Shown here: in pieces, positions 1 through 64,000 of the stretch
Numbering within the stretch: position 1 is the first letter of the stretch
Layout: each line of letters starts with the position of its first letter
From: an uncultured bacterium
GTDB taxonomy: Bacteria > Vulcanimicrobiota > Xenobia > Xenobiales > Xenobiaceae
Direction of reading: 5' to 3'
Length of the DNA: 64,000 nt
NCBI GenBank assembly: GCA_934644775.1
Contig: CAKUDB010000001.1
Span: forward strand, 36,441 to 100,440
Program-made: the position numbers and the translations under genes
Notes under the pieces: generated by a model
What the model was told of the DNA's origin: nothing
What the model saw: only the letters and a program-made list of their open reading frames with translations
Database searches by the model: none

Positions 1-3000
1 TGGGCTTAGCCTACAATGTTGCTCCAGGTTTTAGCCCTTTTGAAGAGCCCCAAGCTTATGCTGCCGCCGTCCAAGGTTTTGTCGGCCAACAAGGGCTGGG
101 CTTTGTCGGTTGGGCCCAAGATTTAGCTTTAGATGGCCGCCGCCTCACCCAGGATCTCTCTTTAGAGGGGCGTTTAACTGGTCGTTTCGGAGTTTGGGGC
201 CATCCTCAAAATTTAGCTTTTAGCTATTTTACGGCTATAAGCGGCTCGCCAATTAAGCTTACAGACCAACATACTTTGTGGTTATCCGGCCTAGGGTCTT
301 TGAAAGATGGACGCTTAAGCTTAAGCGATAATATTTTGGCTTGGAATTATTGGCCTCGCTCTGGTTGGGAGGCTATTCCCCATTTAGAAGGCAGCGCTTA
401 TGCTTTTTTAGGGCCGGATATGGCTCGTCCGCTGCAGCAAAATGGCTGGCTTTATTCTTGGCTACCCAAAGTAGGCTTAGTAAAAATAGAGGGCGATATT
501 CTCTTGGGCACTCCTCTAAGCTACCAACTGGCCGCCCAAGCTACCGATATTGATCTAGCTTGGTTGCACGAGCAAAATTGGTTGCCCCAGGCTGCCGACT
601 TACTCGATCAAGCCAATATTACCGGCGGCCAGGCTAAGCTTTATGCCCAAATAGGCTCCGAAGCTGGAGTTCCGAAAATTTTACCCGGTACTTGGGCTTA
701 TATCCCTTGGTTTACGGCTGGAAGTGGCCACAACAGCCGAGTCTTTTCCGGGGCGGCTGCTCTATCTTCGGAAGTAGCTTACCAGCAATCCAATAAGGGT
801 CAAGCTACTATGGGGGTTATCAATTTAGAGCGCTTATTAGTCTCCTCTGCGCCTAGAGATAAACGCCTCTTCCAAAGCCAGGGAAGTTTGGCCAACTACG
901 ATTCCCAAATAGTGCCTCCAGGTTTATTGCAAGCTAAAGGCCATATCGACTCTGGTCAGACCACTTTAAATATTAAAGCTAAAGATTGGAATAGCGATCA
1001 AGTTATGGCTCTCTTGCCCAGTTTGGAAGGGCAAAGGCACAAGCTTGACGGTTGGCTAGGCACCGACGAACTCGATATTTCTTTTGATACTAAGCGCGGC
1101 CTTTTAGATACTTTATCTATGGAAGGATCCGTCTATTTCCACGACGGCCACTTGCTTTTGGCCGATAGCTTAATTCCTATCGACCAACTTTCTGCCCGAA
1201 TTAGTCGCAATAAGAATAAGCTGATCTTTTCTGACTTAAATTTGCTTTCCGACAATTTCCTTTTCCAAGGTTCGGGCTGGCGCAGCTCTTCAGGCCGTTT
1301 AGAGGCCGAACTTTATGCTAAAGATATTGACTTAAATGCCCTCTCTTACTTAGATCCTGCTCTGGCCGATTTGTATGGCCAAGCCGATTTGGCCTTGTGT
1401 ATTGAGTCTGACGATCCCTCTTTTAGAGCGGTGCAAGCTATTTTGGCTATGGAAGGGAAAGATGTTACTTGGAATTCTGTTCCGGTGAGCCTTTATTTCC
1501 CAGATTTTAGGATGGGGGCCCTTAAGAGGAGCGAAAGTGGCCAAGTCTATACTGCTAAGGGGCTAGGTATAGCGGCCAACTACCAAAAGGGGCGCTTTTA
1601 TATAAATATTCCTGAAGATGCGGTAAAATTTAGCGCTTATAGATTTTTTGAAAAAGCTTTACTCCCTAAAGAAGTAGCCGATCGCTTAACTAATTCCTCA
1701 GAAGATAAGCCTACTAAAGGATTCCGTCCCCATCCAGCTTTAGATAATGAGGGGAATATTATTGGGGCTCGTTTAGATAAAGATCCTGTCTCTTTTGGTA
1801 TTGTGGGTGATTTCAACTTTTCGCCCTCTTTAGGTTCTGGGATAAAGGATTGGTTCTTAGGCCCGGAAGGCCCCGAATTTGGTAATGCCGAGCATCCGCT
1901 AGTTTTCAGTTTGCAAAACTTCCAAGGCAATATGGCCCGAGCTGCTTTAGGTTTACCTATGAATCAGCGCCGCTTTAGTTTTAGTGGAGAACTGGGATTA
2001 AAGGGGCAGTGGTACCAAGGCCATTTGGCCTCTTCTCCGGCCGGTTCCTTGCGCTACAATTTCGATATTTCTCAGTTGGCTTTTGGTAGTGTCACTGTCG
2101 ATGAGGCGGAAAATATCCAAAGTGATAGAAAGAAGTTAGCCCCAGCCGATAAGGAGCCGCCCCGTCGTCTTTTGTGGCGCGGCCTTACTCTTAAGCAAAA
2201 CTTAAAGGGGGCTTACACCCGAGAAGAGAAAGTCGGCCGCTTTATTATCGAGCCTTTTGAGTTTGTACCCACAAAACATAGCTTTGGCCCAGAGGGTAAA
2301 GAAGACGAAGAAGCCGCTTCCGGCAGCCTTAGTGGTAGCGTAAATCTGGCTTTAACTCGCTTGCCGGGCCGCATTTCTACTAACGGTGCTACTTCGGAAA
2401 AGAAGCTTAGTCCCAATGCTCCTAAGTCAGCCCCTTCTATAGACGCCAATGAAGTTCACTTAAAAATAAGTCAGGTGCCTATTTCCGAATTGGGATCTTT
2501 CCTCTTCCCCAGTTTGAATAGCGGTTTTGTAGAAAACTTTGTTTTGAATGCTTCTGGCCCGGTCTACTCTCCGGCTTTCAATATGCTCTTTAATGTTACT
2601 AATGGTAGGGCTGGCAGTTTAGGTTTAGCTTCTATAACTGGTGCTGTTAGCGGCCGCCGCGATCCCCAAAGCAAAGTCTATCAAGTAAAACTTGGCACTT
2701 CTGAGACGCCTTTTAGAAATGAGCGGATCAAAGATATTGTCAGCCAAGGCTTGCAACAATGGGATAATTCCCCAGATTATGCTGACGGTATAAAAGTCTA
2801 TTTCGGCAAAGAGAAGAGAAACGATCGAGTCTTTAGCCTTTCTGGGATCTTGCCTTACAAAGTTACCCGAGTAAAACCCCAAGATAACACTTCTTTGGTG
2901 CCTTTCTGGGAAGGGACTAGCATCTCTTTAGACGGTGACGTCGATATCAACGCCGATCTTAAAGATAAAGACTTAGGCTTACTTTCCAATATTGTCAGCG

Positions 3001-4547
3001 ACGTTACTGACAGTGCTGGCAATATGTTAGGCAATTTACATGTAGGCGGTACTTTGGTGCGCCCTGAAGTTGTCGGTGAATTGAAAGTTGTCGATGGCAA
3101 AATCGAGCACAAGAAAGCCGGTGTTATTTCTAACTTAAATATTGAGGCCAACTTTGGTGAGATTCTCGATCCCCAACTGAAAACTAAGTATATCGAAGAG
3201 AAAAAACGCAATTATATAGCCGAGCATGGTTTGGGAGCCGTTTTGGCTGAACATCTGGCCCGTAAGGCTCAAAAAGAGCAGAAACAGCAACTGGATAAGG
3301 ATCCTTTTGCCGCTCTCGATTTGAACAACACCCGTTTTAACCGCGTCGAGTTGCGTAAGTTTACCGGTACGCTGGGTGACAAAACTTTTGTTGTGCAAGG
3401 ACGAGCCGATATGGACGGTTTTACTCCTATGGATGTAGATCTCTCCTTAAGTGGCGAGCAACTTCCTTTGCGCTGGGGTGGCCTTTTCGAAGGGCGAGCC
3501 GATGTCGATTTGCATTTAAGTAAAGCTAAGGTGAGCAGTGAAGATCTGGCTTTATGGAAGGAGAGTTTGCGTACTCGGGTGGCGACTCGTCCTAAGTTTG
3601 CTGTTTCTTCTTCTTCTGAGGTTAAGGATAAGGTCGTACCTATTCCCAAGTTGTATTATCTCTCGGGCAAAATTTCTGTACCTAGAGGCGACGTCAGTAT
3701 CGATGTTAGTAGCTTAACTAGCAATTCTGGGGTCAGTTTCGATTGGAGTAAACTTCCTCTCGATTATCGCGTCGACGTCAATATCGGTGAAGATGTCTGG
3801 ATGCACGCTTTAGGTTGTCGTATCAGAGCTGCCGGCCAATTGGCCGTCGTGCCCGATAAAGATACCGGTAAGCCGGTTATCGACGGTGAGGTCGATCTCT
3901 CCCGCGGTCTTTTAGCTATCCCTCTGTACGACTTAAAATTTAAAGTACGTACTGGCAAAGCCGTCTTTAAGCATAGTCAGATGCCGGAATTGCAAGAGGT
4001 AACGGCCGACGCTCAGGTAGACGATTACGAAGTTACGGCTTTTGTCAGTGGCGCTTATCCAAATATCAAAGTGGAATTTGTATCTAATCCTCCTTTAGCC
4101 GAAAAGGATATTCAGAACCTATTGGCCTTGGGCGGATTTGCCAAATATACTCCTTCTAATTCTGGCGCTCAGATAGTCCATACTCCGGGCAACACTACTG
4201 GAAGTCAGGCTGTTAGTACCGATTTAGATTTAAGTACTTCTGGTATTTCTATGCTTTCTAGGCTATTGTCTTCGCCCCTTACTCAAGAGATTAGTCGCAT
4301 GTTATTCTTGTCCGACTTCTCGGTAGATATAACTTCCCCCCACGGCTACTCTTTCAAGATTGCCAAAGCCATCGACTCCAAAGATCACTTCTTATTTACT
4401 TTGACGCGCAGTTTTAATAGCCAAACTGGCCAAGATGAAAGTGTTTATGGTATAGAGTGGCACTTCAAAAATAATATGCTCTTCCGCCTAGGTTTCGATC
4501 AAGATGGAGAAGTTCGCCCTTGGTTCCAAGGTTTTTGGGAATTTTAA
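1..4547 (+). CDS. tamB: TamB/AsmA-family translocation and assembly module protein (DUF490 C-terminus), 5'-truncated by window edge
   Basis: The reading frame is open from nt 3 with no stop until 4545-4547, so the ORF-track start at 276 is an internal Met. The product is very large, beta-rich and repetitive. The C-terminal ...GFDQDGEVRPWFQGFWEF is the typical DUF490/TamB terminus. Confidence 0.75.
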   Translation, partial: GLAYNVAPGFSPFEEPQAYAAAVQGFVGQQGLGFVGWAQDLALDGRRLTQDLSLEGRLTGRFGVWGHPQNLAFSYFTAISGSPIKLTDQHTLWLSGLGSLKDGRLSLSDNILAWNYWPRSGWEAIPHLEGSAYAFLGPDMARPLQQNGWLYSWLPKVGLVKIEGDILLGTPLSYQLAAQATDIDLAWLHEQNWLPQAADLLDQANITGGQAKLYAQIGSEAGVPKILPGTWAYIPWFTAGSGHNSRVFSGAAALSSEVAYQQSNKGQATMGVINLERLLVSSAPRDKRLFQSQGSLANYDSQIVPPGLLQAKGHIDSGQTTLNIKAKDWNSDQVMALLPSLEGQRHKLDGWLGTDELDISFDTKRGLLDTLSMEGSVYFHDGHLLLADSLIPIDQLSARISRNKNKLIFSDLNLLSDNFLFQGSGWRSSSGRLEAELYAKDIDLNALSYLDPALADLYGQADLALCIESDDPSFRAVQAILAMEGKDVTWNSVPVSLYFPDFRMGALKRSESGQVYTAKGLGIAANYQKGRFYINIPEDAVKFSAYRFFEKALLPKEVADRLTNSSEDKPTKGFRPHPALDNEGNIIGARLDKDPVSFGIVGDFNFSPSLGSGIKDWFLGPEGPEFGNAEHPLVFSLQNFQGNMARAALGLPMNQRRFSFSGELGLKGQWYQGHLASSPAGSLRYNFDISQLAFGSVTVDEAENIQSDRKKLAPADKEPPRRLLWRGLTLKQNLKGAYTREEKVGRFIIEPFEFVPTKHSFGPEGKEDEEAASGSLSGSVNLALTRLPGRISTNGATSEKKLSPNAPKSAPSIDANEVHLKISQVPISELGSFLFPSLNSGFVENFVLNASGPVYSPAFNMLFNVTNGRAGSLGLASITGAVSGRRDPQSKVYQVKLGTSETPFRNERIKDIVSQGLQQWDNSPDYADGIKVYFGKEKRNDRVFSLSGILPYKVTRVKPQDNTSLVPFWEGTSISLDGDVDINADLKDKDLGLLSNIVSDVTDSAGNMLGNLHVGGTLVRPEVVGELKVVDGKIEHKKAGVISNLNIEANFGEILDPQLKTKYIEEKKRNYIAEHGLGAVLAEHLARKAQKEQKQQLDKDPFAALDLNNTRFNRVELRKFTGTLGDKTFVVQGRADMDGFTPMDVDLSLSGEQLPLRWGGLFEGRADVDLHLSKAKVSSEDLALWKESLRTRVATRPKFAVSSSSEVKDKVVPIPKLYYLSGKISVPRGDVSIDVSSLTSNSGVSFDWSKLPLDYRVDVNIGEDVWMHALGCRIRAAGQLAVVPDKDTGKPVIDGEVDLSRGLLAIPLYDLKFKVRTGKAVFKHSQMPELQEVTADAQVDDYEVTAFVSGAYPNIKVEFVSNPPLAEKDIQNLLALGGFAKYTPSNSGAQIVHTPGNTTGSQAVSTDLDLSTSGISMLSRLLSSPLTQEISRMLFLSDFSVDITSPHGYSFKIAKAIDSKDHFLFTLTRSFNSQTGQDESVYGIEWHFKNNMLFRLGFDQDGEVRPWFQGFWEF

Positions 4548-4670
4548 GCCAAAATATTTTTTGAAGGCGTATCCTAAAAAAACAGAAAGAAAAGGCGCTT
4601 CTGCCTGCAATAGAGAACTTTCATTTTACAAAATATAATAACTTTATAGGGCCGAGGAAGGGGAAAGAAC

Positions 4671-7600
4671 GTGGATTTTTCTAAGTACAAGGGCTGGCTG
4701 TATATGAATCGCTGTCGCACTTCGAGCAGGAGGAGTACTAGCCTTACCAGTCCTTACTTATCTTTAGTTAAAGTATTAGGCGACACCGTTACGGATATAG
4801 AAAGACAATCGATAAACTCAGAAAACTGTAAAAAACAAGAAAAAAATAATCAGCAAAAAAATGAAAATATAAAAGAGACAGCTTCTCGTTCTGCCAACAG
4901 CTATAGTTGGGCCGACAACTTTGAATTTGATCCTTTTGATGAAAGCATTTTGACGGGTTGGAAGAGGACTAAAAAGCAACGCAGTATAGAATTGCCAGCT
5001 TTTTCTCCCTCGGGAGTAAAAGTAACTTCTATAGCCGAAGCCGCTTTTGCCGATTCTACCGATTTAGCCAAAATTATCATCCCCGAAGGGATCGTCTCTA
5101 TCGGCCAAGGGGCCTTTCTCAATTGTAGTAGTTTAGGCGGCATAGTTTTGCCCACTACCTTAAAAAGTATCGGCGACGGGGCTTTTAAGGGTTGCGTATC
5201 TTTAAAGAATATAACTTTGGGATCGTCTTTAGAGCGTTTGGGTCGCTCGGCTTTTAGCGAATGTACTTTGCTAAAAAAAGTAGCTTTCGCTCCGGGATCC
5301 GTGTTAAAAGAGATCCCTTCGTTATGTTTTTTTGAATGTGAAAGTTTACACGAAATAAAATGGCCTGAAGCTTTGCAAGCCATAAAAGAAGAGGCTTTTC
5401 GCGGTTGTACCGGCCTTGAGAGTATTAGTTTGCCCTCTTCTTTAGAGCAAATAGGTTATTCAGCTTTTCGTGGCTGTACCCGTTTAAAGTTGATACGTAT
5501 TCCCCAAAAGCTTATAACTCTGGCCGAATTTGCTTTTGCCGAATGTTCTGCCTTAGAAAGGGCCGAGTTACCCGAACATATTACTACTTTAGAAGGTGGT
5601 ATTTTTAGCAATTGCTCCAAGATGCGCTCTGTAAAGCTGAGCAACGCTTTGCAAAAGGTTGGCTTTAGTGCTTTTAGCGGCTGTACCTCTTTAAAAGATT
5701 TTTCTTTTCCTGCTTCTCTTTCGGCTGTTGGAGTGCGAGCCTTTTGTGATTGTGTAAGTTTGCAAAAGATCGATTTAAGTCGTTGTAAATTATCCATTTT
5801 GGAGCAAGAGGTCTTTAGCGGTTGTAGCGGCTTACACGAAATTTATTTGCCTTTTTGCCTACAAAAAATTTATAAAGCCTGTTTTAAAGGGTGTACCGAG
5901 CTTTATAGCGTGGAAATTCCCTCTGAGGTTAATTCTTTAGGAGAGCGCTGTTTTGAAAATTGTCGCAAACTTCACGAAATAGATCTTAGTGCTATTCCTC
6001 TAGCTATCCCTGAAGGTTTTTGTGCCGATTGCTCTCAGCTTACCTCTATTAGTTTCCACAATGATACTCCAGAAATAGGGGTGGGCGCTTTTGCCAATTG
6101 TCGCTCTTTAGTTAAGCTCGAGTTGCCGGAAAAGTTGCAAATTATCCGCGAGCGGGCCTTCTTAAATTGCTCGAGCCTCACAGAAATAGATTGTGGTAAG
6201 CAATTGCGTCGGCTCGGCTCTGAAGCTTTTAAAGGGTGTAACGCTTTGCGTCGAGTCGATTTGCCCGCCTCTTTAACCGTATTTGGCAAAGAAGGGCCGA
6301 TCTTTAGTAACGAAGCTGATGAATTAGTTATTTACGGTACGCCCAGCAGCAGTGCCGAAGATTATGCCCGCTTACATCGCATAAAGTTCTACGATCCTTT
6401 GCTCCACGAAATAAAAGAAGATGGCGGTGAAGAGGGTGACTATTTTGACAATAACGAGCTAGCTGAAGATACTTCCGACGAAGATCTTACCCCCGAAGAG
6501 GAAGAGACTGAGGTATTAGTGCCAGGCAGCCAGACCGTCTCTCGTCAGGTATTCGGTTTGCGGGTTAGTCCTTCTTCTTACAAATCTATCACTTCCAAGG
6601 GCGATTGGATCGTTATTCGCCACAAAGCCTTTGAGAAAAAAGCCGACGCTCGCTCCAATGTCCCGGTGGCTGTCCATTTAGAAGGCATAAACCATATAGG
6701 CAACAGAGCTTTTTGTAATCGCAACGTAGTATTTCTCGATTGTTCCGACAATTTAGTCTCTATTGGCAAAGCCGCTTTCTGGGGCTGTAGCTTATTGCAA
6801 AAAGTGCGCTGGTCTAAGCGTTTAAGTTTTATCGATAAAAGTGCTTTTTGGGGCTGCCACTCCTTAAAAACTCTGGATTTCCCCGATTCTTTGCAATTTA
6901 TCGATAATTGGGCCTTTTTGGGTTGCTCCGCTATAGAAAGTATCCATTTGCCCTCTTATTTAGTCTCTTTGGGAGATTATGTCTTCGCTTATTGCTCAAG
7001 TTTAGTTAATATTGTTATCCCTTCGGGGACTCGTTCTTTAGGCGTGGGCGTCTTTTTCGGCTGTAAGGCTCTGCGCCGAGTAGTTATACCCCCTTCTGTA
7101 AAACAGTTCGGCCCAGAAATGTGCCAATTTAGCCCTATTTTTGGCAGTGGTTGCCTTTTAGACGAGGGCAATAATGGCGAAGCTGATAAAAAAGATCAAG
7201 ATACAGAGCAAATTATTATCGTTTGCCAAAAAGATTCAGCAGCTCATGAATATGCTTTGCATTATGGCCTTAAGTGCGAGTTAATTAACTTCGAAGACGG
7301 TAGCTTGGCTAACGAGCTAATTAAAGGCGGAGGTTATATGCTCTGCGGCTTGGGCGTTTCAGATAGCACCTCTAAGTGTAGCCAAGCTTTTAGCGCTAAG
7401 TCTAAGCCAAGCCCTTCTCGGCCTGTAGTGCGCCTACTTAATGGGCGGCCAAACACTAAAGAGAAGGTCTCTAAGGTTGGCCTTTGGGCTGCTTCCAATA
7501 GCCGCCCAGAATTATCCCCTTCTACTACTTTCGCCCTTCTCCAAGGGGCTTACGAAGTGCTCGATCTGGCCGATTATTTGAAGGCTTGGCACAGAGCTTC

Positions 7601-9209
7601 GGCTTCGAGTGTAAAAAGGATCCTTAATTCTTCGCGTTTATTCTCTTCTATAGAAGATATATCGCCTATTAAAAATATTATCGCTAAAGAAGCTAAACCG
7701 TCAGTTCCAGAGTTGCCCCAAGAACCAGGGCCCAAAAAGATTCTGAAGGCGGCCAGCGATATTTTAGACTATATGGAAAAGATAGGCTGGTTCCATCACT
7801 TTGGCTTAGAAGCAGCCAAGAAAAGCTATCGTTTGCCTAAAAAGCCTTTAGTAGAAAATACTTTGGCAAAATCGCCTGCCCCTCAAGTAGAGCTGCCGCC
7901 GGAAAGGCTCGCTCCTCAAGAGGCTGCCCCTTCTACACCCTCTATAAAAAAGGGCGCTGCCCCAATTTATGCTCCAGCTAAATATGCCAGGGATATTTTA
8001 AGGCCAGCTGCTCGAGAGCCTAAACATATCTTGTCTAAATTGTCCCTTCCTTACCGAAGCTCGGCCGAAAAATCTTCTTCTGGCGCTATCGCTGCCGCCG
8101 GAGCTTTAAGTAATAGCTCTCCTTCAGTAACGACCAAAATAAATTTAGAATTAGAGCGCTACTATAAAGGGGCCTTGGCTTTAAGTGGGATAAGGTCGCC
8201 AGGAGAGCCCAGTATCTTCTCCCTTTCCGATTCTGTTGAAGAAAAAACGGTTCTGGCAGCGGCTTCGGCGGCAACCCCGGCAGTTCCGACGACAACCTCG
8301 GCAGCTTCGACAGCTCCGGTAGCTCCGGTAGTTCCGGTAGTTCCGACGGCGGCCCCGGCAGCTTCGGCAATCAGCCCCAATGCTGAGCCTGTTGGTCAGG
8401 GGATCGTTTTGGCCAAAGTGCCCAATTTGTCTATTTCTAAAGTTAATGTGCCCGACGCTTTGGAAGGGCGTCTCGTCGAAGCTCTCAGCGACAATTTTAT
8501 GAAGGGCAATGACGTTGTAGAAGAGATCAACTTAGGCCCTTCTTTAAAAGTTATTGGTGTCGACGCCTTTAGAAGTTGTAGTCGCTTGCGCTTAGTCAAT
8601 ATGGCTAAAGAGGGTTTACAAATCGTTAAAGACGGGGCTTGGCGCAGTTGTGAGCGACTTACCGAAATAAGCCTTCCCGACACTATCCAAGAATTGGGCA
8701 GCCGAGTTTTCTGCGCTTGTAGTCAATTGCGCCAGGTTAAATTGCCTGCCTCTTTGCTTAAGCTTGGGGAGGCAGCTTTTGCCGATTGTCGCTCTTTACA
8801 AAGCTTAGAGCTTCCCCAGGGCCTCAAAGAAGTGGGCAGCAAAGCTTTCTTTGGCTGTCGCAATTTGGAAAGTATCTTTATCCCCGAATCTTTAGCCCAT
8901 TTGGAAGATAAGCTCTTCGACGTCTCTCAGAAGCTTACCATCTATGCTCCTGAGGGCTCGGCAGCCCAATCTTATGCTGTAGCTCACGCTATTCCCTTTA
9001 GTGAAGCTTCTATCGATACTTGGCAAGAGGTGGTGCTCCAAAGGAGACAAACTTCAGAAGCCCAAACTCAAGAGGCTCAGCAAGTTTCTGCCACTGATAC
9101 TATCCAGGTAGAGAGCGCCGAAAGTGTTAAAGATGAAAATATTTCTTTAGAGAAAAAAGCCAAATATCTTAAGAGAATAGCCGCTAGAACTAAGGGAAAG
9201 CGCCGCTAA
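4671..9209 (+). CDS. Giant BspA-type leucine-rich-repeat (LRR_5) protein, 1512 aa, two LRR blocks separated by acidic and Pro/Ala-rich low-complexity segments
   Basis: Many tandem ~23-aa repeats of the form L..I...AF..C..L..I.LP..L..IG..AF..C are present. They run across aa 120-540 and 1290-1430. A central DEE-rich region and a PAVPTTTSAAS...PVVPVVP tract separate them. No obvious signal peptide. The start is uncertain, with an alternative Met 11 codons downstream. Confidence 0.75.
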   Translation: MDFSKYKGWLYMNRCRTSSRRSTSLTSPYLSLVKVLGDTVTDIERQSINSENCKKQEKNNQQKNENIKETASRSANSYSWADNFEFDPFDESILTGWKRTKKQRSIELPAFSPSGVKVTSIAEAAFADSTDLAKIIIPEGIVSIGQGAFLNCSSLGGIVLPTTLKSIGDGAFKGCVSLKNITLGSSLERLGRSAFSECTLLKKVAFAPGSVLKEIPSLCFFECESLHEIKWPEALQAIKEEAFRGCTGLESISLPSSLEQIGYSAFRGCTRLKLIRIPQKLITLAEFAFAECSALERAELPEHITTLEGGIFSNCSKMRSVKLSNALQKVGFSAFSGCTSLKDFSFPASLSAVGVRAFCDCVSLQKIDLSRCKLSILEQEVFSGCSGLHEIYLPFCLQKIYKACFKGCTELYSVEIPSEVNSLGERCFENCRKLHEIDLSAIPLAIPEGFCADCSQLTSISFHNDTPEIGVGAFANCRSLVKLELPEKLQIIRERAFLNCSSLTEIDCGKQLRRLGSEAFKGCNALRRVDLPASLTVFGKEGPIFSNEADELVIYGTPSSSAEDYARLHRIKFYDPLLHEIKEDGGEEGDYFDNNELAEDTSDEDLTPEEEETEVLVPGSQTVSRQVFGLRVSPSSYKSITSKGDWIVIRHKAFEKKADARSNVPVAVHLEGINHIGNRAFCNRNVVFLDCSDNLVSIGKAAFWGCSLLQKVRWSKRLSFIDKSAFWGCHSLKTLDFPDSLQFIDNWAFLGCSAIESIHLPSYLVSLGDYVFAYCSSLVNIVIPSGTRSLGVGVFFGCKALRRVVIPPSVKQFGPEMCQFSPIFGSGCLLDEGNNGEADKKDQDTEQIIIVCQKDSAAHEYALHYGLKCELINFEDGSLANELIKGGGYMLCGLGVSDSTSKCSQAFSAKSKPSPSRPVVRLLNGRPNTKEKVSKVGLWAASNSRPELSPSTTFALLQGAYEVLDLADYLKAWHRASASSVKRILNSSRLFSSIEDISPIKNIIAKEAKPSVPELPQEPGPKKILKAASDILDYMEKIGWFHHFGLEAAKKSYRLPKKPLVENTLAKSPAPQVELPPERLAPQEAAPSTPSIKKGAAPIYAPAKYARDILRPAAREPKHILSKLSLPYRSSAEKSSSGAIAAAGALSNSSPSVTTKINLELERYYKGALALSGIRSPGEPSIFSLSDSVEEKTVLAAASAATPAVPTTTSAASTAPVAPVVPVVPTAAPAASAISPNAEPVGQGIVLAKVPNLSISKVNVPDALEGRLVEALSDNFMKGNDVVEEINLGPSLKVIGVDAFRSCSRLRLVNMAKEGLQIVKDGAWRSCERLTEISLPDTIQELGSRVFCACSQLRQVKLPASLLKLGEAAFADCRSLQSLELPQGLKEVGSKAFFGCRNLESIFIPESLAHLEDKLFDVSQKLTIYAPEGSAAQSYAVAHAIPFSEASIDTWQEVVLQRRQTSEAQTQEAQQVSATDTIQVESAESVKDENISLEKKAKYLKRIAARTKGKRR

Positions 9210-9260
9210 AAAGAGCGCTATTTAGCCATAGTTCCTACAGCCAAAGAAAGATGAAAACTT

Positions 9261-10511
9261 ATGGATCAGATTGGAAATGCTTTAGAGCGGATAGCCGGTG
9301 CCTTAGAGCGTATCGCTGCGGCAATAGAGCGAGGGGCTATTCTCTCTCAAGATAATTTGTCGGCTGCCACCGAGCTTATTGAAGAGAGCCAAAAGTTAGG
9401 AGAGGCAGCATCTAAGCAAGCGCTCTCTACAGAGGCTGTCTCTACAGTTGAGCGCTCGGAGGAAAGATCTTCCGAACTTAAGGCCCGCCTTGAGCCTGGG
9501 TTGGAAGCGCCGCTCAAGTCCGAATTGGCCCCTGAAGTGCTGCCTGTATCTCAAGTTGGCCTTGAGGTTGCTTCTGAAGCTACCTTAGAGCCTGAGTCTA
9601 AGTCTGAGTTCGAAGGGCAGCTTATTAAGTATGAGAGCAGCGAAACTGAAGCTGTTCCCTTATCTAAAGAAGAAGTTGGCGAAACTGAAGAGCTTATCTT
9701 TGAATTACCAGATAACCGCTCTAAAGAGAATTTCGCTGGTACTTATCCTGCTTTGTCCCAATTTTTGGAAAGCAGAGGTATCGCCATTTGTGAGGTTTTC
9801 TCTCCGTTAGTCCCCCAGGCTCTCGACGACAGGTTAGAAGAAATAGCCCTATATATGGGAAAGCGCTACTCCGATATTGCTCCGCTGCTCTTGGCTATAA
9901 AGGCCAATTTGCGCACCGGTTTTAATTTCTCTTTAGACTTTGCCTCTTGCTCGGCAGCTTCGGCCAAGATAATCGATAAACTTTGTCGGGCCCTTTACGA
10001 AATTGCCTTTTTAGATGAATATCGCTATTTAGGCTATCCCGACTTTAAAGTTCAGGCTCGAGCTTCCACTATAGGTATAGCTCATAATTTCTTTAGCGGT
10101 TTTTGGTTTGAGCGCTATATCGCCCAAGAAACGGTCGCTATTATTAAGGCCGTGCGCAACGAGTTTAATTTAGAAGCAGATAATTTTGAAATTATCCGCA
10201 ACGCCAAGCTTATGTGTCAAGGGATCCCTCGAGAGAGAGATCTTTTAATTAGTTGTGCCGACCAATATTATTGGTTGGAGTGTAAGTCGGGCGACAACTA
10301 TATCGACAGTATTCCGGCTTATGATACTTTCTCAGCCCATTTTGACTTTGAACGAGACAATTGTTTCTTGGTCTTTTTAAGCGCTGAGGCGGGCTACCAC
10401 CGAGCGGCCGGCTCAGGAATGCAAATTTGCTCTAGTGCAGAATTTCCCGAGCGGTTTGCCAATTTATTGCGAGCCAATTTGGAAAAGGCTGGCTACACTA
10501 GAGGCGCTTAA
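9261..10511 (+). CDS. Hypothetical protein, 416 aa: N-terminal coiled-coil/acidic low complexity, C-terminal globular domain of unknown function (possible PD-(D/E)xK-like motif D-x13-E-C-K)
   Basis: A long ORF starts 52 nt after the LRR gene. The N-terminus has an ALERIAGALERIAAAIERGA heptad-like repeat. The C-terminal 230 aa are non-repetitive and contain ...DLLISCADQYYWLECKSG... I could not match it to a family by eye. Confidence 0.6.
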   Translation: MDQIGNALERIAGALERIAAAIERGAILSQDNLSAATELIEESQKLGEAASKQALSTEAVSTVERSEERSSELKARLEPGLEAPLKSELAPEVLPVSQVGLEVASEATLEPESKSEFEGQLIKYESSETEAVPLSKEEVGETEELIFELPDNRSKENFAGTYPALSQFLESRGIAICEVFSPLVPQALDDRLEEIALYMGKRYSDIAPLLLAIKANLRTGFNFSLDFASCSAASAKIIDKLCRALYEIAFLDEYRYLGYPDFKVQARASTIGIAHNFFSGFWFERYIAQETVAIIKAVRNEFNLEADNFEIIRNAKLMCQGIPRERDLLISCADQYYWLECKSGDNYIDSIPAYDTFSAHFDFERDNCFLVFLSAEAGYHRAAGSGMQICSSAEFPERFANLLRANLEKAGYTRGA

Positions 10512-10546
10512 GCTAAAGAGAGCTTACCGGCTAGGCTCAAAAAAAC

Positions 10547-10599
10547 AAAGCCCCTTTCTAAGCTTATCAAGTTATCAATAAGCCTAGAAAAGGGGCTTT
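10547..10599. terminator. Bidirectional rho-independent terminator (about 20-bp imperfect stem flanked by A-run and T-run)
   Basis: aaagcccctttctaagctta...taagcctagaaaaggggcttt sits between convergent genes 9261..10511 (+) and 10630..11382 (-). Confidence 0.55.
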
Positions 10600-10629
10600 A
10601 TTAAGTTAATCAACGGTAAAGGTAAGAAA

Positions 10630-11382
10630 TTACTTAACTACGTAAGCTTTTTTAATCATAGTTGGCTGCTGGTTGGCCGGTAAGCTCTTTAAATAAGCTT
10701 CGCCATTATACCAAAGCATACCCTGATCGAGTCCCATGTCGGGGCTACCTACAGACTTAAACTGATCGGCCACTTCCATTCCTTTGACAACTTTACCAAA
10801 AGTGGTGAAATTCTGGGACTGGAGGAAGTCGTTATTGCCATAGTTGATAAACACTTGAGTGGAGTTGGTGTTGGGGCCGGCTTTAGCAAAAGCTAAAGTG
10901 CCACGCTCTAAGTGGAAGAGGCTGGGATCGTCGTTAAAGTTCTTTTCTTTCCAGTCGCTCATGCCTTTGCGCCAGTTGATACCGAATTGAGCTACGAAAG
11001 GCTGAGGATTCTTGACGACGCGGAAGATGGGAGTGTTGTTGTAATAGCCCATCTCTACCAATTCTACGAAGCGTTTGGCAGCATTGGGAGCAGCCTGGGG
11101 ATAAATTTCCATATCTACATCGCCGTCGCTAGTTTCGAAGCGAACTAAAGTATATTCGGTAATGGCTGGAGCATTGGAACCGAAGGGAGTGAGGGAACGA
11201 TACTGAGCTGACATGGGGCTCTCCTTTTCTTGGGGTTGGGACGGCTCTGAGGATAGGGCCGACTCACTCTGAGTTTGAGTAGTGGCTGGTTTTTCTGCGG
11301 CGGTTTCTTGCTTAGTGCAACCAAATTGCACACCGGCTAGCAATATAACGGCAACTAGTCCAGATACAACATATTTGTTCAT
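10630..11382 (-). CDS. Cyclophilin-type peptidyl-prolyl cis-trans isomerase, secreted/lipoprotein (divergent)
   Basis: Signal peptide MNKYVVSGLVAVILLAGVQFGC. The cyclophilin core motifs are present: FRVV (matches FHRV) and GTLAFAKAGPNTNSTQVFIN (matches GTLSMANAGPNTNGSQFFIT). Confidence 0.75.
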   Translation of the reverse strand: MNKYVVSGLVAVILLAGVQFGCTKQETAAEKPATTQTQSESALSSEPSQPQEKESPMSAQYRSLTPFGSNAPAITEYTLVRFETSDGDVDMEIYPQAAPNAAKRFVELVEMGYYNNTPIFRVVKNPQPFVAQFGINWRKGMSDWKEKNFNDDPSLFHLERGTLAFAKAGPNTNSTQVFINYGNNDFLQSQNFTTFGKVVKGMEVADQFKSVGSPDMGLDQGMLWYNGEAYLKSLPANQQPTMIKKAYVVK

Positions 11383-11437
11383 TTTTTTCTCCTAAAGAAG
11401 GGCCGCTATAAGAAAAGCTGGGCCCTTTAGTTGAAAT

Positions 11438-12208
11438 TTAATCTTGGATAATTTCAGCTTTAATAATCATAGTGGGCTGCTGATTAGCTGGAAGTTGCTT
11501 TAAATAGGCGTCTCCGTTAGTCGAAAGCATTTTCTGACTTAAGCCCATACTGGGATCGCCCACTTGCTTAAAATTATGGGCAATTTCTAAACCTTTGGTG
11601 ATAATACCGAAAGTAGAAAAAGTTTGCTCGCGCAAGAAATCGTTATTGCCATAATTGATAAACACTTGAGTAGAGTTGGTATTGGGGCCCGCTTTAGCAA
11701 AAGCCAAAGTGCCGTCTTCTAAGTGGAAGAGGCTGGGATCGTCGTTGAATTTCTTTTCGTTCCATTGGCGCTGGCCGTCTCTCCAGTTGATACCAAACTG
11801 AGCTACAAAAGGACGAGGAGTATTAACTACGCGGAAGATAGGCGTATTGTCGTAGTAGCCAGCTTTCACTAATTCGATAAAGCGCCCAGCGGCGTTAGGG
11901 GCAGCCTGAGGATAAATTTCCATCTCGATATTGCCCGCGCTAGTGGTAAAGCGTACTTTTACTACTTCGGTAAGGGCTGGAGCGTTGTCATAAAAGGGCT
12001 TAAGATGCCTATATTTGGAAACTACTTCCGGTTTCTTGGAGCTCTCTTTTACTTGGTCGCTCTTACTTTTAACGGCCACAATCTTTTGTTGGGCAATTGT
12101 TGCCCTGCTTGTGGAGGGGCTCTCTTGGGCCCAAGCCGAAGCTTGGCCAAAAGCTCCGCCAATTAAAGCTAACGAAACGATAAGGCTTTTTCTAAAGAAT
12201 TTGTTCAT
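11438..12208 (-). CDS. Cyclophilin-type peptidyl-prolyl cis-trans isomerase, secreted (paralog of upstream gene)
   Basis: The same GTLAFAKAGPNTNSTQVFINYGNNDFL core is present. I trimmed the start to the internal ATG at 12208, which gives a signal peptide MNKFFRKSLIVSLALIGGAFGQASA. The ORF-track start at 12292 would add 28 non-signal residues. Confidence 0.75.
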   Translation of the reverse strand: MNKFFRKSLIVSLALIGGAFGQASAWAQESPSTSRATIAQQKIVAVKSKSDQVKESSKKPEVVSKYRHLKPFYDNAPALTEVVKVRFTTSAGNIEMEIYPQAAPNAAGRFIELVKAGYYDNTPIFRVVNTPRPFVAQFGINWRDGQRQWNEKKFNDDPSLFHLEDGTLAFAKAGPNTNSTQVFINYGNNDFLREQTFSTFGIITKGLEIAHNFKQVGDPSMGLSQKMLSTNGDAYLKQLPANQQPTMIIKAEIIQD

Positions 12209-12245
12209 CTTATTTTGGTAGGCCGTTCCTTTCTTAGGTAGGTTG

Positions 12246-12905
12246 TTAGGGAGAACCGGGTACGTTTTGGGCTGGAGGCAAAGCCCAAGCATCTTTTATA
12301 TGGGACATATCATTGAAGGAAAGCAAAGTTGGAAAATCGTCGTGGTAACGCAAGCGAACTACTCCAGTATTGCCCAATTCCATAGACCATTGGTAGCGCC
12401 CTTGAGGTGGGCCGACAATCTCCCAAAGTATAGTTCGGATAATTCCACCGTGGCTAAAAGCTATCACACGCCCTTCTTGTGGTAAATCGCGTCTCCAAGC
12501 TTCGGCTCGGTTGGCCACATCTTGCAAAGACTCCTCGGATCCAGGGAAGCGAGTATTATAAGGATCTTTCCACCAAGTAGTGACTTGGTTTTGCTCGTCC
12601 AGGCTAAGTTCATCCCAGGTTCGTCCTTCTACAATGCCCATAGGTATCTCTCGCAAACGCTTATCTAAACGGATCTTTTGTGGATCCCAATGGGGAAGGG
12701 CTAAGCGAGCCGTCTCGATACAGCGGTGTAAATCCGAACTCCAAACCTGAGTGAAGGGGACGTCTTTTAAATTGTCGGCCAAAGCTCTGGCCTGACTCTT
12801 CCCTAATTCGTTGAGAGGAACGTCGCTATTACCTTGCCAGCGTTTTACCTTATTCCAATCGGTATTGCCGTGGCGAACTAGCCAAATTTCTAACATGGCC
12901 GCCAT
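12246..12905 (-). CDS. Histidine phosphatase superfamily protein (phosphoglycerate mutase-like, branch 1)
   Basis: N-terminal RHGNTDWN catalytic motif (RHG) is present. Later His in ...SHGGIIR. Confidence 0.75.
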   Translation of the reverse strand: MAAMLEIWLVRHGNTDWNKVKRWQGNSDVPLNELGKSQARALADNLKDVPFTQVWSSDLHRCIETARLALPHWDPQKIRLDKRLREIPMGIVEGRTWDELSLDEQNQVTTWWKDPYNTRFPGSEESLQDVANRAEAWRRDLPQEGRVIAFSHGGIIRTILWEIVGPPQGRYQWSMELGNTGVVRLRYHDDFPTLLSFNDMSHIKDAWALPPAQNVPGSP

Positions 12906-12946
12906 TTTTGCTCCTTGGCTAAGTCAATCCTGCCTTCTTAGCTTTT

Positions 12947-13459
12947 TTGCTATTTTTAGTCTTTGTTTATCTTTTTATCATCTTTTACTTATTTATTTTC
13001 TCTATAAATTTGGAACAAGCTCAGGCTAAAGCTGAAACTGCTGCGGCCGAAATTAACGCTATTACCAAAGATTGCAACCAGAGCTGGGCTTTAGATTGTC
13101 AATCTCAACCTTGGTGCGCCGCTTTTGCTACTGGCATCTTGGCTAAAAATGGCGTTATGGACTTTAGCAATTGCTCTAATGTAAACTATACTCCCACTTT
13201 GGTTGAGTGGTCTAAGAGCGAAGGTACTTGGAGCCAAGCTGGAGGCGATTATGAACCTCAATCTGGCGATATGATTATGTTCGACTGGGACAACACTCGC
13301 TCTGGTGCCGATCATGTAGGTATTGTAGTTAGCTACGATAATTCTACTGGAGTTGTCACTACTGTTGAAGGTAACAGCGGCTCTCCTGGAGCTGTCAGAG
13401 TAAAAACTTATGATCGTAACCAAGCTTGCGTAATGGGGTATATATCTCCCAACAAATAA
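12947..13459 (+). pseudogene. Orphan CHAP-domain gene fragment (C-terminal 135 aa homologous to the CHAP domains of the three downstream paralogs, closest to paralog 3); N-terminal 20 codons derive from a poly-T tract and are probably not coding
   Basis: Homology begins at AAAEINAITKDCNQSWALDCQSQPWCAAF. It runs through GDMIMFDWDNTRSGADHVGIV...TVEGNS...GYISPNK. There is no upstream GH73 or coiled-coil sequence and no RBS. A possible in-frame TTG lies at about 13010. Confidence 0.45.
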
Positions 13460-13547
13460 AGAGCAAGTAAAGCTCTGATATATGTTAAGCTTATCTTATA
13501 AGCAGCCTTCTACACTAGGAAGGTTGCTTATTTTTTTTATTTGCAAT

Positions 13548-13607
13548 GTAAAATAAATGTTAACATGGGTTTTTCCCTCTAGATAGAATGGAAATAGCCC
13601 TTGATAA
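13548..13607 (+). promoter_or_regulatory. Conserved promoter-like module copy 1: GTAAAATAAATGTTAA-N16-TAGATA ... CTTGATAA
   Basis: The same module occurs about 90-125 nt upstream of all three paralog start codons. It reads TGTTAA-N16-TAGATA, a sigma70-like -10 with a weak -35 and an A/T-rich upstream tract. Confidence 0.45.
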
Positions 13608-13692
13608 GCTAATTGACAATAGACAGAACGGACAATCGGAGGCCAGGGGCCCAGTTGTTTTTTTTGTGATAGGTTAGGAGAAGAATTATTGC

Positions 13693-16600
13693 ATGTCATT
13701 AGATAAGATTTCCAGCTTTTTAGGTATATCGGGTATTTCTGCTACCACCTCCAGCGCTGCTGCGCCTAGCAATAGTAGTTTAGGTTTTGCTACTAACGAT
13801 TCTATTTCTTTATCTGGCTCTGAAGCTATCAACGCTTTCGGATCGCTTAGTGTTGCTTCCTTAGACGATGAAGCTGCCGCTACTCAAAGTGTCGAAGGTG
13901 CCGAAGCGGCTGCTGCTCGAGCTACCCAAGCTGGTGTTAAAGCTGAAGAAGCTGCCGACAAAACTGTCAAGGCCAATGCCGACGATGAAAAGGCTCAGGC
14001 TAAAGCTAATTTAACTGGCGAAGAAGCCCGAGCCCAGGAGGCTGCCCAAGCTGAAAAGGCAGCCACTCAAGTTAAAACCCAAACTGAAGCTGCCGAGCAA
14101 GCCAAAACGGCTGCTGCTGCCAACGCCAATGTCGATGAGGCCAACACCGATTTAGAAAAAGCCCAGGCTGAGTTAGAAAAAGTTATCAACGAAGGCGACC
14201 AAGAGGGCAAAGAGGCCAACACGGCTGAAACTTTGGGCACTTTAGAGGCCGAAATGGAGCAGCTTAAAAAAGAGCAAGAGAAGAAGGCCCAAGAGCGCGA
14301 AGCCTTAGAGCAAAAACAAGCCCAATTAGTGGAAGATTTAGCCGAAGCCCAAGCCGACGGCGATCAAGAAAAAGTTAAACAACTTAGCCAAGAGCTGGAT
14401 CAAGTTAATCAGCAACTGAGCGCTTCTCAAGACGATCTTAGTTCTTTGCAAAATCGCATTTCCAATTTAGGTGATACTATCGACTCTACTCGCAACCAAC
14501 TCGATCAAGAAAATGCTGCCAAAGCCCAGAATCAGCAAGACAAAGTAAATAGCGCCCAGAGCGCTCAGCAAAACGCCGCTTCTAATGTCGAGCAAGCCCA
14601 AGCCCAGGCTACTTCGGCCAACGAGCAATCCCAAGCTGTTCAGCAAGCGGCTAGCCAGGCTGGCCAGGCTGCTACCGAGGCTAATGCGGCTGCCCAAGCT
14701 TCCCAGAGCGACGCTGCCAAAGCTGCTTCCGAAGCTCAAGACTCTAAGTCTAAGGCCGAGCAAGCTAAAGCCGACATGGAACAGCTTAAGTCTCAAGCTA
14801 CCCAAGCTCGCCAAGAAGCTACCACTAAAGCTGCCGAAGCTAATAAGGCCGATTCTGAAGTATCTCAGGCCCGGTCGGCTTTAGAAGCGGCCAAGGCAGC
14901 TAAAAAAATTATCGAAGATAAAGATGGCAATACCCAGCAAGTGCCAGACGAAGAAGCTATCGCTTCGGCCCAGTCGGCCTTAGACTCTGCCCAAGCTAAA
15001 GCCGAGGCCGCCCACAGCGCCGCCGATCAAGCTGAAAATAAAGCTGCTCAGTTAGAGAACCAGCTCGAGGCCGCCGAAGGTAAGTCGGAGCAAGCCCAAA
15101 ACCAAGCCACTCAGGCTAGCCAAGCTTCCGATCAGGCTGAAACTAAAGCTACCGACGAAGCTAGTAAAGCCGATCAAGCCCAAACTGAGGCTACCGAAGC
15201 TGATAACCAAGCCCAAGATGCGGCTGGCCAGGTTAATAGCGCCGATCAGAAAGCGGCTAAAGCTGGAGACACTGCCAACCAAATTGACGATAAGGCCCAA
15301 AAGGCTAAAGACGGCGTAGAGGCTGTGGAAGCGGCCAACGCTGCCGACCAAGCCGCCGCCGACAGTGCCCAAGATACGGCTGATCAGGCTAAAGACGACG
15401 CCGAGCAAACTAAAGACGGTCAAGCTGCCGCTACCGACGGAGTTAAAGACGCCTCTAAAGATGGTGCTAAAGACGGTGCCAAGATCGATCCCGAGAAGTT
15501 GCCCGACGGTGTCAAGATCGACAAGAATGGTAAGATGGTCGACTCTCAAGGCCATCAAGTTAATGCCGAAGGTAAGCGCGTCGACGAAAATGGCAAGGTC
15601 ATGAGCGAAGAAGAGATCGCGGCTGCCGATAAAGCTAAGGCCGAAGAAGCCAAATCTAAAGAAAGCTCTGGTGAAGCTGCCGACAATAAGAGCGACTTCG
15701 AAAAAGCTACCGGCACTAGCAACGAAGATTTGCAAAAGCTGATCAACCAACTCGGCCAGCAAATCGCCAACCAAGGGGCGGCTCAACAGGCTGCGGGTAA
15801 TAACGGCGGCTCCGGTGGTGGCGGCAACTATGGCGGCGGTAATTCTGGCGGCGGCAACTATGGTGGCGGTGGTACCGGCAGCGTAGGTGGCAGCGGCGGC
15901 AGCGGCTCAGTCGCTTCGGCTGGCCAGGCTGGCTCGGTTGGCAAAGTAGCCCTTAGCGATCAAAACGAGCAAGCTATGGCTAAAGCTATCGACAGCTTTT
16001 TGGCTGAGCAAGGCTCGGATGCTCCCGAAGGTACTGGCGCTCTCTTTGTCAAGGCTGGTAAAGAAAATGATGTCGATCCTCTCATTTTGGTCTCTATTGC
16101 CGGCCAAGAAACCCAGTGGGGCAAGACGGGTATCGGCATCAACGGTTGGATGGGCGTAGGCGCTTACGACTCCGATCCTAACAATGCCACCCGCAACTCT
16201 AAGTTCTCCGGCGTAGAGAATCAAATCAATGTCGGTGCCCGAACCTTCCACAACTTGCGTGAAAAGGGCGGAGCCTCTTCAGCCGATTCTATCGCTGCCC
16301 AGACTTCGGCAGTTAATAAAGCCGGCTGGGCTACCGACCAAAATTGGCATAACGGCGTCACCAGCATCTACCAAAATAAGGTAGCTCCTTATGTGCAAGC
16401 CAAGATGGAAGAAATAAAGGCTTCTTCTCCTAGTGGTGGCCCAGGTATCGATGCTGCTATAAATGAGGCTCTCTCTATGGAAGGTATGACTGAAGGTGGC
16501 AACGCTGCTCAGATCAATGCCATTACCAAAGATTGCAATAAGAGCTGGGCTCTCGATTGTCAGCAATATCCTTGGTGCGCTGCTTTTGCTACCGGTATTT

Positions 16601-16914
16601 TGGCTAAGAATGGCGTAGAAGACTTCTCCGGTTGCGACAACGTCAACTATACTCCCACTTTGGTCAATTGGTCGCAAGGCAAAGGCACTTGGAACCACGC
16701 CAGTGGCGATTATTCACCTAAGAAGGGCGATATGATCTTCTTCGATTGGGACGGATCCCGTACCAGCCCCGATCACGTAGGCTTAGTAGTTAATTACGAT
16801 TCCAACAGCGGCACCATTACTACCGTTGAAGGTAATAGTAGCAACTCTGTAAGAGTTAAAACTTACAACCGCAACGACTCTTGCGTATTAGGCTATACGT
16901 CTATTGGCGACTAG
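13693..16914 (+). CDS. Coiled-coil / Gly-rich linker / GH73 N-acetylglucosaminidase / CHAP amidase-peptidase multidomain peptidoglycan hydrolase, paralog 1 (1073 aa)
   Basis: RBS aggagaag sits upstream. Residues 60-640 are A/Q/E/K-rich heptad coiled coil. A GGSGGGGNYGGG linker follows. The GH73 motifs are AGQETQWGKTG (matches ESGWG) and WATDQNW (matches YATDxxY). The CHAP motifs are YPWCAAFATGIL (Cys), GDMIFFDWDGSRTSPDHVGLVV (His) and TVEGNS. No N-terminal signal peptide. Confidence 0.85.
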   Translation: MSLDKISSFLGISGISATTSSAAAPSNSSLGFATNDSISLSGSEAINAFGSLSVASLDDEAAATQSVEGAEAAAARATQAGVKAEEAADKTVKANADDEKAQAKANLTGEEARAQEAAQAEKAATQVKTQTEAAEQAKTAAAANANVDEANTDLEKAQAELEKVINEGDQEGKEANTAETLGTLEAEMEQLKKEQEKKAQEREALEQKQAQLVEDLAEAQADGDQEKVKQLSQELDQVNQQLSASQDDLSSLQNRISNLGDTIDSTRNQLDQENAAKAQNQQDKVNSAQSAQQNAASNVEQAQAQATSANEQSQAVQQAASQAGQAATEANAAAQASQSDAAKAASEAQDSKSKAEQAKADMEQLKSQATQARQEATTKAAEANKADSEVSQARSALEAAKAAKKIIEDKDGNTQQVPDEEAIASAQSALDSAQAKAEAAHSAADQAENKAAQLENQLEAAEGKSEQAQNQATQASQASDQAETKATDEASKADQAQTEATEADNQAQDAAGQVNSADQKAAKAGDTANQIDDKAQKAKDGVEAVEAANAADQAAADSAQDTADQAKDDAEQTKDGQAAATDGVKDASKDGAKDGAKIDPEKLPDGVKIDKNGKMVDSQGHQVNAEGKRVDENGKVMSEEEIAAADKAKAEEAKSKESSGEAADNKSDFEKATGTSNEDLQKLINQLGQQIANQGAAQQAAGNNGGSGGGGNYGGGNSGGGNYGGGGTGSVGGSGGSGSVASAGQAGSVGKVALSDQNEQAMAKAIDSFLAEQGSDAPEGTGALFVKAGKENDVDPLILVSIAGQETQWGKTGIGINGWMGVGAYDSDPNNATRNSKFSGVENQINVGARTFHNLREKGGASSADSIAAQTSAVNKAGWATDQNWHNGVTSIYQNKVAPYVQAKMEEIKASSPSGGPGIDAAINEALSMEGMTEGGNAAQINAITKDCNKSWALDCQQYPWCAAFATGILAKNGVEDFSGCDNVNYTPTLVNWSQGKGTWNHASGDYSPKKGDMIFFDWDGSRTSPDHVGLVVNYDSNSGTITTVEGNSSNSVRVKTYNRNDSCVLGYTSIGD

Positions 16915-16946
16915 TAAAATAGAGGCTTAATATAAGTCCTCCTAAA

Positions 16947-17000
16947 AGCTCTCCTTAACGGTCAAATTAAACGACTTGGCCGGGCGGGGGAGCTTTTTTT
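16947..17000 (+). terminator. Terminator-like hairpin plus T7 downstream of paralog 1
   Basis: agctctcc-N30-gggggagc-ttttttt lies inside the 131-bp 3' flank. That flank is identical after paralogs 1 and 2. Confidence 0.45.
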
Positions 17001-17036
17001 GTCCAGTTAGTTAAAGATTAGTTAAATAAGTTTAGT

Positions 17037-17096
17037 GTAAAATAAATGTTAAAACCATTTTTTAATTCTAGATAAAGATGGGAACATAATTGATAA
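17037..17096 (+). promoter_or_regulatory. Conserved promoter-like module copy 2: GTAAAATAAATGTTAA-N16-TAGATA ... ATTGATAA
   Basis: Same spacing as copy 1. It lies 98 nt upstream of the paralog 2 ATG. Confidence 0.45.
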
Positions 17097-17172
17097 TGGG
17101 AGTAATACGAGTAGGAAGGGTGCCGCTAGGTGCCGCCTTTTTTCGTTTACAGAAAGTTAGGAGAGTTACTGA

Positions 17173-20100
17173 ATGTCATTAGATAAGATCTCTAGCTTCT
17201 TAGGTATATCGGGTATTTCTGCTACCACCTCCAGCGCTGCTGCGCCTAGCAATAGTAGTTTAGGTTTTGCTACTAACGATTCTATTTCTTTATCTGGCTC
17301 TGAAGCTATCAACGCTTTCGGATCGCTTAGTGTTGCTTCCTTAGACGATGAAGCTGCCGCTACTCAAAGTGTCGAAGGTGCCGAAGCGGCTGCTGCTCGA
17401 GCTACCCAAGCTGGTGTTAAAGCTGAAGAAGCTGCCGACAAAACTGTCAAGGCCAATGCCGACGATGAAAAGGCTCAGGCTAAAGCTAATTTAACTGGCG
17501 AAGAAGCCCGAGCCCAGGAGGCTGCCCAAGCTGAAAAGGCAGCCACTCAAGTTAAAACCCAAACTGAAGCTGCCGAGCAAGCCAAAACGGCTGCTGCTGC
17601 CAACGCCAATGTCGATGAGGCCAACACCGATTTAGAAAAAGCCCAGGCTGAGTTAGAAAAAGTTATCAACGAAGGCGACCAAGAGGGCAAAGAGGCCAAC
17701 ACGGCTGAAACTTTGGGCACTTTAGAGGCCGAAATGGAGCAGCTTAAAAAAGAGCAAGAGAAGAAGGCCCAAGAGCGCGAAGCCTTAGAGCAAAAACAAG
17801 CCCAATTAGTGGAAGATTTAGCCGAAGCCCAAGCCGACGGCGATCAAGAAAAAGTTAAACAACTTAGCCAAGAGCTGGATCAAGTTAATCAGCAACTGAG
17901 CGCTTCTCAAGACGATCTTAGTTCTTTGCAAAATCGCATTTCCAATTTAGGTGATACTATCGACTCTACTCGCAACCAACTCGATCAAGAAAATGCTGCC
18001 AAAGCCCAGAATCAGCAAGACAAAGTAAATAGCGCCCAGAGCGCTCAGCAAAACGCCGCTTCTAATGTCGAGCAAGCCCAAGCCCAGGCTACTTCGGCCA
18101 ACGAGCAATCCCAAGCTGTTCAGCAAGCGGCTAGCCAGGCTGGCCAGGCTGCTACCGAGGCTAATGCGGCTGCCCAAGCTTCCCAGAGCGACGCTGCCAA
18201 AGCTGCTTCCGAAGCTCAAGACTCTAAGTCTAAGGCCGAGCAAGCTAAAGCCGACATGGAACAGCTTAAGTCTCAAGCTACCCAAGCTCGCCAAGAAGCT
18301 ACCACTAAAGCTGCCGAAGCTAATAAGGCCGATTCTGAAGTATCTCAGGCCCGGTCGGCTTTAGAAGCGGCCAAGGCAGCTAAAAAAATTATCGAAGATA
18401 AAGATGGCAATACCCAGCAAGTGCCAGACGAAGAAGCTATCGCTTCGGCCCAGTCGGCCTTAGACTCTGCCCAAGCTAAAGCCGAGGCCGCCCACAGCGC
18501 CGCCGATCAAGCTGAAAATAAAGCTGCTCAGTTAGAGAACCAGCTCGAGGCCGCCGAAGGTAAGTCGGAGCAAGCCCAAAACCAAGCCACTCAGGCTAGC
18601 CAAGCTTCCGATCAGGCTGAAACTAAAGCTACCGACGAAGCTAGTAAAGCCGATCAAGCCCAAACTGAGGCTACCGAAGCTGATAACCAAGCCCAAGATG
18701 CGGCTGGCCAGGTTAATAGCGCCGATCAGAAAGCGGCTAAAGCTGGAGACACTGCCAACCAAATTGACGATAAGGCCCAAAAGGCTAAAGACGGCGTAGA
18801 GGCTGTGGAAGCGGCCAACGCTGCCGACCAAGCCGCCGCCGACAGTGCCCAAGATACGGCTGATCAGGCTAAAGACGACGCCGAGCAAACTAAAGACGGT
18901 CAAGCTGCCGCTACCGACGGAGTTAAAGACGCCTCTAAAGATGGTGCTAAAGACGGTGCCAAGATCGATCCCGAGAAGTTGCCCGACGGCGTCTTTGTGG
19001 ATAAGAACGGTACCCTTTACAGTGAAGATGGTAAGAAGCTTCCCGAGGGCAGCACCCTCAACGAAGATGGCAAGTTAGTTAATGGCGAGGGTAAGCTCAT
19101 CGACAATAAGGGTAACCTGATCAACGAAGATGGGCAGCGCATTGGGGCCGACGGCAAGGTCATGAGTGAAGAAGAAATTGCTGCTGCCGACAAAGCCAAG
19201 GCCGACGAAGCTCAAGCTAGTGAAGCTAAAGCCAACGAGAGTGGTGCCAAGGCTGCCGACAATAAGAGCGACTTCGAAAAAGCTACCGGCATTAGCAACG
19301 AAGATTTGCAAAAGCAGATCGACCAACTCGGCCAGCAAATCGCTGCTCAACAGGCTGCAGCTGAAAATGGCGGCGGTGGCGGCGGCAACTATGGCAGCGG
19401 AGGCGGCGGCGTAGGTGGCGTCGGTGGTTCCGGTGGCGCTGGCCAAGTCGCTTCCGGAGCTTCAGTTAAGAGGAGTAGCGCCGCTGGCGATCTCGATCTT
19501 TCTAAGTGCTCCGACGAAGATATTGCTAAAGCTATAGATGGCTTCTTAGTCGAAAAAGGCTCGCCAGCTCCTGCCGGTACTGGGGATCTCTTCGTTGAAG
19601 CGGGTAAGAAATACGACGTCGATCCTTTGGTCTTACTCTCTATTGCTGGTCAGGAGACTCGCTGGGGTACCGCCGCAGGAAGCGTAGGTATCAACGGCTG
19701 GATGGGCGTAGGGGCCTACGACTCCGATCCTAATAACTCTACTCGCAATCCCATATTCAGAGGTGTAGAGAAGCAAATCTTTATGGGTGGCAAAACCTTT
19801 GCCAAATTGCGCGGGACGGGTGGATCTTCCTCTGATGCCTCTATTGCCGATCAGGCTGCAGCTGTCAATAAAGCCGGCTGGGCTACCGATCAGAATTGGC
19901 ACGATGGCGTAACTAAGATCTACCATGATCAAGTTGTTCCTTACATGTTGGAAAACTTGCCCGGTGCCGAGCTTAAGGGCAACAAGGGCATTGAAGGGGC
20001 CCTCGACGAGGCCCTCTCTATGGAAGGTATGACTGAAGGTGGCAACGCTGCTCAGATCAATGCCATTACCAAAGATTACAATAAGAGCTGGGCTCTCGAT

Positions 20101-20457
20101 TGTCAGCAATATCCTTGGTGCGCTGCTTTTGCTACCGGTATTTTGGCTAAGCATGGTGTAGAAGACTTCTCCGGTTGCTCCAATGTCAACTCTACCAACT
20201 ACTTGGTCAGTTGGTCGCAAGGCGAAGGCACTTGGAACCACGCCAGTGGCGATTATTCACCTAAGAGGGGCGATATGATCTTCTTCGATTGGGACGGATC
20301 CCGTACCAGCCCCGATCACGTAGGCTTGGTAGTTAATTACGATTCCAACAGCGGCACCATTACTACCGTTGAAGGTAATAGTAGCAACTCTGTAAGAGTT
20401 AAAACTTACAACCGCAACGACTCTTGCGTATTAGGCTATACGTCTATTGGCGACTAG
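17173..20457 (+). CDS. Coiled-coil / GH73 / CHAP multidomain peptidoglycan hydrolase, paralog 2 (1094 aa)
   Basis: The first ~1.8 kb is nucleotide-identical to paralog 1 apart from a few synonymous changes in codons 6-9. The central ~1 kb is divergent, with a different DGK-repeat number and a roughly 70%-identical GH73 domain. The 3' 440 nt plus 131-nt flank are again near-identical. Confidence 0.85.
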   Translation: MSLDKISSFLGISGISATTSSAAAPSNSSLGFATNDSISLSGSEAINAFGSLSVASLDDEAAATQSVEGAEAAAARATQAGVKAEEAADKTVKANADDEKAQAKANLTGEEARAQEAAQAEKAATQVKTQTEAAEQAKTAAAANANVDEANTDLEKAQAELEKVINEGDQEGKEANTAETLGTLEAEMEQLKKEQEKKAQEREALEQKQAQLVEDLAEAQADGDQEKVKQLSQELDQVNQQLSASQDDLSSLQNRISNLGDTIDSTRNQLDQENAAKAQNQQDKVNSAQSAQQNAASNVEQAQAQATSANEQSQAVQQAASQAGQAATEANAAAQASQSDAAKAASEAQDSKSKAEQAKADMEQLKSQATQARQEATTKAAEANKADSEVSQARSALEAAKAAKKIIEDKDGNTQQVPDEEAIASAQSALDSAQAKAEAAHSAADQAENKAAQLENQLEAAEGKSEQAQNQATQASQASDQAETKATDEASKADQAQTEATEADNQAQDAAGQVNSADQKAAKAGDTANQIDDKAQKAKDGVEAVEAANAADQAAADSAQDTADQAKDDAEQTKDGQAAATDGVKDASKDGAKDGAKIDPEKLPDGVFVDKNGTLYSEDGKKLPEGSTLNEDGKLVNGEGKLIDNKGNLINEDGQRIGADGKVMSEEEIAAADKAKADEAQASEAKANESGAKAADNKSDFEKATGISNEDLQKQIDQLGQQIAAQQAAAENGGGGGGNYGSGGGGVGGVGGSGGAGQVASGASVKRSSAAGDLDLSKCSDEDIAKAIDGFLVEKGSPAPAGTGDLFVEAGKKYDVDPLVLLSIAGQETRWGTAAGSVGINGWMGVGAYDSDPNNSTRNPIFRGVEKQIFMGGKTFAKLRGTGGSSSDASIADQAAAVNKAGWATDQNWHDGVTKIYHDQVVPYMLENLPGAELKGNKGIEGALDEALSMEGMTEGGNAAQINAITKDYNKSWALDCQQYPWCAAFATGILAKHGVEDFSGCSNVNSTNYLVSWSQGEGTWNHASGDYSPKRGDMIFFDWDGSRTSPDHVGLVVNYDSNSGTITTVEGNSSNSVRVKTYNRNDSCVLGYTSIGD

Positions 20458-20489
20458 TAAAATAGAGGCTTAATATAAGTCCTCCTAAA

Positions 20490-20543
20490 AGCTCTCCTTA
20501 ACGGTCAAATTAAACGACTTGGCCGGGCGGGGGAGCTTTTTTT
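20490..20543 (+). terminator. Terminator-like hairpin plus T7 downstream of paralog 2 (identical copy of 16947-17000)
   Basis: Identical sequence to the post-paralog-1 element. Confidence 0.45.
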
Positions 20544-20658
20544 GTCCAGTTAGTTAAAGATTAGTTAAATAAGTTTAGTGTAAAATGTTAGTCCTTTAAT
20601 TAACATATTCCCCGTGGCTCAAAGCAGAGGCTTTACGCCACCCTTAGTAAAAATTAAA

Positions 20659-20718
20659 AGTTAAATAAATGTTAAATCAGTAGATAAATTCTAGATAAAA
20701 TAAAGAAGTGCTTGATAA
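20659..20718 (+). promoter_or_regulatory. Conserved promoter-like module copy 3: TTAAATAAATGTTAA-N16-TAGATA ... CTTGATAA
   Basis: Same architecture as copies 1 and 2. It lies 90 nt upstream of the paralog 3 ATG at 20787. Relative to the paralog 2 upstream region, this one carries an about 75-bp insertion (20580-20655) containing inverted repeat atgtta-N10-taacat. Confidence 0.45.
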
Positions 20719-20786
20719 TATAGACAACGATACCTGTACATAGGTTGGATAGGCCTTGTGCTCGTAAAGGTAGGAGGGATTTTACT

Positions 20787-23234
20787 ATGACTATCAATAG
20801 CAACTACGACAATTCTGCTGCCATTAGACAGCAAGAAGAGGCTCGTCGTCAGGAGGAAGCCCGTCGTCGAGAAGAGGCTCGTCGCCAGGAAGAAGCTCGC
20901 AAAGCTGAAGAAGCTCGCAAGGCTCAAGAAGCTCAGCAAGCTAAAGAAGCCGAAGAGGCTCGCAAAGCTCAAGAAGCCCAAAGGGTCAGAGAAGAAGACA
21001 AAGTGGCCGTTACCAACAGCGAAGCAGCCGAATCTGGCAAAAGGGTAAAAGTTGCTTCTTTAGACGATGAAGGTGGCAGCTTCTCTGCCAGAGGAGAAGA
21101 GTTTAGCGGCACTAGCAGCAACTACGGCGCTAGAAAGTCCGAATATTCCACCCATGTTGCTTCCAGCGGTAGAACGCACGGCGGTGGTGGCGGCACTTTC
21201 AGCAGCAAGACCGAAGACAAGAGTTTTCTTGGAAAAGTCAAGGATGTTCTTGGCGGTGCTAAAGATAAAATTGTCGATCATATAAAAGACAAAGTCGCCG
21301 ACGGTTTAGATGGCGCTTCCGATTTAGCCGATAAGATCGGCATGGATGGCCTTTCTGACGATCTCGAAGAGATGGCTGACAAAGTTAGAGGTGAAGACGG
21401 CGAAGAAGTTTCCGACGCCGACAAAGCTAAGGCTAAAGACGGCGTAGAAAAAACTAAAGAAGAGATTAAAGAGAAGATTAAGGAAAAGAAACTCGAGAAG
21501 CTCAACCAAGAGAAAGAAGTCCAGACTAAGAAGCAAGAAGAGCTGGAGAAAAAGCGCGACGAGACTATCGAAGAGTTGGAAAAAGCCCAAGCTGCTGGCG
21601 ATCAGGCCAAAGTTAAAGAGCTTACCAACAAGCTCGACGGTATCAACGACGAACTTTCTGAAGTAAACGATAAGCTCGACAAGATCAATAAAAAGATCGA
21701 CGAGCTGGAGCCCAAGCCCGAAGAGGAAATGGAGAAGCTCCAGAAAGACATGGACGAGCTTAATAAGCAAGAAGAGGCTAAGCTCAAAGAAAAAGAAGAG
21801 CTGGAGAAGAAGCAAGAAGAGCTCGTTGAAGAGTTGGCTGCTGCCAAAGCGGCTGGCGACCAGGAGAAGATTGCCGAAATTACCAGCAAGTTGCAAGGCG
21901 TCAACGAAGACTTAGAAAAAGTCAACGGCGAGCTGGAAGATATTCAGTCACAAAAGCAGAACCTCCAGAAAGATATTGACAAGGTTCAGGGCGAGATCGA
22001 CGCCAAGAATCCTCCTGCTGAAGAGGCCGCTCCGGCTCAGGGTGCCGAAGGTAAGCAAGCTGCTTCTAACGAGGCCTCTGGGGCTCAGGGTGCCGCTAAT
22101 GGCAATAATGGTGCCAATGGCACTAATGGTGGCGGTGGCAACAATGGTGGCGGCGGTACCGGAGGTGTCAACGGTGGCGGTGGTGGCCGTGGCACTGGTG
22201 GTGTAGGTGGTACTGGCGCTGCTCAGGGTGCTGGCAATACTGGAGCTGCTGCTCGCACTACTGCGGCTGGCGACATCGATATTTCCAAGTGCTCCGACGC
22301 CGATGTGGCCAAGGCTATCGATGGCTTCTTGGCTTCTAAGGGCTCTTCGGCTCCCGAAGGTACCGGCGCTATGTTCGTTAAGGCCGGTAAAGAGAATAAT
22401 GTCGATCCCTTAGTATTGCTCTCTATTGCTGGTCAGGAGACCCAGTGGGGCAAGACGGGTATCGGTATCAACGGTTGGATGGGCGTAGGTGCCTACGACT
22501 CCGATCCTAACAACGCTACTCGCAATTCCAAGTTCTCTGGCGTAGAGAATCAGATCAATGTCGGAGCCCGAACTTTCGCCAACTTGCGCGCTAAGGGCGG
22601 ATCTTCTGCCGACGCCTCTATCGCCGAGCAGACTTCCGCTGTAAATAAAGCCGGTTGGGCTACCGACCAGAATTGGCATAAGGGCGTCACCAGCATCTAC
22701 CATGATCAGGTAGGCGCTTACATGCTCGAGCACCTCAAAGGTGCCGAAACTAAAGGCGGCAAAGGCGTGTCCGGTGCTCTCACCGAAGCTGGCTCTATGG
22801 TAGGCATGACCGAAAGTGGCAACGCTGCCCAGATCAATGCCATTACCAAAGACTGGAACCAGAGCTGGGCTCTCGATTGTCAGCAGCAGCCTTGGTGCGC
22901 CGCTTTCGCTACTGGTATTTTGGCTAAGCATGGTGTCATGGACTTTAGCAAGTGCTCCAATGTCAACTATACTCCCACTTTGGTAGAGTGGTCTAAGAGC
23001 CAGAAAACTTGGCAGCAGGGTGGCAACGGCTATGCTCCTAAGGCTGGCGATATGATTATGTTCGACTGGGACAACACCCGCAGCGGTGCCGACCACGTGG
23101 GTATCGTAGAAAGTTACGACGCAGCCAGCGGTACCGTTACTACTATTGAAGGCAATAGCAGCAACTCCGTACGTCGCAAGACTTATAATGTCAACGCCGC
23201 TTGTATTATGGGCTTCATTATGCCTAATAAATAA
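20787..23234 (+). CDS. Coiled-coil / GH73 / CHAP multidomain peptidoglycan hydrolase, paralog 3 (815 aa from ATG 20787)
   Basis: Start trimmed to the ATG with RBS taggaggg 8 nt upstream. The ORF-track TTG at 20745 is unlikely. The N-terminus has (EEARRQ)n hexapeptide repeats. E/K-rich coiled coil carries repeated AAGDQ(A/E)K(V/I)KEL...L.GVN.(E/D)L motifs. A GGGGNNGGGGTGG linker follows. The GH73 domain has AGQETQWGKTG and WATDQNW. The CHAP domain has QPWCAAFATGIL and DHVGIVESYD. Confidence 0.85.
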   Translation: MTINSNYDNSAAIRQQEEARRQEEARRREEARRQEEARKAEEARKAQEAQQAKEAEEARKAQEAQRVREEDKVAVTNSEAAESGKRVKVASLDDEGGSFSARGEEFSGTSSNYGARKSEYSTHVASSGRTHGGGGGTFSSKTEDKSFLGKVKDVLGGAKDKIVDHIKDKVADGLDGASDLADKIGMDGLSDDLEEMADKVRGEDGEEVSDADKAKAKDGVEKTKEEIKEKIKEKKLEKLNQEKEVQTKKQEELEKKRDETIEELEKAQAAGDQAKVKELTNKLDGINDELSEVNDKLDKINKKIDELEPKPEEEMEKLQKDMDELNKQEEAKLKEKEELEKKQEELVEELAAAKAAGDQEKIAEITSKLQGVNEDLEKVNGELEDIQSQKQNLQKDIDKVQGEIDAKNPPAEEAAPAQGAEGKQAASNEASGAQGAANGNNGANGTNGGGGNNGGGGTGGVNGGGGGRGTGGVGGTGAAQGAGNTGAAARTTAAGDIDISKCSDADVAKAIDGFLASKGSSAPEGTGAMFVKAGKENNVDPLVLLSIAGQETQWGKTGIGINGWMGVGAYDSDPNNATRNSKFSGVENQINVGARTFANLRAKGGSSADASIAEQTSAVNKAGWATDQNWHKGVTSIYHDQVGAYMLEHLKGAETKGGKGVSGALTEAGSMVGMTESGNAAQINAITKDWNQSWALDCQQQPWCAAFATGILAKHGVMDFSKCSNVNYTPTLVEWSKSQKTWQQGGNGYAPKAGDMIMFDWDNTRSGADHVGIVESYDAASGTVTTIEGNSSNSVRRKTYNVNAACIMGFIMPNK

Positions 23235-23264
23235 AGTATAAGATGGCGCTCTACTATTAAGGGC

Positions 23265-23308
23265 AAAAAAGGGGACAGCTTCTTTTAGGAGCTGTCCCTT
23301 ATTTTTTT
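23265..23308 (+). terminator. Strong rho-independent terminator after paralog 3
   Basis: aaaaaaggggacagct-tcttttagg-agctgtccctt-attttttt. The stem is 10 bp with no mismatch. Confidence 0.7.
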
Positions 23309-23473
23309 CCCTAATTATCGCTACTCTTCTCAATTGATGCTGTTAGGCAGATGAAAAAAACTTTACTAACTGTTAATTTTGATTTATTATCTAGGTTAAG
23401 ATGGGCTGTTTGTGTGCATTTTTATATGTCCATCAAATTTTTTACTCCCAGGGATTGAGGAGGAACATAATTT

Positions 23474-26400
23474 ATGCAAAATCTTCTGGCCCGCACCAAA
23501 GGGAGCTCGCGTTGGCTGGGCTTGTGCCTTTTCGCTATAGCCTTCCTGTGTGCTGCTCTCATTTCCGGTTGCGGCAGTTCCGGTAGCTCCGGCGGCGGTG
23601 GCACTTCTGATTCTGCTTCCTCAAAAGGAACTACCGATGTTATTTTCCATTTTAATGAATCAAGTTCAGCTAAAATATTAGCTCGGGCTATCCCCCAGGG
23701 TACTACCCATATCCGTTTTACTGGCAACGATAATAACCGTGAGAAGCGCTATGGCCCTACTGAAAAAGCCTACGCTTCTACTATCACTTTAAATAATGTT
23801 CCGGTTAGTGTTACCGGTTTTGTTCTTGAGTGCATCAAAAAAGATGGCAAAAACGTCGAACTTACCGCTATTGTTCCTGTTGATAAGGTATCATTAACTG
23901 AAGACAAGGAAAACCTTGTTATAATTAGCGATTCCTACGTTAAACCGCTTAGCGAAGTTGTTAAAAGTGTAACTAATACTCCTAGTGAGTTTAATCCCTT
24001 TGCCATTGGCATGAGTGAAAGTTTTACAGTTATTGCTACTTTAGAAGGTGGTCAGACTGTAGCTCTTACTCCTTACTTAACATTTACCAGCAGCGATCCC
24101 AAGGTAGCTACTGTCGAGCAGAATGGTTTTGACGGTGCTAAAGTTGTTGCCCAAGGCGGCGGCACAGCCACTATTTCTGGTGAAGTGTTAGGCGTAAAAA
24201 CTAATATTACGGTGACAGTCGATCCTGGTAAACGCGAGACAGGTGTTAAGTTCGTCCCTAGTACAACAAAAGTGACCCAGGGACTGTCCGTACCTCTTGA
24301 AGCCAAAATGGTTTGGAATGATGGGACAACAACAGAAATTGATAAAGATCGTGTAACATCATACACTGCCGATCCTAAAGATGCAGTTACTATTGAGAAA
24401 ACTGACAAGGGTTGCAAAGTCACCGCTGATAAAGGCGCTAAAGAAGGAACTAAAGTAACTATCACTATGACAGTTACAAATGAAGGTGGAGATCCTTTCA
24501 CCGGTAAAGCTACTGTTGAAATTACCAATAAAACGGTTGTGTCTATTGCTATCTCTAATGATACTACTGGCGATATGCTCAATAAGCTTTATCCTACCGG
24601 CAAAAATAACAACAGCTGTCAGTTTACCGCTACGGTTACTTGGAGCGATGGCGCAAAAACTGATGAAACTAATACAGTTACTTGGACGAGTTCTACCCCT
24701 ACTGTCGCTGCTTTCGATGAAACTACTAAAGGCAAGTTGAATGCTGTTGCTGTCGGTGAAACTACTGTATTTGCTGAACGTGATGGAATAAAATCTGAAA
24801 ACTCTACCATTACTGTAAAAGAACCTGGTGTTACTGAGCTTAAGACTGATGTTTATAATCCTGAAGAAGGTTTCGTAGCTTACATTAAGGATGGCGTTGG
24901 TCGGCCTTACCCTATCACTGTGACTGCCGTCTATGCTAATGGTGAAGAAAAAACTGTTGCTTTAAGTGACCTTACCTCTGAATTCTTTAGAACTGAAGGT
25001 GCAACCAGCTCAGAATATGTCGAGTTCCAAGAGGGTGAAAAGGGTGCAATTAACATTGTTCCTAAGAGCGTTACTGACGAGTCGGATAGTTTCATCAGAT
25101 TCACTTACGAAGGAAAATCTAAAGATGTAAAAATTGCCATTAAAGATGTACTTCCTGAGAAGATAGCTATAAACTTAGTAGATACAACTACTGACAAGAC
25201 TTATAACATCAACCCCACCGACGGCACTTATGAGATTGGTATACCTTATGGCCGCTCTTACAAAATTGTTGTACGTGCCCAAGCTAATAACGGTGAGGAC
25301 TTAGGTGACATCTCTGGTAACTATGAGTTTAAAGATAGCTTAGTTAGAGATGAAAAATTTGAGCATGGCTTAGCCTATCCGATCGTCGTTGATGGTATGT
25401 CTAAAGATAAGGAATGGTCTTCCAGTGCCAAAATCATTAGCTATGCCCAAGATTACAATAGAGCTATATTCTCTGGTGACGATAGTACGCCGCTTGGCGA
25501 TCGTGTCTATACGCAATACAAGACTATTGAGGAAAAGGATGGGGTAAAGAGCGTTGTAATTAAAAACGTAAGCGAGGACGCTCGAACAATAACTGTTACC
25601 GGACAGAGTAAAGCTGACCAGATAGAAGCTTTCCAGGTAAAAGTTACTTTGAAGATGCCTGCTGTTGACAAGTATATAGCCGTTTATAACGACAAGGATA
25701 ACGGGACTACTTTTGACATTCCTCGTGGCGTTGACTTTGACATAACCAATTCTGGCCAACATAAAGTTAAGGCTCAGATGTCTTACGCAAAATGTGAAGC
25801 CTCAGCAGAGTTCCCAGAAGAGGACAATTTGAAAGATGTCACTGAGAATATGACTATAGATGAAGAATCTATTACTCCTCTCTTAAACACTTTCTTGGTT
25901 GAAAAGAAGGCTGAGGGTAGCTACTCCAGCGTAACTGATGAAGATGCGTATAGTAGCCGTAATAAGATCGGCCAGACCGGCAATATTACCATGAAGAATA
26001 AGTGGGATGACAAGTCTGAAAACTTCGGTTGTGAAGCTGCTTCGGGTAAGCCTTTCCAGAGCTTTAATGTTGAACCGGCTGAGTTCACTTTGAAACTTGA
26101 GAGGCCTACTATCGTTAGCTGTAAGCCTGTAGTCTTAGGTGAAGATGGTAACCAAGTTACAGCTGAAACTGACGGTAAATATCATTTCAAAGCTAATACA
26201 AAGTTCCAATTCTTGTTGAAAGATGTAGAACTTAGTGATAAAGGTAAACTTGATCACTTAGAAGGTAATAGTACTATTAGCAGTATCTACTATGAGGGAA
26301 GGTATATCGATATAGTTAAGCTCTTGGATCCTAAGAAAATAGACAGCTTGTATCAAGTTCAAGATAGTGAAGAGCTTAGCGCTGGTGCCGCTAGCGATAT

Positions 26401-26497
26401 TAAGATTACTCCTGACCCTCACCAGTACTACAATGTTTCTGATTATGTTGATAAACATAAAGATGACGTAACCATAACTGTTGTTTTGGACAAGTAA
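23474..26497 (+). CDS. Surface lipoprotein with multiple bacterial Ig-like (Big_2) domains, 1007 aa
   Basis: Signal peptide plus lipobox ...CAALISGCGSSGSSGGGG. Repeated Big_2-like segments are present, for example ATVEQNGFDGAKVVAQGGGTATISGEVLG...TVTVDP. RBS ggaggaa sits upstream. Confidence 0.7.
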   Translation: MQNLLARTKGSSRWLGLCLFAIAFLCAALISGCGSSGSSGGGGTSDSASSKGTTDVIFHFNESSSAKILARAIPQGTTHIRFTGNDNNREKRYGPTEKAYASTITLNNVPVSVTGFVLECIKKDGKNVELTAIVPVDKVSLTEDKENLVIISDSYVKPLSEVVKSVTNTPSEFNPFAIGMSESFTVIATLEGGQTVALTPYLTFTSSDPKVATVEQNGFDGAKVVAQGGGTATISGEVLGVKTNITVTVDPGKRETGVKFVPSTTKVTQGLSVPLEAKMVWNDGTTTEIDKDRVTSYTADPKDAVTIEKTDKGCKVTADKGAKEGTKVTITMTVTNEGGDPFTGKATVEITNKTVVSIAISNDTTGDMLNKLYPTGKNNNSCQFTATVTWSDGAKTDETNTVTWTSSTPTVAAFDETTKGKLNAVAVGETTVFAERDGIKSENSTITVKEPGVTELKTDVYNPEEGFVAYIKDGVGRPYPITVTAVYANGEEKTVALSDLTSEFFRTEGATSSEYVEFQEGEKGAINIVPKSVTDESDSFIRFTYEGKSKDVKIAIKDVLPEKIAINLVDTTTDKTYNINPTDGTYEIGIPYGRSYKIVVRAQANNGEDLGDISGNYEFKDSLVRDEKFEHGLAYPIVVDGMSKDKEWSSSAKIISYAQDYNRAIFSGDDSTPLGDRVYTQYKTIEEKDGVKSVVIKNVSEDARTITVTGQSKADQIEAFQVKVTLKMPAVDKYIAVYNDKDNGTTFDIPRGVDFDITNSGQHKVKAQMSYAKCEASAEFPEEDNLKDVTENMTIDEESITPLLNTFLVEKKAEGSYSSVTDEDAYSSRNKIGQTGNITMKNKWDDKSENFGCEAASGKPFQSFNVEPAEFTLKLERPTIVSCKPVVLGEDGNQVTAETDGKYHFKANTKFQFLLKDVELSDKGKLDHLEGNSTISSIYYEGRYIDIVKLLDPKKIDSLYQVQDSEELSAGAASDIKITPDPHQYYNVSDYVDKHKDDVTITVVLDK

Positions 26498-26613
26498 TCT
26501 TAGCTAAATTTTCGCTTGGAGAGCTTGCCTCTCTAAGCGAAAATAGCTAAACGATAATCCCCGCTTACTGTAGGGTAGGTGGGGATTATTTTATTGTGTT
26601 GCTACTATATACA

Positions 26614-26661
26614 AATAAAAAAACTTCGCTCAGGCTATGTAAGCCTAAACGAAGTTTTTTT
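26614..26661. terminator. Bidirectional terminator (A-run / hairpin / T-run) between convergent genes
   Basis: aaaaaaacttcgctcaggc-tatgtaa-gcctaaacgaagttttttt. It lies 35 nt past the 3' end of the minus-strand GGGtGRT gene. Confidence 0.55.
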
Positions 26662-26694
26662 GCGTAGAGTTGCTTGGGCAGCCTCTAACCTAGC

Positions 26695-27696
26695 TTACTT
26701 TTTCAAAGCTTCGGCTACGGAAACGGCTACAGCTACAGTGGCACCAACCATAGGGTTGTTACCCATACCCAGGAAGCCCATCATTTCGACGTGGGCGGGC
26801 ACAGAGCTGGAACCGGCGAACTGAGCGTCGGAATGCATACGGCCCATAGTATCGGTCATACCGTAAGAAGCAGGGCCGGCAGCCATATTGTCGGGATGTA
26901 AGGTGCGACCAGTGCCGCCGCCGGAAGCTACTGAGAAGTACTTCTTACCTTGCTCAATGCACTCTTTTTTGTAAGTGCCGGCTACGGGGTGCTGGAAGCG
27001 GGTAGGGTTGGTGGAGTTGCCAGTAATGGAAACGTCTACGCCCTCTAAGTGCATGATGGCTACGCCTTCGCGAACGTCGTCAGCGCCGAAGCAGCGGACT
27101 TTGGCACGCTCGCCTTTAGAGTAGGCAATCTCTTTAACTACTTCAATTTTGCCGGTGAAGTAGTCAAATTTGGTTTGCACATAGGTAAAGCCGTTGATAC
27201 GGGAGATGATCTGAGCGGCGTCTTTGCCTAAGCCATTCAAGATAACGCGCAAAGGAGTTTGGCGGGCTTTGTTGGCGTTGTTGACGATACCGATGGCACC
27301 TTCAGCGGCGGCGAAAGATTCGTGGCCGGCCAAGAAAGCGAAGCACTTAGTCTCGTCACTTAAAAGCATAGCGCCTAAGTTGCCGTGACCGAGACCGACT
27401 TTGCGATCGTCAGCTACGGAACCGGGAATGCAGAAAGCTTGCAAGCCCACGCCAATTAAGCGAGCGGCTTCGGCAGCGTCTTTAGCACCTTTTTTGAGGG
27501 CAATGGCGGCGCCTACAGTGTAGGCCCAGCAAGCATTGTCAAAAGCGATAGGCTGAACTTTGCGGACGACATCGTAAGGGGCGATGCCATGCTCATCGCA
27601 AATAGCCTTGGCTTCTTCGATACTGGAAATACCGTACTCGGCGAGCACAGCGTTGATTTTATCAATACGGCGTTCGTAACTTTCAAATAATGACAT
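26695..27696 (-). CDS. GGGtGRT-family protein
   Basis: The family-name motif ...FSVASGGGTGRTLHPD... is present. Size 333 aa. RBS gggaga sits upstream. It lies next to a NifU-like gene, as I recall is usual for this family. Confidence 0.7.
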   Translation of the reverse strand: MSLFESYERRIDKINAVLAEYGISSIEEAKAICDEHGIAPYDVVRKVQPIAFDNACWAYTVGAAIALKKGAKDAAEAARLIGVGLQAFCIPGSVADDRKVGLGHGNLGAMLLSDETKCFAFLAGHESFAAAEGAIGIVNNANKARQTPLRVILNGLGKDAAQIISRINGFTYVQTKFDYFTGKIEVVKEIAYSKGERAKVRCFGADDVREGVAIMHLEGVDVSITGNSTNPTRFQHPVAGTYKKECIEQGKKYFSVASGGGTGRTLHPDNMAAGPASYGMTDTMGRMHSDAQFAGSSSVPAHVEMMGFLGMGNNPMVGATVAVAVSVAEALKK

Positions 27697-27708
27697 TGCG
27701 CTATCTCC

Positions 27709-28401
27709 CTATTCCTGACGAGGATCGACGAATTTGACACCGTCGGCGAAACGGCCGTAAGTGCCGGTGGCATCCTTCATGGCCTGGGCGGGCTCTACGC
27801 CCTTCTTGATAGCGGCCATCATCTTGCCTATGTTGACAAACTCATAACCGATAATGAGACTGTCTGCGTCGAGAGCAATGCGAGTGACATAGCCTTCAGC
27901 CATCTCTAAGTAGCGAGCGCCCTTAGCTTTGGTTCCGTACATGGTGCCGAGCTGACTGCGCAAAGCTTTACCCAAATCTTCGAGGCCAGCCCCAATAGGA
28001 AGGCCATCTTCGGAGAAGGCGGTCTGGGTGCGACCATAAACGATCTGGAGGAAGAGTTCGCGCATAGCTACATTGATAGCGTCGCATACTAAGTCGGTGT
28101 TGAGAGCTTCTAAAATAGTTTTGCCAGGTAAAATTTCGGCAGCCATGGCGGCAGAATGGGTCATACCGCTGCAACCGACAGTTTCCACCAAAGCTTCTTC
28201 AATAATGCCATTTTTGACATTAAGGGTGAGTTTGCAAGCACCCTGTTGGGGAGCGCAGCGGCCTACGCCATGAGTCAAGCCGCTAATTTCGCTGATCTCT
28301 TTGACCTGTACCCATTTGCCCTCTTCGGGAATGGGGGCCGGACCATGATATGCGCCCTTAGCGATAGGACACATGTGAGACACTTCTGCTGAGTAAATCA
28401 T
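27709..28401 (-). CDS. NifU/IscU-like Fe-S cluster assembly scaffold domain protein
   Basis: Start set to the ATG at 28401, where RBS taaggag lies 8 nt upstream. The ORF-track start 28464 adds 21 aa. The IscU-like motif is CKLTLNVKNGIIEEALVETVGCSGMTHSAAMAAE. Confidence 0.65.
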   Translation of the reverse strand: MIYSAEVSHMCPIAKGAYHGPAPIPEEGKWVQVKEISEISGLTHGVGRCAPQQGACKLTLNVKNGIIEEALVETVGCSGMTHSAAMAAEILPGKTILEALNTDLVCDAINVAMRELFLQIVYGRTQTAFSEDGLPIGAGLEDLGKALRSQLGTMYGTKAKGARYLEMAEGYVTRIALDADSLIIGYEFVNIGKMMAAIKKGVEPAQAMKDATGTYGRFADGVKFVDPRQE

Positions 28402-28585
28402 AGAATTACTCCTTAACTGAAAGAATAGCAAATTACAGCTCGCCTTGCTTCTGCGAAAAAGCACTTAAGCCCTTCTGCCAAGATTTGCTGCCCTTTAAGA
28501 ATAAGTATCTATACATATAGTGGCTCCCAGCCCCTCTAAAGATATTTTTTTACTTTATTTTAATAAAAAGGTTCGTTTTTAGGCG

Positions 28586-28614
28586 TTGACTGACTATTTA
28601 ATTACCGTTATATT
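28586..28614 (+). promoter_or_regulatory. Sigma70-type promoter candidate for efflux operon (TTGACT-N17-TATATT)
   Basis: Canonical hexamers with a 17-nt spacer lie about 90 nt upstream of the MFP start. Confidence 0.5.
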
Positions 28615-28703
28615 TAACCCTGTATCTTTGTGATATTGACTGATTGTTCAATTGAAATTCAGCTAGGAGAGATATTTTCTGCTTCCCCCTGCGGACAGAA
28701 ATA

Positions 28704-30167
28704 ATGAGACTGATGAATAACAAATACTTAAATTTGGGCCTCCCTGTCGGCTTAGTTTTGGTAGCCGCCACTCTACTAGGCGGAGCTGTAGGCTGTACTC
28801 AGGGCACTTCCGGCGAAGAGAAAAAAGATGTAGCTGTTACCGAAGTTAAAGCCAGCAATGTAGAACTGGCTACTTCCCAATTGGGCAGCATTATGGAAGA
28901 GACTACTATTACCGGCCACCTAAATGCTATTAGTAAGGCCAATATAGTTAGTCGGGTAGCTGGCCGAGTGGTGGGCATCTATGCTCGCGAAGGCGATTTT
29001 GTGCGCCAAGGTCAGATTTTAGCTCAGTTAGACGATACGGTACAAAAAAATACCGTCAATTCAGCTAAAGCTAGTTTGGCTCAGGCTCAAGCCGCTCTCA
29101 ACCAAGCTTTAGCCAATTACAATTCGGCTCAAACTAGAGTAGGCCAAGCCCAAGAGAGTATGGGTATGACCGACGTTTCTTCGGCTTTGGAAGTACAAAA
29201 GGCCAACCAAGGGGTAATTCAGGCCCAATCGGCCTTAGCTAGCGCCCAGGCCAACTACGACGACGCTCTCTTAAATATGCACCGTCAGCAAGATCTCTAT
29301 GCTAAAGACGCCGTCTCCAGCTACGCTCGCGAGCAAGCCGAATTGCGGGAGCGCACCTCTTTTCAGCAGCTTAATACGGCCAAAAGCGCCCTTAAAGCGG
29401 CCAAAGAGAGTTTGCATATTGCTAAAACGGCCCAGCGCCAAGTCAATATCTTAAATGCCGACGTCAAAAATAGCAAAGACGCCGTGGCCCAAGCTCAAGC
29501 GGCCGTCGAGCAAGCTAGAGCTACCGTCCAGGCCGCCCAAGCCGCCTACCATTCTGCTCTAACTAACTTGGAAGATATGGCTATCAAGTCGCCTATCGAC
29601 GGTATAGTTACTAAGCGCAATATTGAAATTGGCGCTTTCGCTAGCGACGGCAGTGGCGCTGTCTTTAGTGTAGTTAATAATAAAGATTTGGAAATGATCA
29701 GCTCTTTGGACGAAAAGTTCGCCCCGGCGGTAAAACCCGGCAGTGGTCTGACTCTAAAGACCTCTATTGTCGATAAGGTGCCTGCTACCATAGTCGACGT
29801 TATTCCCGCTTCCGATCCTACCAGCCATACTATTAAGGTTCGCCTCAATATTAAAAATGAGAGCGGAGCCCTTTTAGACGGAACTTATGCCGAAGCCAAT
29901 ATGCCCGTCCAAGAGCTTAAGGGAGTAATCGTTCCCCGCACAGCTGTCAATATTGCCGTAGGCTCCGTCTATGTAATGGTTTTTGAAGGTAGCGGCACTG
30001 AAGGTACTGCCAAAAAGTACCCCGTCAAGATGGTCTATAGCAACGGTAAAGAGGCTTTAGTTAGCGGTATCGAGGCCGGCTTACAAGTAGTTACTTCCGG
30101 TGCTTTAGATATTCTCGATGGCCAGCCGCTCAAAATCGCTGCTGCTAAAGCAGAGGAGAACGAGTAG
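28704..30167 (+). CDS. RND efflux membrane fusion (periplasmic adaptor) lipoprotein, HlyD/AcrA family
   Basis: Signal plus lipobox ...GGAVGCTQG. A long Q/A-rich alpha-helical hairpin region is followed by beta-barrel/MP domains. It sits immediately upstream of the RND pump. Confidence 0.8.
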   Translation: MRLMNNKYLNLGLPVGLVLVAATLLGGAVGCTQGTSGEEKKDVAVTEVKASNVELATSQLGSIMEETTITGHLNAISKANIVSRVAGRVVGIYAREGDFVRQGQILAQLDDTVQKNTVNSAKASLAQAQAALNQALANYNSAQTRVGQAQESMGMTDVSSALEVQKANQGVIQAQSALASAQANYDDALLNMHRQQDLYAKDAVSSYAREQAELRERTSFQQLNTAKSALKAAKESLHIAKTAQRQVNILNADVKNSKDAVAQAQAAVEQARATVQAAQAAYHSALTNLEDMAIKSPIDGIVTKRNIEIGAFASDGSGAVFSVVNNKDLEMISSLDEKFAPAVKPGSGLTLKTSIVDKVPATIVDVIPASDPTSHTIKVRLNIKNESGALLDGTYAEANMPVQELKGVIVPRTAVNIAVGSVYVMVFEGSGTEGTAKKYPVKMVYSNGKEALVSGIEAGLQVVTSGALDILDGQPLKIAAAKAEENE

Positions 30168-30169
30168 CC

Positions 30170-33100
30170 TTGAGTATTTGGGATTTTTGTATTAAGAGGC
30201 CTGTCTTTACGACAGTGCTAGTTCTGTCACTAATTCTGGTCGGTATCATGGGCTACAGCCGCATGGGCGTAGACTTGATGCCCGACTTCGATATCCCCGT
30301 AGTTAGTGTCACCACCACTTATGTCGGTGCCGACCCTGAGGTTATCGACCAAGACGTCACCAATATTATTGAAGAACAAGTCGGTACTATCGAAGGTATC
30401 AAGAGTATCAAAAGTACCTCCTACGAAGGCTATTCCGCTGTAGTTATCGAGTTTGAGCTCGATCGCAATATCGATGTGGCCACTCAAGAAGTGCGCGATA
30501 AGGTATCCAAAGCCGAACAAGATTTGCCTACCTCTATCGACAAGCCTTTGGTGCAAAAGATCGACCCAGACTCTTCACCAATTATCTACCTGACTCTGGC
30601 TGGCGATATTCCTTACCAGCGCCTCTCCCAACTGGCCGACGATGTTTTACAAGACCAAATCCAAAATATTAGTGGTGTAGGTAGTGTGGAACTTTACGGT
30701 TTCCGCGAGCGCAATATTCGTATTTGGCTGGAAGCGGGCAAGATGGAGAAATATAGCATCTCTCCAGCCGAAGTGCTCAGCGCTTTGGGCTCTTGGCACG
30801 TAGAATTGCCCGGCGGCCGCCTGGAAACTGATAAGCGCGAATCTACCATTAAGATGGAAGGCGAATATACTAGCGTCGAAGAGCTTGAGACCATGACCCT
30901 AGCTTGGCGCAACGGCTCACCGGTACGCTTAAAAGATATTGCCCGCGTGGAAGATGGTGAAGACGATATTCGCAGCTATTCCCGCGACAATGGCCAAGCT
31001 TGCGTCACCTTGGCAGTCGTAAAACAGACCGGCTCCAACACCGTAGGTATCGCCCAAGCTGTGCGCGACAAGTTGCCAGAATTGCGCGAGCTCTTGCCTG
31101 GCAGTGTCAGATTAAATGTCTCTTACGATACTTCAAGCTTTATTAAAGACTCCGTACAAGGTGTAGGCGACGACTTACTTTTAGGCGGTCTCTTCACAGC
31201 TATCGTTATCTATCTCTTCTTGCGTCATATCAAGATGACCATTATCAGCTTGATATCTATTCCTACTTCACTACTGGGCGCTTTCGGGTTCATGTACTTC
31301 ATGAACTTTACCATTAACCAAATTACCATGTTGGCTATGTCGCTAGCTGTAGGTTTGGTAATCGACGATACTATCGTAGTTCTGGAGAATATCTTCCGTA
31401 TGATGGAAGAAGGCTCGGCTGACGGTAAGGAAGCAGCTAGCAAAGGTACTGGAGAAGTGGCTTTTGCCGTATTGGCCGCCACTATGACTATCGCGGCTAT
31501 CTTCTTGCCCGTAGCCTTTATGGGCGGTATTATCGGTCGAGTTTTCTACCAATTTGGTATCAGCGTAGGTATCGCTATTACCCTCTCTTACTGTATCTCC
31601 GTTACTCTAACTCCAATGCTTTGCGGCCGTTGGTTGAAGCCTGAAAGTCACAACAACTTCTTTACCAACGCTGTCGGCTCTTTCCTGAGTTGGATGGACC
31701 ACACTTACAGATCTTGGCTTACTGTAGTCCTGCGCAACCGTTTTACCCGCGTTATGACTATTGTTATAGCTTTCGCTTGTTTCGCTTTCGGTCTCTTCTT
31801 AGCCGGTTTTGTAGGCGAAGAATTTTCCCCCAATGCCGACCGCAGCGCCTTTATCGTCAGTGTTAAGACCCCTATCGGCACTTCCTTGGCCTTAACCGAC
31901 GAGCGTTGCCGAGTTATTACCACTATTGCCAGACAACATCCAGAAGTTATCAAAACTATGGAAACTATCGGCGATACTCGAACTGGTCAGGTTAATAAAG
32001 CTACTATTATTGTTGAGCTTAAACCCCGCAAAGAGCGCCAAAAATCTCAGCAGCAAATCATGGACGAAATGCGCGCCGAGTTTGAAAAGTTGGCTGGTGT
32101 CACCGCTATTCCGGCTCACATCCCTACAATGGGCGGCGGCTCTACCCAATACGACTTGCAATACGCTTTACAAGGTGCCGATCTGGACACTTTGGAAGAG
32201 ATTACCGGCAAAATTACTCGTCTAATGCAAAAGAATAAGAGCCTTTGCGACATCAACGACGATTTGGAATTGATCCAACCCCAAGTGTCCGTCTTCCCCA
32301 AGAGGGATAGCGCTGCCGACGTAGGCTTAACTACTAAAGATATTACTACCGCTTTGCAAACGATGATGGGTGGCGTCGACGCTGCCAAGTTTAAGATCGG
32401 CAGTAAGCGCTACGACGTGCGCGTCAAAGCTGAAGACTCTTTCCGCGAAGACGCCGAATCGATCCGCAAGATCCTCCTGCGCACCCCTTCAGGCAAAAAT
32501 GTCTATATGCGCAGTGTGGCCAATGTAGTTGAAGGCTTGGGCCCCAATTGTATTAGCCGCTACGACCGTATGCGCTCTGTCACCATCACTTGTAACGTAG
32601 TAGCTAACACCATTACTACCGGTCAAGCTTCTGAATGGTTCGAAAAAGAGGTCGCTCAGCTTTTACAAAGCTATCCCGGCTACAAAATTACCGCTACCGG
32701 TATGACCCAAAACCAAAAAGAATCGATGCAATATATGATGTTCGCTCTCTTGAGCTCTATTGTTATCGTCTATTTGGTACTGGCCGCTCAGTTTGAATCT
32801 TTCATCCACCCCTTCACTATTATGATGACCTTGCCTCTGGCTTTGGTGGGCGTCTTCTTGGCCCTCTTCCTCTGCCACGAGAACTTAAGCATCTTCGCTC
32901 TAATCGGTATCATCATGTTGGTAGGTATCGTTACCCGTAACGGTATCTTGTTGGTAGAATTTGCCAACCAACTGCGCGAAGAAGAAGGGCTCGATCCCCA
33001 CTACGCTATGCTTAAAGCCGGCCCCTTGCGTTTGCGCCCTATCCTTATGACGGCTGCTTCCTCCATTATCGGCGTTTTGCCCGTAGCTTTAGGCATGTCC

Positions 33101-33427
33101 GAAGGTGGCGAAGTCCGCTCGGCTATGGGTGTAGCCGTAATCGGTGGTCTGCTTACTTCTACCTTCTTGACCCTTTTCGTAGTACCGACAGCTTATATTA
33201 CCTTCGATGGTACTATGGCCAGAATTACCAATATCTTGCGCAAAATGGGCTTTAAGTTCGAAGAGGACAACCCCTCTGGTGCTCCTCCTGCTCCCGCTCC
33301 TTCGGGCAGCCCTTCTACTAAAAAGTCGGGCGTAGATTTAAGTAAGTCCGAGGCCTCCGGCAAAAGTGTAAATGATATTCGCCATGGCAAAGTGATCGCC
33401 GATTCTAAAGACAAGGAGGCTCGCTAA
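30170..33427 (+). CDS. RND-family efflux permease (AcrB/HAE1-like), 1085 aa
   Basis: N-terminus MSIWDFCIKRPVFTTVLVLSLILVGIMGY. It has 12-TM pump architecture and TTG start 2 nt after the MFP stop. Confidence 0.85.
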   Translation: MSIWDFCIKRPVFTTVLVLSLILVGIMGYSRMGVDLMPDFDIPVVSVTTTYVGADPEVIDQDVTNIIEEQVGTIEGIKSIKSTSYEGYSAVVIEFELDRNIDVATQEVRDKVSKAEQDLPTSIDKPLVQKIDPDSSPIIYLTLAGDIPYQRLSQLADDVLQDQIQNISGVGSVELYGFRERNIRIWLEAGKMEKYSISPAEVLSALGSWHVELPGGRLETDKRESTIKMEGEYTSVEELETMTLAWRNGSPVRLKDIARVEDGEDDIRSYSRDNGQACVTLAVVKQTGSNTVGIAQAVRDKLPELRELLPGSVRLNVSYDTSSFIKDSVQGVGDDLLLGGLFTAIVIYLFLRHIKMTIISLISIPTSLLGAFGFMYFMNFTINQITMLAMSLAVGLVIDDTIVVLENIFRMMEEGSADGKEAASKGTGEVAFAVLAATMTIAAIFLPVAFMGGIIGRVFYQFGISVGIAITLSYCISVTLTPMLCGRWLKPESHNNFFTNAVGSFLSWMDHTYRSWLTVVLRNRFTRVMTIVIAFACFAFGLFLAGFVGEEFSPNADRSAFIVSVKTPIGTSLALTDERCRVITTIARQHPEVIKTMETIGDTRTGQVNKATIIVELKPRKERQKSQQQIMDEMRAEFEKLAGVTAIPAHIPTMGGGSTQYDLQYALQGADLDTLEEITGKITRLMQKNKSLCDINDDLELIQPQVSVFPKRDSAADVGLTTKDITTALQTMMGGVDAAKFKIGSKRYDVRVKAEDSFREDAESIRKILLRTPSGKNVYMRSVANVVEGLGPNCISRYDRMRSVTITCNVVANTITTGQASEWFEKEVAQLLQSYPGYKITATGMTQNQKESMQYMMFALLSSIVIVYLVLAAQFESFIHPFTIMMTLPLALVGVFLALFLCHENLSIFALIGIIMLVGIVTRNGILLVEFANQLREEEGLDPHYAMLKAGPLRLRPILMTAASSIIGVLPVALGMSEGGEVRSAMGVAVIGGLLTSTFLTLFVVPTAYITFDGTMARITNILRKMGFKFEEDNPSGAPPAPAPSGSPSTKKSGVDLSKSEASGKSVNDIRHGKVIADSKDKEAR

Positions 33428-33429
33428 TC

Positions 33430-35223
33430 ATGAATTGCACTAGATGCGCAGGCTGGCCCAGCCACTGGCGCATGTCGGCTATTGTCTTGTCTTTAGGCTT
33501 GGCTTTAGTTGGCGGCAGCCAGAGTGTATGGGCTAATCAAGCTCAGCCAGAGGGGGGCGCAGCTAAGCCCCAGGCCGCTTCAACAGTAAGCACTAAGGCC
33601 AAGGCCGTACCTGCTGCCAAAGTTTATCAGCCTCAGAATGCTCCTCAGCCTTCTCAAGCGGCTGCAGCTTCTGTCAACACTTCGGCCGGGACTATTTTGC
33701 CCCAGGAAGTAGCCGACATCGAAGGGGCACCCAGATATACCTTGCGTGAAGCTATGCGCATGGCTATGCAAAATTCGCCTAACCTCGATTCGGCTAGGGC
33801 CGCTTACCGCCAAGCTAAGGGAGCTACCGAAGAAGCCTACACGGTCGGCCATCCTACCGTAGGTTTGAGCGCGGGCTACACTTTTACAGTGCCCGACATG
33901 TCGGTCGATATGGGCGGCCAAAAGATCTCCGTTGGCTTCCAACACAACTACAATGCCAGTTTGGCTATCAACCAAGTAATTTCTACTTTTGGCCGCTTAC
34001 ACTATTCGGTCTTAGCTTCACAAATGGCTGAATATAGCGCCTTAGAGAAATATCGCCAGGCCTTAGAAGCCCAGTTGGCCGCTACGGCTAATAAGTACCT
34101 AAATGTACTTTTGGCCCAAGAGAGTGTAGTTATCGCCGCTCAACAATTAGAGGCCCAAAAGTCTTCTTTACGCCAAGCTGAAGATCTATACGAAGGCGGA
34201 ACGGCGGCCAAGTTCGACGTTTTAAGTGTACGCTCGGCAGCTACTTCGGCTGAGCTTACTTTAATAGAAGCTAAAAATGCTTTGCGTTTAACTAAAGCGG
34301 CTCTGTGCAGCGATATGGGACTTCCTATCGGCACTGAGTTTAATGTGGCCCCTTTCACCTGGGAAAAGATCCCCGATAACGTAGTCTCTACTTACGATTT
34401 GGAAGAGTCGGTTTTGGGAGCTTTAGAGCGTCGCCCTGAAGTTAAAGCTACCCAGTGGGCCAAAGATGCTGCCCAAGCCCGTCTGGAACTTTCGCGCAAC
34501 AACAGAAACCCGTCTTTGGCTTTGCAAAGTACCGTTTCCAATACTAGAGCCACCGCCATGTCCAATAGCACTATGTGGGTGACAAGTTTAGTCCTCTCTG
34601 TGCCTATCTACGATGGCGGGGTAGAATCGGCTCAGAGTAAACAATTAGAAGCGGCTGTCGAGCAACTAGAGGCCAATTTGGAAAATGTGCGTCGCGGCGT
34701 CCGTTTAGATGTTGAGCAATGCTACTACAACTTAAATAGTCGCTGGCAGCGCATTGTCCAAGCTCGCGTTGGTTTAGACCAAGCCCAAGAAGCCTACCGA
34801 GTAGCCGAAGTTCGCTACGGAGCCGGCCTCTCTACGCCTACTGAGCTTTTGGAAAGTCAGTCGGCCTTAGTCGCTGCCAAGCGCAGTTTGGCTACGGCCA
34901 AGTATAGCTACTTGGGAGCCAACGTCGATTGGATGTTGGCTACTTCCGGCGCTTACCCTTTCGAAGTAGTTGGCCCCTTAGATGAATCGGATCTGAAAGC
35001 CGATTTAGACGCTTGGTACGTTTCGGCCCAAGAGGTGCGCAACCAAGCCGTAAAGCTTATCGATCCAGTTAAGGACGATAAGATTCCGGCCACATACCAA
35101 GAGACTAGCGCTTCCGAGCCTTCTTTAAAGAAGCTCAGTGAGCAAATTAAAGCCCAAACTATTGTAGAGCGTTTGCCTGAAGAGAAGACGAAAGTTCCCT
35201 TGGAAGAGGAGGTATCTCAATGA
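33430..35223 (+). CDS. Outer membrane efflux protein (TolC/OEP family), 597 aa
   Basis: Signal peptide present. Two OEP repeats rich in coiled-coil Q/A/L. Third gene of the MFP-RND-OMF operon. Confidence 0.8.
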   Translation: MNCTRCAGWPSHWRMSAIVLSLGLALVGGSQSVWANQAQPEGGAAKPQAASTVSTKAKAVPAAKVYQPQNAPQPSQAAAASVNTSAGTILPQEVADIEGAPRYTLREAMRMAMQNSPNLDSARAAYRQAKGATEEAYTVGHPTVGLSAGYTFTVPDMSVDMGGQKISVGFQHNYNASLAINQVISTFGRLHYSVLASQMAEYSALEKYRQALEAQLAATANKYLNVLLAQESVVIAAQQLEAQKSSLRQAEDLYEGGTAAKFDVLSVRSAATSAELTLIEAKNALRLTKAALCSDMGLPIGTEFNVAPFTWEKIPDNVVSTYDLEESVLGALERRPEVKATQWAKDAAQARLELSRNNRNPSLALQSTVSNTRATAMSNSTMWVTSLVLSVPIYDGGVESAQSKQLEAAVEQLEANLENVRRGVRLDVEQCYYNLNSRWQRIVQARVGLDQAQEAYRVAEVRYGAGLSTPTELLESQSALVAAKRSLATAKYSYLGANVDWMLATSGAYPFEVVGPLDESDLKADLDAWYVSAQEVRNQAVKLIDPVKDDKIPATYQETSASEPSLKKLSEQIKAQTIVERLPEEKTKVPLEEEVSQ

Positions 35224-35810
35224 TGAGTCCAGTGTCCGAACAAGAAGTTGGTACCGAGAGATATAATCGGCGTCGCGAGCAGCTTTTAGATGTTGCTACC
35301 CACCTTTTTGCCAAATATGGTTTGGAAGGTACTACCACTAAAGATATAGCTGAAGCTGCTGGAGTATCTCCCGGTTTGCTCTACCACTACTACAGCTCCA
35401 AAGAAGACTTACTTATTAGTGTCATTCGCCGTTTTCGCGATCAGAAATGTGTCTACGAAAAGGACAACAGCTACTTTGAACTTTCTTTGGGTGAAGGGCT
35501 CAAACATACTCTCTTCAGCTTCAAAGAGTTTGTCAACAAAAATCGCGATCTACTTTGGATCGTCTTTAGAGCGGCGGCTATTTTCCCTTCGGTTAATGAG
35601 GTACTTGGTGAGTTCGAAAAATCTGATCGCGGCGGTATGGTAGCTTTCTTTGAGAAGAAGATCGGGTCGGGTGAAATGAAGAATATCGATCCTAATTTGG
35701 TGGCTAAATCTTTGCGCCATATTATCGTTATGGCCAGTTTGGGCGGTCAAAGCTACGATCTCGATATTGATAAATTGGTTAATGTTTTTTTAACCGGCAT
35801 TCAAGCTTAG
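35220..35810 (+). CDS. TetR/AcrR-family transcriptional regulator
   Basis: N-terminal HTH ...LFAKYGLEGTTTKDIAEAAGVSPGLLYHYYSSKEDLL. The ATGA overlaps the OMF stop. Confidence 0.8.
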   Translation: MMSPVSEQEVGTERYNRRREQLLDVATHLFAKYGLEGTTTKDIAEAAGVSPGLLYHYYSSKEDLLISVIRRFRDQKCVYEKDNSYFELSLGEGLKHTLFSFKEFVNKNRDLLWIVFRAAAIFPSVNEVLGEFEKSDRGGMVAFFEKKIGSGEMKNIDPNLVAKSLRHIIVMASLGGQSYDLDIDKLVNVFLTGIQA

Positions 35811-35831
35811 CTTTTAAGCTGAGTCTTAAGT

Positions 35832-35880
35832 AAAACTGAGCCTCTCTAGCTATTTTAGTTGGAGAAGCTCAGTTTTTTTT
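35832..35880. terminator. Bidirectional rho-independent terminator
   Basis: aaaactgagc-N20-gctcagtttttttt has a perfect 10-bp stem plus T8. It lies between the convergent TetR and metallopeptidase-like genes. Confidence 0.65.
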
Positions 35881-35902
35881 ATTGCTATCGGGAAAGATTT
35901 TT

Positions 35903-36802
35903 TTAGCGGGCAAACTCTTGGCAAAGCTTATCCCAAGCGGCAAAAGAGCGCAAATTGGCCACAATACCTTCATAATCGTCGTGGGGATTGATTAAAGTAT
36001 CGTCGCTAGCTAAATCGTTAAGGATCTTGCCAATATCTTCGCCATCTAAATTCATAAACATAACCGTCAAAGAAGCTAAGTAGGCGTTGTAAGCCCTCTT
36101 TAAGTCGTAAGTATGCTGGTTAGAGACAAATTGGGAGAAAGACTCTTGGTTGTTGACCAGCTCGTCTAAGGTGCCCATATCACCCTGTTCAACTACAGCC
36201 GAAGCTAAAAATATTTCGAACCAAGAGCGCAACATATCGGCACAATATTCGTTGGTACCGCCGTCGTCTAAGCAATAGGCCAATAGGTAGGCGGCCATAT
36301 TGTCGCAAGCGTCTTCTTCGTTGCCCGGCACAGCTAAATCGTAGTCGTTAATCAGCAAGTGGGCCACTTCATGCATCATAGAGACATTGGCCGACTGGCC
36401 CACCGTTTGGGCGATCTCCTTTTGAGTCGCTTTACTGAGCTTATCTTCCATGGTGCAGAGATTGTTGTAACTAATTAGTAAATCGTCGTAAGGAATATAA
36501 ATTTTGGCCGTCTCTAAATCACAGTGGATACCATATTTACTGTCCATACTTAAAAAGATTACTTTGGCCGGCCTTTTAAGCTTAAAGATTTTATTGAAAC
36601 CCTCGACAGTTTTGCTCGTATCTTTTAATTTTTCCATCAAACCGGGAGGCAGCTTTTGCTCGGGCTCTTTGAATACGAGAGAAAGTTGGCCTTCTTCGTC
36701 AGTTTCGGCCAAAGATTCACAAGGGGCCATGCCCAAGAGAACTAGCAAATTTAAAGCCAGCATTAAGCTTATTAGCTGGAGTTTGCCCAATCTTATCTTC
36801 AT
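35903..36802 (-). CDS. Secreted putative zinc metallopeptidase (HExxH; DUF4344-like)
   Basis: Signal peptide MKIRLGKLQLISLMLALNLLVLLGMAPCESLA. MHEVAHLL motif present. RBS aggag sits upstream. Confidence 0.55.
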   Translation of the reverse strand: MKIRLGKLQLISLMLALNLLVLLGMAPCESLAETDEEGQLSLVFKEPEQKLPPGLMEKLKDTSKTVEGFNKIFKLKRPAKVIFLSMDSKYGIHCDLETAKIYIPYDDLLISYNNLCTMEDKLSKATQKEIAQTVGQSANVSMMHEVAHLLINDYDLAVPGNEEDACDNMAAYLLAYCLDDGGTNEYCADMLRSWFEIFLASAVVEQGDMGTLDELVNNQESFSQFVSNQHTYDLKRAYNAYLASLTVMFMNLDGEDIGKILNDLASDDTLINPHDDYEGIVANLRSFAAWDKLCQEFAR

Positions 36803-37019
36803 ATTTAACTCCTAATTTTCAATGGGGGTAAAAAAATAGCTCTATTGGCTTAGAGGATATACCTTAGGCTTTTGACTATAGGGGCCTTTTACCTTATTAG
36901 ATAAAAAATTATTTTTTATAAAAAACTGCCCCCTATCTCTAGAGCAAAGGAAGAGGCTCGGGAATACTTGAATTTTTCACCTAGAGAACACCATTTTTTT
37001 AGGCGGAGCTATTACTTTC

Positions 37020-37496
37020 TTGACTATAGAATCAGGTAAGCCGATAGAAGCAACTGACAACAAGCCTTCAGCCCCAGCCCCAAAGAGGCCCCAAGCTGAT
37101 ATTACCAGCCTTCTAACTAAAACTAATAGCCAGGTCTCTCCCTGGTTGGCAGTCAGTTTCTCCTTATTTATCTACCCTGGAGCCGGTCAAGTTATGAATC
37201 GTCGCCCCGGTAAAGGGGTTGTCTTTAGTTTGGTCTTTACCATCTTTATGGGCTTAGCTTTGTACTATCTAATAAATGGCGCTCTAGATTTTTTTGCTCC
37301 CGAGTTGCGTGAAGGGGCCCTAGGGCGCAATCAGGCTTTAGGTCTGTGGGGCTTAAATGCCAACTTTAGCGCCGCCGTATCTTGGCTCTCCCTATCTTTT
37401 GTCTGTTATCTGTGGTCTGCTTTAGATGCTATGCTCGATAGTCGCCACTTGAGAGAAAAAGAAAACACTAAGGTGCCAGAGCCAAAGCAAAAGTAA
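37020..37496 (+). CDS. Small membrane protein of unknown function (2 TM; ...PGAGQVMNRRPGKG... motif)
   Basis: ORF with TTG start. An alternative ATG at 37194 with ggagcc 10 nt upstream would give a 100-aa 2-TM protein. Start unresolved. Confidence 0.45.
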   Translation: MTIESGKPIEATDNKPSAPAPKRPQADITSLLTKTNSQVSPWLAVSFSLFIYPGAGQVMNRRPGKGVVFSLVFTIFMGLALYYLINGALDFFAPELREGALGRNQALGLWGLNANFSAAVSWLSLSFVCYLWSALDAMLDSRHLREKENTKVPEPKQK

Positions 37497-37696
37497 GCTC
37501 GGCTAGTATATCTATTTTATTGCTGTCGCCATTTTTTGAGTAACTTACAAAGTTATTTTCAAGTGGCGACTTTTTTTATATTCCAGCTTACGCAAAATAC
37601 AGGCGCTAAATGTAAACAGGATAATCCTTGCGCGAATTAACGATCCTAGTAAAATGTTACCCAAGTTGTAGTGAATATTGGAGCTAATAAAAAAAT

Positions 37697-39361
37697 ATGA
37701 GTTTACCAACTGAAGGTCAGAGTTTAGCTGGCCTGGAGGTTCTGCCAGATAAGCAAATCCCCCAAGAAAAATCTTACTCGGAATCTGAATTGTTTGTCTT
37801 GTTGCGTCGCTTGACCGAGGCTTCGGGAGGAAAGGCCAGCTTATTGGTACTTTGGAAGAAAGGCTCTCCGGAAGGTGGACGATTCCGCACCTATAGTTAC
37901 GGATTGGAAAAATATCCTGGCGAGCGCTTTAGCACTTTAGTTAGCGAAGCGGCCCAAAAGATGCAAAGCTCCCTCTGGAGCAATTTGGGCGACTCTCCCT
38001 ATAGGAATAGAAAGTTGCAACGCACTTTAGAAGGCGAAGCGGCTCGCTTAGGCATGGGCAAATCTTACGCTTTAGTTATGCCAGTTATGTCCGCCCAAGA
38101 GGCGGTCGGCCTCTTTATCTTGCTCCACTCCCAAGATTTGCCCACTTTCTTACATCGCTATCCACAAATGTATAATCTTATGCTGGATCGACTGGAAGTA
38201 AGTATCTGTCACGCCAATTTAATTTACAGCTTGATGCGCGAGCGCACTTGGTTCGATACTATGCTCAATCGCTCCAAAGATGGAGTAGCTATAGTAGATA
38301 GAGAAGGCAAGTTGGTAGGGATCAATCCGGCCTTGGAAACTATGAGCGGTTGGAAAGTGGCCGAGGCGGTAGGGCAGCCGGTCTACAAAATTTTGCCCCT
38401 TAGCTCTATAGATGTTGGCAGCGGAACTTATATTCCCAACAAAGGCGGCTACAGTTTAGCCCTTTACAACCAACCTAGTCCGGTCAATTTAGCTATTAGC
38501 GCTGAACCTATAGAGGCGGTTCTAACCGATCATGACGGACAAAAGATCGACGTCGAAGTGATCGGCCTAACCGTAAGGGACAATTCGGGCATCCCCAACG
38601 GCTGGGTGATGACCTTGCGCGATATAAGTAAGCGCAAAGAGACTGAGCGGTTGGGCAAAGTTTTTCTCTCGGCCATGTCTCACGAATTGCAAACTCCCAT
38701 TGCCGTTATTAAGGGTTTTGCCGGCCTAATGAGCGATCCGGAAATCGATATGTCCCAGGAAATGATCCGCCAAAAAGCCCAAGTGATCTTTGAAGAGAGC
38801 GATCGTTTGCAAAAGATGGTTAAACAAATGCTGGAGGCGGCTTCTATTCAGGCCGGCGGCATTAGTTTAAGTTGCGATATGGTCGACTTAGATAGCATGG
38901 CCGAGCGTACTATGCGCCGTTTAAGCGCTATGGCCGCCGCTAAAAATATCGCTCTGGTTAAAGAGACTGAGGGAGAGATCCCCGCTGTTTGGGGCGATAT
39001 TTCTCGCTTAGAGCAAGTAATGACCAACTTGGTAGAAAATGGTATTAAATATAGTACGGAAGGAAAGGTAATTATAAGAATTAAAAGGCAGCTCGATAAT
39101 GTGGTCGTATCCGTTCTCGACCAGGGGCCGGGGGTTAGCGACGAAGATGCCCAACGAATTTTCGGTCTGTTTGAGCGCGGTCAAGAGATGAAGAAGAAAG
39201 TACGCGGCAGCGGCTTGGGGCTATTTATCGCTAAGGCCATTATCGATGCTCACGGCGGCACTATCGGCGTAAATCACGGTTGCGGCGGCGGGGCTTGCTT
39301 CTACTTCAGTTTACCTTGCAAGGAGGGTAAAAAATATGATGACTCCGACCCCATCTTATAA
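37697..39361 (+). CDS. Sensor histidine kinase, cytoplasmic, N-terminal GAF-like region + PAS + HisKA + HATPase_c
   Basis: H-box LSAMSHELQTPIAVIKGF. PAS signature DTMLNRSKDGVAIVDREGKLVGINPALETMSGW. G-boxes GSGLGLFIAKAIIDAHGG. No TM segments. Confidence 0.8.
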   Translation: MSLPTEGQSLAGLEVLPDKQIPQEKSYSESELFVLLRRLTEASGGKASLLVLWKKGSPEGGRFRTYSYGLEKYPGERFSTLVSEAAQKMQSSLWSNLGDSPYRNRKLQRTLEGEAARLGMGKSYALVMPVMSAQEAVGLFILLHSQDLPTFLHRYPQMYNLMLDRLEVSICHANLIYSLMRERTWFDTMLNRSKDGVAIVDREGKLVGINPALETMSGWKVAEAVGQPVYKILPLSSIDVGSGTYIPNKGGYSLALYNQPSPVNLAISAEPIEAVLTDHDGQKIDVEVIGLTVRDNSGIPNGWVMTLRDISKRKETERLGKVFLSAMSHELQTPIAVIKGFAGLMSDPEIDMSQEMIRQKAQVIFEESDRLQKMVKQMLEAASIQAGGISLSCDMVDLDSMAERTMRRLSAMAAAKNIALVKETEGEIPAVWGDISRLEQVMTNLVENGIKYSTEGKVIIRIKRQLDNVVVSVLDQGPGVSDEDAQRIFGLFERGQEMKKKVRGSGLGLFIAKAIIDAHGGTIGVNHGCGGGACFYFSLPCKEGKKYDDSDPIL

Positions 39362-40070
39362 AGGGAGGCGCATAGTAGCCGTAGAGGACGATCCTCACGT
39401 ATTAGATCTAATTAGAACTACTTTAGAAAGTGCCGGTTTTGTCGTATCTGGAGCTACTACCGGAGCCGAAGGCACTAGGCGTATTCGCGACGAGCTGCCC
39501 GATTTGGTCTTGCTAGACGTTAATTTGCCAGATATGTCGGGCTTTGATGTTTTAGAAGATGTGCGCCGCTCGCTAGGTATACCTTGTATTATGTTGACAG
39601 TCCAGGACAACGAAGACGCCAGAGTGCGCGGCCTGGAACTGGGAGCCGACGATTATATTGGCAAGCCCTTTGGCCATCGCGAACTGGTTAGCCGCATTAA
39701 AGCTGTCTTGCGCCGCTTAGACGCTCCGGCCCCTCTAGCTAGAAATAGAGTCGTTATCGATTCGCGCTTAACTGTAGATTTTGACCGCCGTTTGGCTGAA
39801 GTTGATGGCCAAGAGATCCACTTGCGACCCACCGAATATAAGCTCTTGCACCACTTTATTAACCATCCCGGCAAGTTGCTTAGCCACGAAAACTTACTTT
39901 CCCGAGTGTGGGGGCCCGAATACCGCGACGATACTCAGCTCTTGCGCTTATATGTAAACTATTTGCGCAAAAAGATCGAGCCCGATCCAGCTAATCCGCG
40001 CTATATCTTTAACGAGCGCGGTTTAGGCTACCGTTTTTGCGAATACGAGAAAAAAGATCAGCAAAAATAG
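39336..40070 (+). CDS. OmpR-family response regulator (receiver + winged-helix)
   Basis: Receiver signature RIVAVEDDPH...DLVLLDVNLPDMSG. Winged-helix C-terminus LRLYVNYLRKKIE. The 5' end overlaps the kinase stop. Confidence 0.8.
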   Translation: MMTPTPSYKGRRIVAVEDDPHVLDLIRTTLESAGFVVSGATTGAEGTRRIRDELPDLVLLDVNLPDMSGFDVLEDVRRSLGIPCIMLTVQDNEDARVRGLELGADDYIGKPFGHRELVSRIKAVLRRLDAPAPLARNRVVIDSRLTVDFDRRLAEVDGQEIHLRPTEYKLLHHFINHPGKLLSHENLLSRVWGPEYRDDTQLLRLYVNYLRKKIEPDPANPRYIFNERGLGYRFCEYEKKDQQK

Positions 40071-40090
40071 GGCTGATTAGCTAGTTTACG

Positions 40091-40119
40091 TTGACTTTTC
40101 TCTTGACAAATGCTAGACT
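40091..40119 (+). promoter_or_regulatory. Sigma70-type promoter candidate for str operon (TTGACT-N17-TAGACT)
   Basis: Hexamers at 40091-96 and 40114-19, about 150 nt upstream of rpsL. Confidence 0.45.
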
Positions 40120-40271
40120 TTCATAGCTTTTCTGGGCGATAGGCTCAGAAATTTCTAACTTTTTGTTATTTACCGACTGAACGTGGCTTATCTCCCTTCC
40201 CTTGTCTAAGTAACAAGGTCGAATGTAACGGTCGAGAGAGCTTAAGTCGGCAAAAGTTTGAGGAGTAATTC

Positions 40272-40700
40272 ATGCCCACTATTAACCAGTTGGTGCGTTA
40301 CGGTCGTAAAAAGCCTGTTTACAAGAGCAAGGCCCCCGCATTGCACTTCTCCAACAACTCTTTACTTATGAAGAGAATTGACACCGGCGGCAGCCCCCAA
40401 AAGCAGGGTGTTTGCACCCAGGTCAAAACTGTCACCCCTAAAAAGCCTAACTCCGCTATGCGTAAAGTCGCCCGTGTGCGTCTGACCAACGGTATCGAAG
40501 TTACCGCTTATATCCCCGGTATCGGTCACAACTTGCAAGAGCACTCCGTCGTCCTTATCAGAGGCGGACGTGTAAAAGACCTTCCCGGTGTGCGTTATCA
40601 CATCGTTCGTGGTACCCTGGATGCCGGCGGCGTAGCCAATCGTCGTCAGGGCCGCTCCAAGTACGGTGCCAAGCGCCCCAAGGACGCCAAGAAGAAGTAA
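40272..40700 (+). CDS. rpsL: 30S ribosomal protein S12 (with 14-aa insertion after the conserved PAL motif)
   Basis: MPTINQLVR...[12 protein letters not shown]...[30 protein letters not shown]. Length 142 aa against about 124 typical. Confidence 0.95.
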
Positions 40701-40874
40701 GGTTTGAGCCTGGAATTAGGTTCACTACTTCGCTTGTAAGTAAGTTCTCCCGTTTTGAATTGAGAAGGCGGAGAGGATTTGCCCGATATGCAGCTTAGCA
40801 AAGCTTAATTGTTGTCCTGCAGTCCAGCCTACGCCCAGGCTAGAGCGGAGTGCAGTAGACGGAGGAGACAAATA

Positions 40875-41345
40875 ATGTCTAGAAATCGCCGCGCACCTAA
40901 AAGGATCACTATTCCCGATCCGGTGTACCATGATGAAAGATTGACCAAATTCATCAACCGCGTTATGCAGCGTGGTAAGAAGAGCGTCGCTGAAAAGATC
41001 GTTTACGGCGCTTTGGAAATTATTGCCCAGAAGACCGGCAAAGACTCTATGAGCGTTTTCGCTGAAGCTATGGAAAACGCCATGCCTACCGTAGAGGTTC
41101 GCCCTCGTCGTGTCGGTGGTGCCACCTATCAGGTGCCTGTCGAAGTTCGTGAAGAGCGCCGCGTCAGCTTAGGTATGCGTTGGATCCTGGCCAGTGCCAG
41201 AACTAGAGCCGGTCACACCATGCGCGAGAGATTAGCCGACGAGCTGATCGACACTTCCAAGGGCATTGGCAAAGCCGTTAAGAAGAAAGAAGAAACCCAC
41301 CGTATGGCCGAAGCCAACAAGGCTTTCGCTCACTACCGCTGGTAA
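40875..41345 (+). CDS. rpsG: 30S ribosomal protein S7
   Basis: Start trimmed to the ATG with ggagga [13 protein letters not shown]...[19 protein letters not shown]. Confidence 0.95.
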
Positions 41346-41490
41346 TCTCTTCATAAGGCTTTAGTCCTTTGTTAAGTGGGGCGGAATCTGCCGACTATTC
41401 GGAAGGTTCCGCCCTTCCTAGATTTTGTAAACTGTATAAGTTTATATATCTAGAAGTATCAACGCCCGATTCTTAAAGCTTTTTTTTGCC

Positions 41491-41532
41491 TAGCGCTTGT
41501 ACCTATCGATAGTCGGTATAGCGCTTTTTTTT
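41491..41532 (+). terminator. Rho-independent terminator in the 400-nt rpsG-fusA spacer
   Basis: tagcgcttgtacc-N10-ggtatagcgc-tttttttt. Confidence 0.5.
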
Positions 41533-41741
41533 GAGACTGTCGATTAGGATATTTTTTTGTATACTTTTTCGTATGAAGGGCCGCCTAAGCCAAGTTGTCG
41601 GGAGGGAGATTAGCCGGTTTTGCCTGATTAAAGAATTTAGCCATACTGATAATAACGGAGTGGGGGAAGTTTTCAGCGCCTCTGGGAAAGGCCTACTCTT
41701 TTTTGACTTTATCTTAAAAAGAATCGGGGCAGACAGAATTT

Positions 41742-43910
41742 ATGAGCATAAGTGCAAGCTCATCAGAAACCATAGATGGAACAACTAATCTCGCCAACGA
41801 GATAGTCAGGAATACGTGTGTGACTACTAAAGAAGATATAAATCTAGCCAAAGTGCGCAATATAGGTATAGCTGCGCATATCGACGCCGGTAAGACTACC
41901 ACTACAGAGAGAATCCTTTTTTATACCGGTCGTACCCACAGAATCGGAGATGTCGACGCCGGTTCAGCTACTATGGACTGGATGATCCAAGAAAAAGAGC
42001 GCGGCATTACTATTACTTCCGCCGTAACTACTGCCAGATGGCGCGATCATATTATTAACGTTATCGATACTCCCGGACACGTAGACTTTACCGTAGAAGT
42101 AGAGCGTTCTTTGCGCGTTTTAGACGGTATGGTAGCCGTTTTCTGTGCTGTGGGTGGTGTTCAGCCTCAGTCGGAAACCGTTTGGCGTCAGGCCGATCGC
42201 TATAAAGTGCCTCGTATCGCTTATGTAAATAAGATGGATCGTACCGGAGCTAACTTCTTAAATGTTGTAGAAAAGTTGGCCGAGCGCTTCGGAGCTAATG
42301 CCGTCCCTTGTCAGTTGCCTATCGGTGCCGAGAGCGACTTTATCGGTATGATCGACCTTATCACTATGAAAGCCCGCATCTATCAAGACGAGCTGGGTCA
42401 GAAGTTCGAAGATACCGATATTCCCGCCGATATGCTGGAGCAAGCCCAAGAATATCGGGAAAAGATGGTCTCCGAAGCGGCTGAAGGCGAAGAGGAACTT
42501 ACCGAAAAGTTCCTTATGGGTGAAGAATTGAGCGAAGAAGAGATCCGTCGCGGTTTGCGGGCCCGCTGTATTAAAAATGAGATCGTCCCCGTCTTCTGCG
42601 GTTCTTCTTTCAAAAATAAAGGGGTTCAGTTCCTTTTAGACGCCATTGTCGACTACTTGCCCTCTCCTTTGGAGATTCCCGAGATCCACGCTCACGACGC
42701 CAATACCGATGAAGAAGTCGTGCGCAAGGGCTTAGTCGAGGAGCCTTTGGCCGCTTTGGTCTTTAAGATCGCTACCGATCCTTTCGTAGGTAAGTTGGCC
42801 TTTGTGCGTGTCTATTCTGGCATTTTGAGTGTAGGCAGCGCCGTACTCAACTCTATTAAAGGTAAGCGCGAGCGTATCGGTCGCTTAGTGCGTATGCACG
42901 CCGACCACCGCGAAGACGTTATGGAACTCCATGCGGGCGAATTGGGCGGCGTCTTGGGGCTCAAGCTTTCTACTACTGGCGATACGCTCTGCGACGAAAA
43001 AGCTCCCATTAAGTTGGAGAATATTACTTTCCCCGAGCCGGTTATTTCTGTGGCTATCGAGCCTAAATCTAAGGCCGATCAGGATCGTATGGGCGTAGCT
43101 CTAGGCAAATTAGCCGACGAAGATCCTACATTCAGAACTAGTACCAACCCAGATACCGGACAAACTATGATTGCCGGTATGGGCGAATTACACTTAGATA
43201 TTATCGTAGACCGCTTATTGCGTGAGTTCCAGGTCGACGCCAATGTCGGTCGTCCTCAAGTGGCTTACAAAGAAGCTATACGCAAAACTGTCAAGGCCGA
43301 AGGTAGGTTTGTGCGTCAAACTGGTGGTCGCGGTCAGTTCGGCCACGTTTGGTTGGAAGTCTCTCCCTTGGAGCCGGGTAGCGGTTTCCAGTTCGAGAGC
43401 AAAGTCGTCGGCGGTACGGTACCGAAAGAATACTTTAAGGCCGTCGAGCAAGGCTGTCGCGAAGCGGCTCAGTGTGGCGTTTTGGCTGGTTTCCCCGTAG
43501 TCGACGTCAAAGTCGTCCTCTTCGATGGCTCTTACCACGAAGTCGACTCTTCGGAAATGGCCTTTAAGGTGGCCGGCTCTATGGCTTTCCGAGAAGCGCT
43601 TGGCAAAAATGATTGCTACATTAAAGAGCCGATCATGAAAGTGGAAATTGAAGTCCCGGACAACTACTTAGGCGATGTTATTGGCGATATTAATGGACGT
43701 CGCGGTAAGATTGAGAGCTTAGACGTCGATTCTAACAATATCCAGATAGTTAAGGCCCAAGCTCCTTTGGCCGAGATGTTTGGCTATACCACTACTTTGC
43801 GCAATATCTCCCAAGGTCGCGGTACCGCTTCTATGCAGTTCGGTTTCTATGCTGAAGTACCCAAAAATATTCAGGATCAGATTATTAACCGTATAACTGG
43901 CAGAATCTAA
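41742..43910 (+). CDS. fusA: Elongation factor G
   Basis: G-domain [31 protein letters not shown]. The ATG 41742 start gives a 26-aa N-terminal extension. An alternative GTG at 41820 with aggaa 7 nt upstream gives the canonical N-terminus (M)[16 protein letters not shown]. Confidence 0.9.
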
Positions 43911-44236
43911 GGCTGAGATATTGAACTTTTAAGGGGGCGGCTGGAAATTTTATGGGGCCCAACCGCTCTAAGCCTCTCCTCTAGGGGGAGGCAGGAATTT
44001 TTTTCTTAGTTCCCAAATAAAATACGAATAAATCTTTCTAGGATACTTTACAAGACAATCGCTTTAGAGTAAAATCCCCGAAGGGTGTATTCTTTTTGTG
44101 TGAGAGCTTGAACGCTTTAATGGCGAAGCTCGACGCGATACAGCTGCTTTTTTTGTCAGCTGGTATATAGTTTTTCTACTACAAAATAGCAAACTCCGGG
44201 ATAGCCTGTCTGCTCTCTCGGAATGGAGGAATAATA

Positions 44237-45439
44237 ATGGGCAAGGAACATTTTGTTCGTAATAAGCCTCACGTAAACGTAGGTACTATCGGACACGTAG
44301 ACCATGGTAAAACCACTCTCACCGCCGCTATCTTGACGGTTCTCTCTAAGGCTGGCCAAGCCGAGTTTAAGCCCGTAGACGAAATCGACGGCGCCCCTGA
44401 AGAGAAGGCTCGTGGTATCACGATCGCTATCTGCCACGTAGAGTACGAGACCGAAAAGCGTCACTACGCTCACGTAGACTGCCCTGGACACGCCGACTAT
44501 ATCAAGAACATGATTACCGGTGCTGCTCAGATGGACGGTGCTATCCTGGTTGTAGCCGCTACCGATGGTCCTATGCCTCAGACCCGTGAGCACATCCTCC
44601 TCGCCCGTCAGGTAAACGTACCCGCCTTGGTCGTATTCTTGAACAAGTGCGACATGGTAGATGACCCTGAGTTGATCGAACTGGTGGAAATGGAACTTCG
44701 TGATCTCCTTTCCGACTACGGTTTCGATGGCGAAAACACTCCCATTATCACCGGTTCCGCCCTCAAAGCTTTAGAGTGCGGCTGCGCCAGCAGAGAGTGC
44801 AAATGGTGCGGAGCTATCTGGAAACTTCTCGACGCCGTCGACACTTGGATCCCCGAGCCTCAGCGTCCCGTTGACCAGCCCTTCTTGCTCCCCGTCGAAG
44901 ACGTCTTCACCATTACCGGTCGCGGTACCGTTGCTACCGGCCGTGTAGAGCGTGGTAAGATCCACACTGGTGACGAAGTTGAAATCGTCGGTATCCATGA
45001 AGAGACCCGCAAAGTCGTCGTAACCGGCGTCGAGATGTTCCACAAAATCCTCGACGAAGGTATGGCCGGTGACAACGTCGGTGTATTGCTGCGCGGCGTA
45101 GAGCGTAAAGACATCGTTCGCGGTATGGTATTGGCTAAGCCCGGTTCCATTAAGCCCCACACCAAGTTCGTGGCCCGCGTTATGGTTCTTAAGAAAGAAG
45201 AAGGCGGTCGTCACAAGCCCTTCTTCTCCGGCTATCGTCCTCAGTTCTACTTCCGTACGACTGACGTAACCGGTACCATTAACTTGCCCGAAGGCGTAGA
45301 AATGGTAATGCCTGGCGACCACATTGATATGACCGTTGAGCTCATTCAGCCCATCGCCATTGAGAAGAACCTCCGCTTCGCTATCCGCGAGGGCGGCAGA
45401 ACCGTTGGCGCTGGTGTCGTAACCGAGATCATCGAGTAG
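44237..45439 (+). CDS. tuf: Elongation factor Tu (with Cys4 insertion [12 protein letters not shown] in domain 1)
   Basis: [22 protein letters not shown]. 400 aa. Confidence 0.95.
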
Positions 45440-45537
45440 GTTTTGTAAATAGGTCACTATTTAGTTTTATCATCCGGTTTTCGGCTTCGCGGCTGGGGGC
45501 CGGATGATAAATTGTGACCTGTCCATTAGGAGGAAAA

Positions 45538-45849
45538 ATGTCCAAACAGAGGATCCGTATTCGTCTTAAAGCCTTTGACTATGCGCTTTTAGATGATTCG
45601 GCCGAAAAGATTGTGCAGATCGCCCGTCAGACTGGCGCTCACATTTCCGGTCCCGTGCCCCTTCCTACCGAGAAGAATGTATGGTGCGTAAACCGTTCTC
45701 CCTTCGTCGATAAGAAGTCCCGTGAGCACTTTGAGATCCGTACCCACAAGCGTTTAATCGACATCTATTTCGATCAGTCTCAAAAGACCATCGAACAGCT
45801 TATGAAGGTAGACCTTCCCGCTGGCGTCGATATCGAGATCAGAAGCTAA
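45538..45849 (+). CDS. rpsJ: 30S ribosomal protein S10
   Basis: Trimmed to ATG with aggaggaaaa [17 protein letters not shown]. Confidence 0.95.
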
Positions 45850-45971
45850 TTAGCCAGCCAAGGCAACTATAGATTAAGTTGTCTTGCAGCCGCTGGGTAA
45901 GGACGAGGTCGATTGTCCGCAAGCTGCATCCCACCTCGCTTGAGAGCGAGCAAGAAAATAGAGGAATAACA

Positions 45972-46595
45972 ATGAGAGCCATTTTAGGCAAAAAAGTTGG
46001 TATGACTCAGGTTTACGACGAGAAGGGTGTGATCGTTCCCGTCACCGTTATTGAGGCCGGTCCCTGTGTCGTAGTCCAAAAGCGCACCAAAGAAAATGAC
46101 GGTTACGAAGCCATTCAGGTTGGTTTCGGCGAGATCCGTGACAAGTTAGTTAATAAGCCCCGTGCCGGTCACTTCAAGAAGCACGGTGTAGCCAATAAGC
46201 GTTATTTAAGAGAATTCCGTTTAGATGATTCCGCTTCTTACGAGGTTGGTCAGGAAATTAAAGTTGACGTCTTCCAGGCTGGCGATAAAGTAGATGTTAT
46301 GGGAACCTCCAAAGGTAAAGGTTTCCAGGGCGGTATGAAGAGACACAACTTCGGTGGTGGCGGTAACTCCCACGGATCCATGTCTCACCGCGTGCCCGCT
46401 TCCAGCGGCGCTACTGATGCTGCTCGTGTATTCCCCGGCACCAGAAAACCTGGTCATATGGGTGATGTCCGCGTAACAACTCAGGGACTTACTGTTGTTC
46501 GCGTAGATTTAGAGCGTAACGTATTGTTAGTAAAAGGCTCAGTCCCCGGTCCGAACCAAGGCTTGGTCACTATTCGGACTTCTGTCAAGAAGTAA
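45972..46595 (+). CDS. rplC: 50S ribosomal protein L3
   Basis: Trimmed start. [19 protein letters not shown]. Confidence 0.95.
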
Positions 46596-46628
46596 TAAAC
46601 AGTTTCAGGAAAGGCTCAGGAAATTACG

Positions 46629-47261
46629 ATGCCTAAGGTATCCCTTTACAACATGAAGGGCGAGACTGTTGGGGAGCTGGAGCTCAACCAAGAAGTCTTC
46701 GCCGTGCCCTACAACGAGGCACTTATTCACCAGGTTATGGTTTCTCTGCGCGCCAATCAGCGTCAGGGAAACGCTAAGACCAAGACCCGCGGAGAAGTCT
46801 CTGGCGGAGGAAGAAAACCTTTCCGTCAGAAGGGTACTGGTATGGCCCGTCAGGGTTCAAGACGTTCTCCTTTGATGCGCGGTGGTGCTATCACTTTCGG
46901 CCCCGTCGTGCGCAGCTACACTCAGGCTATTCCTCGCAAAATGCGTCGTTTAGCTTTGCGCAGTGCTCTTTCTCAGCGCGTGAACGAGTCTGTTTTGACC
47001 GCTCTGGATGCTCTTAAGATCGAAGAGTACAAAACTAAAGATTTTATCGCCGTTTTGGACGCCATCAAAGTTCAGCCTACCGAAGGGCGCGTTTTGGTCG
47101 TTCTCAAAGACGCCGACAAGAAAACCTTGAAGTCCGCTGCCAATATTCCTAACGTTCGCGTGGTTGAAGCTCGCAACTTAAACTTGCTGGATGTTATCGA
47201 TTATCCTAGGCTTGTGGCTACCAGCGACGCCTTGAAAGCTATCGAGGAGGGCTTAGCATAA
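46629..47261 (+). CDS. rplD: 50S ribosomal protein L4
   Basis: Position and size (210 aa). GGGRKPFRQKGTGMARQGS. Confidence 0.95.
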   Translation: MPKVSLYNMKGETVGELELNQEVFAVPYNEALIHQVMVSLRANQRQGNAKTKTRGEVSGGGRKPFRQKGTGMARQGSRRSPLMRGGAITFGPVVRSYTQAIPRKMRRLALRSALSQRVNESVLTALDALKIEEYKTKDFIAVLDAIKVQPTEGRVLVVLKDADKKTLKSAANIPNVRVVEARNLNLLDVIDYPRLVATSDALKAIEEGLA

Positions 47262-47599
47262 TGGCTACTCAGAAGATTACCAGCAGCGTACACAATCTCC
47301 GCTACAGCACTCACGACGTACTCCTTCGCCCCCTCATCACTGAGAAGAGCATGGAGCAACATGCTGACAATAAGTATACCTTCTTGGTAGACCTTAAAGC
47401 CAACAAGTTCGATATTCGCAACGCCGTCGAGTCCATGTTCAACGTCACCGTCACCAAAGTGACGACCGTGCGCATGAGAGGCAAAGTCAAGAGACGCGGC
47501 CGTGTTTATGGCAAGCGCCCCGATTACAAGAAGGCTTATGTCTCCGTCAAGGCCGGTGACAAGATTGAAGTAGCTGGCGCTCCTTTGTTTGAGAACTAA
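47261..47599 (+). CDS. rplW: 50S ribosomal protein L23
   Basis: Position. Overlaps the rplD stop. ...LRPLITEKS.... Confidence 0.9.
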   Translation: MATQKITSSVHNLRYSTHDVLLRPLITEKSMEQHADNKYTFLVDLKANKFDIRNAVESMFNVTVTKVTTVRMRGKVKRRGRVYGKRPDYKKAYVSVKAGDKIEVAGAPLFEN

Positions 47600-47921
47600 T
47601 CTCTCAATCTAATGGAATAAGAGAGGCCGATCGGAAGAAGTTCTGATCAGCCTCTTTTTTGTTTAAAAATGTAAACATAAAGTCACAATTAACTAAAAAA
47701 ATGAAAAAACCGAAAAAAAAGCCTTTATAAGGGCTCCATGCTCTTGAAAAATTGGCGTTTTTGTGCTTAAATTGCCAAGCATGGCTATGAGGTTTCTCCC
47801 TCCATCTGTTTGAGAGATGATGGGAGTGATTTTTTTTTGTGAAACCTCAGTTGCGGGTGCAAATGGTGGCCAAACTTTATGGCTTTGGCTGCTAGCGTAT
47901 ACCCGCGGAAGGAGAACTTAA
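47600..47921 (+). other. Unusual 320-nt highly structured, A/T-rich spacer between rplW and rplB (terminator-like hairpin + nested stem-loops); possible attenuator/ncRNA/leader
   Basis: agaggc-N24-gcctct-tttttt at 47622-47660. ccatgct...agcatgg at about 47736-47785. gaggtttc-N45-gaaacctc at about 47790-47850, with an internal T9 run. Confidence 0.4.
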
Positions 47922-48746
47922 GTGCCAACCAGACTTTATAAGCCGACTACTAACGGTCGCCGTTTTATGTCGGTGATGGACAACAGCAATTTAAGCAAGT
48001 GCAAACCTGAGGAGTCTTTGCTCGCTCCTCGCAAAGTAACGGCCGGCCGCAATGCTCAGGGCCGCGTTACCGCTCGCCATCGCGGCGGCGGTCACAAGCG
48101 TCAGTATCGTATCATCGACTGGCGTCGTGACAAAGATAATATCCCCGCTCGCGTAGCTACTATCGAGTACGATCCTAACCGTTCTGCTCATATCGCTTTG
48201 CTCAACTACGTTGATGGTGAGAAGCGCTACATCTTGGCCGCCAACAATATGAAAGTTGGCGACAAAGTCATTTCCGGCGACGCTCAAGATATTAAAGTCG
48301 GCAATGCCATGATGCTTCAGAGCATGCCTATTGGTACTATTGTACATAACGTCGAATTGAAACCCGGTCGCGGTGCTCAAATGGCCCGCTCTGCCGGTTC
48401 CTCTGCTCAGTTGATGGCCAAAGAGGGGCGTTTCGCTCTCTTGCGTCTGCCTTCTTCTGAAGTACGTAAAGTGCCTATCACCTGCCGCGCTACCGTCGGC
48501 CAGGTGGGCAACGTTGACCACGAAAACATGATGATCGGTAAAGCCGGTCGCTCTCGCTGGATGGGTAAGCGACCCCACATCCGTGGTGTGGCTACCAACC
48601 CGTGTGACCATCCCCATGGCGGCGGTGAAGCTAGGTCTACTCCTGGCCGTCCCAGCACGACTCCTTGGGGTAAGCCCACTTACGGTTTGAAGACCCGCAG
48701 AAAACAGCCCGGCGACAAGATGATTGTGAGACGTCGCAGCTGCTAG
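47922..48746 (+). CDS. rplB: 50S ribosomal protein L2
   Basis: GTG start. ...[22 protein letters not shown]...HPHGGGE. Confidence 0.95.
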
Positions 48747-48808
48747 TAAGGTCAGCTAGGTACTTGGCCTTAGCTTTTAGGCCCGTACCTCATTTATGGA
48801 GGATTTAG

Positions 48809-49102
48809 ATGTCACGTTCAGTGAAAAAAGGCCCATTTGTGGCTGAACATCTTCAGAAGAAGATCGAAAAACTCAACGCCAGTAACCAGAAAAATTTGGT
48901 AAAAACCTGGTCTCGTGCCAGCACTATCACCCCTGAAATGATCGGTCACACCATTGCCGTTCACAACGGTCGCACTCACGTTTCCGTTTATGTTGCTGAA
49001 GAGATGGTCGGTCACAAGTTGGGTGAGTTCGCTCCCACCAGACTCTTCCGCGGTCACGCCGGCGGCAAAGCTGAGAAGAAGAGCAAGGTCGCTAAGAAGT
49101 AA
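48809..49102 (+). CDS. rpsS: 30S ribosomal protein S19
   Basis: [15 protein letters not shown]...[10 protein letters not shown]. Confidence 0.95.
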
Positions 49103-49133
49103 TTCTGGCTTATAGGAAAATCTTGGAGGAATT

Positions 49134-49520
49134 ATGGCAGTTAAAGGTTCAGAAGCAGCCGCCAAGACCGAAGAATTAACGGTTAGAGCTGTTGCTAAGT
49201 ACGTCCACATGACCCCGCGCAAATTGCGCCTTTGCGCTCAGGCTATTTATAATAAGCCCGCCGTGGCTGCTGTTAATATGCTGCGCTTCACTAACAAACG
49301 CGCTGCCGGCACCATGCTTAAAGTTTTAGAGTCCGCTATGGCCAATGCTGTAAACAACCACGGCCTCGACGTCGACAAACTCGTTGTTTATCGCGCTTTC
49401 GTAGATGAAGGCCCCACCGGTAAAGGTTGGCTCCCTCGCTCTCGCGGTCGTGCTAGTCAGCTTCACAAGAGAACTAGTCACATCACCGTCGTTGTCAAAG
49501 AGAAGGAGAATGTACACTAA
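49134..49520 (+). CDS. rplV: 50S ribosomal protein L22
   Basis: Position. ...[10 protein letters not shown]. Confidence 0.9.
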
Positions 49521-50149
49521 TGGGTCAGAAAATTCATCCCAATGGTTTGCGTGTCGGCATCATCAGAGGCTGGGACTCTCGTTGGTATAGTCAGAAAGAA
49601 TATGCCAATTGGCTGCGCGAAGATATGCGCATTCGCGATTTTATTACCAAGTTCCATAAGAACGCCGGTGTAACTAAGGTCGAGATCGAGCGCGCCAGTA
49701 AAGTACACGTTATCGTCAATACCGCTAAGCCCGGTTTGGTAATCGGTAAAAAAGGTGCCGGTATCGATGATCTTCGCGGTCGTCTTGAGAAGATGACTTC
49801 CAAGTCGGTAAAGATCTCCATCCAAGAGATCAACCAGCACGAACTTGAAGCTTCTTTAGTAGCCGAAAATATTGCTGACGCTTTAGTAAAGCGCGTGACT
49901 TTCCGCCGCGCTATGAAGCAAGCCGCTCAGCGTGTTATGAAAGCTGGAGCTAAGGGTATCCGCATTCAGGTTTCCGGTCGTTTGGGCGGAAGCGAAATCG
50001 CTCGTACCGAGCGTACTTTCAATGGTAAAGTGCCTTTGCACACCTTGAGAGCCGATGTAGACTACTCTATTAAAGAAGCTAACACCACTTACGGTGTGAT
50101 TGGCGTAAAAGTTTGGATCTATCGCGGCGACATTTTGTCCAAGCGCTAA
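49520..50149 (+). CDS. rpsC: 30S ribosomal protein S3
   Basis: [25 protein letters not shown] domain. Confidence 0.95.
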
Positions 50150-50262
50150 CAAACTGTTTACAACAAGACGCTAAGTTTTTTCGCACGTAACTTGCAAAAG
50201 TTGGGCTGGTGTTTTATACTAGTTCAGCATTTTGCAGTTACGATCGCGTGGAGGATAGGATT

Positions 50263-50685
50263 ATGTTAAGCCCCAAGAGGGTTAAGTATCGTAAGACGCA
50301 CCGTGGCCGTATGACAGGAAAGGCCCAGCGCGGTAATACCGTGGCCTTTGGTGAGTATGGGATCCAGAGCCTTGAGCCTTGTTGGGTGACCGACAGGCAG
50401 ATCGAAGCCGCTCGTGTCGCTATGACGCGCTTTATTAAACGCGGTGGTAAAGTCTGGATTAAAGTTTTCCCTGATAAGTCGGCAACTAAGAAGCCCGCTG
50501 AAACTCGTATGGGCTCCGGTAAAGGTGCTCCTGATTTTTGGGTGGCCGTTGTACATACCGGCAGAGTATTGTTTGAAGTTGCGGGAGTCCCTGAAGATGT
50601 AGCTCGTGAAGCTATGCGTTTAGCCGCTCACAAGCTCCCTATGAAAACCCGCTTTGTTACCCGTGAAAGATTGGGTGGTGAATAA
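50263..50685 (+). CDS. rplP: 50S ribosomal protein L16
   Basis: Trimmed to ATG with ggagga [20 protein letters not shown]. Confidence 0.95.
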
Positions 50686-50687
50686 TT

Positions 50688-50900
50688 ATGAAGCTGAAAG
50701 AAGAACGCGCTGGCTTGAGGAAGCTGGGTTTGGCTGTTCTCCGTGGACGTTTAGTAGATGCCAAGCAAGAGTTGTTTAACCTCCGCTTTCAATTGGCTAC
50801 GGGTCATTTGCAGGATGTCTCTCGGGTAGGTCAAGTGAAAAAGCAAATCGCTAGGATTCACACCGTCATCCGTGAGCTCGAGCTTAAGGAGAGCAAGTAA
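50688..50900 (+). CDS. rpmC: 50S ribosomal protein L29
   Basis: Position and size (70 aa). Confidence 0.85.
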
Positions 50901-51160
50901 TGAACGAAGAACGCGGAATCCGCAAAGTAAGAATTGGCGAAGTTGTTAGTAACGCTGGCGATAAGACCATCGTCGTAAAAGTTACCCGTCAGTTCGCCCA
51001 CCCCATTTATAAGAAGTTCATCCATAAGAGCAAGAAGTTCCACGCTCATGATGAGAATAACGAGTGCGGCAAAGGCGATATCGTAAAGATTCAGGAAACC
51101 AGACCCTATTCCAAGATGAAGTGCTGGCGTTTGGTGGAAATCGTCGAGAAAGCCCGTTAG
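50900..51160 (+). CDS. rpsQ: 30S ribosomal protein S17
   Basis: Position. ...[19 protein letters not shown].... Confidence 0.9.
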
Positions 51161-51243
51161 TATTTTCTGACTTTTTTTTGCTAATACGGCGGAACGCCCG
51201 GCTATGGGGATTGCGCCGTGCAGAGAATTAAAGGAGTAACACA

Positions 51244-51612
51244 ATGATCCAGCAGGAGAGCAGGCTCAGAGTCGCTGACAATTCCGGCGCACGCGAGCTC
51301 CTCTGTATCCGAGTTCTCGGTGGCTCTACAACTACTTATGCAAGTGTTGGCGACATCATCGTAGCAACCGTAAAGCAGGCACAGCCTGGAGCAGCCATTA
51401 AGAAAGGCGACGTGGTCAAAGCCGTAGTGGTTCGTGTCAAGAAACCCATCCGTCGTCCCGATGGTTCCTATATTAGATTTGACGAGAATGCGGCTGTCGT
51501 GATCAAAGAAGATCTTAATCCCCGCGGCACTCGTATCTTTGGGCCGGTAGCTCGTGAGCTTCGTGAACGCGAATTCATGAAGATTGTGTCCTTAGCGCCC
51601 GAGGTATTGTAA
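51244..51612 (+). CDS. rplN: 50S ribosomal protein L14
   Basis: [28 protein letters not shown]. Confidence 0.95.
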
Positions 51613-51630
51613 GTTTTTAAGGAGTTAATA

Positions 51631-51945
51631 ATGGCTCACGTAAAGAAAGATGACGAAGTAGTCGTCCTTTGCGGCAAGTACGCCGACAAGCGCGGCAAGG
51701 TTCTCGAAGTGAACCCCAAGGACAAAAAAGTGACCGTCGATGGCGTCAACATTGTAAAGCGCCACATGAAGGCCCGTCCTCCGCGTTTTCCCCAGGGCAC
51801 TATCGTAGAGAAGGCTCTGCCTATCCACATTAGCAACGTTATGTTGGTGTGCCCCAAGTGCGGTAAGCCCACTCGCCCCGCCGTAGTAATCGACGCTGAC
51901 AAGTGCAAACATCGCGTTTGCCGCAAATGTCACGAACAGTTTTAG
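51631..51945 (+). CDS. rplX: 50S ribosomal protein L24 (C-terminal tail replaced by a Cys4 zinc-ribbon-like segment)
   Basis: KOW region [25 protein letters not shown]-terminus [27 protein letters not shown]. Confidence 0.9.
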
Positions 51946-52047
51946 CGTATCTGGCGGCCGACTTGAGGCTAAGTAAATACTCAGGTCGGTCGACAAGTAC
52001 AGTCTAGCAACCGTGGGTCGGAAATCCACGGGAAGAGGAGAATCCAA

Positions 52048-52668
52048 GTGGCCAAACAAGGAAAAGCCCCTTCTGCTCCCAAGAAAAAGAAGGAAGAGTT
52101 CGCTGCCGGCGGTCGTCCCCCAGTAGCCAACATTAAGCTCAAGAAGAGCTACCAGGAAGAGATTATTCCTGCTCTTAAAAAAGAATTTAACTACACCAAC
52201 CCTATGCGTATTCCTCGCTTAGTCAAAGTCGTGGTGAATATGGGCGTAGGTGAAGCGATTGCCAATCCGAAGTCTCTCGAAGGTGCCGTATCCGATATGC
52301 GCGCCATTACTGGCCAGGCTCCGGTTATCACTAAGGCTCGCAAGTCTATTTCTAACTTCAAACTTCGTGAAGGCGCCAAAATTGGTTGCAAAGTCACTCT
52401 GCGCGGCGACATTATGTGGGCTTTCTTAGAGAAAGTTTTCAATGTAGTCCTTCCTCGTATTAGAGACTTCCAGGGCATTTCTCCCAAGTCTTTCGATGGT
52501 CGCGGCAACTACACGTTCGGCCTTAAAGAACAGATCATTTTCCCGGAAATTGATTATGATAAGGTCGACAAAGTTCGCGGTATGGACATCTGCGTTGTCA
52601 CCACAGCTCAGACCGACAAAGAGGGATTTGCTTTACTGCGCGCCCTCGGTTGCCCGTTCCGTCAGTAA
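52048..52668 (+). CDS. rplE: 50S ribosomal protein L5 (about 27-aa Lys-rich N-terminal extension)
   Basis: GTG start. ...[24 protein letters not shown].... Confidence 0.9.
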
Positions 52669-52686
52669 TTTTTTGGAGGAAGTTTA

Positions 52687-52872
52687 ATGGCTACCACAGC
52701 ACAAGAAGTAAAAGCTGCCAGAACACCCAAGTTCAAAGTTCGCGCTGTTAATCGTTGCAAACTTTGCGGTCGTCCTCGCGCTTACTTCCGTAAATTCGGA
52801 CTTTGCCGTATTTGCTTCAGAGAGCGTGCCCACTTGGGCCAGATCCCCGGCGTCACCAAGTCCAGTTGGTAA
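52687..52872 (+). CDS. rpsN: 30S ribosomal protein S14, type Z (zinc-binding, 61 aa)
   Basis: [23 protein letters not shown]. Confidence 0.95.
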
Positions 52873-52955
52873 GATTTTTTCGTTGCGCTTATTGAATAGC
52901 GCGCCGTCTCCGGAGGGATTGCCGGATTCGGCTTTATATACAGGGAGGAAAAGAA

Positions 52956-53354
52956 ATGCCCACCACTGATCCCATTGCCGATATGCTCACACGTATTCGG
53001 AACGCTAACACAGCCGTTCACGAGCAGGTGGACATTCCGGCTTCCAAGCTCAAAGAGCAGATCGCCAAAGTCCTTTTGCGTGAAGGTTACATCGCTAGTT
53101 ATCAAGTCGCTTCTACTGGCGTACAGGGCGTGATCCATATCAAATTGAAGTACGGCCCCGAAAATGAGGCTGTTATCAACGGCATTAAGCGTATCAGCCG
53201 TCCTGGTTTGAGGGTGTATGTCGGAGCTAACGAAATCCCCCGTATTTATGGCGGTTTAGGTACCGTAGTTATGTCTACTCCTAAGGGCGTCATTACTGGT
53301 AAGCAGGCTCGTAAACTTGGAGTCGGCGGTGAAGTTCTCGCCTACGTTTGGTAG
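52956..53354 (+). CDS. rpsH: 30S ribosomal protein S8
   Basis: [17 protein letters not shown]. Confidence 0.95.
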
Positions 53355-53403
53355 GTAATTACTGCGCGGCAGTGCCAAGACAAGTACTGCAGGAGGAATA
53401 GTC

Positions 53404-53964
53404 ATGTCCAGAATTGGCAAAACACCCATCGTACTTCCCAAGGGTGTAGAAGTGCATGTTGAGCCCGGACAGGTTCGCGTAAAAGGACCCAAAGGCGAGC
53501 TCACTCAGGCCATTAGCGATAAATTGGAAGTTCGGGTGGAGGGAGATCATATTTTGGTCGTCCGTCCCAATGATGAGCGCGAAACCAAAGCCCAGCACGG
53601 CTTAGCCCGCACTCTCATTAGTAATATGGTTATCGGCGTAACTCAGGGTTACAAAGTATCCTTAGATATTATCGGCGTCGGCTACCGCGCTGCTAAGTCC
53701 GGCAAAGGTCTGACCCTTAACTTAGGTTACTCCCATCCCATTGAAGTCGCCCCCATCGAAGGTATCGAGTTTGATATCGAGTCTGACGCTCGTACTAAGC
53801 TGAATCGCATTCACGTTATGGGTGCTGATAAACAGCAAGTCGGACAAGTAGCTGCTAATATTCGTGAATTTAGAAGTCCCGAGCCCTACAAGGGCAAAGG
53901 TATTCGTTACGTAAACGAAGTTGTGATTCGCAAGGCTGGTAAGGCCGGAAAGACTGGTAAATAA
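53404..53964 (+). CDS. rplF: 50S ribosomal protein L6
   Basis: MSRIGKTPIVLPKGVEV. Confidence 0.95.
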   Translation: MSRIGKTPIVLPKGVEVHVEPGQVRVKGPKGELTQAISDKLEVRVEGDHILVVRPNDERETKAQHGLARTLISNMVIGVTQGYKVSLDIIGVGYRAAKSGKGLTLNLGYSHPIEVAPIEGIEFDIESDARTKLNRIHVMGADKQQVGQVAANIREFRSPEPYKGKGIRYVNEVVIRKAGKAGKTGK

Positions 53965-53967
53965 GCT

Positions 53968-54330
53968 ATGAGTAATAATGTTTCTCGTAACGTTTTGCGC
54001 CAGCGTCGCCATGCTCGTATTCGCAAGAATGTCAGCGGTACAGCTGAGTATCCCCGCTTGGCAGTTTTCCGCTCCAGCAGGCACGTTTACGCTCAAGTAA
54101 TTGATGACCAAGCTGGTCACACCCTCGTATCTGCCAGCTCTTTAGATAAGACGCTGCGCGGCGAGAAAGTATCCCCCACTGAGATGGCCAAGCGTGTAGG
54201 TATGCTTTGCGCCCAGAGAGCTCAGGAAAAGGGAATCAATAGTGTCGTCTTCGATCGTGGCGGCTACCAGTTCCATGGACGTGTGGCAGCCTTGGCAGAA
54301 GGTGCTCGCGAGCAGGGCTTAGAGTTCTAA
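53968..54330 (+). CDS. rplR: 50S ribosomal protein L18
   Basis: Position. ...[18 protein letters not shown].... Confidence 0.95.
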
Positions 54331-54383
54331 GCTCAACTGAAGAGACTTTTCCATAGGCGCATTGCCTACATCAGGAGGAAAAT

Positions 54384-54959
54384 ATGAGGAACCGCATCGA
54401 TCCCGCTGGGCTCGACCTCAGTAAAGAAGTTGTTGTACAAGTCAAACGTGTGTCGAAGGTTGTGAAGGGCGGTAAGCGCTTCGGTTTCGCCGCGTTGGTA
54501 GTAGTTGGCGACGGTCAGGGCGTCGTAGGCGTTGGCATTGGCAAGGCCAGTGACAACACCGACGCTATTCGCAAGGGTAACGAAGAGGCTCGCAAGAACC
54601 TTATCCGCGTGCCTTTGATGGGAACTACCATTCCTCACCCCGTCAATTCTTTCTACGGAGCCGCTAACGTAGTGTTGCGTCCAGCCGCTCCCGGTACCGG
54701 TGTTATCGCCGGTTCCGCCGTCCGCGCTGTAGTAGAGTGCGCCGGCATTGAGAATATTGTTACTAAGTCGATTGGTTCTGCCAACAAGATCAATATCGTC
54801 TATTCTACCATGAAAGGGTTGGCTTCTCTCTTCAACGCCGATCAAGTTGCCCGCAACCGTGGTAAGGAAGTCGTCGAGTTAGTCGGTAAGAAAGCTGCTG
54901 CCGAGTTGGAGCAGAGCGCCCATCGCGTACAAAATACAGAAGAGGCTCAAGCCGAGTAA
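54384..54959 (+). CDS. rpsE: 30S ribosomal protein S5 (about 20-aa C-terminal extension)
   Basis: ...[29 protein letters not shown].... Confidence 0.95.
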
Positions 54960-55125
54960 AAATTAATCGGGCGTCCTTAGGGTCGCTCGACTTTATTTTT
55001 GCGACACCGTAAAGTTGCTCATTCTCAAAATGGGCAATTTTCATACTATGATGAAATAAAAGTTATGACTCTTCCCTGAGCTTTTGAGCTTAGTTTGGCT
55101 TAGGGAAGAGCATACGGAGGAAACA

Positions 55126-55578
55126 ATGAATAATATGCGTTCTAACAGCATCGCTCCCAATTCCGGCGCTCGCCGTTCCCGCAAGCGCGTTGCCCGCGGC
55201 CATGGTTGCGGCAGTGTCAAGACAGCCGGTCGCGGCTCTAACGGTCAGGGCTCCCGCTCCGGCGGTTTGAAGGCCCCCGGTTTCGAAGGTGGTCAAACCC
55301 CTTGGTATCGCAGACTTCCTAAGTTCCGCGGTTTCAAAAATCCTTTCCGTGTCGTCTTTACTGAGATTTCCGTCGGCAGCTTAGAGCGCTTCGAAGATGG
55401 TGCCACCGTAGATCCTTTAGCTTTGCTCAGCGTCGGCTTAGTTAAGAATCTTAACAACCCCATTAAAGTTTTGGGCAATGGCAGCCTCACCAAGAAGCTC
55501 ACTGTTCAGCTTCACGCTTTCACCGCTTCTTCTAAAGAAGCCATCACTAAAGTAGGCGGAACGGTAGAGGAAATCTAG
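55126..55578 (+). CDS. rplO: 50S ribosomal protein L15 (directly after rpsE; no rpmD/L30 gene in the 166-nt gap)
   Basis: Trimmed to ATG with ggagga RBS. ...GRGSNGQGSRSGG.... Confidence 0.95.
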   Translation: MNNMRSNSIAPNSGARRSRKRVARGHGCGSVKTAGRGSNGQGSRSGGLKAPGFEGGQTPWYRRLPKFRGFKNPFRVVFTEISVGSLERFEDGATVDPLALLSVGLVKNLNNPIKVLGNGSLTKKLTVQLHAFTASSKEAITKVGGTVEEI

Positions 55579-55580
55579 AA

Positions 55581-56894
55581 GTGGCCAGTTCTTTTGCAGA
55601 TGCGTTAAAGTCGGACGATCTCCGCAGCCGCTTGGCCTGGGTATTTATCGGCCTGGCTATCTTTGTTCTAACTGTACATATCGGTATGCCCGGCGTAAAC
55701 AAAGACGTGTGGAACGCACTGCTGAACAAAGGTGAGCTGTTTCGCTTCCTGGGTATGTTCACCGGTGGTGCGTTAAATAACTTCTCTGTCGCTGCTATGG
55801 GTATTACCCCATACATTAACGCCTCCATTATTATGCAGCTTCTGACTGTGGTTTTGCCTCAGCTCAAGGATTTGCAAAAAGAGGGAGGAGAACAGGGACG
55901 CAAACAGATTGGCGCTTATACCAGACAACTTACTCTGGGATTGGCCGTTCTGCAGGCTCTGTTCATGACCGTGGCTTTAGCTCGCTACAGCGGTAGTGGA
56001 GGCGGCGTCTTCACTATGACCGGTTTCGGCTTCTACGTTATGGTCATTATCGCTCTCGTTACTGGCACGATGTTTTTAATGTGGCTGGGCGAGCTTATGA
56101 CCGATAAGGGCATAGGCAACGGCGTCTCCATGATCATCTTTGGCGGTATCGTTTTGCGCTTCCCCAGCTACGTAATGGATAGTTTGAACGTGGCTAACGT
56201 CCAGGGAGCCGCCTATGTAATCTCTTTGGTCATCTTCTTCTTGATTTTGATCGCCTTGGTGGCGGGTATTGTCTATATCCACTTAGGTATTCGCAAGATC
56301 CCTATCCAGTATCCCAGACGTCAAGTCGGTACAAAAATGTATGGTGGTCACTCCAGTTATTTACCTATCCGTGTGAATAATGCCGGCGTAATTTCTATCA
56401 TTTTTGCTATCTCTATTATGTATATGCCCAATACTGTGGCTCAGATTATGAGTTTAGTGTGGGGCAACAGTCATCCCGGGGTAGCAGCTTTGGCTACTAA
56501 TATCGAGACGATCTTTGCTCCTCGCGGCATCTTCTACAACCTGTGCTACGCCGCTTTGGTCATATTCTTCACTTACTTCTATTCAGCCATCACCTTCAAC
56601 GTCAACGATGTAGCCGACAACTTGAAAAAGTCCGGCGGTTTCGTACCTGGTATTCGTCCTGGTCGTCCTACTGCCGAATATCTCGAGAAAGTCTTCTCCA
56701 GAACTACTTTCATTTCGGCCATCTTCTTGGCTCTGTTGGCTGTAGCTCCCACCTACATTATGCAGCTTACTAAAGTGAATACTTTCTTCTTAGGATCCAC
56801 TTCTTTGCTCATTATCGTAGGTGTAGCTTTAGATGCTATGCAGCAGATTCAAGCTCGCTTGACTATGCGTAAGTATCAAGGCTTTATGAAATAA
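55581..56894 (+). CDS. secY: Preprotein translocase subunit SecY
   Basis: GTG start. 10-TM profile. ...GITPYINASIIMQLL.... Confidence 0.95.
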   Translation: MASSFADALKSDDLRSRLAWVFIGLAIFVLTVHIGMPGVNKDVWNALLNKGELFRFLGMFTGGALNNFSVAAMGITPYINASIIMQLLTVVLPQLKDLQKEGGEQGRKQIGAYTRQLTLGLAVLQALFMTVALARYSGSGGGVFTMTGFGFYVMVIIALVTGTMFLMWLGELMTDKGIGNGVSMIIFGGIVLRFPSYVMDSLNVANVQGAAYVISLVIFFLILIALVAGIVYIHLGIRKIPIQYPRRQVGTKMYGGHSSYLPIRVNNAGVISIIFAISIMYMPNTVAQIMSLVWGNSHPGVAALATNIETIFAPRGIFYNLCYAALVIFFTYFYSAITFNVNDVADNLKKSGGFVPGIRPGRPTAEYLEKVFSRTTFISAIFLALLAVAPTYIMQLTKVNTFFLGSTSLLIIVGVALDAMQQIQARLTMRKYQGFMK

Positions 56895-56926
56895 GCTAGA
56901 AAAGCTTCCCCGCTTTTGAAGTAAAT

Positions 56927-56966
56927 AACCCGCTCGATCTAGAAGGTCAGGCGGGTTATATTTTTT
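56927..56966 (+). terminator. Terminator-like hairpin after secY
   Basis: aacccgc-N17-gcgggtt-atatttttt. Confidence 0.45.
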
Positions 56967-56983
56967 AAGGAGATTGTTTGGCT

Positions 56984-57637
56984 ATGCGCTGTGTATTAGT
57001 AGGCCCTCCCGGCTGTGGCAAAGGTACTCTTTCCAGCTACATTATTTCCAAATATGGAGTCACCCATATTTCTACTGGAGATATTTTCCGCGAGCATCGT
57101 GCTTCCCAAAGTGAATTTGGCAAAAAGATCGCCTCTTATATCGATAAAGGCGAGTTAGTCCCAGACGAATTGGTATTAGATATAGTTTTTGATCGCTTAC
57201 AGAAGCCCGATTGTGAAAAAGGCTTTATCTTTGACGGCTTCCCTCGCACTGTAGCTCAGGCCGAAGCTTTGCAAGAGCGTTTGGAAAAGGCAGGCAAACC
57301 TTTAGATGCGGTCGTGGCCTTTAATGTGCCCGACAGTGTGTTGGTCGATCGCTTAGTTACTCGTCGCGTTTGCCCCTCTTGTAACGCCGTTTACAATATT
57401 AAGAATCGTCCTCCCAAGGAAGACAATATTTGTGATCTTTGTCATCATGAATTGGTGCATAGAGCCGACGATCACGAAGAGGTTATAGCCTCTCGCCTGA
57501 AGGTCTATCGCGACTCTACCGCTCCTTTGCTCGACTATTATGCTGATAAAGGATTATTAGTTACTTTAGATGGCAGCCACGGTAGAGCCGATACAGAAAG
57601 ACAATTTACGGCTATGGTCGAAGCCAAAGGCCTTTAG
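56984..57637 (+). CDS. adk: Adenylate kinase (Cys4 zinc lid)
   Basis: MRCVLVGPPGCGKGT. Lid CPSCNAVYN...CDLC. The track start at 56978 is a TTG 2 codons upstream. Confidence 0.95.
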   Translation: MRCVLVGPPGCGKGTLSSYIISKYGVTHISTGDIFREHRASQSEFGKKIASYIDKGELVPDELVLDIVFDRLQKPDCEKGFIFDGFPRTVAQAEALQERLEKAGKPLDAVVAFNVPDSVLVDRLVTRRVCPSCNAVYNIKNRPPKEDNICDLCHHELVHRADDHEEVIASRLKVYRDSTAPLLDYYADKGLLVTLDGSHGRADTERQFTAMVEAKGL

Positions 57638-57659
57638 TCTCTATACTTTTCTTTTAAGT

Positions 57660-57709
57660 AGTTGCTGGCCGCCGTTTCTTTTATCTTTCTGGCGGCAAGC
57701 AACTTTTTG
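57660..57709 (+). terminator. Strong rho-independent terminator between adk and map
   Basis: agttgctggccgcc-N17-ggcggcaagcaact-ttttt. Stem 14 bp with 1 mismatch. Confidence 0.6.
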
Positions 57710-57720
57710 GGAGTCTAAAT

Positions 57721-58488
57721 ATGCGTATTTATGAAAAAGTAAAAATAAAAACCCCGCATGAAATCGAGCTTATGAAAGCTTCCGGCAATGTTTTGAGCGC
57801 TTGCCACGATATGCTGGCTGCCCATTGTAAGCCTGGTATCACCACTAAAGAGTTGGATAAACTGGCTGAAGATTTTATTCGCAGCCATGGGGGAATACCC
57901 ACTTTTCTTGGATACGGAGGCTTCCCCGGTACTTGTTGTATCTCTGTCAATGACGAAGTCGTCCATGGTATTCCCGGCCCCAGAGTTATTAGAGAAGGGG
58001 ATATAGTTTCTATCGATTGTGGTGTCACCCTTAAAGGTTGGGTTTCCGACTCGGCCCGAACTCATATTGTGGGAGAGGTTCCCCCTGAAGTGCGCCGCTT
58101 AGTCGACGTTACAAAAGAGTGTCTCTATTTAGGTATCGCCCAAGCTAAGCCGGGTAACTTTATTCGCGATATAGGTGTAGCTGTCCAACAACACGCCGAG
58201 AAGAACGGCTTTGGAGTAGTGCGTATTTTAGTTGGCCACGGAGTCGGTCGTCAAATGCACGAGCCGCCGCAAGTTCCCAACTATGATACCCGCCTTAAAG
58301 GGCCGCAATTAAAAGAAGGTATGGTTATCGCTATTGAGCCTATGATTAACCTTGGCACTTATAAGGTGTTCCAGTTAGACGACGGTTGGACTTATGTCAC
58401 CGCCGATCGCCAGCCTTCAGCCCACTTTGAGCATACGGTAGCTATTACTTCTGGAGAGGCTAAAATCTTAACTGACGGTATTGACTAG
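57721..58488 (+). CDS. map: Methionine aminopeptidase type I
   Basis: ...HGIP...DIVSIDCG...HGVGRQMHE.... Confidence 0.95.
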   Translation: MRIYEKVKIKTPHEIELMKASGNVLSACHDMLAAHCKPGITTKELDKLAEDFIRSHGGIPTFLGYGGFPGTCCISVNDEVVHGIPGPRVIREGDIVSIDCGVTLKGWVSDSARTHIVGEVPPEVRRLVDVTKECLYLGIAQAKPGNFIRDIGVAVQQHAEKNGFGVVRILVGHGVGRQMHEPPQVPNYDTRLKGPQLKEGMVIAIEPMINLGTYKVFQLDDGWTYVTADRQPSAHFEHTVAITSGEAKILTDGID

Positions 58489-58734
58489 GCAAAACTCTTG
58501 TAGTAGAATGTCAAGGCATTGTTCCGACCCTTTTTATAAAGGCTCTGTAGCTAGAGTCTAAGGCTGCTAGGGTATGCCTCCGTTTCAGGCGGGAAGGATG
58601 CGACGTTGTTTTTACGGGTTTTTATTTTTTAACGAATGATCGCAAGATCACTATTGATAATCTTAAGGTCGGCTTGCTAGGTTAAAAAGTTCTTCTTAGT
58701 GGCCTCACCAACGAGATATCTGGAGGAACGAGTT

Positions 58735-58848
58735 ATGAAGGTAAAGCCTTCTGTGCGCGTACGTTGTGAGAAATGCCGCGTTATTACGCGCAAAGGACGG
58801 GTTAGGATAATCTGCACCAACCCTAAACACAAGCAGGTCCAGGGATAG
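58735..58848 (+). CDS. rpmJ: 50S ribosomal protein L36 (37 aa; below ORF-track size cutoff)
   Basis: atgaaggtaaag... translates to [40 protein letters not shown] ggaggaa sits upstream. No infA lies between map and rpmJ. Confidence 0.9.
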
Positions 58849-58861
58849 GAGGAATCGATTC

Positions 58862-59233
58862 GTGGCCAGAATCGCCGGCGTCGATTTGCCAAGAGATAAG
58901 GGTATCGGAATTGCTCTTACATATATTTTTGGTATAGGACGCACCACAGCCAATCAAATTATTGAAGAAGTGGGTATCGACCCGCTCATGCGCGTTCGTG
59001 ACGTCTCCGAAGATGTAGTTACTCGTCTTCGTGAAATCATCGAACATAAACACAAGGTGGAGGGGGACCTTCGCCGCGAGATTACCCAGAACATTAAACG
59101 ACTCATGGATATCGGTTGCTATCGTGGTGTCCGTCATCGTCGTAGTCTTCCTGTACGCGGTCAGCGTACTAAGACTAATGCTCGCACCCGTAAAGGGCCT
59201 AAGCGCACCGTTGGTCGCAGCAAGAAAGCGTAG
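58862..59233 (+). CDS. rpsM: 30S ribosomal protein S13
   Basis: GTG start. [13 protein letters not shown]. Confidence 0.95.
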
Positions 59234-59244
59234 GGTATTAGAAC

Positions 59245-59643
59245 ATGGCTAAAAAGCAGAGCCGCGTTCGTGGTCGCGGTAGAAAAGTTCTGAAGAACGT
59301 GCCCAGTGGTATCGCCCACATCCAGTCCACGTTCAACAACACCATCGTCACCATCACAGATCCAGCTGGAAACGCCTTGTCTTGGTCTACAGCCGGTGCT
59401 CACGGTTTTAAGGGCTCTCGTAAGAGCACTCCCTTCGCCGCCAGCGTCGCTGCCGATAAAGCTGCTCAGATCGCTATCGAGCACGGTATGCGTTCCATTA
59501 AGGTTCATGTGAAGGGACCCGGTCAGGGTCGTGAAGCTGCCATTCGTGCTCTTCAGTCTGCCGGTTTAGAGATTACCCTTATGCGCGATGTTACTCCCAT
59601 TCCGCATAACGGTTGCCGCCCCCCGAAACGTCGCAGAGTATAG
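59245..59643 (+). CDS. rpsK: 30S ribosomal protein S11
   Basis: ...[18 protein letters not shown].... Confidence 0.95.
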
Positions 59644-59717
59644 TAATTTTCATAGAAGATTGTGCGATTATAAACGCAAGGGTTTTATAGTCGCTCCTAT
59701 TTTTGGAGGAAATATTC

Positions 59718-60353
59718 GTGTCCAGGTATACCGGGCCGGTTTGTAAGTTGTGCCGGCGTGAACAGACTAAGCTGTTCTTAAAAGGGGAGAGATGCCTTAC
59801 TCCTCATTGCGCGTTTGAACGTCGCCCTTTCCCTCCGGGACAGCACGGTTCTAACGTCCGTCGTCGCGCCACTGGCTTTAGCGTCCAGTTGCGTGAAAAG
59901 CAGAAGTTGCGCCGCATCTATGGCGTAACCGAGCGCGTATTTAGAAATTATTTCTCCAAGGCTTCCAAACAAGAAGGCATCACTGGTGACAACTTCTTGT
60001 GCATTTTGGAGCGCCGCCTTGACAGTGTCGTCTACCGCCTTGGATTCACCACTTCCCGCCCTGCTGCCCGCCAGTTAGTTGCCCACGGCAATATCTTGGT
60101 CAATGGCCGCAAGGTAGATATCCCTTCATTCTTAGTAAAACCCGGAATGGTTATCGAACTTCGTGAAAAGATTGCCAACAAGGAATTAAACCAGCAGTCT
60201 ATCGCTTCTGCTCGAGTTCGTAAAGTGCCCGCTTGGTTAGAATTAGATGATGCCAAAGCTCTCGGTAAGGTAGTAGCCTTGCCCACCAGAGCCGATGTTC
60301 CCTTCGAAATTAAAGAGAACGTTATCGTCGAGTACTACAACCGTATGGGTTAG
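59718..60353 (+). CDS. rpsD: 30S ribosomal protein S4 (zinc-type N-terminus)
   Basis: GTG start at 59718 with ggagga 7 nt upstream. The track ATG 59703 sits inside the RBS. VSRYTGPVCKLCRRE. Confidence 0.9.
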   Translation: MSRYTGPVCKLCRREQTKLFLKGERCLTPHCAFERRPFPPGQHGSNVRRRATGFSVQLREKQKLRRIYGVTERVFRNYFSKASKQEGITGDNFLCILERRLDSVVYRLGFTTSRPAARQLVAHGNILVNGRKVDIPSFLVKPGMVIELREKIANKELNQQSIASARVRKVPAWLELDDAKALGKVVALPTRADVPFEIKENVIVEYYNRMG

Positions 60354-60453
60354 TAGCAATCGCTTCGAGGGCGCGTTTTCTCAGGCGGCTTAGTCAGAGA
60401 AAAAGCGCTCTTTGAGTACTATAGAATAGAGCAACTTGATTCGAGGTGTATTG

Positions 60454-61419
60454 ATGCTGGACACAAACATGATGGACGCCGTAGATGAGCGCAATCCTAA
60501 AGCGGAAGTCCGCCAAATCGGCGAAAATCGCTTTATTGTGGAACCCTTAGAACGTGGTTATGGTATCACTCTGGGTAACTCTCTTCGCCGCGTCTTGCTT
60601 TCTTCGCTGATGGGTGCTGCTGTCACTCATATTCACATCGAAGGGGTGCTTCACGAGTTCTCTACTATTCCCGGTGTAAAAGAAGATACTACTGAGATTA
60701 TCCTCAACCTTAAAAAGCTTCGCTTGCGCATTATTGGCGGCGAAGAGAAGGTTCTTCGTATCGAGGCTTCTGGTGTAGGTGAAGTTACGGCTGCCGACAT
60801 CATTGCCGATCCGGAAGTAGAAATTCTCAATCCTGAGCTCAAGATAGCTACGTTGACCGACGAAAAATCACGTTTGGTTATGGATATGTCTGCGTCTTTA
60901 GGCACCGGTTATGTTCCCGCCGAGAAGCAATTCCGTCAGGAGCAACAGAGTATAGGTACTATTCCTATTGACTCTATCTTCAGCCCTGTCGTTAGAGTTA
61001 ATTACGAAGTTCAGGATACTCGTGTTGGGCAGAGAACCGACTATGATCGGTTAGTCTTGGAGGTCGAGACTGACGGTAGTATTAAGCCTTGTGAAGCTGT
61101 GGCCAATGCTGCTGTTATGTTGCAAGAGAGGCTTGATCTCTTCACGCGCTTGCAAGCTCAGACCGAAGGTGTCATAGAACAGGAGCAGTCTCCTGCCGGA
61201 AAAGATGGCACTTGCATCGAAGACCTTGAGCTGTCCGTTCGTTCTCTCAATTGCCTTAAGAGAGCCGGTATTATTTATCTGAGCGATTTGCTCAATTTCA
61301 GTGAGACTCAGCTTATGAAATTGAAGAATTTCGGCCAGAAGTCTCTGGATGAAATTGAGGGCAAGCTTAGCGAGCGTGGCTTATCGCTGCGTCCGAGCAC
61401 TCCCGAAGGGCTCAATTAA
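60454..61419 (+). CDS. rpoA: DNA-directed RNA polymerase alpha subunit
   Basis: ...PLERGYGITLGNSLRRVLLSS.... C-terminal domain ...SVRSLNCLKRAGI.... The start is the ATG at 60454; the TTG at 60436 is less likely. Confidence 0.9.
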   Translation: MLDTNMMDAVDERNPKAEVRQIGENRFIVEPLERGYGITLGNSLRRVLLSSLMGAAVTHIHIEGVLHEFSTIPGVKEDTTEIILNLKKLRLRIIGGEEKVLRIEASGVGEVTAADIIADPEVEILNPELKIATLTDEKSRLVMDMSASLGTGYVPAEKQFRQEQQSIGTIPIDSIFSPVVRVNYEVQDTRVGQRTDYDRLVLEVETDGSIKPCEAVANAAVMLQERLDLFTRLQAQTEGVIEQEQSPAGKDGTCIEDLELSVRSLNCLKRAGIIYLSDLLNFSETQLMKLKNFGQKSLDEIEGKLSERGLSLRPSTPEGLN

Positions 61420-61503
61420 GAGTTCGCGATTCTCTGGCTTGAATTGGCTTCAGTGAATCTGATTATTAAGAATTTTTTGTTTGATATTTAGGAGTATATT
61501 CCA

Positions 61504-61896
61504 ATGAGGCATAAAGTTCGCAGTCGGACTTTAGGACGTCAGACTGGTCACCGTTTTGCTATGCTTAGAAATTTGGCCACTTCTTTATTGAGACACGAGC
61601 AAATCACCACTACGGTCACTCGTGCCAAAGAAGTCGCCCGCTTTACTGACGAGCTCATTTCTTGGGCCCGCAAAGCCAAAAACGCCAATGACGCCAGCGA
61701 AGCTTTGGCTTACAAGCGCCGCGTTTTCCGTCAGATCAGCGACCGCGCTGTGGCTCAGGATCTTTTTGAGAATCTGGCTGTCCGTTTCTCCGACAGACAC
61801 GGCGAGAACAAGTGTGGCGGTTACACTCGCGTAATCCACAACGGTTTCCGTAAAGGTGACGGCGCTCCTATGGCCGTTATCGAGTTGGTTCGCTAG
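61504..61896 (+). CDS. rplQ: 50S ribosomal protein L17
   Basis: MRHKVRSRTLGRQTGHRFAMLRNLATSLL. Confidence 0.95.
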   Translation: MRHKVRSRTLGRQTGHRFAMLRNLATSLLRHEQITTTVTRAKEVARFTDELISWARKAKNANDASEALAYKRRVFRQISDRAVAQDLFENLAVRFSDRHGENKCGGYTRVIHNGFRKGDGAPMAVIELVR

Positions 61897-61981
61897 TTTT
61901 CAGCCTACCTGAAAGCCCCTTCTCTCTTACAGAGTGGGGGCATTTTTTTTATCTTTTAGAGGCGGGGAGATAAATGCCATT

Positions 61982-62866
61982 ATGATAGAACTAAGCCAAG
62001 TCTATTTTTCCTATCCCAAGATAAAAAATATTGGCCCTTGTGAAGTAGACTCGACTTCGCCCCAATCAGATGGAGAAATAATTAAAGGGATCACTTTAAC
62101 GATTAAGCCTGGCGAATTTGTCAGCCTTTTAGGAGCTAACGGCTCGGGTAAAACTACTTTAGGCAAGCTTATCAATGGTTTGGTGGTGCCTTCTTCGGGG
62201 AAGGTGACGGTCGAGGGCTTTTCCACTACCAGCGAAGAGGACGTATATGAAGTGCGCCGTTTAGTGGGGATGGTTTTTCAAGATCCCACGCGCCAGATTG
62301 TCGCTTCCACTATAGAAGACGAGTTGGCTTTTGGACCGGAAAATTTGGGCGTACCCGCTTCAGAAATAAAAAAACGTATCGATTGGGCTTTAAATATCCT
62401 GAATTTAGAAAAGGTGCGTAGCGCCGAGCCCCACTATCTTTCCGGTGGGCAGACGCAAAGGGTGGCTATTGCTAGTGTCTTGGTTATGTATCCGCGTTAT
62501 ATCATTATGGACGAGCCCACGGCTATGCTCGATCCGGCCGGAAGACGTAGCGTCTTTGAAGCTATCGATATTTTGCGCCATTCTTTGGGGATGGGGGTTA
62601 TTTTTATCACCCATCATATGGAAGAGGTTCTTTATACTCAGCGGGTTATAGCTATCCAAGAGGGCACCTTATTTTTTGATGGTACTCCTGAAGAACTTTT
62701 TAAGGCTAGAAATATTGTCGAAGCGCTATCTTTGGAGATGCCTCCGCTAGTCCAATTGATCAACTCATTAAATGATTTAGGATATAATTTGCCTATGAGT
62801 TTTTCTTGGCAAGAGACTGCGGAGAATATCGCCCTCAGACTGAAAAAAGAAGAGTTAGTCGAATAA
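61982..62866 (+). CDS. ABC transporter ATP-binding protein, EcfA-like (energy-coupling factor type)
   Basis: Walker A GANGSGKTT. Signature LSGGQTQRV. Walker B IIMDEP. Positioned after rplQ as in Firmicutes-like synteny. Confidence 0.75.
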   Translation: MIELSQVYFSYPKIKNIGPCEVDSTSPQSDGEIIKGITLTIKPGEFVSLLGANGSGKTTLGKLINGLVVPSSGKVTVEGFSTTSEEDVYEVRRLVGMVFQDPTRQIVASTIEDELAFGPENLGVPASEIKKRIDWALNILNLEKVRSAEPHYLSGGQTQRVAIASVLVMYPRYIIMDEPTAMLDPAGRRSVFEAIDILRHSLGMGVIFITHHMEEVLYTQRVIAIQEGTLFFDGTPEELFKARNIVEALSLEMPPLVQLINSLNDLGYNLPMSFSWQETAENIALRLKKEELVE

Positions 62867-63014
62867 GATGTTTTCTTGGCGGAGGTTTTTTTTGCTAGGA
62901 GTATAAATCGCCGCGCAGAAAAACAGAGCTGCGTTTTTTATAGATTATTTGGATTTAGATAATTAGGTAATTTATTTTTGCGTCTTGTCTTTTTGGGGTA
63001 AAGGTTAAAATTTT

Positions 63015-64000
63015 ATGCGCGTTGCGTTAGATGTAAGACCACTGCAAGTGGGAACAAAATATAGAGGTACCGGAACTTATATAAGAGAGCTGCTAGAGCA
63101 GTACTTAAAGCGTCGCCGTGAGATAGTGCTTATGGCTTGGCCAGAAGAGCCCATAAGTCTCGATCAAGGTATCCTCAATTCTTGTGAAATAGTTAGAGTA
63201 CCCAAAGGCAGCAATTTGCCTATTTTTAAGTATTTCGGCTACAAACGCGATGGAATAGATAACCAGGCCCTCTATGGAGAGATTGCCAAGAGAGTCGATT
63301 TACTCCATTTTACCGATCCTCAAGATTTGCGCTTCGGTTTCCCATGGGCCGACTTAGGGGTGCCTAGAGTCTTGACCGTCCACAACTTAATGTCGCTTAC
63401 TCACAGCGATCTCTTTTTCAATTGCAACTTTATTAAGATGAATTTACTAAAATTTATCTATCGCGACTATATACAAAATTATACCCATTGTGACGCTATT
63501 CTAACCGATTCCCAATTTACAGAGCGCTCTTTACATTATTGTATCAAAGGCAAATTGCCTATCACCAAGACGATCTTGTTAGGTATTTCCGATCGTTATG
63601 TGCTTCCTTATGTAAGTCAGGTAGACGAATATCGATTACAAAGGAAATTGCCTCCTCGCTTTATTTTGCATGTCGGTGCCCTTATGGGCAATAAAAATGT
63701 GGAAGCTTTATTGCAAGCTACTGCTCCGCGCTGCAATTGGCCTTTCGTTTTCGCCGGCCCCTATTCTGAAGAAGAGCGCGATTATCTTTCGGCCAAATAT
63801 CCTCAACAGCAAATTTATTGGCTAGGCTATGTAGACAGGGAAGAATTACCTATGCTTTATGCGGCGGCCAGCTTAATGGCTTTCCCGTCTTTGGTCGAGG
63901 GGTTCGGACTGCCCATTTTGGAGGCTATGGCTGTGGGAACTCCCGTTATTTGTTCTAATACGGCCAGTTTGCCCGAAGTATCTGGTAATGCCGCCATTAC
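63015..64000 (+). CDS. GT4-family glycosyltransferase, 3'-truncated by window edge
   Basis: The open frame runs from ATG 63015 to the window end. GT4 EX7E region [19 protein letters not shown]. Confidence 0.7.

Follow-up and report, generated by a model that had tools for sequence, protein, structure and literature searches.

Three paralogous lysin genes of an uncultured gut bacterium of the class Xenobia, lys1, lys2 and lys3, are each preceded by a 60-base module. At least four other relatives of 'Candidatus Bruticola', a lineage of Vulcanimicrobiota/Eremiobacterota from the gut, share this conserved module. [quoted passage not shown]

The lysin genes and their genomic context

The window, that is, the whole 64-kb stretch of DNA that was analysed, is chromosomal, carrying TamB, an AcrAB-TolC-type pump and the fusA-tuf-S10-spc-alpha ribosomal cluster, and identical loci were found in metagenome assemblies from the human gut. 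Among named homologs, the one closest to lys3 (74% identity) is from 'Candidatus Bruticola sp.' (Vulcanimicrobiota/Eremiobacterota, class Xenobia). A TamB-family protein (1423 aa) and a BspA-type leucine-rich-repeat protein (1512 aa) are encoded at 276-9209 and, together with AcrAB-TolC, confirm a diderm envelope in this Eremiobacterota gut lineage.

The features discussed below are collected in Table 1. All three lysins end in a CHAP domain, and lys3 additionally matches the Pfam Glucosaminidase model and endolysin PHROGs; the glucosaminidase-like region of lys1 is a similarity seen by eye, Pfam giving CHAP alone for this protein. The proteins begin with MSLDKISSFLGISG... or MTINSNYDNSAAIRQQEE...; a coiled-coil or low-complexity stretch of 450-900 aa then precedes the glucosaminidase-like and CHAP domains, an order of coiled coil and CHAP that is reminiscent of PcsB. 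All three also contain a Gly-rich linker. The start codon of lys3 was taken to be the ATG at 20787, which lies behind a GGAGG, rather than the TTG at 20745. No obvious signal peptide was found in lys1, lys2 or lys3. A further ORF at 13010-13459 (149 aa), situated between a His_Phos gene and lys1, encodes a CHAP domain only, is 70% identical to the C-terminus of lys1 and has no module; the syntenic locus L012 has no counterpart of it at this position, and it is probably a truncated extra paralog.

Table 1. Positions of the lysin genes and of the elements of the three modules in the window.
Feature	Position	Strand	Description
lys1	13693..16914	+	1073 aa: coiled-coil/low-complexity, Gly-rich linker, glucosaminidase-like region, CHAP
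lys2	17173..20457	+	1094-aa paralog; its first 607 residues are 100% identical to those of lys1
lys3	20787..23234	+	815 aa: coiled coil, Glucosaminidase (PF01832), CHAP (PF05257)
Intrinsic terminator of upstream CHAP ORF	13498..13541	+	ends 6 nt before Box A
Box A, copy 1	13547..13563	+	TGTAAA-ATAAA-TGTTAA; putative OmpR/PhoB-family site, perfect WalR-consensus match
TAGATA, copy 1	13580..13585	+	proposed weak -35; core of the TCTAGATA box of the initial annotation
GATAAG, copy 1	13603..13608	+	proposed -10, inside the CTTGATAA box of the initial annotation; predicted start ~13615
Box A, copy 2	17036..17052	+	TGTAAA-ATAAA-TGTTAA
Core promoter, copy 2	17069..17097	+	TAGATA-N17-GATAAT, in promoter-scan list; predicted start ~17104
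Decayed Box A remnant	20579..20591	+	TGTAAAATGTTAG, 4-nt spacer deletion; end of the duplicated lys1/lys2 3' flank
Box A, copy 3	20659..20675	+	AGTTAA-ATAAA-TGTTAA; one mismatch to TGTWAH-N5-TGTWAH
Extra TAGATA, copy 3 spacer	20681..20686	+	11 bp after TGTTAA, 11 bp before the -35-like TAGATA
Core promoter, copy 3	20692..20719	+	TAGATA-N16-GATAAT; predicted start ~20726

Three copies of the module in the window

The three copies that had been described upstream of the lysin genes are all present, at 13547-13608, 17036-17097 and 20659-20719, and their number is far above chance: TGTTAA-N16-TCTAGATA occurs three times in the window (0.00 expected from shuffles), TAAATAAATGTTAA, with up to two mismatches allowed, is found at the three module sites and nowhere else in the window, and TAGAT-N17/18-GATAA occurs four times where 0.22 are expected, three of the four being modules. 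The boxes are 88-100% identical between the window copies and the 60-nt flanks 22-32%, which is the random level, so that the intergenic DNA around the modules is indeed otherwise unrelated, as the initial annotation had stated.

The geometry is somewhat different from what had been proposed. The gap between TCTAGATARA and (C/A)TTGATAA, given before as 10-15 nt, measures 11-12 nt, and hence the whole 60-nt module has a fixed geometry; likewise, the modules end 86 nt upstream of the ATG at 13693, 77 nt upstream of that at 17173 and 69 nt upstream of that at 20787, and not 90-125 nt upstream of the start codons. The left box was rightly placed as to position, yet its conserved part reaches 1-2 nt further left than its former border, which makes it a 17-nt direct repeat, [T/A]GT[A/T]AA-ATAAA-TGTTAA, hereafter Box A. 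Each of the three modules is preceded by a terminator, and as that of the upstream CHAP ORF lies just before Box A of copy 1, the module begins a new transcription unit.

The lysin genes have themselves been duplicated, and it could be asked whether the modules resemble each other as functionless remnants of a tandem duplication or of gene conversion. The tandem duplicates are lys1 and lys2, whose 3' flanks (16915-17050 and 20458-20590) are identical as far as ...GTTTAGTGTAAAAT and whose first 607 codons specify identical residues (13693-15513 versus 17173-18993), the proteins diverging afterwards. Synonymous differences are found within the first ~35 nt of the two coding sequences, which suggests a recent gene-conversion tract that would end short of the promoters. 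The duplicated flank after lys2 ends in the decayed Box A, placing the duplication junction inside Box A, and the true lys3 module lies 65 nt beyond this remnant. Nevertheless, we give the remnant explanation next to no credence: conservation is confined to short boxes in randomised intergenic DNA, the opposite of what a conversion tract leaves, such that the promoters of lys1 and lys2 share the boxes alone despite 607 identical codons, and lys3, whose 5' coding end is unrelated to that of lys1 and lys2, has the same module. Decisively, the boxes are kept in at least four other species in which the flanks are down to 34-54% identity, and this cross-species footprint rules out leftover paralogy or gene conversion.

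Conservation across relatives

The footprint was established by comparing orthologous promoters from L012 (syntenic, a second Bruticola species), L015 (a third species or strain) and L024 (an NCBI MAG), along with promoters from L020 and L022 (a distant species, 60% protein identity) and ten instances from a metagenome pattern scan. Compared pairwise across species by gene type, Box A is 95-100% identical and the hexamers TAGATA and GATAAT 89-100%, while outside the boxes the leader reaches 49-64% identity and the upstream flank has the low values given above; the spacers of the lys1 and lys2 types are 45-66% identical. In individual orthologs, Box A of copy 1 is 100% conserved in L015 and L034, that of copy 2 is identical in L012 and reads TGTTAA-ATAAA-TGTTAA in L024, and that of copy 3 has orthologs in L015, L034, L061, L116 and L012. 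The module is thus clearly a real and conserved phylogenetic footprint, and the earlier proposal of a promoter-type regulatory element common to the three lysin paralogs is supported.

Exceptions were found for Box A, which is missing from L012 lys1 even when two mismatches are allowed, is displaced by ~8-10 bp in L012 lys2 and is degenerate in L020, from the species of 60% identity. The loci L001-L005 are identical across the module, so strain-level polymorphism is uninformative. No module was found at the more distant homologs P0004 (L013/L014), P0013 (L016-L018), P0048 (L019) and P0011 (L023), P0004 having an ordinary TTGACA-N17-GATAAA promoter upstream.

Two other arrangements were seen near such distant homologs. 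At L016 9770-9815, and also in L017 and L018, a perfect palindrome, TTTGTAAA-GTTT-TTTACAAA, with a third TTTACAAA 12 nt later, stands upstream of a glucosaminidase-only homolog of another organism; it shares the word TGTAAA with Box A in an inverted arrangement and probably belongs to a different regulator. At L023 ~1470-1610, a lysin homolog of 50% identity is followed by an array of imperfect short tandem repeats (…GCGTGCCTTATATGTTAAGCGTCAA…), beyond which lie a terminator and an ordinary TTGACT promoter.

The proposed core promoter

The initial annotation had read the module as TGTTAA (-35)-N16-TAGATA (-10), a pairing that turned out to be missing or mis-spaced in at least two of the ten orthologous or paralogous promoters compared. 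In contrast, T(A/T)GAT(A/T)-N16/17-(G/T)ATAA(T/G/A) is found in all ten, with TAGAT at the proposed -35 in nine and TTGATA in the tenth. The informative cases are L012 lys1, which has lost Box A and kept TAGATA-N17-GATAAT, L012 lys2, which has kept the left box and has TTGATA-N17-GATAAA further downstream, and the distant L020, with TAGATT-N16-TATAAG. As this pair is kept in ten of ten while the pairing of TGTTAA with TAGATA fails and leaves TTGATAA unexplained, we read TAGATA as the -35 and the -10 as contained in TTGATAA. We therefore regard it as more likely that the core promoter lies one box downstream of the earlier proposal, TAGAT(A/T) being a weak -35 and (G/T)ATAA(T/G/A) the -10, and transcription would then start at the predicted positions in Table 1, with Box A at about -68 to -52.

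The former geometry has its own merits, and would correspond to a PhoB-like class II promoter in which a regulator at Box A replaces -35 recognition, TGTTAA lies at -35, TAGATA or the overlapping TAGAAT/TAAAAT serves as the -10, and TTGATAA, at ~+10 to +20, is an operator or leader element. All three copies in the window have TGTTAA-N16-TAGATA exactly, regulators of the PhoB type do substitute for a -35, and the best regional match of the promoter scan, TTAACA-N18-TAGAAT in copy 1, scores 10/12. We nonetheless consider this arrangement unlikely, though worth keeping in view: it leaves the most conserved downstream box, TTGATAA, unexplained, TAGATA has no T at the last -10 position, and the TAGAAT overlap exists in copy 1 only. 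Among the orthologs, it would leave L012 lys1 with neither Box A nor a usable -35, and it breaks down in L012 lys2, where the gap is 26 nt and TAGATA is absent, and in L015, where the spacer is 15 nt.

The core promoter that we prefer, TAGATA-N16/17-GATAAT, scores 9/12 in the promoter scan (copies 2 and 3), its -35 being weak and the last base of its -10 being T in only six of the ten promoters. The claim of a poor -35 is supported. As had been noted for the first two, standard promoters do exist elsewhere in the window, in the form TTGACT/TTTACA-N17-TAxxxT at 28586, 40091 and 44047, and the -35 without TTG is consequently a local deviation, typical of activator-dependent promoters.

The deviation had led to the suggestion of an activator or an alternative sigma factor. 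The first part is supported by an activator-like site, as described below, while a dedicated sigma factor does not appear to be needed and none of the consensus sequences compared fits. Under the latter explanation, a pair of the three boxes would serve as -35 and -10, such as CTAGAT and TGATAAT, or else TGTTAA and CTAGATA. Bacillus autolysin genes are often under alternative sigma factors, and the non-consensus TAGAT is kept in nine of ten promoters, where a housekeeping -35 could drift to TTGACA. Yet the ECF (AAC...CGT), SigH, SigE and SigK consensus sequences, compared by eye, do not match, and TTGATA of L012 lys2 and TATAAG of L020 both shift toward the sigma-70 consensus, which leaves an alternative sigma factor very improbable. 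Sigma-28 (FliA/SigD), with the consensus TAAA-N15-GCCGATAA, was rejected, since the nearest upstream TAAA lies 11-12 nt from GATAA in copies 2 and 3 and is absent in copy 1, and CGA is replaced by TGA in box C, the TTGATAA box.

Three other candidates were set aside: an antisense promoter on Box A (TTAACA, minus strand) and TTGATA of box C as a -35, both of which lack a consistent -10, and a structured RNA leader, such as a ydaO/c-di-AMP riboswitch. Regarding the last, no Rfam family reached the gathering score across the window, and the folds of the leaders are not significant (z-scores of -0.5 to -1.7). Leaders of the lys1 and lys2 types do contain a G+C-rich hairpin and T run just before the ribosome binding site (17119-17144, ~13623-13667 and, in L015, ~2045-2090), a terminator-like arrangement that could be an attenuator, bearing in mind the non-significant z-scores of these folds.

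Box A as a putative response-regulator site

Box A consists of two hexamers set 11 bp apart and head-to-tail, [T/A]GTWAA and TGTTAA in every copy. Sites of the OmpR/PhoB family are composed of two similar 6-7-bp half-sites in direct orientation, 10-11 bp from centre to centre (PMC3264566), and Box A fits this rule with its similar half-sites, direct orientation, 11-bp period and location near a promoter; its half-sites are, in addition, conserved above the surrounding A/T-rich DNA. Across species, the first half-site takes the forms TGTAAA, TGTTAA, AGTTAA and AGTAAA, varying at position 1 (T/A) and at the W position only, and in no copy or species do the G and T of either half-site change, which favors base-specific protein contacts over mere A/T richness.

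This invariance also bears on another explanation, by which the module is a plain housekeeping promoter and Box A an A/T-rich UP element for the C-terminal domains of the RNA polymerase alpha subunits, with no dedicated regulator. The A+T content of Box A is 82-88%, the spacers of copies 1 and 2 are filled by T-tracts, and one ortholog, L012 lys1, does without Box A. Still, an UP element needs composition and not an exact sequence, whereas the G and T of both half-sites are held while the neighbouring A/T-rich spacers drift, and Box A at -68 to -52 would lie mostly upstream of the canonical position of UP elements, -59 to -38. For these reasons we consider an UP element quite improbable.

We then compared Box A to the consensus of WalR (YycF/VicR), TGTWAH-N5-TGTWAH (PMC9210968, PMC4168254), to which copies 1 and 2 have no mismatch and copy 3 has one. 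Perfect matches occur twice in the 64 kb, both in modules, versus 0.22 expected, and no shuffle reached two; matches with one mismatch are at chance level in the window (8 versus 6.9 expected). In other species, seven of the nine instances listed match with zero or one mismatch. The earlier view of the A/T-rich left box as resembling an activator docking site is supported by this direct repeat, in which the G and T positions do not vary. The spacer of 5 nt, ATAAA, hardly varies either, beyond what the WalR consensus demands, which could reflect recent common ancestry or a different protein. When Box A is read on the other strand, half-sites of the PhoP, MtrA and KdpE types fit about as well. 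The sequence of Box A is a firm pointer to the OmpR/PhoB family, within which the best match is to WalR, a likeness that does not by itself name the protein. The consensus sequences of LytTR (AgrA/ComE) and IHF were compared by eye and do not fit.

Modules of the lys3 type show a further regularity, with AGTTAA, TGTTAA, TAGATA and TAGATA forming four hexamers in exact 11-bp register, the extra TAGATA being kept in all lys3-type orthologs and the lys3-type spacer being 91% identical. Such a register would be well suited to cooperative binding on a single face of the helix.

Taken together, we propose that Box A, [T/A]GT[A/T]AA-N5-TGTTAA at about -68 to -52, docks the regulator dimer upstream of a core made of a -35-like TAGAT(A/T), 16-17 nt and a -10 of (G/T)ATAA(T/G/A). 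The phosphorylated regulator would occupy both half-sites on one face of the helix and, once bound, would recruit RNA polymerase to the poor -35, such that the three peptidoglycan hydrolase paralogs would be switched together on a cell-envelope or growth signal, by the same logic with which WalR drives autolysin genes in Firmicutes.

Comparison to known regulatory systems

The WalR-box promoters used for comparison were those of B. subtilis yocH, cwlO and lytE, S. aureus ssaA and lytM, S. pneumoniae pcsB and S. mutans gbpB and nlmC. The TGTWAH-N5-TGTWAH pattern (PMC9210968, PMC4168254) is identical, and copies 1 and 2 share the half-sites of the DNase-footprinted S. mutans VicR site of nlmC, TGTAAA-N5-TGTTAA. 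Box A also has the A that the VicR consensus, in its refined form, shows at position 7, and in both cases the repeat is found on the coding strand, ahead of the core promoter. The target genes are alike as well: WalR regulons are dominated by peptidoglycan hydrolase genes, and the lysin genes encode cell-wall hydrolases, with CHAP in all three and Glucosaminidase in lys3. Unlike in the known cases, the host is a diderm member of Vulcanimicrobiota/Eremiobacterota and not a Firmicute, the N5 spacer is conserved, and the target proteins are 800-1100 aa long with no obvious signal peptide. WalRK has been described as a Firmicutes system, and no walRK operon was seen in the 64-kb window and related contig fragments.

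The boxes of PhoB and B. subtilis PhoP are likewise head-to-tail repeats of 11-bp period with a TGT core (PhoB, CTGTCATA-N3-CTGTCACA), and stand at activator-dependent promoters with a poor or absent -35, a dependence that is putative here. Reverse-complemented, the half-site of B. subtilis PhoP, TT(A/T/C)ACA, reads TGT(T/A/G)AA, and it fits Box A on the opposite strand. In contrast to PhoB, the half-sites here are TGTWAA and not TGTCA, and in the geometry that we prefer Box A lies upstream of the -35, at a distance of one and a half turns, instead of replacing it; the orientation of Box A is opposite to that at PhoP-activated promoters, and the targets are not phosphate genes.

MtrA of Actinobacteria, whose MtrAB system is 'wal-like' and controls cell-wall hydrolase genes and cell division (PMC6265350), also binds a direct repeat with an 11-bp period, and its half-site in C. 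glutamicum, (A/G)TAACA, resembles the minus strand of TGTTAA. The actinobacterial sites are, however, more G/C-rich, more degenerate and differently oriented, and no MtrAB-LpqB genes were seen in the 64-kb window and related contig fragments.

KdpE, finally, binds TTTATA-N5-TTTACA at kdpFABC (PMC3264566), A/T-rich 6-bp direct repeats with an A/T-rich 5-bp spacer, as in Box A, whose minus strand reads TTAACA-TTTAT-TTTACA. One half-site differs at two of six positions and the orientation to the gene is reversed. The KdpE site is located at about -72 to -50, upstream of the -35, similar to the position of Box A. The kinase encoded nearby here is not KdpD, and the targets are lysins and not a K+ pump.

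Candidate regulator and regulon

The only two-component system in the window is encoded at 37697-40070, where the kinase gene comes first and overlaps the regulator gene (39336-40070) by 26 nt. The kinase is soluble and lacks transmembrane segments; an N-terminal domain without assignment is followed in it by PAS, HisKA and HATPase domains. The OmpR-family regulator scores about equally against the MtrA, RpaB, KdpE, PhoB and YycF models, in all cases below the cut-offs; its DNA-binding domain is closest to that of KdpE, and its recognition helix, LLRLYVNYLRKKIE, is KdpE-like rather than WalR-like and keeps both DNA-contacting arginines of KdpE. No Box A was found upstream of this operon, and no Kdp pump genes were found in the window. 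Since the KdpE site resembles the minus strand of Box A, this system is one candidate for the regulator, neither favored nor disfavored by the sequence.

As to other target genes, a search for DGTWAA-N5-TGTTAA-N16-TCTAGATA in 185,579 species genomes, a collection in which the present lineage has no exact match, gave six scattered matches in unrelated taxa, a chance level. A looser pattern gave at least 122 matches in a metagenome scan, ~110 of those listed being chance matches, ten of which represent a coding stretch of one conserved gene of an A/T-rich organism. Among the matches listed in the metagenome scans, the module stands only before lysin genes, with products that start MSLDKISSFLGISG... 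or M[ST]INSSYDNSAAIRQQ..., and no non-lysin member of a regulon was found in the window, in the genome-collection scan or among the metagenome matches listed.

A related element had been proposed in front of the Big_2 lipoprotein gene, and from it a small regulon. The string itself, TGTTAA-N15-TAGGTT at 23371-23397, is there, and its relatedness to the module did not hold up: it lacks the first half-site, and neither of its hexamers is conserved in L012 or L015, where what is conserved is an ordinary TTTACT-N17-TATTAT promoter at 23362-23390. The Big_2 element is probably a chance occurrence, and with its non-conservation in L012 and L015 the small regulon is left unsupported.

Implications

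We know of no promoter or regulon previously described for the gut Xenobia lineage of Eremiobacterota, and the module would be the first concrete cis-regulatory element proposed for it. The three paralogs, recently homogenised, keep separate and individually diverged promoters that share the functional boxes alone. In practical terms, the motif can help to predict when these unusual lysins are made. Should Box A be bound by a WalR-like regulator, control of autolysins of the Wal type would extend beyond Firmicutes and Actinobacteria, and Box A would serve as a defined 17-bp probe with which the regulator and its regulon could be sought in MAGs. More speculatively, and rather doubtfully at present, gut Xenobia may carry a Wal/Mtr-like envelope two-component system with the DNA specificity of Firmicute WalR, which would drive a lineage-specific family of giant coiled-coil CHAP lysins without signal peptides, functional analogues of PcsB; if so, both the logic by which an essential two-component system controls autolysins and its DNA code would predate the split of the Terrabacteria phyla.

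What the first reader, a model, noticed from the sequence alone, without database searches (positions are those of the whole stretch)
13693..23234. Three tandem paralogs of a giant, signal-less coiled-coil + GH73 + CHAP peptidoglycan hydrolase
Each gene encodes 600-650 aa of A/Q/E/K-rich heptad coiled coil, a Gly-rich linker, a GH73 domain and a C-terminal CHAP domain. The GH73 domain has catalytic-type motifs AGQETQWG and WATDQNW. The CHAP domain has nucleophile PWCAAF and base DHVG(L/I)V. Two lytic domains behind a very long coiled coil, without any Sec signal, lipobox or TM segment, and present in triplicate in a diderm, is not an architecture I can assign to a described family. The nearest analogies are FtsEX-controlled coiled-coil hydrolases (PcsB, CwlO, EnvC). 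Those are far shorter, secreted and have a single catalytic domain. Phage tape-measure or tail-associated lysins are another analogy, but no phage genes are nearby. No immunity-like small ORFs lie between the copies. This argues against toxin cassettes and for an endogenous cell-wall remodelling, predation or cell-shape role. A short motif VASLDDE near residue 55-75 is conserved in all three N-termini and may be an export or processing signal.
Basis: partly seen in the sequence, partly recalled or inferred. Interest (0 to 1): 0.85.

Follow-up and report, generated by a model that had tools for sequence, protein, structure and literature searches.

The report
Leaderless giant cell-wall hydrolase gene array
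A gut bacterium from the little-known Xenobia lineage carries a tandem array of very large enzymes that cut bacterial cell wall yet have no recognisable export signal; they belong to an undescribed, lineage-restricted protein family whose export route and target are still unknown.

Summary

The "600-650 aa heptad coiled coil" is overstated. AlphaFold gives a disordered N-terminus, two long helical hairpins (only about 300 aa are confident), a beta-hairpin repeat and a Gly-rich linker. Copy 3 has a different, shorter N-terminal region.

The array is conserved with 2-4 copies across gut and rumen Xenobia/UBP9 (Eremiobacterota) MAGs. Shorter leaderless relatives occur in environmental lineages. 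VASLDDE is part of a conserved ~65-aa N-terminal module. A helical-hairpin motif is as conserved as the catalytic core. Relatives add RTX, Peptidase_M91 or phage-lysozyme domains. Copies 1 and 2 are mosaics homogenised by gene conversion.

The best reading is non-Sec-exported lytic enzymes, probably aimed at neighbouring bacteria. An endogenous, partner-regulated remodelling role is not excluded. I rate it a new variant of a known kind, of moderate-to-high interest.

The parts
12947..13459 (+). Truncated fourth paralog ('copy A' remnant). Only the CHAP domain survives (homology from about 13043), and it abuts the divergent His-phosphatase gene.
   Evidence: CHAP scores 42.6 bits. The domain is 94-96% identical to the CHAP of the first array gene in L001/L002/L003. 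A related strain contig, L039, still has GH73+CHAP at this position.
13693..16914 (+). Copy 1 (type B), 1073 aa: N-terminal module, helical hairpins, beta-hairpin repeat, Gly-rich linker, GH73, CHAP.
13693..13890 (+). Conserved ~65-aa N-terminal module of copy 1 (MSLDKISSFLGISGIS ... DSISLSGSEAINAFGS..VASLDDE). It is predicted disordered apart from a short helix at residues 3-9.
   Evidence: Alignment A2 covers 15 genes from 10 genomes. A local HMM scores 57-90 bits only on family members. pLDDT is about 30. Residues 1-20 and 41-60 are 66-73% conserved, against 26-34% just downstream.
14170..14592 (+). Conserved helical hairpin of copy 1 (residues ~160-300), with the turn at Gly223-Asp224 in the motif EREALEQKQAQLVEDLAEAQADGDQEKVKQLSQELDQVNQQL.
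   Evidence: AlphaFold gives H174-222 and H225-310 with pLDDT 93-97. The motif occurs in all four paralog types, in distant members and in enzyme-less neighbours. Block identity of 79-89% equals that of the GH73 core.
15493..15603 (+). Short beta-hairpin repeat segment (KIDPEKLPDGVKIDKNGKMVDSQGHQVNAEGKRVDENGKVM). It is expanded by about 21 aa in copy 2 (about 18973-19176).
   Evidence: AlphaFold shows strand pairs with pLDDT about 85; see also the translations.
15772..15942 (+). Gly-rich disordered linker of copy 1.
   Evidence: pLDDT is about 30; see also the translation.
15949..16425 (+). GH73 (glucosaminidase) domain of copy 1.
16474..16908 (+). CHAP domain of copy 1.
17173..20457 (+). Copy 2 (mosaic), 1094 aa. 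The N-terminal 600 aa are identical to copy 1. The GH73 domain (19492-19944) is of type C. The CHAP domain (20017-20451) is of type B.
20784..23234 (+). Copy 3 (type D), 816 aa from ATG 20784: ER/K-like helix, motif DKVAVTNSEAAESGKRVKVASLDDE (about 20994-21074), Gly/Ser-rich stretch, amphipathic helices carrying the same hairpin motif, Gly-rich linker, GH73 (22275-22721), CHAP (22794-23228).
   Evidence: The catalytic part is 96-98% identical to its orthologs, against 78-89% for neighbouring housekeeping proteins.
16915..17043 (+). 129-nt segment after copy 1, identical to 20458-20586 after copy 2. It is the 3' end of the conversion tract.
23270..23300 (+). Strong terminator-like hairpin closing the array.
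   Evidence: 14-bp stem followed by a T-run.
23474..26497 (+). Linked 1007-aa lipoprotein with Ig-like (Big_2) repeats. It is a possible partner; its role is unknown.
   Evidence: It lies immediately downstream of the array in 12 loci, including L013 where the other flanks differ. It has a classical lipobox. It is clade-restricted and fast-evolving, at 41-61% identity where the hydrolase D copy is 97%.

Best explanation
The three genes, plus one decayed copy, belong to an undescribed, lineage-restricted family of leaderless, modular peptidoglycan hydrolases found in gut and rumen Xenobia/UBP9 (phylum Eremiobacterota/Vulcanimicrobiota).

SHOWN. Each protein has a conserved, disordered ~65-aa N-terminal module and a strongly conserved helical hairpin. 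These are followed by a poorly conserved Ala/Gln/Glu-rich helical spacer and a Gly-rich linker. The C-terminus carries two catalytically intact wall-cutting domains: a GH73 N-acetylglucosaminidase and a CHAP cysteine amidase/endopeptidase. The array is old, with four ortholog groups shared across genera. It evolves by gene conversion, domain-cassette exchange and copy loss.

INFERRED. Both catalytic domains can only act on peptidoglycan outside the cytoplasmic membrane, and the organism uses ordinary Sec signals elsewhere. The proteins are therefore most likely exported by a non-Sec, probably one-step, route that recognises the N-terminal module and/or the hairpin. A type III/flagellar-type export, as used by FlgJ, is the leading but unproven candidate. 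I think the most likely role is as extracellular lytic enzymes against neighbouring, largely Gram-positive, gut bacteria. The producer's outer membrane would shield its own wall, which would explain the missing immunity genes.
For: Architecture and catalytic integrity.

Leaderless state: it is real and contrasts with classical signals on neighbouring exported proteins. One homolog (P0020) instead carries an N-terminal TM anchor, which is consistent with an extracytoplasmic site of action.

Family distribution: tandem arrays of 2-4 giant genes occur in Hadza-gut, Ca. Bruticola, UBA4705 and rumen MAGs. Forms of 260-590 aa occur in environmental Xenobia/Vulcanimicrobiota.

Conserved N-terminal elements: the N-terminal module and the hairpin are conserved as strongly as the catalytic core.

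Modularity typical of secreted effectors: L015 carries the module plus helices plus 4x CHAP + GH73 + RTX repeats + Peptidase_M91, and the next gene carries helices + RTX + M91. L018 carries CHAP + GH73 + phage tail lysozyme. Enzyme-less helical variants sit within arrays. From my knowledge of RTX proteins, the repeats fold in extracellular calcium.

Turnover and mosaicism: copy-number and mosaic turnover are documented.

No immunity ORFs.

Nearest relatives of the domains: the nearest phage relatives of the GH73 domain are tail-associated lysins of phages of Gram-positive hosts. The nearest solved structures are Gram-positive autolysins and endolysins.

Export-route lead: the N-terminus resembles that of E. 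coli FlgM (z = 3.7). Flagellar genes lie 2-8 kb from short-form members in L028, L025 and L020.
Against: No secretion system was identified in the window or next to any giant array, and whole genomes could not be scanned.

The FlgM resemblance fails formal tests: hhalign probability is 1%, and no Pfam FlgM or Rod-binding hit appeared in 47 N-termini.

The GH73 domain is closer to LytB/AtlE than to FlgJ.

The N-terminal module was not found on unrelated cargo in large catalogues. Those catalogues also lack the known giants, so this negative is weak.

The catalytic domains, especially copy D, are under strong purifying selection, and short forms are stand-alone genes in varied contexts. Both features fit a housekeeping role at least as well as an effector role.

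The arrays lie near outer-membrane biogenesis genes: TamB in the window and BamA-Skp-LpxD in L018.

No recognised cell-wall-binding domain for Gram-positive targets was detected.
Confidence: 0.4

Rival explanations
1. Endogenous cell-wall remodelling or daughter-cell separation enzymes. In this reading they work like PcsB, CwlO, RipC or EnvC: the conserved helical hairpin is gripped by a membrane partner (FtsEX-like or lineage-specific) that switches the hydrolase domains on at the right place.
Against: As far as I know, all characterised members of that class carry Sec signals; these proteins have none, although the organism uses classical signals. No ftsEX is in the window. Having 3-4 paralogs with copy-number polymorphism between strains and fusions to RTX, M91 and phage-lysozyme domains in relatives is unusual for division hydrolases. 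To my knowledge, GH73+CHAP is not a typical diderm housekeeping set.
Confidence: 0.28
2. Effector-immunity type antibacterial toxins delivered cell-to-cell by a contact-dependent machine (T6SS, T7SS-like or a contractile injection system). The conserved N-terminal region would act as the loading domain, and the linked Ig-like lipoprotein as immunity or receptor.
Against: No PAAR, VgrG, Hcp, LXG, WXG, MIX or Rhs domain and no secretion genes were detected in the window or loci. There is no small immunity gene after each copy. A single 1000-aa lipoprotein separated by a strong terminator is an unlikely immunity protein for 3-4 divergent enzymes.
Confidence: 0.12
3. Flagellum-associated wall hydrolases. 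In this reading they are functional analogues of the FlgJ muramidase domain, exported through the flagellar type III apparatus to open the wall for the rod. The giant paralogs would be elaborations of that role.
Against: No Rod-binding or FlgM domain was found in 47 N-termini. hhalign gives 1-3% probability. No flagellar genes lie near any giant array or in the 64-kb window. Three to four 100-kDa paralogs with CHAP, RTX or M91 domains exceed any need for rod insertion. The only cultured member of the phylum lacks flagella (PMC9758169).
Confidence: 0.08
4. Cytoplasmic autolysins that reach the wall only when the membrane is breached (programmed or stress-induced lysis, endolysin-like), or remnants of phage or tailocin tail-lysin / tape-measure proteins.
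For: They are leaderless like canonical endolysins. PHROGs hits to endolysin and baseplate-hub lysozyme cover the C-terminus of copy 3. The GH73 domain is about 33% identical to tail lysins of SPO1-like phages.
Against: No holin, phage structural or tailocin genes are present in the window or in any syntenic locus. No relative was found in 2.9 million viral contigs. The chromosomal position is conserved across genera, with four ortholog groups. Conserved N-terminal elements are unnecessary for a simple endolysin.
Confidence: 0.07

Closest known systems
FtsEX-controlled coiled-coil hydrolases and activators (PcsB, CwlO, RipC/Cg1735, EnvC)
   Different: This family has no Sec signal and no ftsEX nearby. 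It carries two catalytic domains (GH73 + CHAP) rather than one, is 2-3 times longer, and has an extra conserved disordered N-terminal module. It is present as 3-4 tandem paralogs and has relatives with RTX/M91/lysozyme fusions.
FlgJ of beta/gamma-proteobacteria (flagellar rod cap + GH73 muramidase, exported by the flagellar type III system)
   Different: This family has no Rod-binding domain and is not in a flagellar operon. Its GH73 domain is closer to LytB/AtlE. It also has an additional CHAP domain, long helical hairpins and a multi-copy arrangement.
Phage virion-associated lysins and dual-domain endolysins (SPO1-like tail lysins; LysK/phi812 hub CHAP; streptococcal CHAP+glucosaminidase endolysins such as B30, the last recalled from memory)
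   Same: The same pair of catalytic activities occurs in a leaderless protein. The GH73 domain is about 33% identical to Bacillus phage tail lysins. The CHAP fold matches LysK, LysGH15 and Ly7917.
   Different: The locus is chromosomal, syntenic and non-phage. No hits were found in viral contigs. The N-terminal 450-750 aa have no phage counterpart.
Polymorphic toxins and secreted antibacterial wall hydrolase effectors (T6SS Tae/Tge, T7SS LXG toxins)
   Same: They are leaderless. A conserved N-terminal part combines with swappable C-terminal enzymatic modules. Paralogs are tandem with recombination between copies, and the targets are wall-degrading.
   Different: No recognised trafficking domain, no cognate immunity genes and no secretion-system genes are nearby. 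The catalytic domains are conserved rather than hypervariable.

Membership tests
GH73 / Pfam Glucosaminidase (PF01832) | HMM score above the curated gathering threshold | tested here: met
   Scores are 33.5, 33.2 and 33.1 bits against a cut-off of 30.2 on the isolated C-terminal thirds, and 32.0 bits for full-length copy 3. The margin is small; in full-length scans of copies 1 and 2 the hit is not listed at E <= 0.01.
GH73 / Pfam Glucosaminidase (PF01832) | Catalytic glutamate in the E-x-x-W/G motif and the aromatic-ATD motif | tested here: met
   The Glu of GQETQWG is invariant in 16 family members and aligns with the ALESNWG region of LytB, which holds the catalytic Glu. WATD.NW is invariant.
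GH73 / Pfam Glucosaminidase (PF01832) | Lysozyme-like GH73 fold | tested here: met
CHAP (PF05257), NlpC/P60 clan | HMM above threshold, with Cys and His catalytic residues | tested here: met
   Scores are 42-45 bits against a cut-off of 26. Cys in PWCAAF and His in DHVG(L/I)V are conserved in all copies, including the remnant.
CHAP (PF05257), NlpC/P60 clan | Papain-like alpha+beta fold | tested here: met
FtsEX-controlled coiled-coil hydrolases (PcsB/CwlO/RipC/EnvC) | Sec-dependent export to the extracytoplasmic side | tested here: not met
   No signal peptide, lipobox or TM segment is present.
FtsEX-controlled coiled-coil hydrolases (PcsB/CwlO/RipC/EnvC) | Antiparallel coiled-coil hairpin preceding the catalytic domain | tested here: met
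   AlphaFold gives hairpins H174-222/H225-310 and H315-409/H420-571, with pLDDT above 90 for parts.
FtsEX-controlled coiled-coil hydrolases (PcsB/CwlO/RipC/EnvC) | Functional coupling to FtsEX (binding and activation) | not testable with these tools
   No ftsEX lies in the 64-kb window or in the syntenic loci scanned.
FlgJ | N-terminal Rod-binding domain (PF10135) | tested here: not met
   There was no hit at E <= 10 in 47 family N-termini. hhalign against E. coli FlgJ aligns only 27 columns around the catalytic Glu, with probability 3%.
FlgJ | Location in, or co-regulation with, flagellar genes | tested here: not met
   No flagellar genes are present in the window or next to giant arrays. Loose proximity occurs only for short forms in L028, L025 and L020.
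Phage tape-measure / tail-associated lysins | Encoded among phage or tailocin structural genes | tested here: not met
   The context is chromosomal housekeeping. No relatives were found in viral contigs. PHROGs hits are restricted to the catalytic domains of copy 3.
Polymorphic toxin / effector-immunity systems | Cognate immunity gene directly downstream of each toxin gene | tested here: not met
   The intergenic gaps of 258-326 nt hold only a 30-aa ORF and promoter- and terminator-like elements.
Polymorphic toxin / effector-immunity systems | Recognised N-terminal trafficking domain (PAAR, LXG, VENN, MIX, Rhs, TPS) | tested here: not met
   There were no Pfam or NCBIfam hits in the N-terminal regions.
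Polymorphic toxin / effector-immunity systems | Conserved N-terminal part with variable C-terminal toxin modules | tested here: inconclusive
   Within genomes the N-terminal 600 aa of copies B and C are 97-100% identical while their GH73 domains are 67-80% identical. Relatives carry RTX/M91/lysozyme modules. However, all copies in this window carry the same two domain types.

The most novel reading that the evidence does not exclude
The conserved N-terminal module, together with the helical hairpin, is the recognition signal of a so-far-unrecognised (or re-purposed type III/flagellar-type) one-step export route in Xenobia. This route would launch a whole class of giant, rod-like, multi-enzyme 'lytic lances' (GH73, CHAP, phage lysozyme, RTX, M91 protease). 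With these, the diderm gut bacteria would kill or feed on Gram-positive neighbours without needing immunity proteins.
Probability: 0.2. Interest if true: 0.8.

Novelty: new variant of a known kind. Interest (0 to 1): 0.58.

Why it matters
Wall hydrolases have to get out of the cytoplasm, and essentially all characterised housekeeping ones use Sec or Tat. This is a phylum-level family of catalytically intact GH73(+CHAP) enzymes that consistently lacks such signals. It carries instead its own conserved N-terminal module and hairpin. That implies either an unknown export or targeting mechanism or an unusual lifestyle (lytic antagonism or predation) in Xenobia, a candidate class that has not been cultured, as far as I know, and that occurs in human, primate and ruminant guts.

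The family gives a concrete handle for finding that mechanism: a ~65-aa module, a 40-aa hairpin motif and a linked lipoprotein. It is also a source of new dual-activity lysins. The locus is a clean natural example of concerted evolution, in which the N-terminal 1.8 kb and the 3' 0.6 kb are homogenised while a divergent catalytic cassette is kept. If the proteins turn out to be ordinary division hydrolases, the result would still extend the PcsB/RipC paradigm to a leaderless, two-enzyme form.

Tried and rejected
(1) Assembly artefact for the identical 1.8-kb repeat: rejected. An independent 569-kb scaffold (L047) has the same structure at 99.89% identity. Other genomes also show within-genome identity of 97-100% between copies B and C.

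(2) Hidden upstream start with a signal peptide: rejected. ORFs run from the first start codon after a stop. The extra 13 codons of copy 3 are the ribosome-binding site and are conserved as DNA.

(3) Phage origin: a scan of viral contigs found nothing. The phage collection gives GH73 hits of at most 35% identity.

(4) Riboswitch or other leader RNA, for example the c-di-AMP class often found upstream of wall hydrolases: no Rfam match at E <= 1 over 12800-23600. An alignment of the three upstream regions shows only terminator and promoter similarity.

(5) N-terminal module on other cargo. The word-indexed search of 5.8 billion proteins and the exhaustive search of 1.84 billion representatives returned only a 79-aa fragment. 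A metagenome scan returned only family members. These negatives are uninformative, because the catalogues also lack the known giants.

(6) FlgM homology of the module. The motif-level resemblance to authentic E. coli FlgM gives z = 3.7 in a post hoc test, but hhalign probability is 1% and there are no Pfam hits. I kept it as a lead only.

(7) Double-glycine (C39/PCAT) leader: some distant members have GG at residues 15-22, but the main group does not and the consensus positions do not fit. Rejected by inspection of alignment A2.

(8) T1SS C-terminal signal: unlikely, because the CHAP (or M91) domain runs to the last residue.

(9) Conserved neighbours as secretion genes. The only conserved neighbours are a BspA-LRR protein, an unknown 416-aa protein, two cyclophilins, a His-phosphatase, the Ig-like lipoprotein, GGGtGRT and an RND pump. 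Cluster c10 is phosphofructokinase. The neighbours of short forms are unrelated to each other.

Full report
WHAT IS IN THE SEQUENCE

Three long same-strand ORFs occupy 13693-16914 (1073 aa), 17173-20457 (1094 aa) and 20745-23234. The third most likely starts at ATG 20784, giving 816 aa. The 13 codons before it read AAAGGAAGGAGAGATTTT, which is a ribosome-binding site, and they are conserved in orthologs.

All three proteins end in a GH73 domain followed by a CHAP domain.
- CHAP scores 42-45 bits against a cut-off of 26.
- Glucosaminidase scores 33.1-33.5 bits against a cut-off of 30.2 when the C-terminal third is scanned alone. The margin is slim, and in full-length scans only copy 3 lists the hit.
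- The Glu of AGQETQWG aligns with the catalytic-Glu region of pneumococcal LytB.
- This Glu, GVGA.D and WATD.NW are invariant across 16 relatives.

The domain calls therefore stand.

NO CLASSICAL EXPORT SIGNAL

The highest 19-residue hydropathy is 1.07 for copies 1 and 2 and 0.84 for copy 3. The downstream lipoprotein reaches 2.46. The neighbouring cyclophilins, OEP, membrane-fusion protein and DUF4344 protein all have textbook signal peptides or lipoboxes. The organism therefore uses normal Sec signals, and these three proteins simply lack them.

The host is a diderm, as shown by TamB, AcrB/OEP and lipoproteins. The window is plainly chromosomal, carrying the S10/spc ribosomal operon, EF-G, EF-Tu, SecY and RpoA. 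No phage, flagellar, T6SS or ftsEX genes are present in the window.

(a) The N-terminal parts are not uniform 600-650-aa heptad coiled coils. In copy 1, global 3.5-residue periodicity over residues 70-620 is not significant (z <= 1.6). Copy 3 shows strong amphipathic periodicity only over about 230 aa. AlphaFold on full-length copy 1 gives the following layout:
- a short helix at residues 3-9;
- a disordered stretch at residues 13-73;
- two long helical hairpins, H174-222/H225-310 and H315-409/H420-571, with pLDDT above 90 only for about 180-300 and 330-480;
- a confidently predicted beta-hairpin repeat at residues 601-637;
- a disordered Gly-rich linker at residues 694-750;
- then the two enzymes.

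(b) Copy 3 has a different N-terminal region, 29% identical to copy 1. It begins with an EEARR-repeat helix.

(c) Copies 1 and 2 are mosaics. They are 100% identical over 13843-15492 (98% over 13693-13842), 50-78% identical across the repeat, linker and GH73, and 90-100% identical from the mid-CHAP domain to 129 nt beyond the stop.

(d) A fourth, CHAP-only remnant sits at 12947-13459.

THE FAMILY

The C-terminal region finds few close relatives. It finds many 250-450-aa proteins whose GH73 domain is about 60% identical, from MAGs labelled Eremiobacteraeota or Vulcanimicrobiota. A scan of species-representative genomes gave 37 loci. The closest are Hadza-gut MAGs, Candidatus Bruticola (Vulcanimicrobiota; Ca. 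Xenobia), UBP9/UBA4705 and goat/cattle rumen MAGs.

In all gut and rumen relatives the genes form tandem arrays of 2-4 giant GH73+CHAP proteins of 800-1100 aa, and one reaches 2040 aa. Flanks are the same as here: BspA-LRR, an unknown 416-aa protein, two cyclophilins and a His-phosphatase on one side, and a ~1000-aa lipoprotein, GGGtGRT and an RND pump on the other.

An independently assembled 569-kb scaffold is 99.89% identical to window 13474-36497 and carries the same 1073/1094/815-aa genes. The repeat structure is therefore not an artefact. None of 2.9 million viral contigs encodes a relative.

EVOLUTION OF THE ARRAY

Catalytic-domain identities define four ortholog groups, A-D.
- The window's remnant is type A (94-96% to A-type CHAP). 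A related strain contig, L039, still has GH73+CHAP at that position, so copy number varies between strains.
- Copy 1 is type B.
- Copy 3 is type D. Its catalytic part is 96-98% identical to its orthologs, while neighbouring housekeeping proteins are 78-89% identical and the linked lipoprotein only 41-61%.
- Copy 2 has a C-type GH73 domain (83-85% to C orthologs, 74% to B) but a B-type CHAP domain (88-90% to B, 71% to C).

The N-terminal 600 aa of B and C are 97-100% identical within each genome but 76-90% identical between genomes. This is the signature of ongoing gene conversion. Conversion homogenises the 5' 1.8 kb and the 3' end while a divergent GH73 cassette is retained.

CONSERVED NON-CATALYTIC ELEMENTS

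The VASLDDE motif is the end of a ~65-aa N-terminal module: M-x-LDKISxFLGISGIS, then an S/T/A-rich spacer, then DDSISLSGSEAINAFGS..VASLDDE. The module aligns across 15 genes from 10 genomes. With a local HMM it is found only in this family. Copy 3 carries only the second half (DKVAVTNSEAAESGKRVKVASLDDE), placed after its EARR helix. Short environmental members have degenerate versions (D-x-V-x-[LIF]-S-x-E).

A second element is the motif EREALEQKQAQLVEDLAEAQADGDQEKVKQLSQELDQVNQQL. It forms the tip of the first hairpin. It recurs in all four paralog types, in distant members, and in enzyme-less helical proteins that sit inside some arrays (L008:14186, L022:1914, L010:11114).

In a 10-sequence alignment the hairpin blocks are 79-89% identical to copy 1, equal to the GH73 core. 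The spacer drops to 12-57%.

MODULARITY IN RELATIVES

- L015 encodes a 1988-aa protein with the module, helices, four CHAP domains, GH73, RTX repeats and a Peptidase_M91 'effector' domain. It is followed by a gene with helices + RTX + M91.
- L018 has four tandem genes combining CHAP, GH73 and phage tail lysozyme, next to BamA-Skp-LpxD.
- One homolog (P0020) replaces the leaderless N-terminus with a TM anchor, which is consistent with action outside the membrane.

HOW IT MOST LIKELY WORKS

Shown: these are catalytically intact dual wall hydrolases on a conserved N-terminal scaffold, without Sec/Tat/lipoprotein signals, maintained by selection and reshuffled by recombination.

Inferred: they must leave the cytoplasm by a non-Sec route that reads the N-terminal module and/or the hairpin. 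A one-step route would also keep them away from the producer's own wall.

I favour extracellular lytic enzymes against neighbouring, mostly Gram-positive, gut bacteria, at confidence about 0.4. The reasons are:
- the effector-like modularity, including RTX repeats, which as I recall fold in extracellular calcium;
- the array dynamics;
- the Gram-positive-type affinities of both domains;
- the fact that a diderm secreting such enzymes needs no immunity, matching the empty intergenic gaps.

The main rival, at about 0.28, is an endogenous PcsB/RipC-like remodelling enzyme whose conserved hairpin is gripped by a membrane partner. Supporting it are the Cg1735 structural match (E = 0.11, not significant), the strong purifying selection, and the stand-alone short forms in unrelated contexts. 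Against it stand the missing signal peptide and the multi-copy, fusion-prone nature of the family.

EXPORT-ROUTE LEAD

The N-terminus resembles that of E. coli FlgM: MSIDRTSPL...TSVTLSDAQA against MSLDKISSF...DSISLSGSEA. The real FlgM sequence was fetched. A shuffle test gives z = 3.7, but the test was post hoc. hhalign gives probability 1%. No Pfam FlgM or Rod-binding hit occurs in 47 N-termini.

Flagellar genes lie 2-8 kb from short-form members in three loci:
- L028 has FliK-like, FlgF, FlgG, FliA and a FlgJ with only the Rod-binding domain.
- L025 has FliF.
- L020 has a divergent FlhA_C-domain membrane protein.
No flagellar genes lie near any giant array. I treat type III/flagellar export as the best candidate, but unproven.

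COMPARISON AND NOVELTY

The proteins work like known coiled-coil-tethered hydrolases, or like leaderless FlgJ or phage lysins. They fail defining features of each family: no Sec signal or ftsEX, no Rod-binding domain, no phage context, and no immunity genes or trafficking domains. No curated family covers the N-terminal 450-750 aa. The sources that name relatives call them only 'glucosaminidase domain-containing' or 'hypothetical'. The giants are largely missing from large protein catalogues. Literature searches found nothing on them. I classify this as a new variant of a known kind (multi-domain wall hydrolases), with a real open question about export.

Noticed in passing
window 23474-26497: A 1007-aa lipoprotein with a classical lipobox and Ig-like/Big_2 repeats always lies directly downstream of the hydrolase array, in 12 loci including one (L013) whose other flanks differ. 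It is restricted to this clade and evolves fast, at 41-61% identity where the adjacent hydrolase copy D is 97%. It may be a partner or a surface adhesin, but it is separated from the array by a strong terminator.
   Followed up: partly
window 4671-9209: A 1512-aa BspA-type leucine-rich-repeat protein (LRR_5, 616 bits) also shows no obvious signal peptide at its N-terminus and has a Lys/Arg-rich C-terminus. It is conserved upstream of the array in 8 loci. It may be a second leaderless putative surface protein in the same neighbourhood.
   Followed up: no
window 9261-10511: A conserved 416-aa protein of unknown function has no Pfam, NCBIfam or PHROGs hit. It has a helical leaderless N-terminus (MDQIGNALERIAGALERIAAAIERG) and is syntenic with the array in 8 loci.
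   Followed up: no
L015 72-6038 and 6325-10179: A rumen/gut MAG encodes a 1988-aa relative with the N-terminal module, helices, four CHAP domains, one GH73 domain, RTX repeats and a C-terminal Peptidase_M91 (NleD-like effector) domain. The next gene encodes a 1284-aa protein with helices, 16 RTX repeats and M91.
   Followed up: partly
L010 1941-8063: This locus holds a 2040-aa member of the family, whose N-terminal region before GH73 is about 1700 aa. It is followed by a 948-aa member and then an enzyme-less 390-aa helical protein carrying the same hairpin motif.
   Followed up: no
L018 2489-10861: Four tandem genes combine CHAP, GH73 and phage tail lysozyme (PF18013) domains. They lie directly upstream of a BamA-Skp(x3)-LpxD outer-membrane biogenesis cluster. 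In the window the array lies about 9 kb downstream of TamB.
   Followed up: partly
L020 5607-7298 (minus strand): A 563-aa membrane protein has a C-terminal half that matches the FlhA cytoplasmic domain (E 6e-40 to PDB 3mix). Its N-terminal half does not align to the FlhA transmembrane domain in the PDB sequence search. It lies 2.4 kb upstream of a short-form family member in a Vulcanimicrobiota MAG.
   Followed up: partly
L028 14067-18980: A flagellar gene group (FliK-like, FlgF, FlgG, a 98-aa FlgJ with only the Rod-binding domain, and a FliA-like sigma factor) lies 3.6 kb downstream of a leaderless short-form GH73 gene (9431-10480). A FlgJ without its own hydrolase would need a separate wall-cutting enzyme.
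   Followed up: partly
window 15493-15603 and about 18973-19176: A short repeat (V/I-D-x-N/D-G-K-x-V, about 9 aa per unit) is predicted by AlphaFold as a stack of beta-hairpins with pLDDT about 85. Copy 2 has roughly two more units than copy 1. Its function is unknown; wall or sugar binding is possible.
   Followed up: no
window about 20823-21000: Copy 3 begins with about 60 aa of EEARR/EEARK repeats, which look like an ER/K-type single alpha-helix. The segment is conserved in all type-D orthologs.
   Followed up: no
window 26695-28464: The GGGtGRT-family protein (PF14057, 650 bits) and the adjacent NifU-like protein are 96-100% identical across genera in which other neighbours are 60-89% identical. 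This is an unusually constrained pair of unknown role.
   Followed up: no
window 13693-23234 versus protein catalogues: The exact giant proteins, and even their orthologs from deposited MAGs, are missing from the 5.8-billion and 1.84-billion protein collections; only fragments such as the 79-aa P0121 are present. Low-complexity, repeat-rich giants of this kind are systematically under-represented, so catalogue-based negatives are weak.
   Followed up: partly

Follow-up and report, generated by a model that had tools for sequence, protein, structure and literature searches.

Recurrent gene conversion as the probable source of a mosaic in tandem genes for predicted peptidoglycan hydrolases of gut Xenobia

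Bacterial cell-separation enzymes include PcsB, which combines a coiled coil with a CHAP domain, CwlO and RipC, which combine a coiled coil with an NlpC/P60 domain, and EnvC; proteins of the PcsB/CwlO/EnvC type are 350-500 aa long, carry Sec signal peptides and act with FtsEX. Among bifunctional (GH73 plus CHAP) muralytic enzymes from Firmicutes and their phages, GH73 domains are represented by S. aureus AtlE and S. pneumoniae LytB, and CHAP domains by Ly7917 and the hub protein of phage phi812. In Helicobacter pylori, intragenomic gene conversion among the outer-membrane-protein paralogs babA, babB and babC yields chimeras (PMC4552749, PMC3444412). Duplicated bacterial genes such as rRNA operons and tuf-type duplicates undergo concerted evolution (PMC8022953, PMC6053082), which is recognized by a greater likeness of paralogs in one genome than of orthologs in different genomes (PMC6053082).

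Here we describe a family of four genes, A-B-C-D, that lie in tandem and co-oriented on the chromosome in the window (the whole 64-kb stretch of DNA analyzed); the family is conserved in metagenome-assembled genomes (MAGs) of gut Xenobia/UBP9 (Eremiobacterota). Like the bab genes, B and C have near-identical 5' and 3' ends around a divergent middle, and they appear to have undergone non-reciprocal inter-locus recombination that yields chimeric genes, with strain differences in the cassette held at each locus. The bab genes, however, are dispersed adhesin genes serving antigenic and adhesion variation, whereas the genes studied here are adjacent direct repeats for predicted cell-wall hydrolases; the part kept distinct is the catalytic region, and neither phase-variation repeats nor a host-interaction role is evident. 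As with rRNA and tuf-type duplicates, the likeness of paralogs within a genome exceeds that of orthologs, and this recurs in several lineages. In those cases whole, highly conserved genes are homogenized, whereas here homogenization is partial, affects the fastest-evolving module, stops at an indel and leaves the enzymatic modules distinct. By analogy with PcsB, CwlO and RipC, the long N-terminal helical (presumed coiled-coil) region is followed by a C-terminal cysteine peptidase domain that would cleave peptidoglycan. Unlike PcsB/CwlO/EnvC, the proteins are 815-1,094 aa long (P1-P3), have an added GH73 domain and start with a sequence (MSLDKISSFLGISGIS...) in which, by eye, there is no obvious charged n-region, hydrophobic h-region or recognizable Sec signal, and no FtsE or FtsX domain was detected among the 30 ORFs scanned in the 64-kb window.

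The window genes P1, P2 and P3 correspond to B, C and D, and P4 is what a deletion has left of A (Table 1). Independent MAGs carry the same A-B-C-D array in the same synteny, with two cyclophilin genes, a His-phosphatase gene, the array and a gene for an Ig-like protein (a lipoprotein). Every array gene has the same upstream motif and a terminator of its own; the motif AAATAAATGTTAA has only three matches in 64 kb, one each upstream of P1, P2 and P3 (0.2 expected by chance), and is kept in the intergenic regions of L001-L003. P4 has lost its promoter and ~2.4 kb of 5' coding sequence. Relatives have an A gene of ~960 aa at its position, after the His-phosphatase gene; P4 shares 99% aa identity with the A-type CHAP of L001, L002, L003 and L007, and the A-upstream spacer of L019 matches 12970-13006 of the window. 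P1 encodes a lineage-specific N-terminal module and an Ala/Gln/Glu/Lys-rich helical (presumed coiled-coil) region of ~550 aa, followed by a short B-type DxxG segment, a Gly linker, a GH73-like domain and a B-type CHAP. The C-type mid segment, linker and 5' end of GH73 in P2 are common to L1_C, L2_C, L3_X and L4_X. P3 has a different N-terminus (MTINSNYDNSAA), then an EEARR-repeat/coiled-coil region, a Gly linker, GH73 and a D-type CHAP; its AGGAGG ribosome-binding site and ATG are kept in L001-L003, and its CHAP and GH73 are 97-99% identical (aa) to those of D orthologs.

Table 1. Coordinates of the array features in the window
Feature	Position	Strand	Basis or remark
P4, CHAP-only remnant of A	12947..13459	+	Pfam CHAP E=9e-11; A-type tail ...GYISPNK
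Upstream motif of P1	13551..13563	+	AAATAAATGTTAA, 130 nt before ATG
P1, paralog B, 1,073 aa	13693..16914	+	ORF; CHAP E=1e-10; B-type diagnostic residues as in L1_B, L2_B
R1 copy 1, putative conversion tract, 1,790 nt	13720..15509	+	100% identical to 17200-18989
P1 central cassette (B-type mid segment, Gly linker, GH73)	15510..16470	+	69% identical to that of P2
A/D-like tract in P1 GH73 core (QWGKT--GIG...ATRNS)	16118..16243	+	~91% to P3, 72% to P2
R2 copy 1 (B-type CHAP, stop codon, 129-nt flank), putative donor type	16471..17043	+	97% to 20014-20586
C-type mini-patch in P1 CHAP	16636..16667	+	CDNVNYTPTLVNW; L1/L2 B- and C-type comparison
Intrinsic terminator hairpin of B	16944..17002	+	AAAAGCUCUCC...GGGGGAGCUUUUUUU; fold -33.9 kcal/mol, then U7 tail
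Upstream motif of P2	17040..17052	+	shared 3' flank stops inside motif, at 17043
P2, paralog C by position and central cassette, 1,094 aa, B-type CHAP	17173..20457	+	ORF
R1 copy 2	17200..18989	+	100% identical to 13720-15509
P2 central cassette (long C-type DxxG segment, linker, GH73)	18990..20013	+	
R2 copy 2, putative converted tract (B to C), with copy of B's terminator	20014..20586	+	
Remains of native C-D intergenic region, 3' of inserted B flank	20587..20662	+	
Upstream motif of P3	20663..20675	+	
P3, paralog D, 815 aa from likely ATG	20787..23234	+	Pfam Glucosaminidase 32 bits (cut-off 30.2), CHAP

When P1 and P2 were compared without gaps at an offset of 3480, 13693-15509 and 17173-18989 (1,817 nt) differed only at 13710, 13713 and 13719, in each case a third codon position (codons 6, 7 and 9); all three changes are synonymous, as an earlier note on this DNA had described for these ~1.8 kb. 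The longest identical run, which we call R1, measures 1,790 nt against a maximum of 122 nt in 10,000 permutations of the differences (p<=1e-4). Upstream of the ATG the likeness is gone within ~14 nt. The DGK repeat, which the earlier note had placed in the divergent part, proved to be a 12-nt DGAK tandem repeat inside R1 (15436-15479 = 18916-18959), and divergence begins downstream of it, at a 27-aa indel in the DxxG-rich segment. Since short-read bubble popping could have erased sparse differences in R1, the exact 100% is contingent on the sequencing technology and "about 99-100%" is safer.

The centres that follow (961 and 1,024 nt) agree in 69% of aligned columns and leave 141 columns as gaps, and the GH73 domains share 69% aa identity, in agreement with the clearly divergent ~1 kb and the ~70% GH73 identity noted before. 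Uniform divergence would have spoken against a mosaic; the alignment of P1 and P2 gave identical blocks around this centre instead. The description of the cassette as "variable" stands in that B and C are distinct, but the cassettes are partly retained orthologous sequence and mosaic themselves. A tract in the GH73 core of P1 matches P3 at 115 of 126 positions and P2 at 91 of 126. In the diagnostic-site map this core is of type "3" (A+D), whereas L1_B and L2_B are of the B/C type with a 2-aa insertion; the run-length test is borderline (p=0.04). Judged from its sequence, the tract is probably an older conversion from D (or A), and C-to-B conversion in the lineages of L001 and L002 could account for it equally well. 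The P2 cassette has many species-unique substitutions at otherwise invariant GH73 columns: dN is 0.10 to L1_C, compared with 0.036 between L1_C and L2_C and 0.01 between D orthologs, and P2 GH73 is 85-86% identical (aa) to other C-types, which are 94-100% identical to each other. The short B-type mid segment is common to the window B gene (W_B) and L2_B, and in L001 it is overwritten by the C type.

At the 3' end, compared at an offset of 3543, a second repeat, R2, spans 573 nt with 17 mismatches, 11 of them in the 32-nt patch at 16636-16667. Its exact part, 16786-17043 (258 nt), includes 129 nt past the stop codon and is significant when the 3' part is permuted alone (p<=1e-4). Identity does resume and continue through the CHAP domain, the stop codon and an exact 3' flank, as reported earlier, but R2 starts at 16471/20014 rather than 16467/20011, is 97% rather than fully identical, and has a flank of 129 nt, not 131. 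The CHAP of P2 is 92% identical to L1_B and 68% to L1_C: the patch apart, the CHAP of C turned B-type while that of B stayed B-type. The sequences support a lineage-specific replacement, in the window, of C's native CHAP by B's. An identical copy of the B terminator lies at 20487-20545 after P2, and the terminator is kept in the B-C spacers of L001 and L002. The C-D spacer measures 287 nt in the window vs 168-179 nt in relatives, and the copied flank ends 3' at a non-homologous position, followed by what is left of the native sequence downstream of C. At the patch, P2 keeps the B-type NVNSTNYLV. The patch looks reciprocal (C-type in P1, B-type in P2), unlike what simple one-way conversion predicts; contigs L018 and L019, from the same species, show it in reversed phase, and for the variants at 16609-16785 the phase is uncertain.

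Comparison between species separates the histories of these segments. The 5' halves of B and C are also 100% identical within L001 (2,092 nt) and L002 (1,304 nt, then ~430 nt at ~94%), and the same region is 76-83% identical (nt) between genomes, which bears out the proposed concerted evolution of the flanks by gene conversion. The N-terminal 420 aa of B and C are 100% identical within the window genome, L001 and L002 and 79-87% identical between them; N-terminal dS is 0.008 within the window and 0.9-1.2 between species, and this module is the fastest-evolving one (dN 0.13 between species). From segment to segment, dS between P1 and P2 runs from 0.008 (N-terminal) through 0.84 (mid) and ~1.9 (GH73) to 0.067 (CHAP); between-species orthologs have dS of 0.8-1.5 in every segment. 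For the affected segment, within-genome paralogs are thus more alike than between-genome orthologs. Adjacent segments of the same genes are phylogenetically incongruent: N-terminal sequences group by genome, whereas CHAP domains group by type of paralog (99% in A, 97-99% in D, 95-99% in C and 87-96% in B); the sole exception is the C gene of the window, placed with B. GH73 also groups by paralog type. The central and C-terminal cassettes of B and C are distinct and orthologous in L001 and L002, and the B-C intergenic region is homologous across three species, so the duplication is old. The breakpoints of the identical runs are discrete, at the start codon and the indel, and the end-points of R1 differ across the window species, L001 and L002.

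Recurrent interlocus gene conversion between old tandem paralogs B and C very probably explains this mosaic. B and C would predate the split of at least three species, and repeated non-reciprocal homologous recombination between the direct repeats would overwrite one 5' half with the other; we infer RecA-type conversion and the direction of copying in R1. Each 5' tract would start where homology starts, at the ribosome-binding site or start codon, and that of the window would stop where the 27-codon indel breaks homology. In a second event, confined to the window species, B's CHAP, stop codon and terminator would have been copied over C's native CHAP, with one end in the conserved CHAP leader and the other close to the stop codon of C, at a junction without homology or with microhomology. 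Shorter, older tracts may have passed between other members, from D or A into B's GH73 core and, as the C-type patch, into B's CHAP; exchange is multi-way across the four-member family. Programmed shuffling (shufflons, invertible cassettes, DGRs) would involve flanking inverted repeats or recombinase/RT genes; neither was found: the neighbouring genes encode cyclophilins, a phosphatase and an Ig-like lipoprotein, and only weak inverted repeats (24 nt, 79%-complementary) lie inside the coding repeat.

It is unlikely that the duplication, or the perfect identity and mosaic phase, is an assembly artefact of repeat collapse or re-use, strain chimerism or wrong graph paths. Such trouble does occur here: the related contigs L004, L007, L022, L024 and L025 break off within the N-terminal repeat or at its edge, L018 joins the A-B spacer to R1 and R1 to the C cassette and has the opposite CHAP patch phase, and the tail of L019 is chimeric, ending in 40 nt of an unrelated HD-domain gene. 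About 12 SNPs and one repeat unit separate the R1 copies of L018 and L019, which indicates that copies need not be identical. In same-species contigs the 5' tract boundary lies at about codon 25 vs codon 9 in the window and is therefore polymorphic. L018/L019 or the window may contain misjoins, and some of the alternative junctions and deletions may be misassemblies; the same-species deletions and alternative linkages, together with the many related contigs that break in the repeat, confirm an earlier warning about copy number and assembly. With both R1 and R2 present, short reads do not fix which central cassette comes first. Nevertheless, R1 has two different junctions at the 5' side (A-B spacer/R1, and B-C spacer/R1 with three SNPs in codons 6-9) and two at the 3' side (R1/B cassette and R1/C cassette), which shows that two R1 copies exist. 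As in the window, L019 independently runs from the B-C spacer through R1 into the C cassette, and separate assemblies of three species gave the four-gene array. Because the B-C spacer is homologous in three species and P1 and P2 have different upstream sequences, the tandem is real and not a strain bubble.

Very improbable is a recent tandem duplication of the whole P1 gene, followed by fast divergence or replacement of one copy's centre, with no conversion. A duplicated unit would likewise leave identical blocks flanking the centre and including the 3' flank, and several related genomes (L020, L021) carry A-C-D only, without B. Against this, the B and C cassettes and the B-C spacer have orthologs in L001 and L002 at a dS of ~1 from the window, R1 ends at different points in the three species, and, shared motifs apart, P1 and P2 have unrelated upstream regions. 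In the flanking-gene tree, which has no bootstrap support, the window is basal to L001 and L002, which makes B ancestral. Allelic replacement, with the mosaic derived from DNA of other strains or species after transfer and not from paralog exchange in one genome, has the slightest probability: the unusually diverged P2 GH73 could be imported and strain-level variants of the locus exist, but the same genome offers donors for R1, R2 and the D-like tract, 91-100% identical and a few kb distant, and import cannot explain the identity of B and C within each of three genomes.

The genes are predicted to encode large modular peptidoglycan hydrolases with a shared layout of lineage-specific N-terminal module, helical (presumed coiled-coil) stalk, Gly-rich linker, GH73-type glucosaminidase and CHAP peptidase. 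CHAP (PF05257) scores 42-44 bits in all four paralogs (cut-off 26), and C226, H292, E310 and N312 are invariant in alignment A1. Glucosaminidase (PF01832) passes in P3 (32.0 vs 30.2), while P1 and P2 gave no match at E<=0.01; their GH73 domains are 69-85% identical to that of P3. In an AF2 model of the P1 C-terminus (pLDDT 83.8), the best fold matches are to Firmicutes and phage enzymes. The CHAP fold matches Ly7917 and the phi812 CHAP domain, and the top PDB matches of GH73 are AtlE, LytB and FlgJ (probability 1.00, but E ~0.01-0.25). The model thus suggests a GH73 fold with the putative catalytic Glu in a conserved helix motif; this residue (E70 of "GQET") is invariant in 21 sequences, as are the catalytic Cys and His of CHAP in their alignment. 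Sequence identity to the Firmicutes and phage enzymes is 16-19% (Foldseek E ~0.01-0.05). Unlike phage muralytic enzymes, the array is without phage context, and unlike the Firmicutes and phage GH73 and CHAP enzymes, the proteins have an N-terminal module with no homolog outside this lineage in 1.84 billion representative proteins.

The mechanism, concerted evolution by gene conversion, is known; the protein family is new and lineage-restricted. The locus, from a phylum nearly without cultured members, offers a clean comparative case of a protein-coding tandem family under partial concerted evolution, with conversion tracts bounded by the start of homology and an indel that recur in three species at differing end-points. 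Domain trees from this locus will mislead if whole-gene identity is used to infer orthology or to date the duplication. Within the species the locus is structurally unstable, and short-read assemblies break or go wrong in it, so caution is needed with the gene content of MAGs at this point. The proteins constitute an undescribed family, very large and with a GH73 and a CHAP domain besides an N-terminal module confined to the lineage, and they may have a role in cell separation or antagonism.

A more speculative, and doubtful, proposal is that B and C (with A in some strains) co-assemble through the identical, fast-evolving stalk, that homogenization is selected and that heads are swapped for antagonism. 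If so, conversion would keep stalks compatible while the enzymatic heads stay distinct, and the array would be a head-swapping platform for strain-specific combinations of glycosidase and peptidase heads, possibly used against other gut bacteria. Export might then be independent of a signal peptide and recognize the conserved N-terminal 70 residues and a VASLDDE motif.

The junctions that differ among the window, L018 and L019 would be a hint of such head-swapping.

The region contains four same-strand open reading frames with related C-termini, P4, P1, P2 and P3, all of which carry a Pfam CHAP (peptidase/amidase) domain, while P3 is also above the Pfam threshold for Glucosaminidase (GH73). 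P1 is assigned to paralog B and P3 to paralog D, and P2 is assigned to C by its position and central cassette. P4 is a remnant of A that shows 99% identity to A-type CHAP domains and has lost both the promoter and the 5' 2.4 kb. The deletion (region 12906-13459) took the promoter motif of A, its N-terminal module, its stalk (a long helical, presumed coiled-coil region) and its GH73 domain, leaving a CHAP-only ORF; since the first ~32 residues are junction sequence, P4 is probably a dead remnant. The mechanical ORF of P3 begins at TTG, although the likely true start is the downstream ATG with a conserved AGGAGG RBS (MTINSNYDN), and the in-frame 'codons' 5' of it are conserved as 5' UTR.

Array members, their counterparts on two contigs of related genomes (L001, L002), and other features of the window
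Feature	Position	Strand	Description
P4	12947-13459	+	170 aa
P1	13693-16914	+	1,073 aa
P2	17173-20457	+	1,094 aa
P3	20745-23234, likely ATG 20787	+	829 aa; 815 aa from 20787
AAATAAATGTTAA	13551-13563		upstream of P1
AAATAAATGTTAA	17040-17052		upstream of P2
AAATAAATGTTAA	20663-20675		upstream of P3
GACGGTGCTAAA tandem repeat	15436-15479 = 18916-18959		12-nt unit (DGAK), 3.7 units
Gene A (L001/L002)			~960 aa; C-terminal tail ...ISPNK
Gene B (L001/L002)			~1,070-1,111 aa; C-terminal tail ...TSIGD
Gene C (L001/L002)			~1,100 aa; C-terminal tail ...IEPNK
Gene D (L001/L002)			~810 aa; C-terminal tail ...IMPNK
Cyclophilin-type PPIase	10630-11382	-	tandem paralog
Cyclophilin-type PPIase	11438-12292	-	tandem paralog
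Large Ig-like lipoprotein	23474-26497		3' of array
BspA-type leucine-rich-repeat protein	4671-9209		1,512 aa; LRR_5 E=2.5e-188
TamB-like protein	276-4547		adjoins the BspA-type protein

The earlier note had described P1 and P2 as nearly identical flanks around a divergent centre, and alignment bore this out for the 5' block: 13693-15509 and 17173-18989 (ungapped, offset 3480) differ only by three synonymous changes, at third positions 13710, 13713 and 13719, after which 13720-15509 is identical over 1,790 nt, in comparison to runs of at most 122 nt in 10,000 permutations. The centre (15510-16470 against 18990-20013) is indeed divergent, being 69% identical with 141 gap columns. Similarity does return on the 3' side, at 16471/20014, and extends to 17043/20586 (offset 3543); however, the CHAP block there is 97% identical rather than identical, with 17 mismatches, 11 of them within 16636-16667, and is exact only in its last 258 nt, a run that was also significant when the 3' part was permuted alone. 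The shared flank past the stop codon is present and exact, with a length of 129 nt, not 131. A DGK-repeat segment had been placed in the divergent centre; the DGAK tandem repeat was found instead inside the identical block. One more GACGGTGCTAAA unit is present in L019, a metagenome contig from the same species, and represents a slippage polymorphism within the homogenised block.

A conservation scan with one genome per species showed that the locus is shared by uncultured MAGs from gut and rumen, which carry the labels UBP9, Candidatus Bruticola or Xenobia, and in a single case Candidatus Riflebacteria; UBP9 and Xenobia both denote Eremiobacterota/Vulcanimicrobiota. Gene order around the array is conserved: an ORF, two cyclophilins and a histidine phosphatase come before it and a large Ig-like protein after it. 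The window belongs to the core chromosome and includes the ribosomal-protein operons at 40.8-62 kb. Both window cyclophilin-type PPIases, which share a 143-nt stretch at 73% nt identity, are kept in all related loci and look like lipoproteins or secreted proteins. L001 and L002 encode an array of four full genes, A, B, C and D, and only A, C and D are found in L003/L020, L021, L005 and L006. In a neighbour-joining tree of three flanking proteins, built without support values, the window takes a position basal to both L001 and L002, which makes B probably ancestral, with losses in other lineages.

The B and C genes of L001 match at 100% over a stretch that begins 4 nt 5' of the ATG and reaches +2,092. 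Those of L002 have no differences between -17 and +1,304, and the next ~430 nt are at roughly 94%; the 5' tract of the window stops at +1,817. Between the window, L001 and L002, the same B/C 5' region is only 76-83% identical, and protein identity matrices group the N-terminal 420 aa by genome. CHAP domains instead fall together with those of the same paralog in other genomes (A 99%, D 97-99%, C 95-99%, B 87-96%); the sole exception is the C gene of the window, whose CHAP shows 92% identity to that of the L001 B gene and 68% to that of the L001 C gene. The N-terminal parts of P1 and P2 differ at a dS of 0.008 and their CHAP domains at 0.067, while the mid segments reach 0.84 and GH73 ~1.9; orthologs between species have 0.8-1.5 in every segment. 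Gene conversion, or concerted evolution, as the earlier note had proposed, is well supported by these identities, the segment clustering and dS; it involves a family of four members, in which tracts recur and are specific to lineages. All three species have homologous B-C intergenic regions, and the stretch 5' of P1 is otherwise not related to that 5' of P2, which argues that the tandem arrangement is real; this homologous spacer, together with within-genome identity, segment clustering and dS, rules out a young duplication of P1 and P2. Purifying selection alone was ruled out as the source of the N-terminal identity, since synonymous sites are identical too. An invertible cassette or shufflon was rejected because neither inverted repeats nor recombinase genes were found at the locus. 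The process itself is well known, for example from the H. pylori bab genes (PMC4552749, PMC3444412), rRNA operons (PMC8022953) and other prokaryotic genes (PMC6053082); what is new lies in this instance, in the protein family and in a homogenisation that is partial and confined to the stalk.

The 5' tract boundary lies at the RBS/start codon in three of three genomes, where homology of the differing upstream spacers stops. The 3' boundary of the 5' block in the window (15509) coincides with a 27-aa indel that separates the short B-type mid segment, found in the B genes of the window and L002, from the long C-type segment; in L001, the B mid segment was overwritten by the C type. The 3' block is specific to the species of the window, in which the CHAP domain of B has taken the place of the native one in C. 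It brought along the stop codon of B and its terminator, a strong hairpin (-33.9 kcal/mol, U7 tail). The C-D spacer is 287 nt long in the window in comparison to 168-179 nt in relatives, and consists of the 129-nt B flank followed by sequence aligning with the native post-stop region of C. The junction of the copied flank lies within the shared motif AAATAAATGTTAA, and given the resemblance of this motif to the ...AAT AAA TAG end of C-type genes, joining by microhomology is plausible.

The 13-nt AAATAAATGTTAA has only three occurrences in the 64 kb, 112-130 nt 5' of the P1, P2 and P3 start codons, each followed by conserved TAGATAAA and TTGATAA boxes, and it is kept in L001-L003. This distribution suggests common regulation of P1, P2 and P3, with AAATAAATGTTAA likely a shared regulatory site.

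The divergent centre, mapped with paralog-diagnostic residues and nucleotide windows, is itself mosaic. The P1 GH73 domain is B-type at its 5' and 3' ends, while 16118-16243, the core, is of A/D type with ~91% identity to P3 against 72% to P2, and lacks the 2-aa insertion of the L001 and L002 B genes; the run-length test for this tract was only borderline (p=0.04). The P2 GH73 domain (19470-19900) is C-type and carries many substitutions where all other paralogs and genomes are invariant; its dN against the L001 C gene is 0.10, ~3-10 times the 0.036 and 0.01 of comparable ortholog pairs. Relaxed constraint, a new specificity or import from a divergent lineage could each account for this divergence. 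In the CHAP domain, P1 has a C-type patch, CDNVNYTPTLVNW, where P2 kept the B-type sequence, and this reciprocal-looking patch is not explained by a single one-way conversion.

Two short metagenome contigs of the same species, L018 and L019, are 95-99% identical to the window. In both, the first ~75 nt of the gene 3' of the B-C spacer are diverged, indicating a 5' tract boundary that varies within the species; their copies of the 5' block differ from each other by ~12 SNPs and one 12-nt repeat unit. In L019:1-300, the A-upstream spacer and ~30 A codons are joined out of frame, at a TCTATTG microhomology, to a D-type GH73 core, and the contig continues with a B-type CHAP, the B-C spacer and a C gene; this fusion implies a large deletion of several kb in that strain. 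An unrelated HD-domain gene supplies the last 40 nt (L019:3379-3418), which makes at least that end chimeric. L018:1-5288 opens with a gene having a B-type mid segment and an A-type tail, then carries the A-B spacer, the 5' block, the C cassette, a CHAP with a P1-type patch, the B-C spacer and a second 5' block; its CHAP patch is in the phase opposite to the window and its linkage differs. The two contigs and the window could not be reconciled as one crossover series. Their arrangements are either real structural variants, which are expected since the locus has long direct repeats, or misjoins along wrong repeat-graph paths; many related contigs break at the N-terminal repeat. This caution covers the window too, where the interior 100% identity, the cassette order and the variant phase at 16609-16785 are as assembled. 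Two copies are nevertheless proven by two distinct 5' and two distinct 3' junctions.

As for the proteins, exact-sequence look-ups of P1 and P2 had nothing on record, and full-length P2 had no match in a 5.8-billion protein set, the candidate list being filled by low-complexity words. Its C-terminal 329 aa retrieved only fragments at ≤89% identity and generic Eremiobacterota glucosaminidase proteins. The P1 C-terminus had no phmmer match among PDB sequences and only weak GH73 profile matches (E > 0.003), and NCBIfam yielded nothing beyond noise below the threshold, from TIGR02594 and SMC/Rad50 coiled coils. For the C-terminal 337 aa of P1, a confident fold (pLDDT 83.8) was predicted with two domains, the first best matched among solved structures by the GH73 enzymes S. 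aureus AtlE, S. pneumoniae LytB and Sphingomonas FlgJ, and the second by the CHAP lysins Ly7917 and the phage phi812 hub; match probabilities were 1.00 (0.99 for 2zyc), yet E-values were 0.01-0.25 and identities 16-19%. The GH73 Glu and the CHAP Cys/His/Glu-Asn residues are invariant. We infer that the array proteins are muralytic enzymes. Phage, secretion-system and ftsEX contexts were absent from the 64-kb window, and the literature on Bruticola, Xenobia and UBP9 yielded nothing on this GH73 and CHAP protein family. The first ~70 residues (MSLDKISSFLGISGIS...DSISLSGSEAINAFGSLSVASLDDE) are kept among A, B and C across species, with D having only VASLDDE. Outside the lineage, no homolog of this N-terminal module is present among 1.84 billion representative proteins, where HMMER with the first 100 aa returned one true match (a 79-aa fragment) and one spurious. 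The stalk is fast-evolving between species, with a dN of 0.13 against 0.01-0.02 for the D catalytic domains.

Large surface or envelope proteins, the BspA-type and TamB-like proteins, lie 5' of the array. The Ig-like lipoprotein falls into two classes among relatives, one with ~57% aa identity (L002, L003, L004, L020, L023) and one with ~37% (L001, L005, L006, L021), at odds with the flanking-gene tree. In more distant rumen MAGs, tandem CHAP-only ORFs are 94.5% (L010:52-527 and 634-1109) and 90.7% (L009:2396-2903 and 4046-4553) identical, which hints that homogenisation of tandem CHAP genes may be common in the group.
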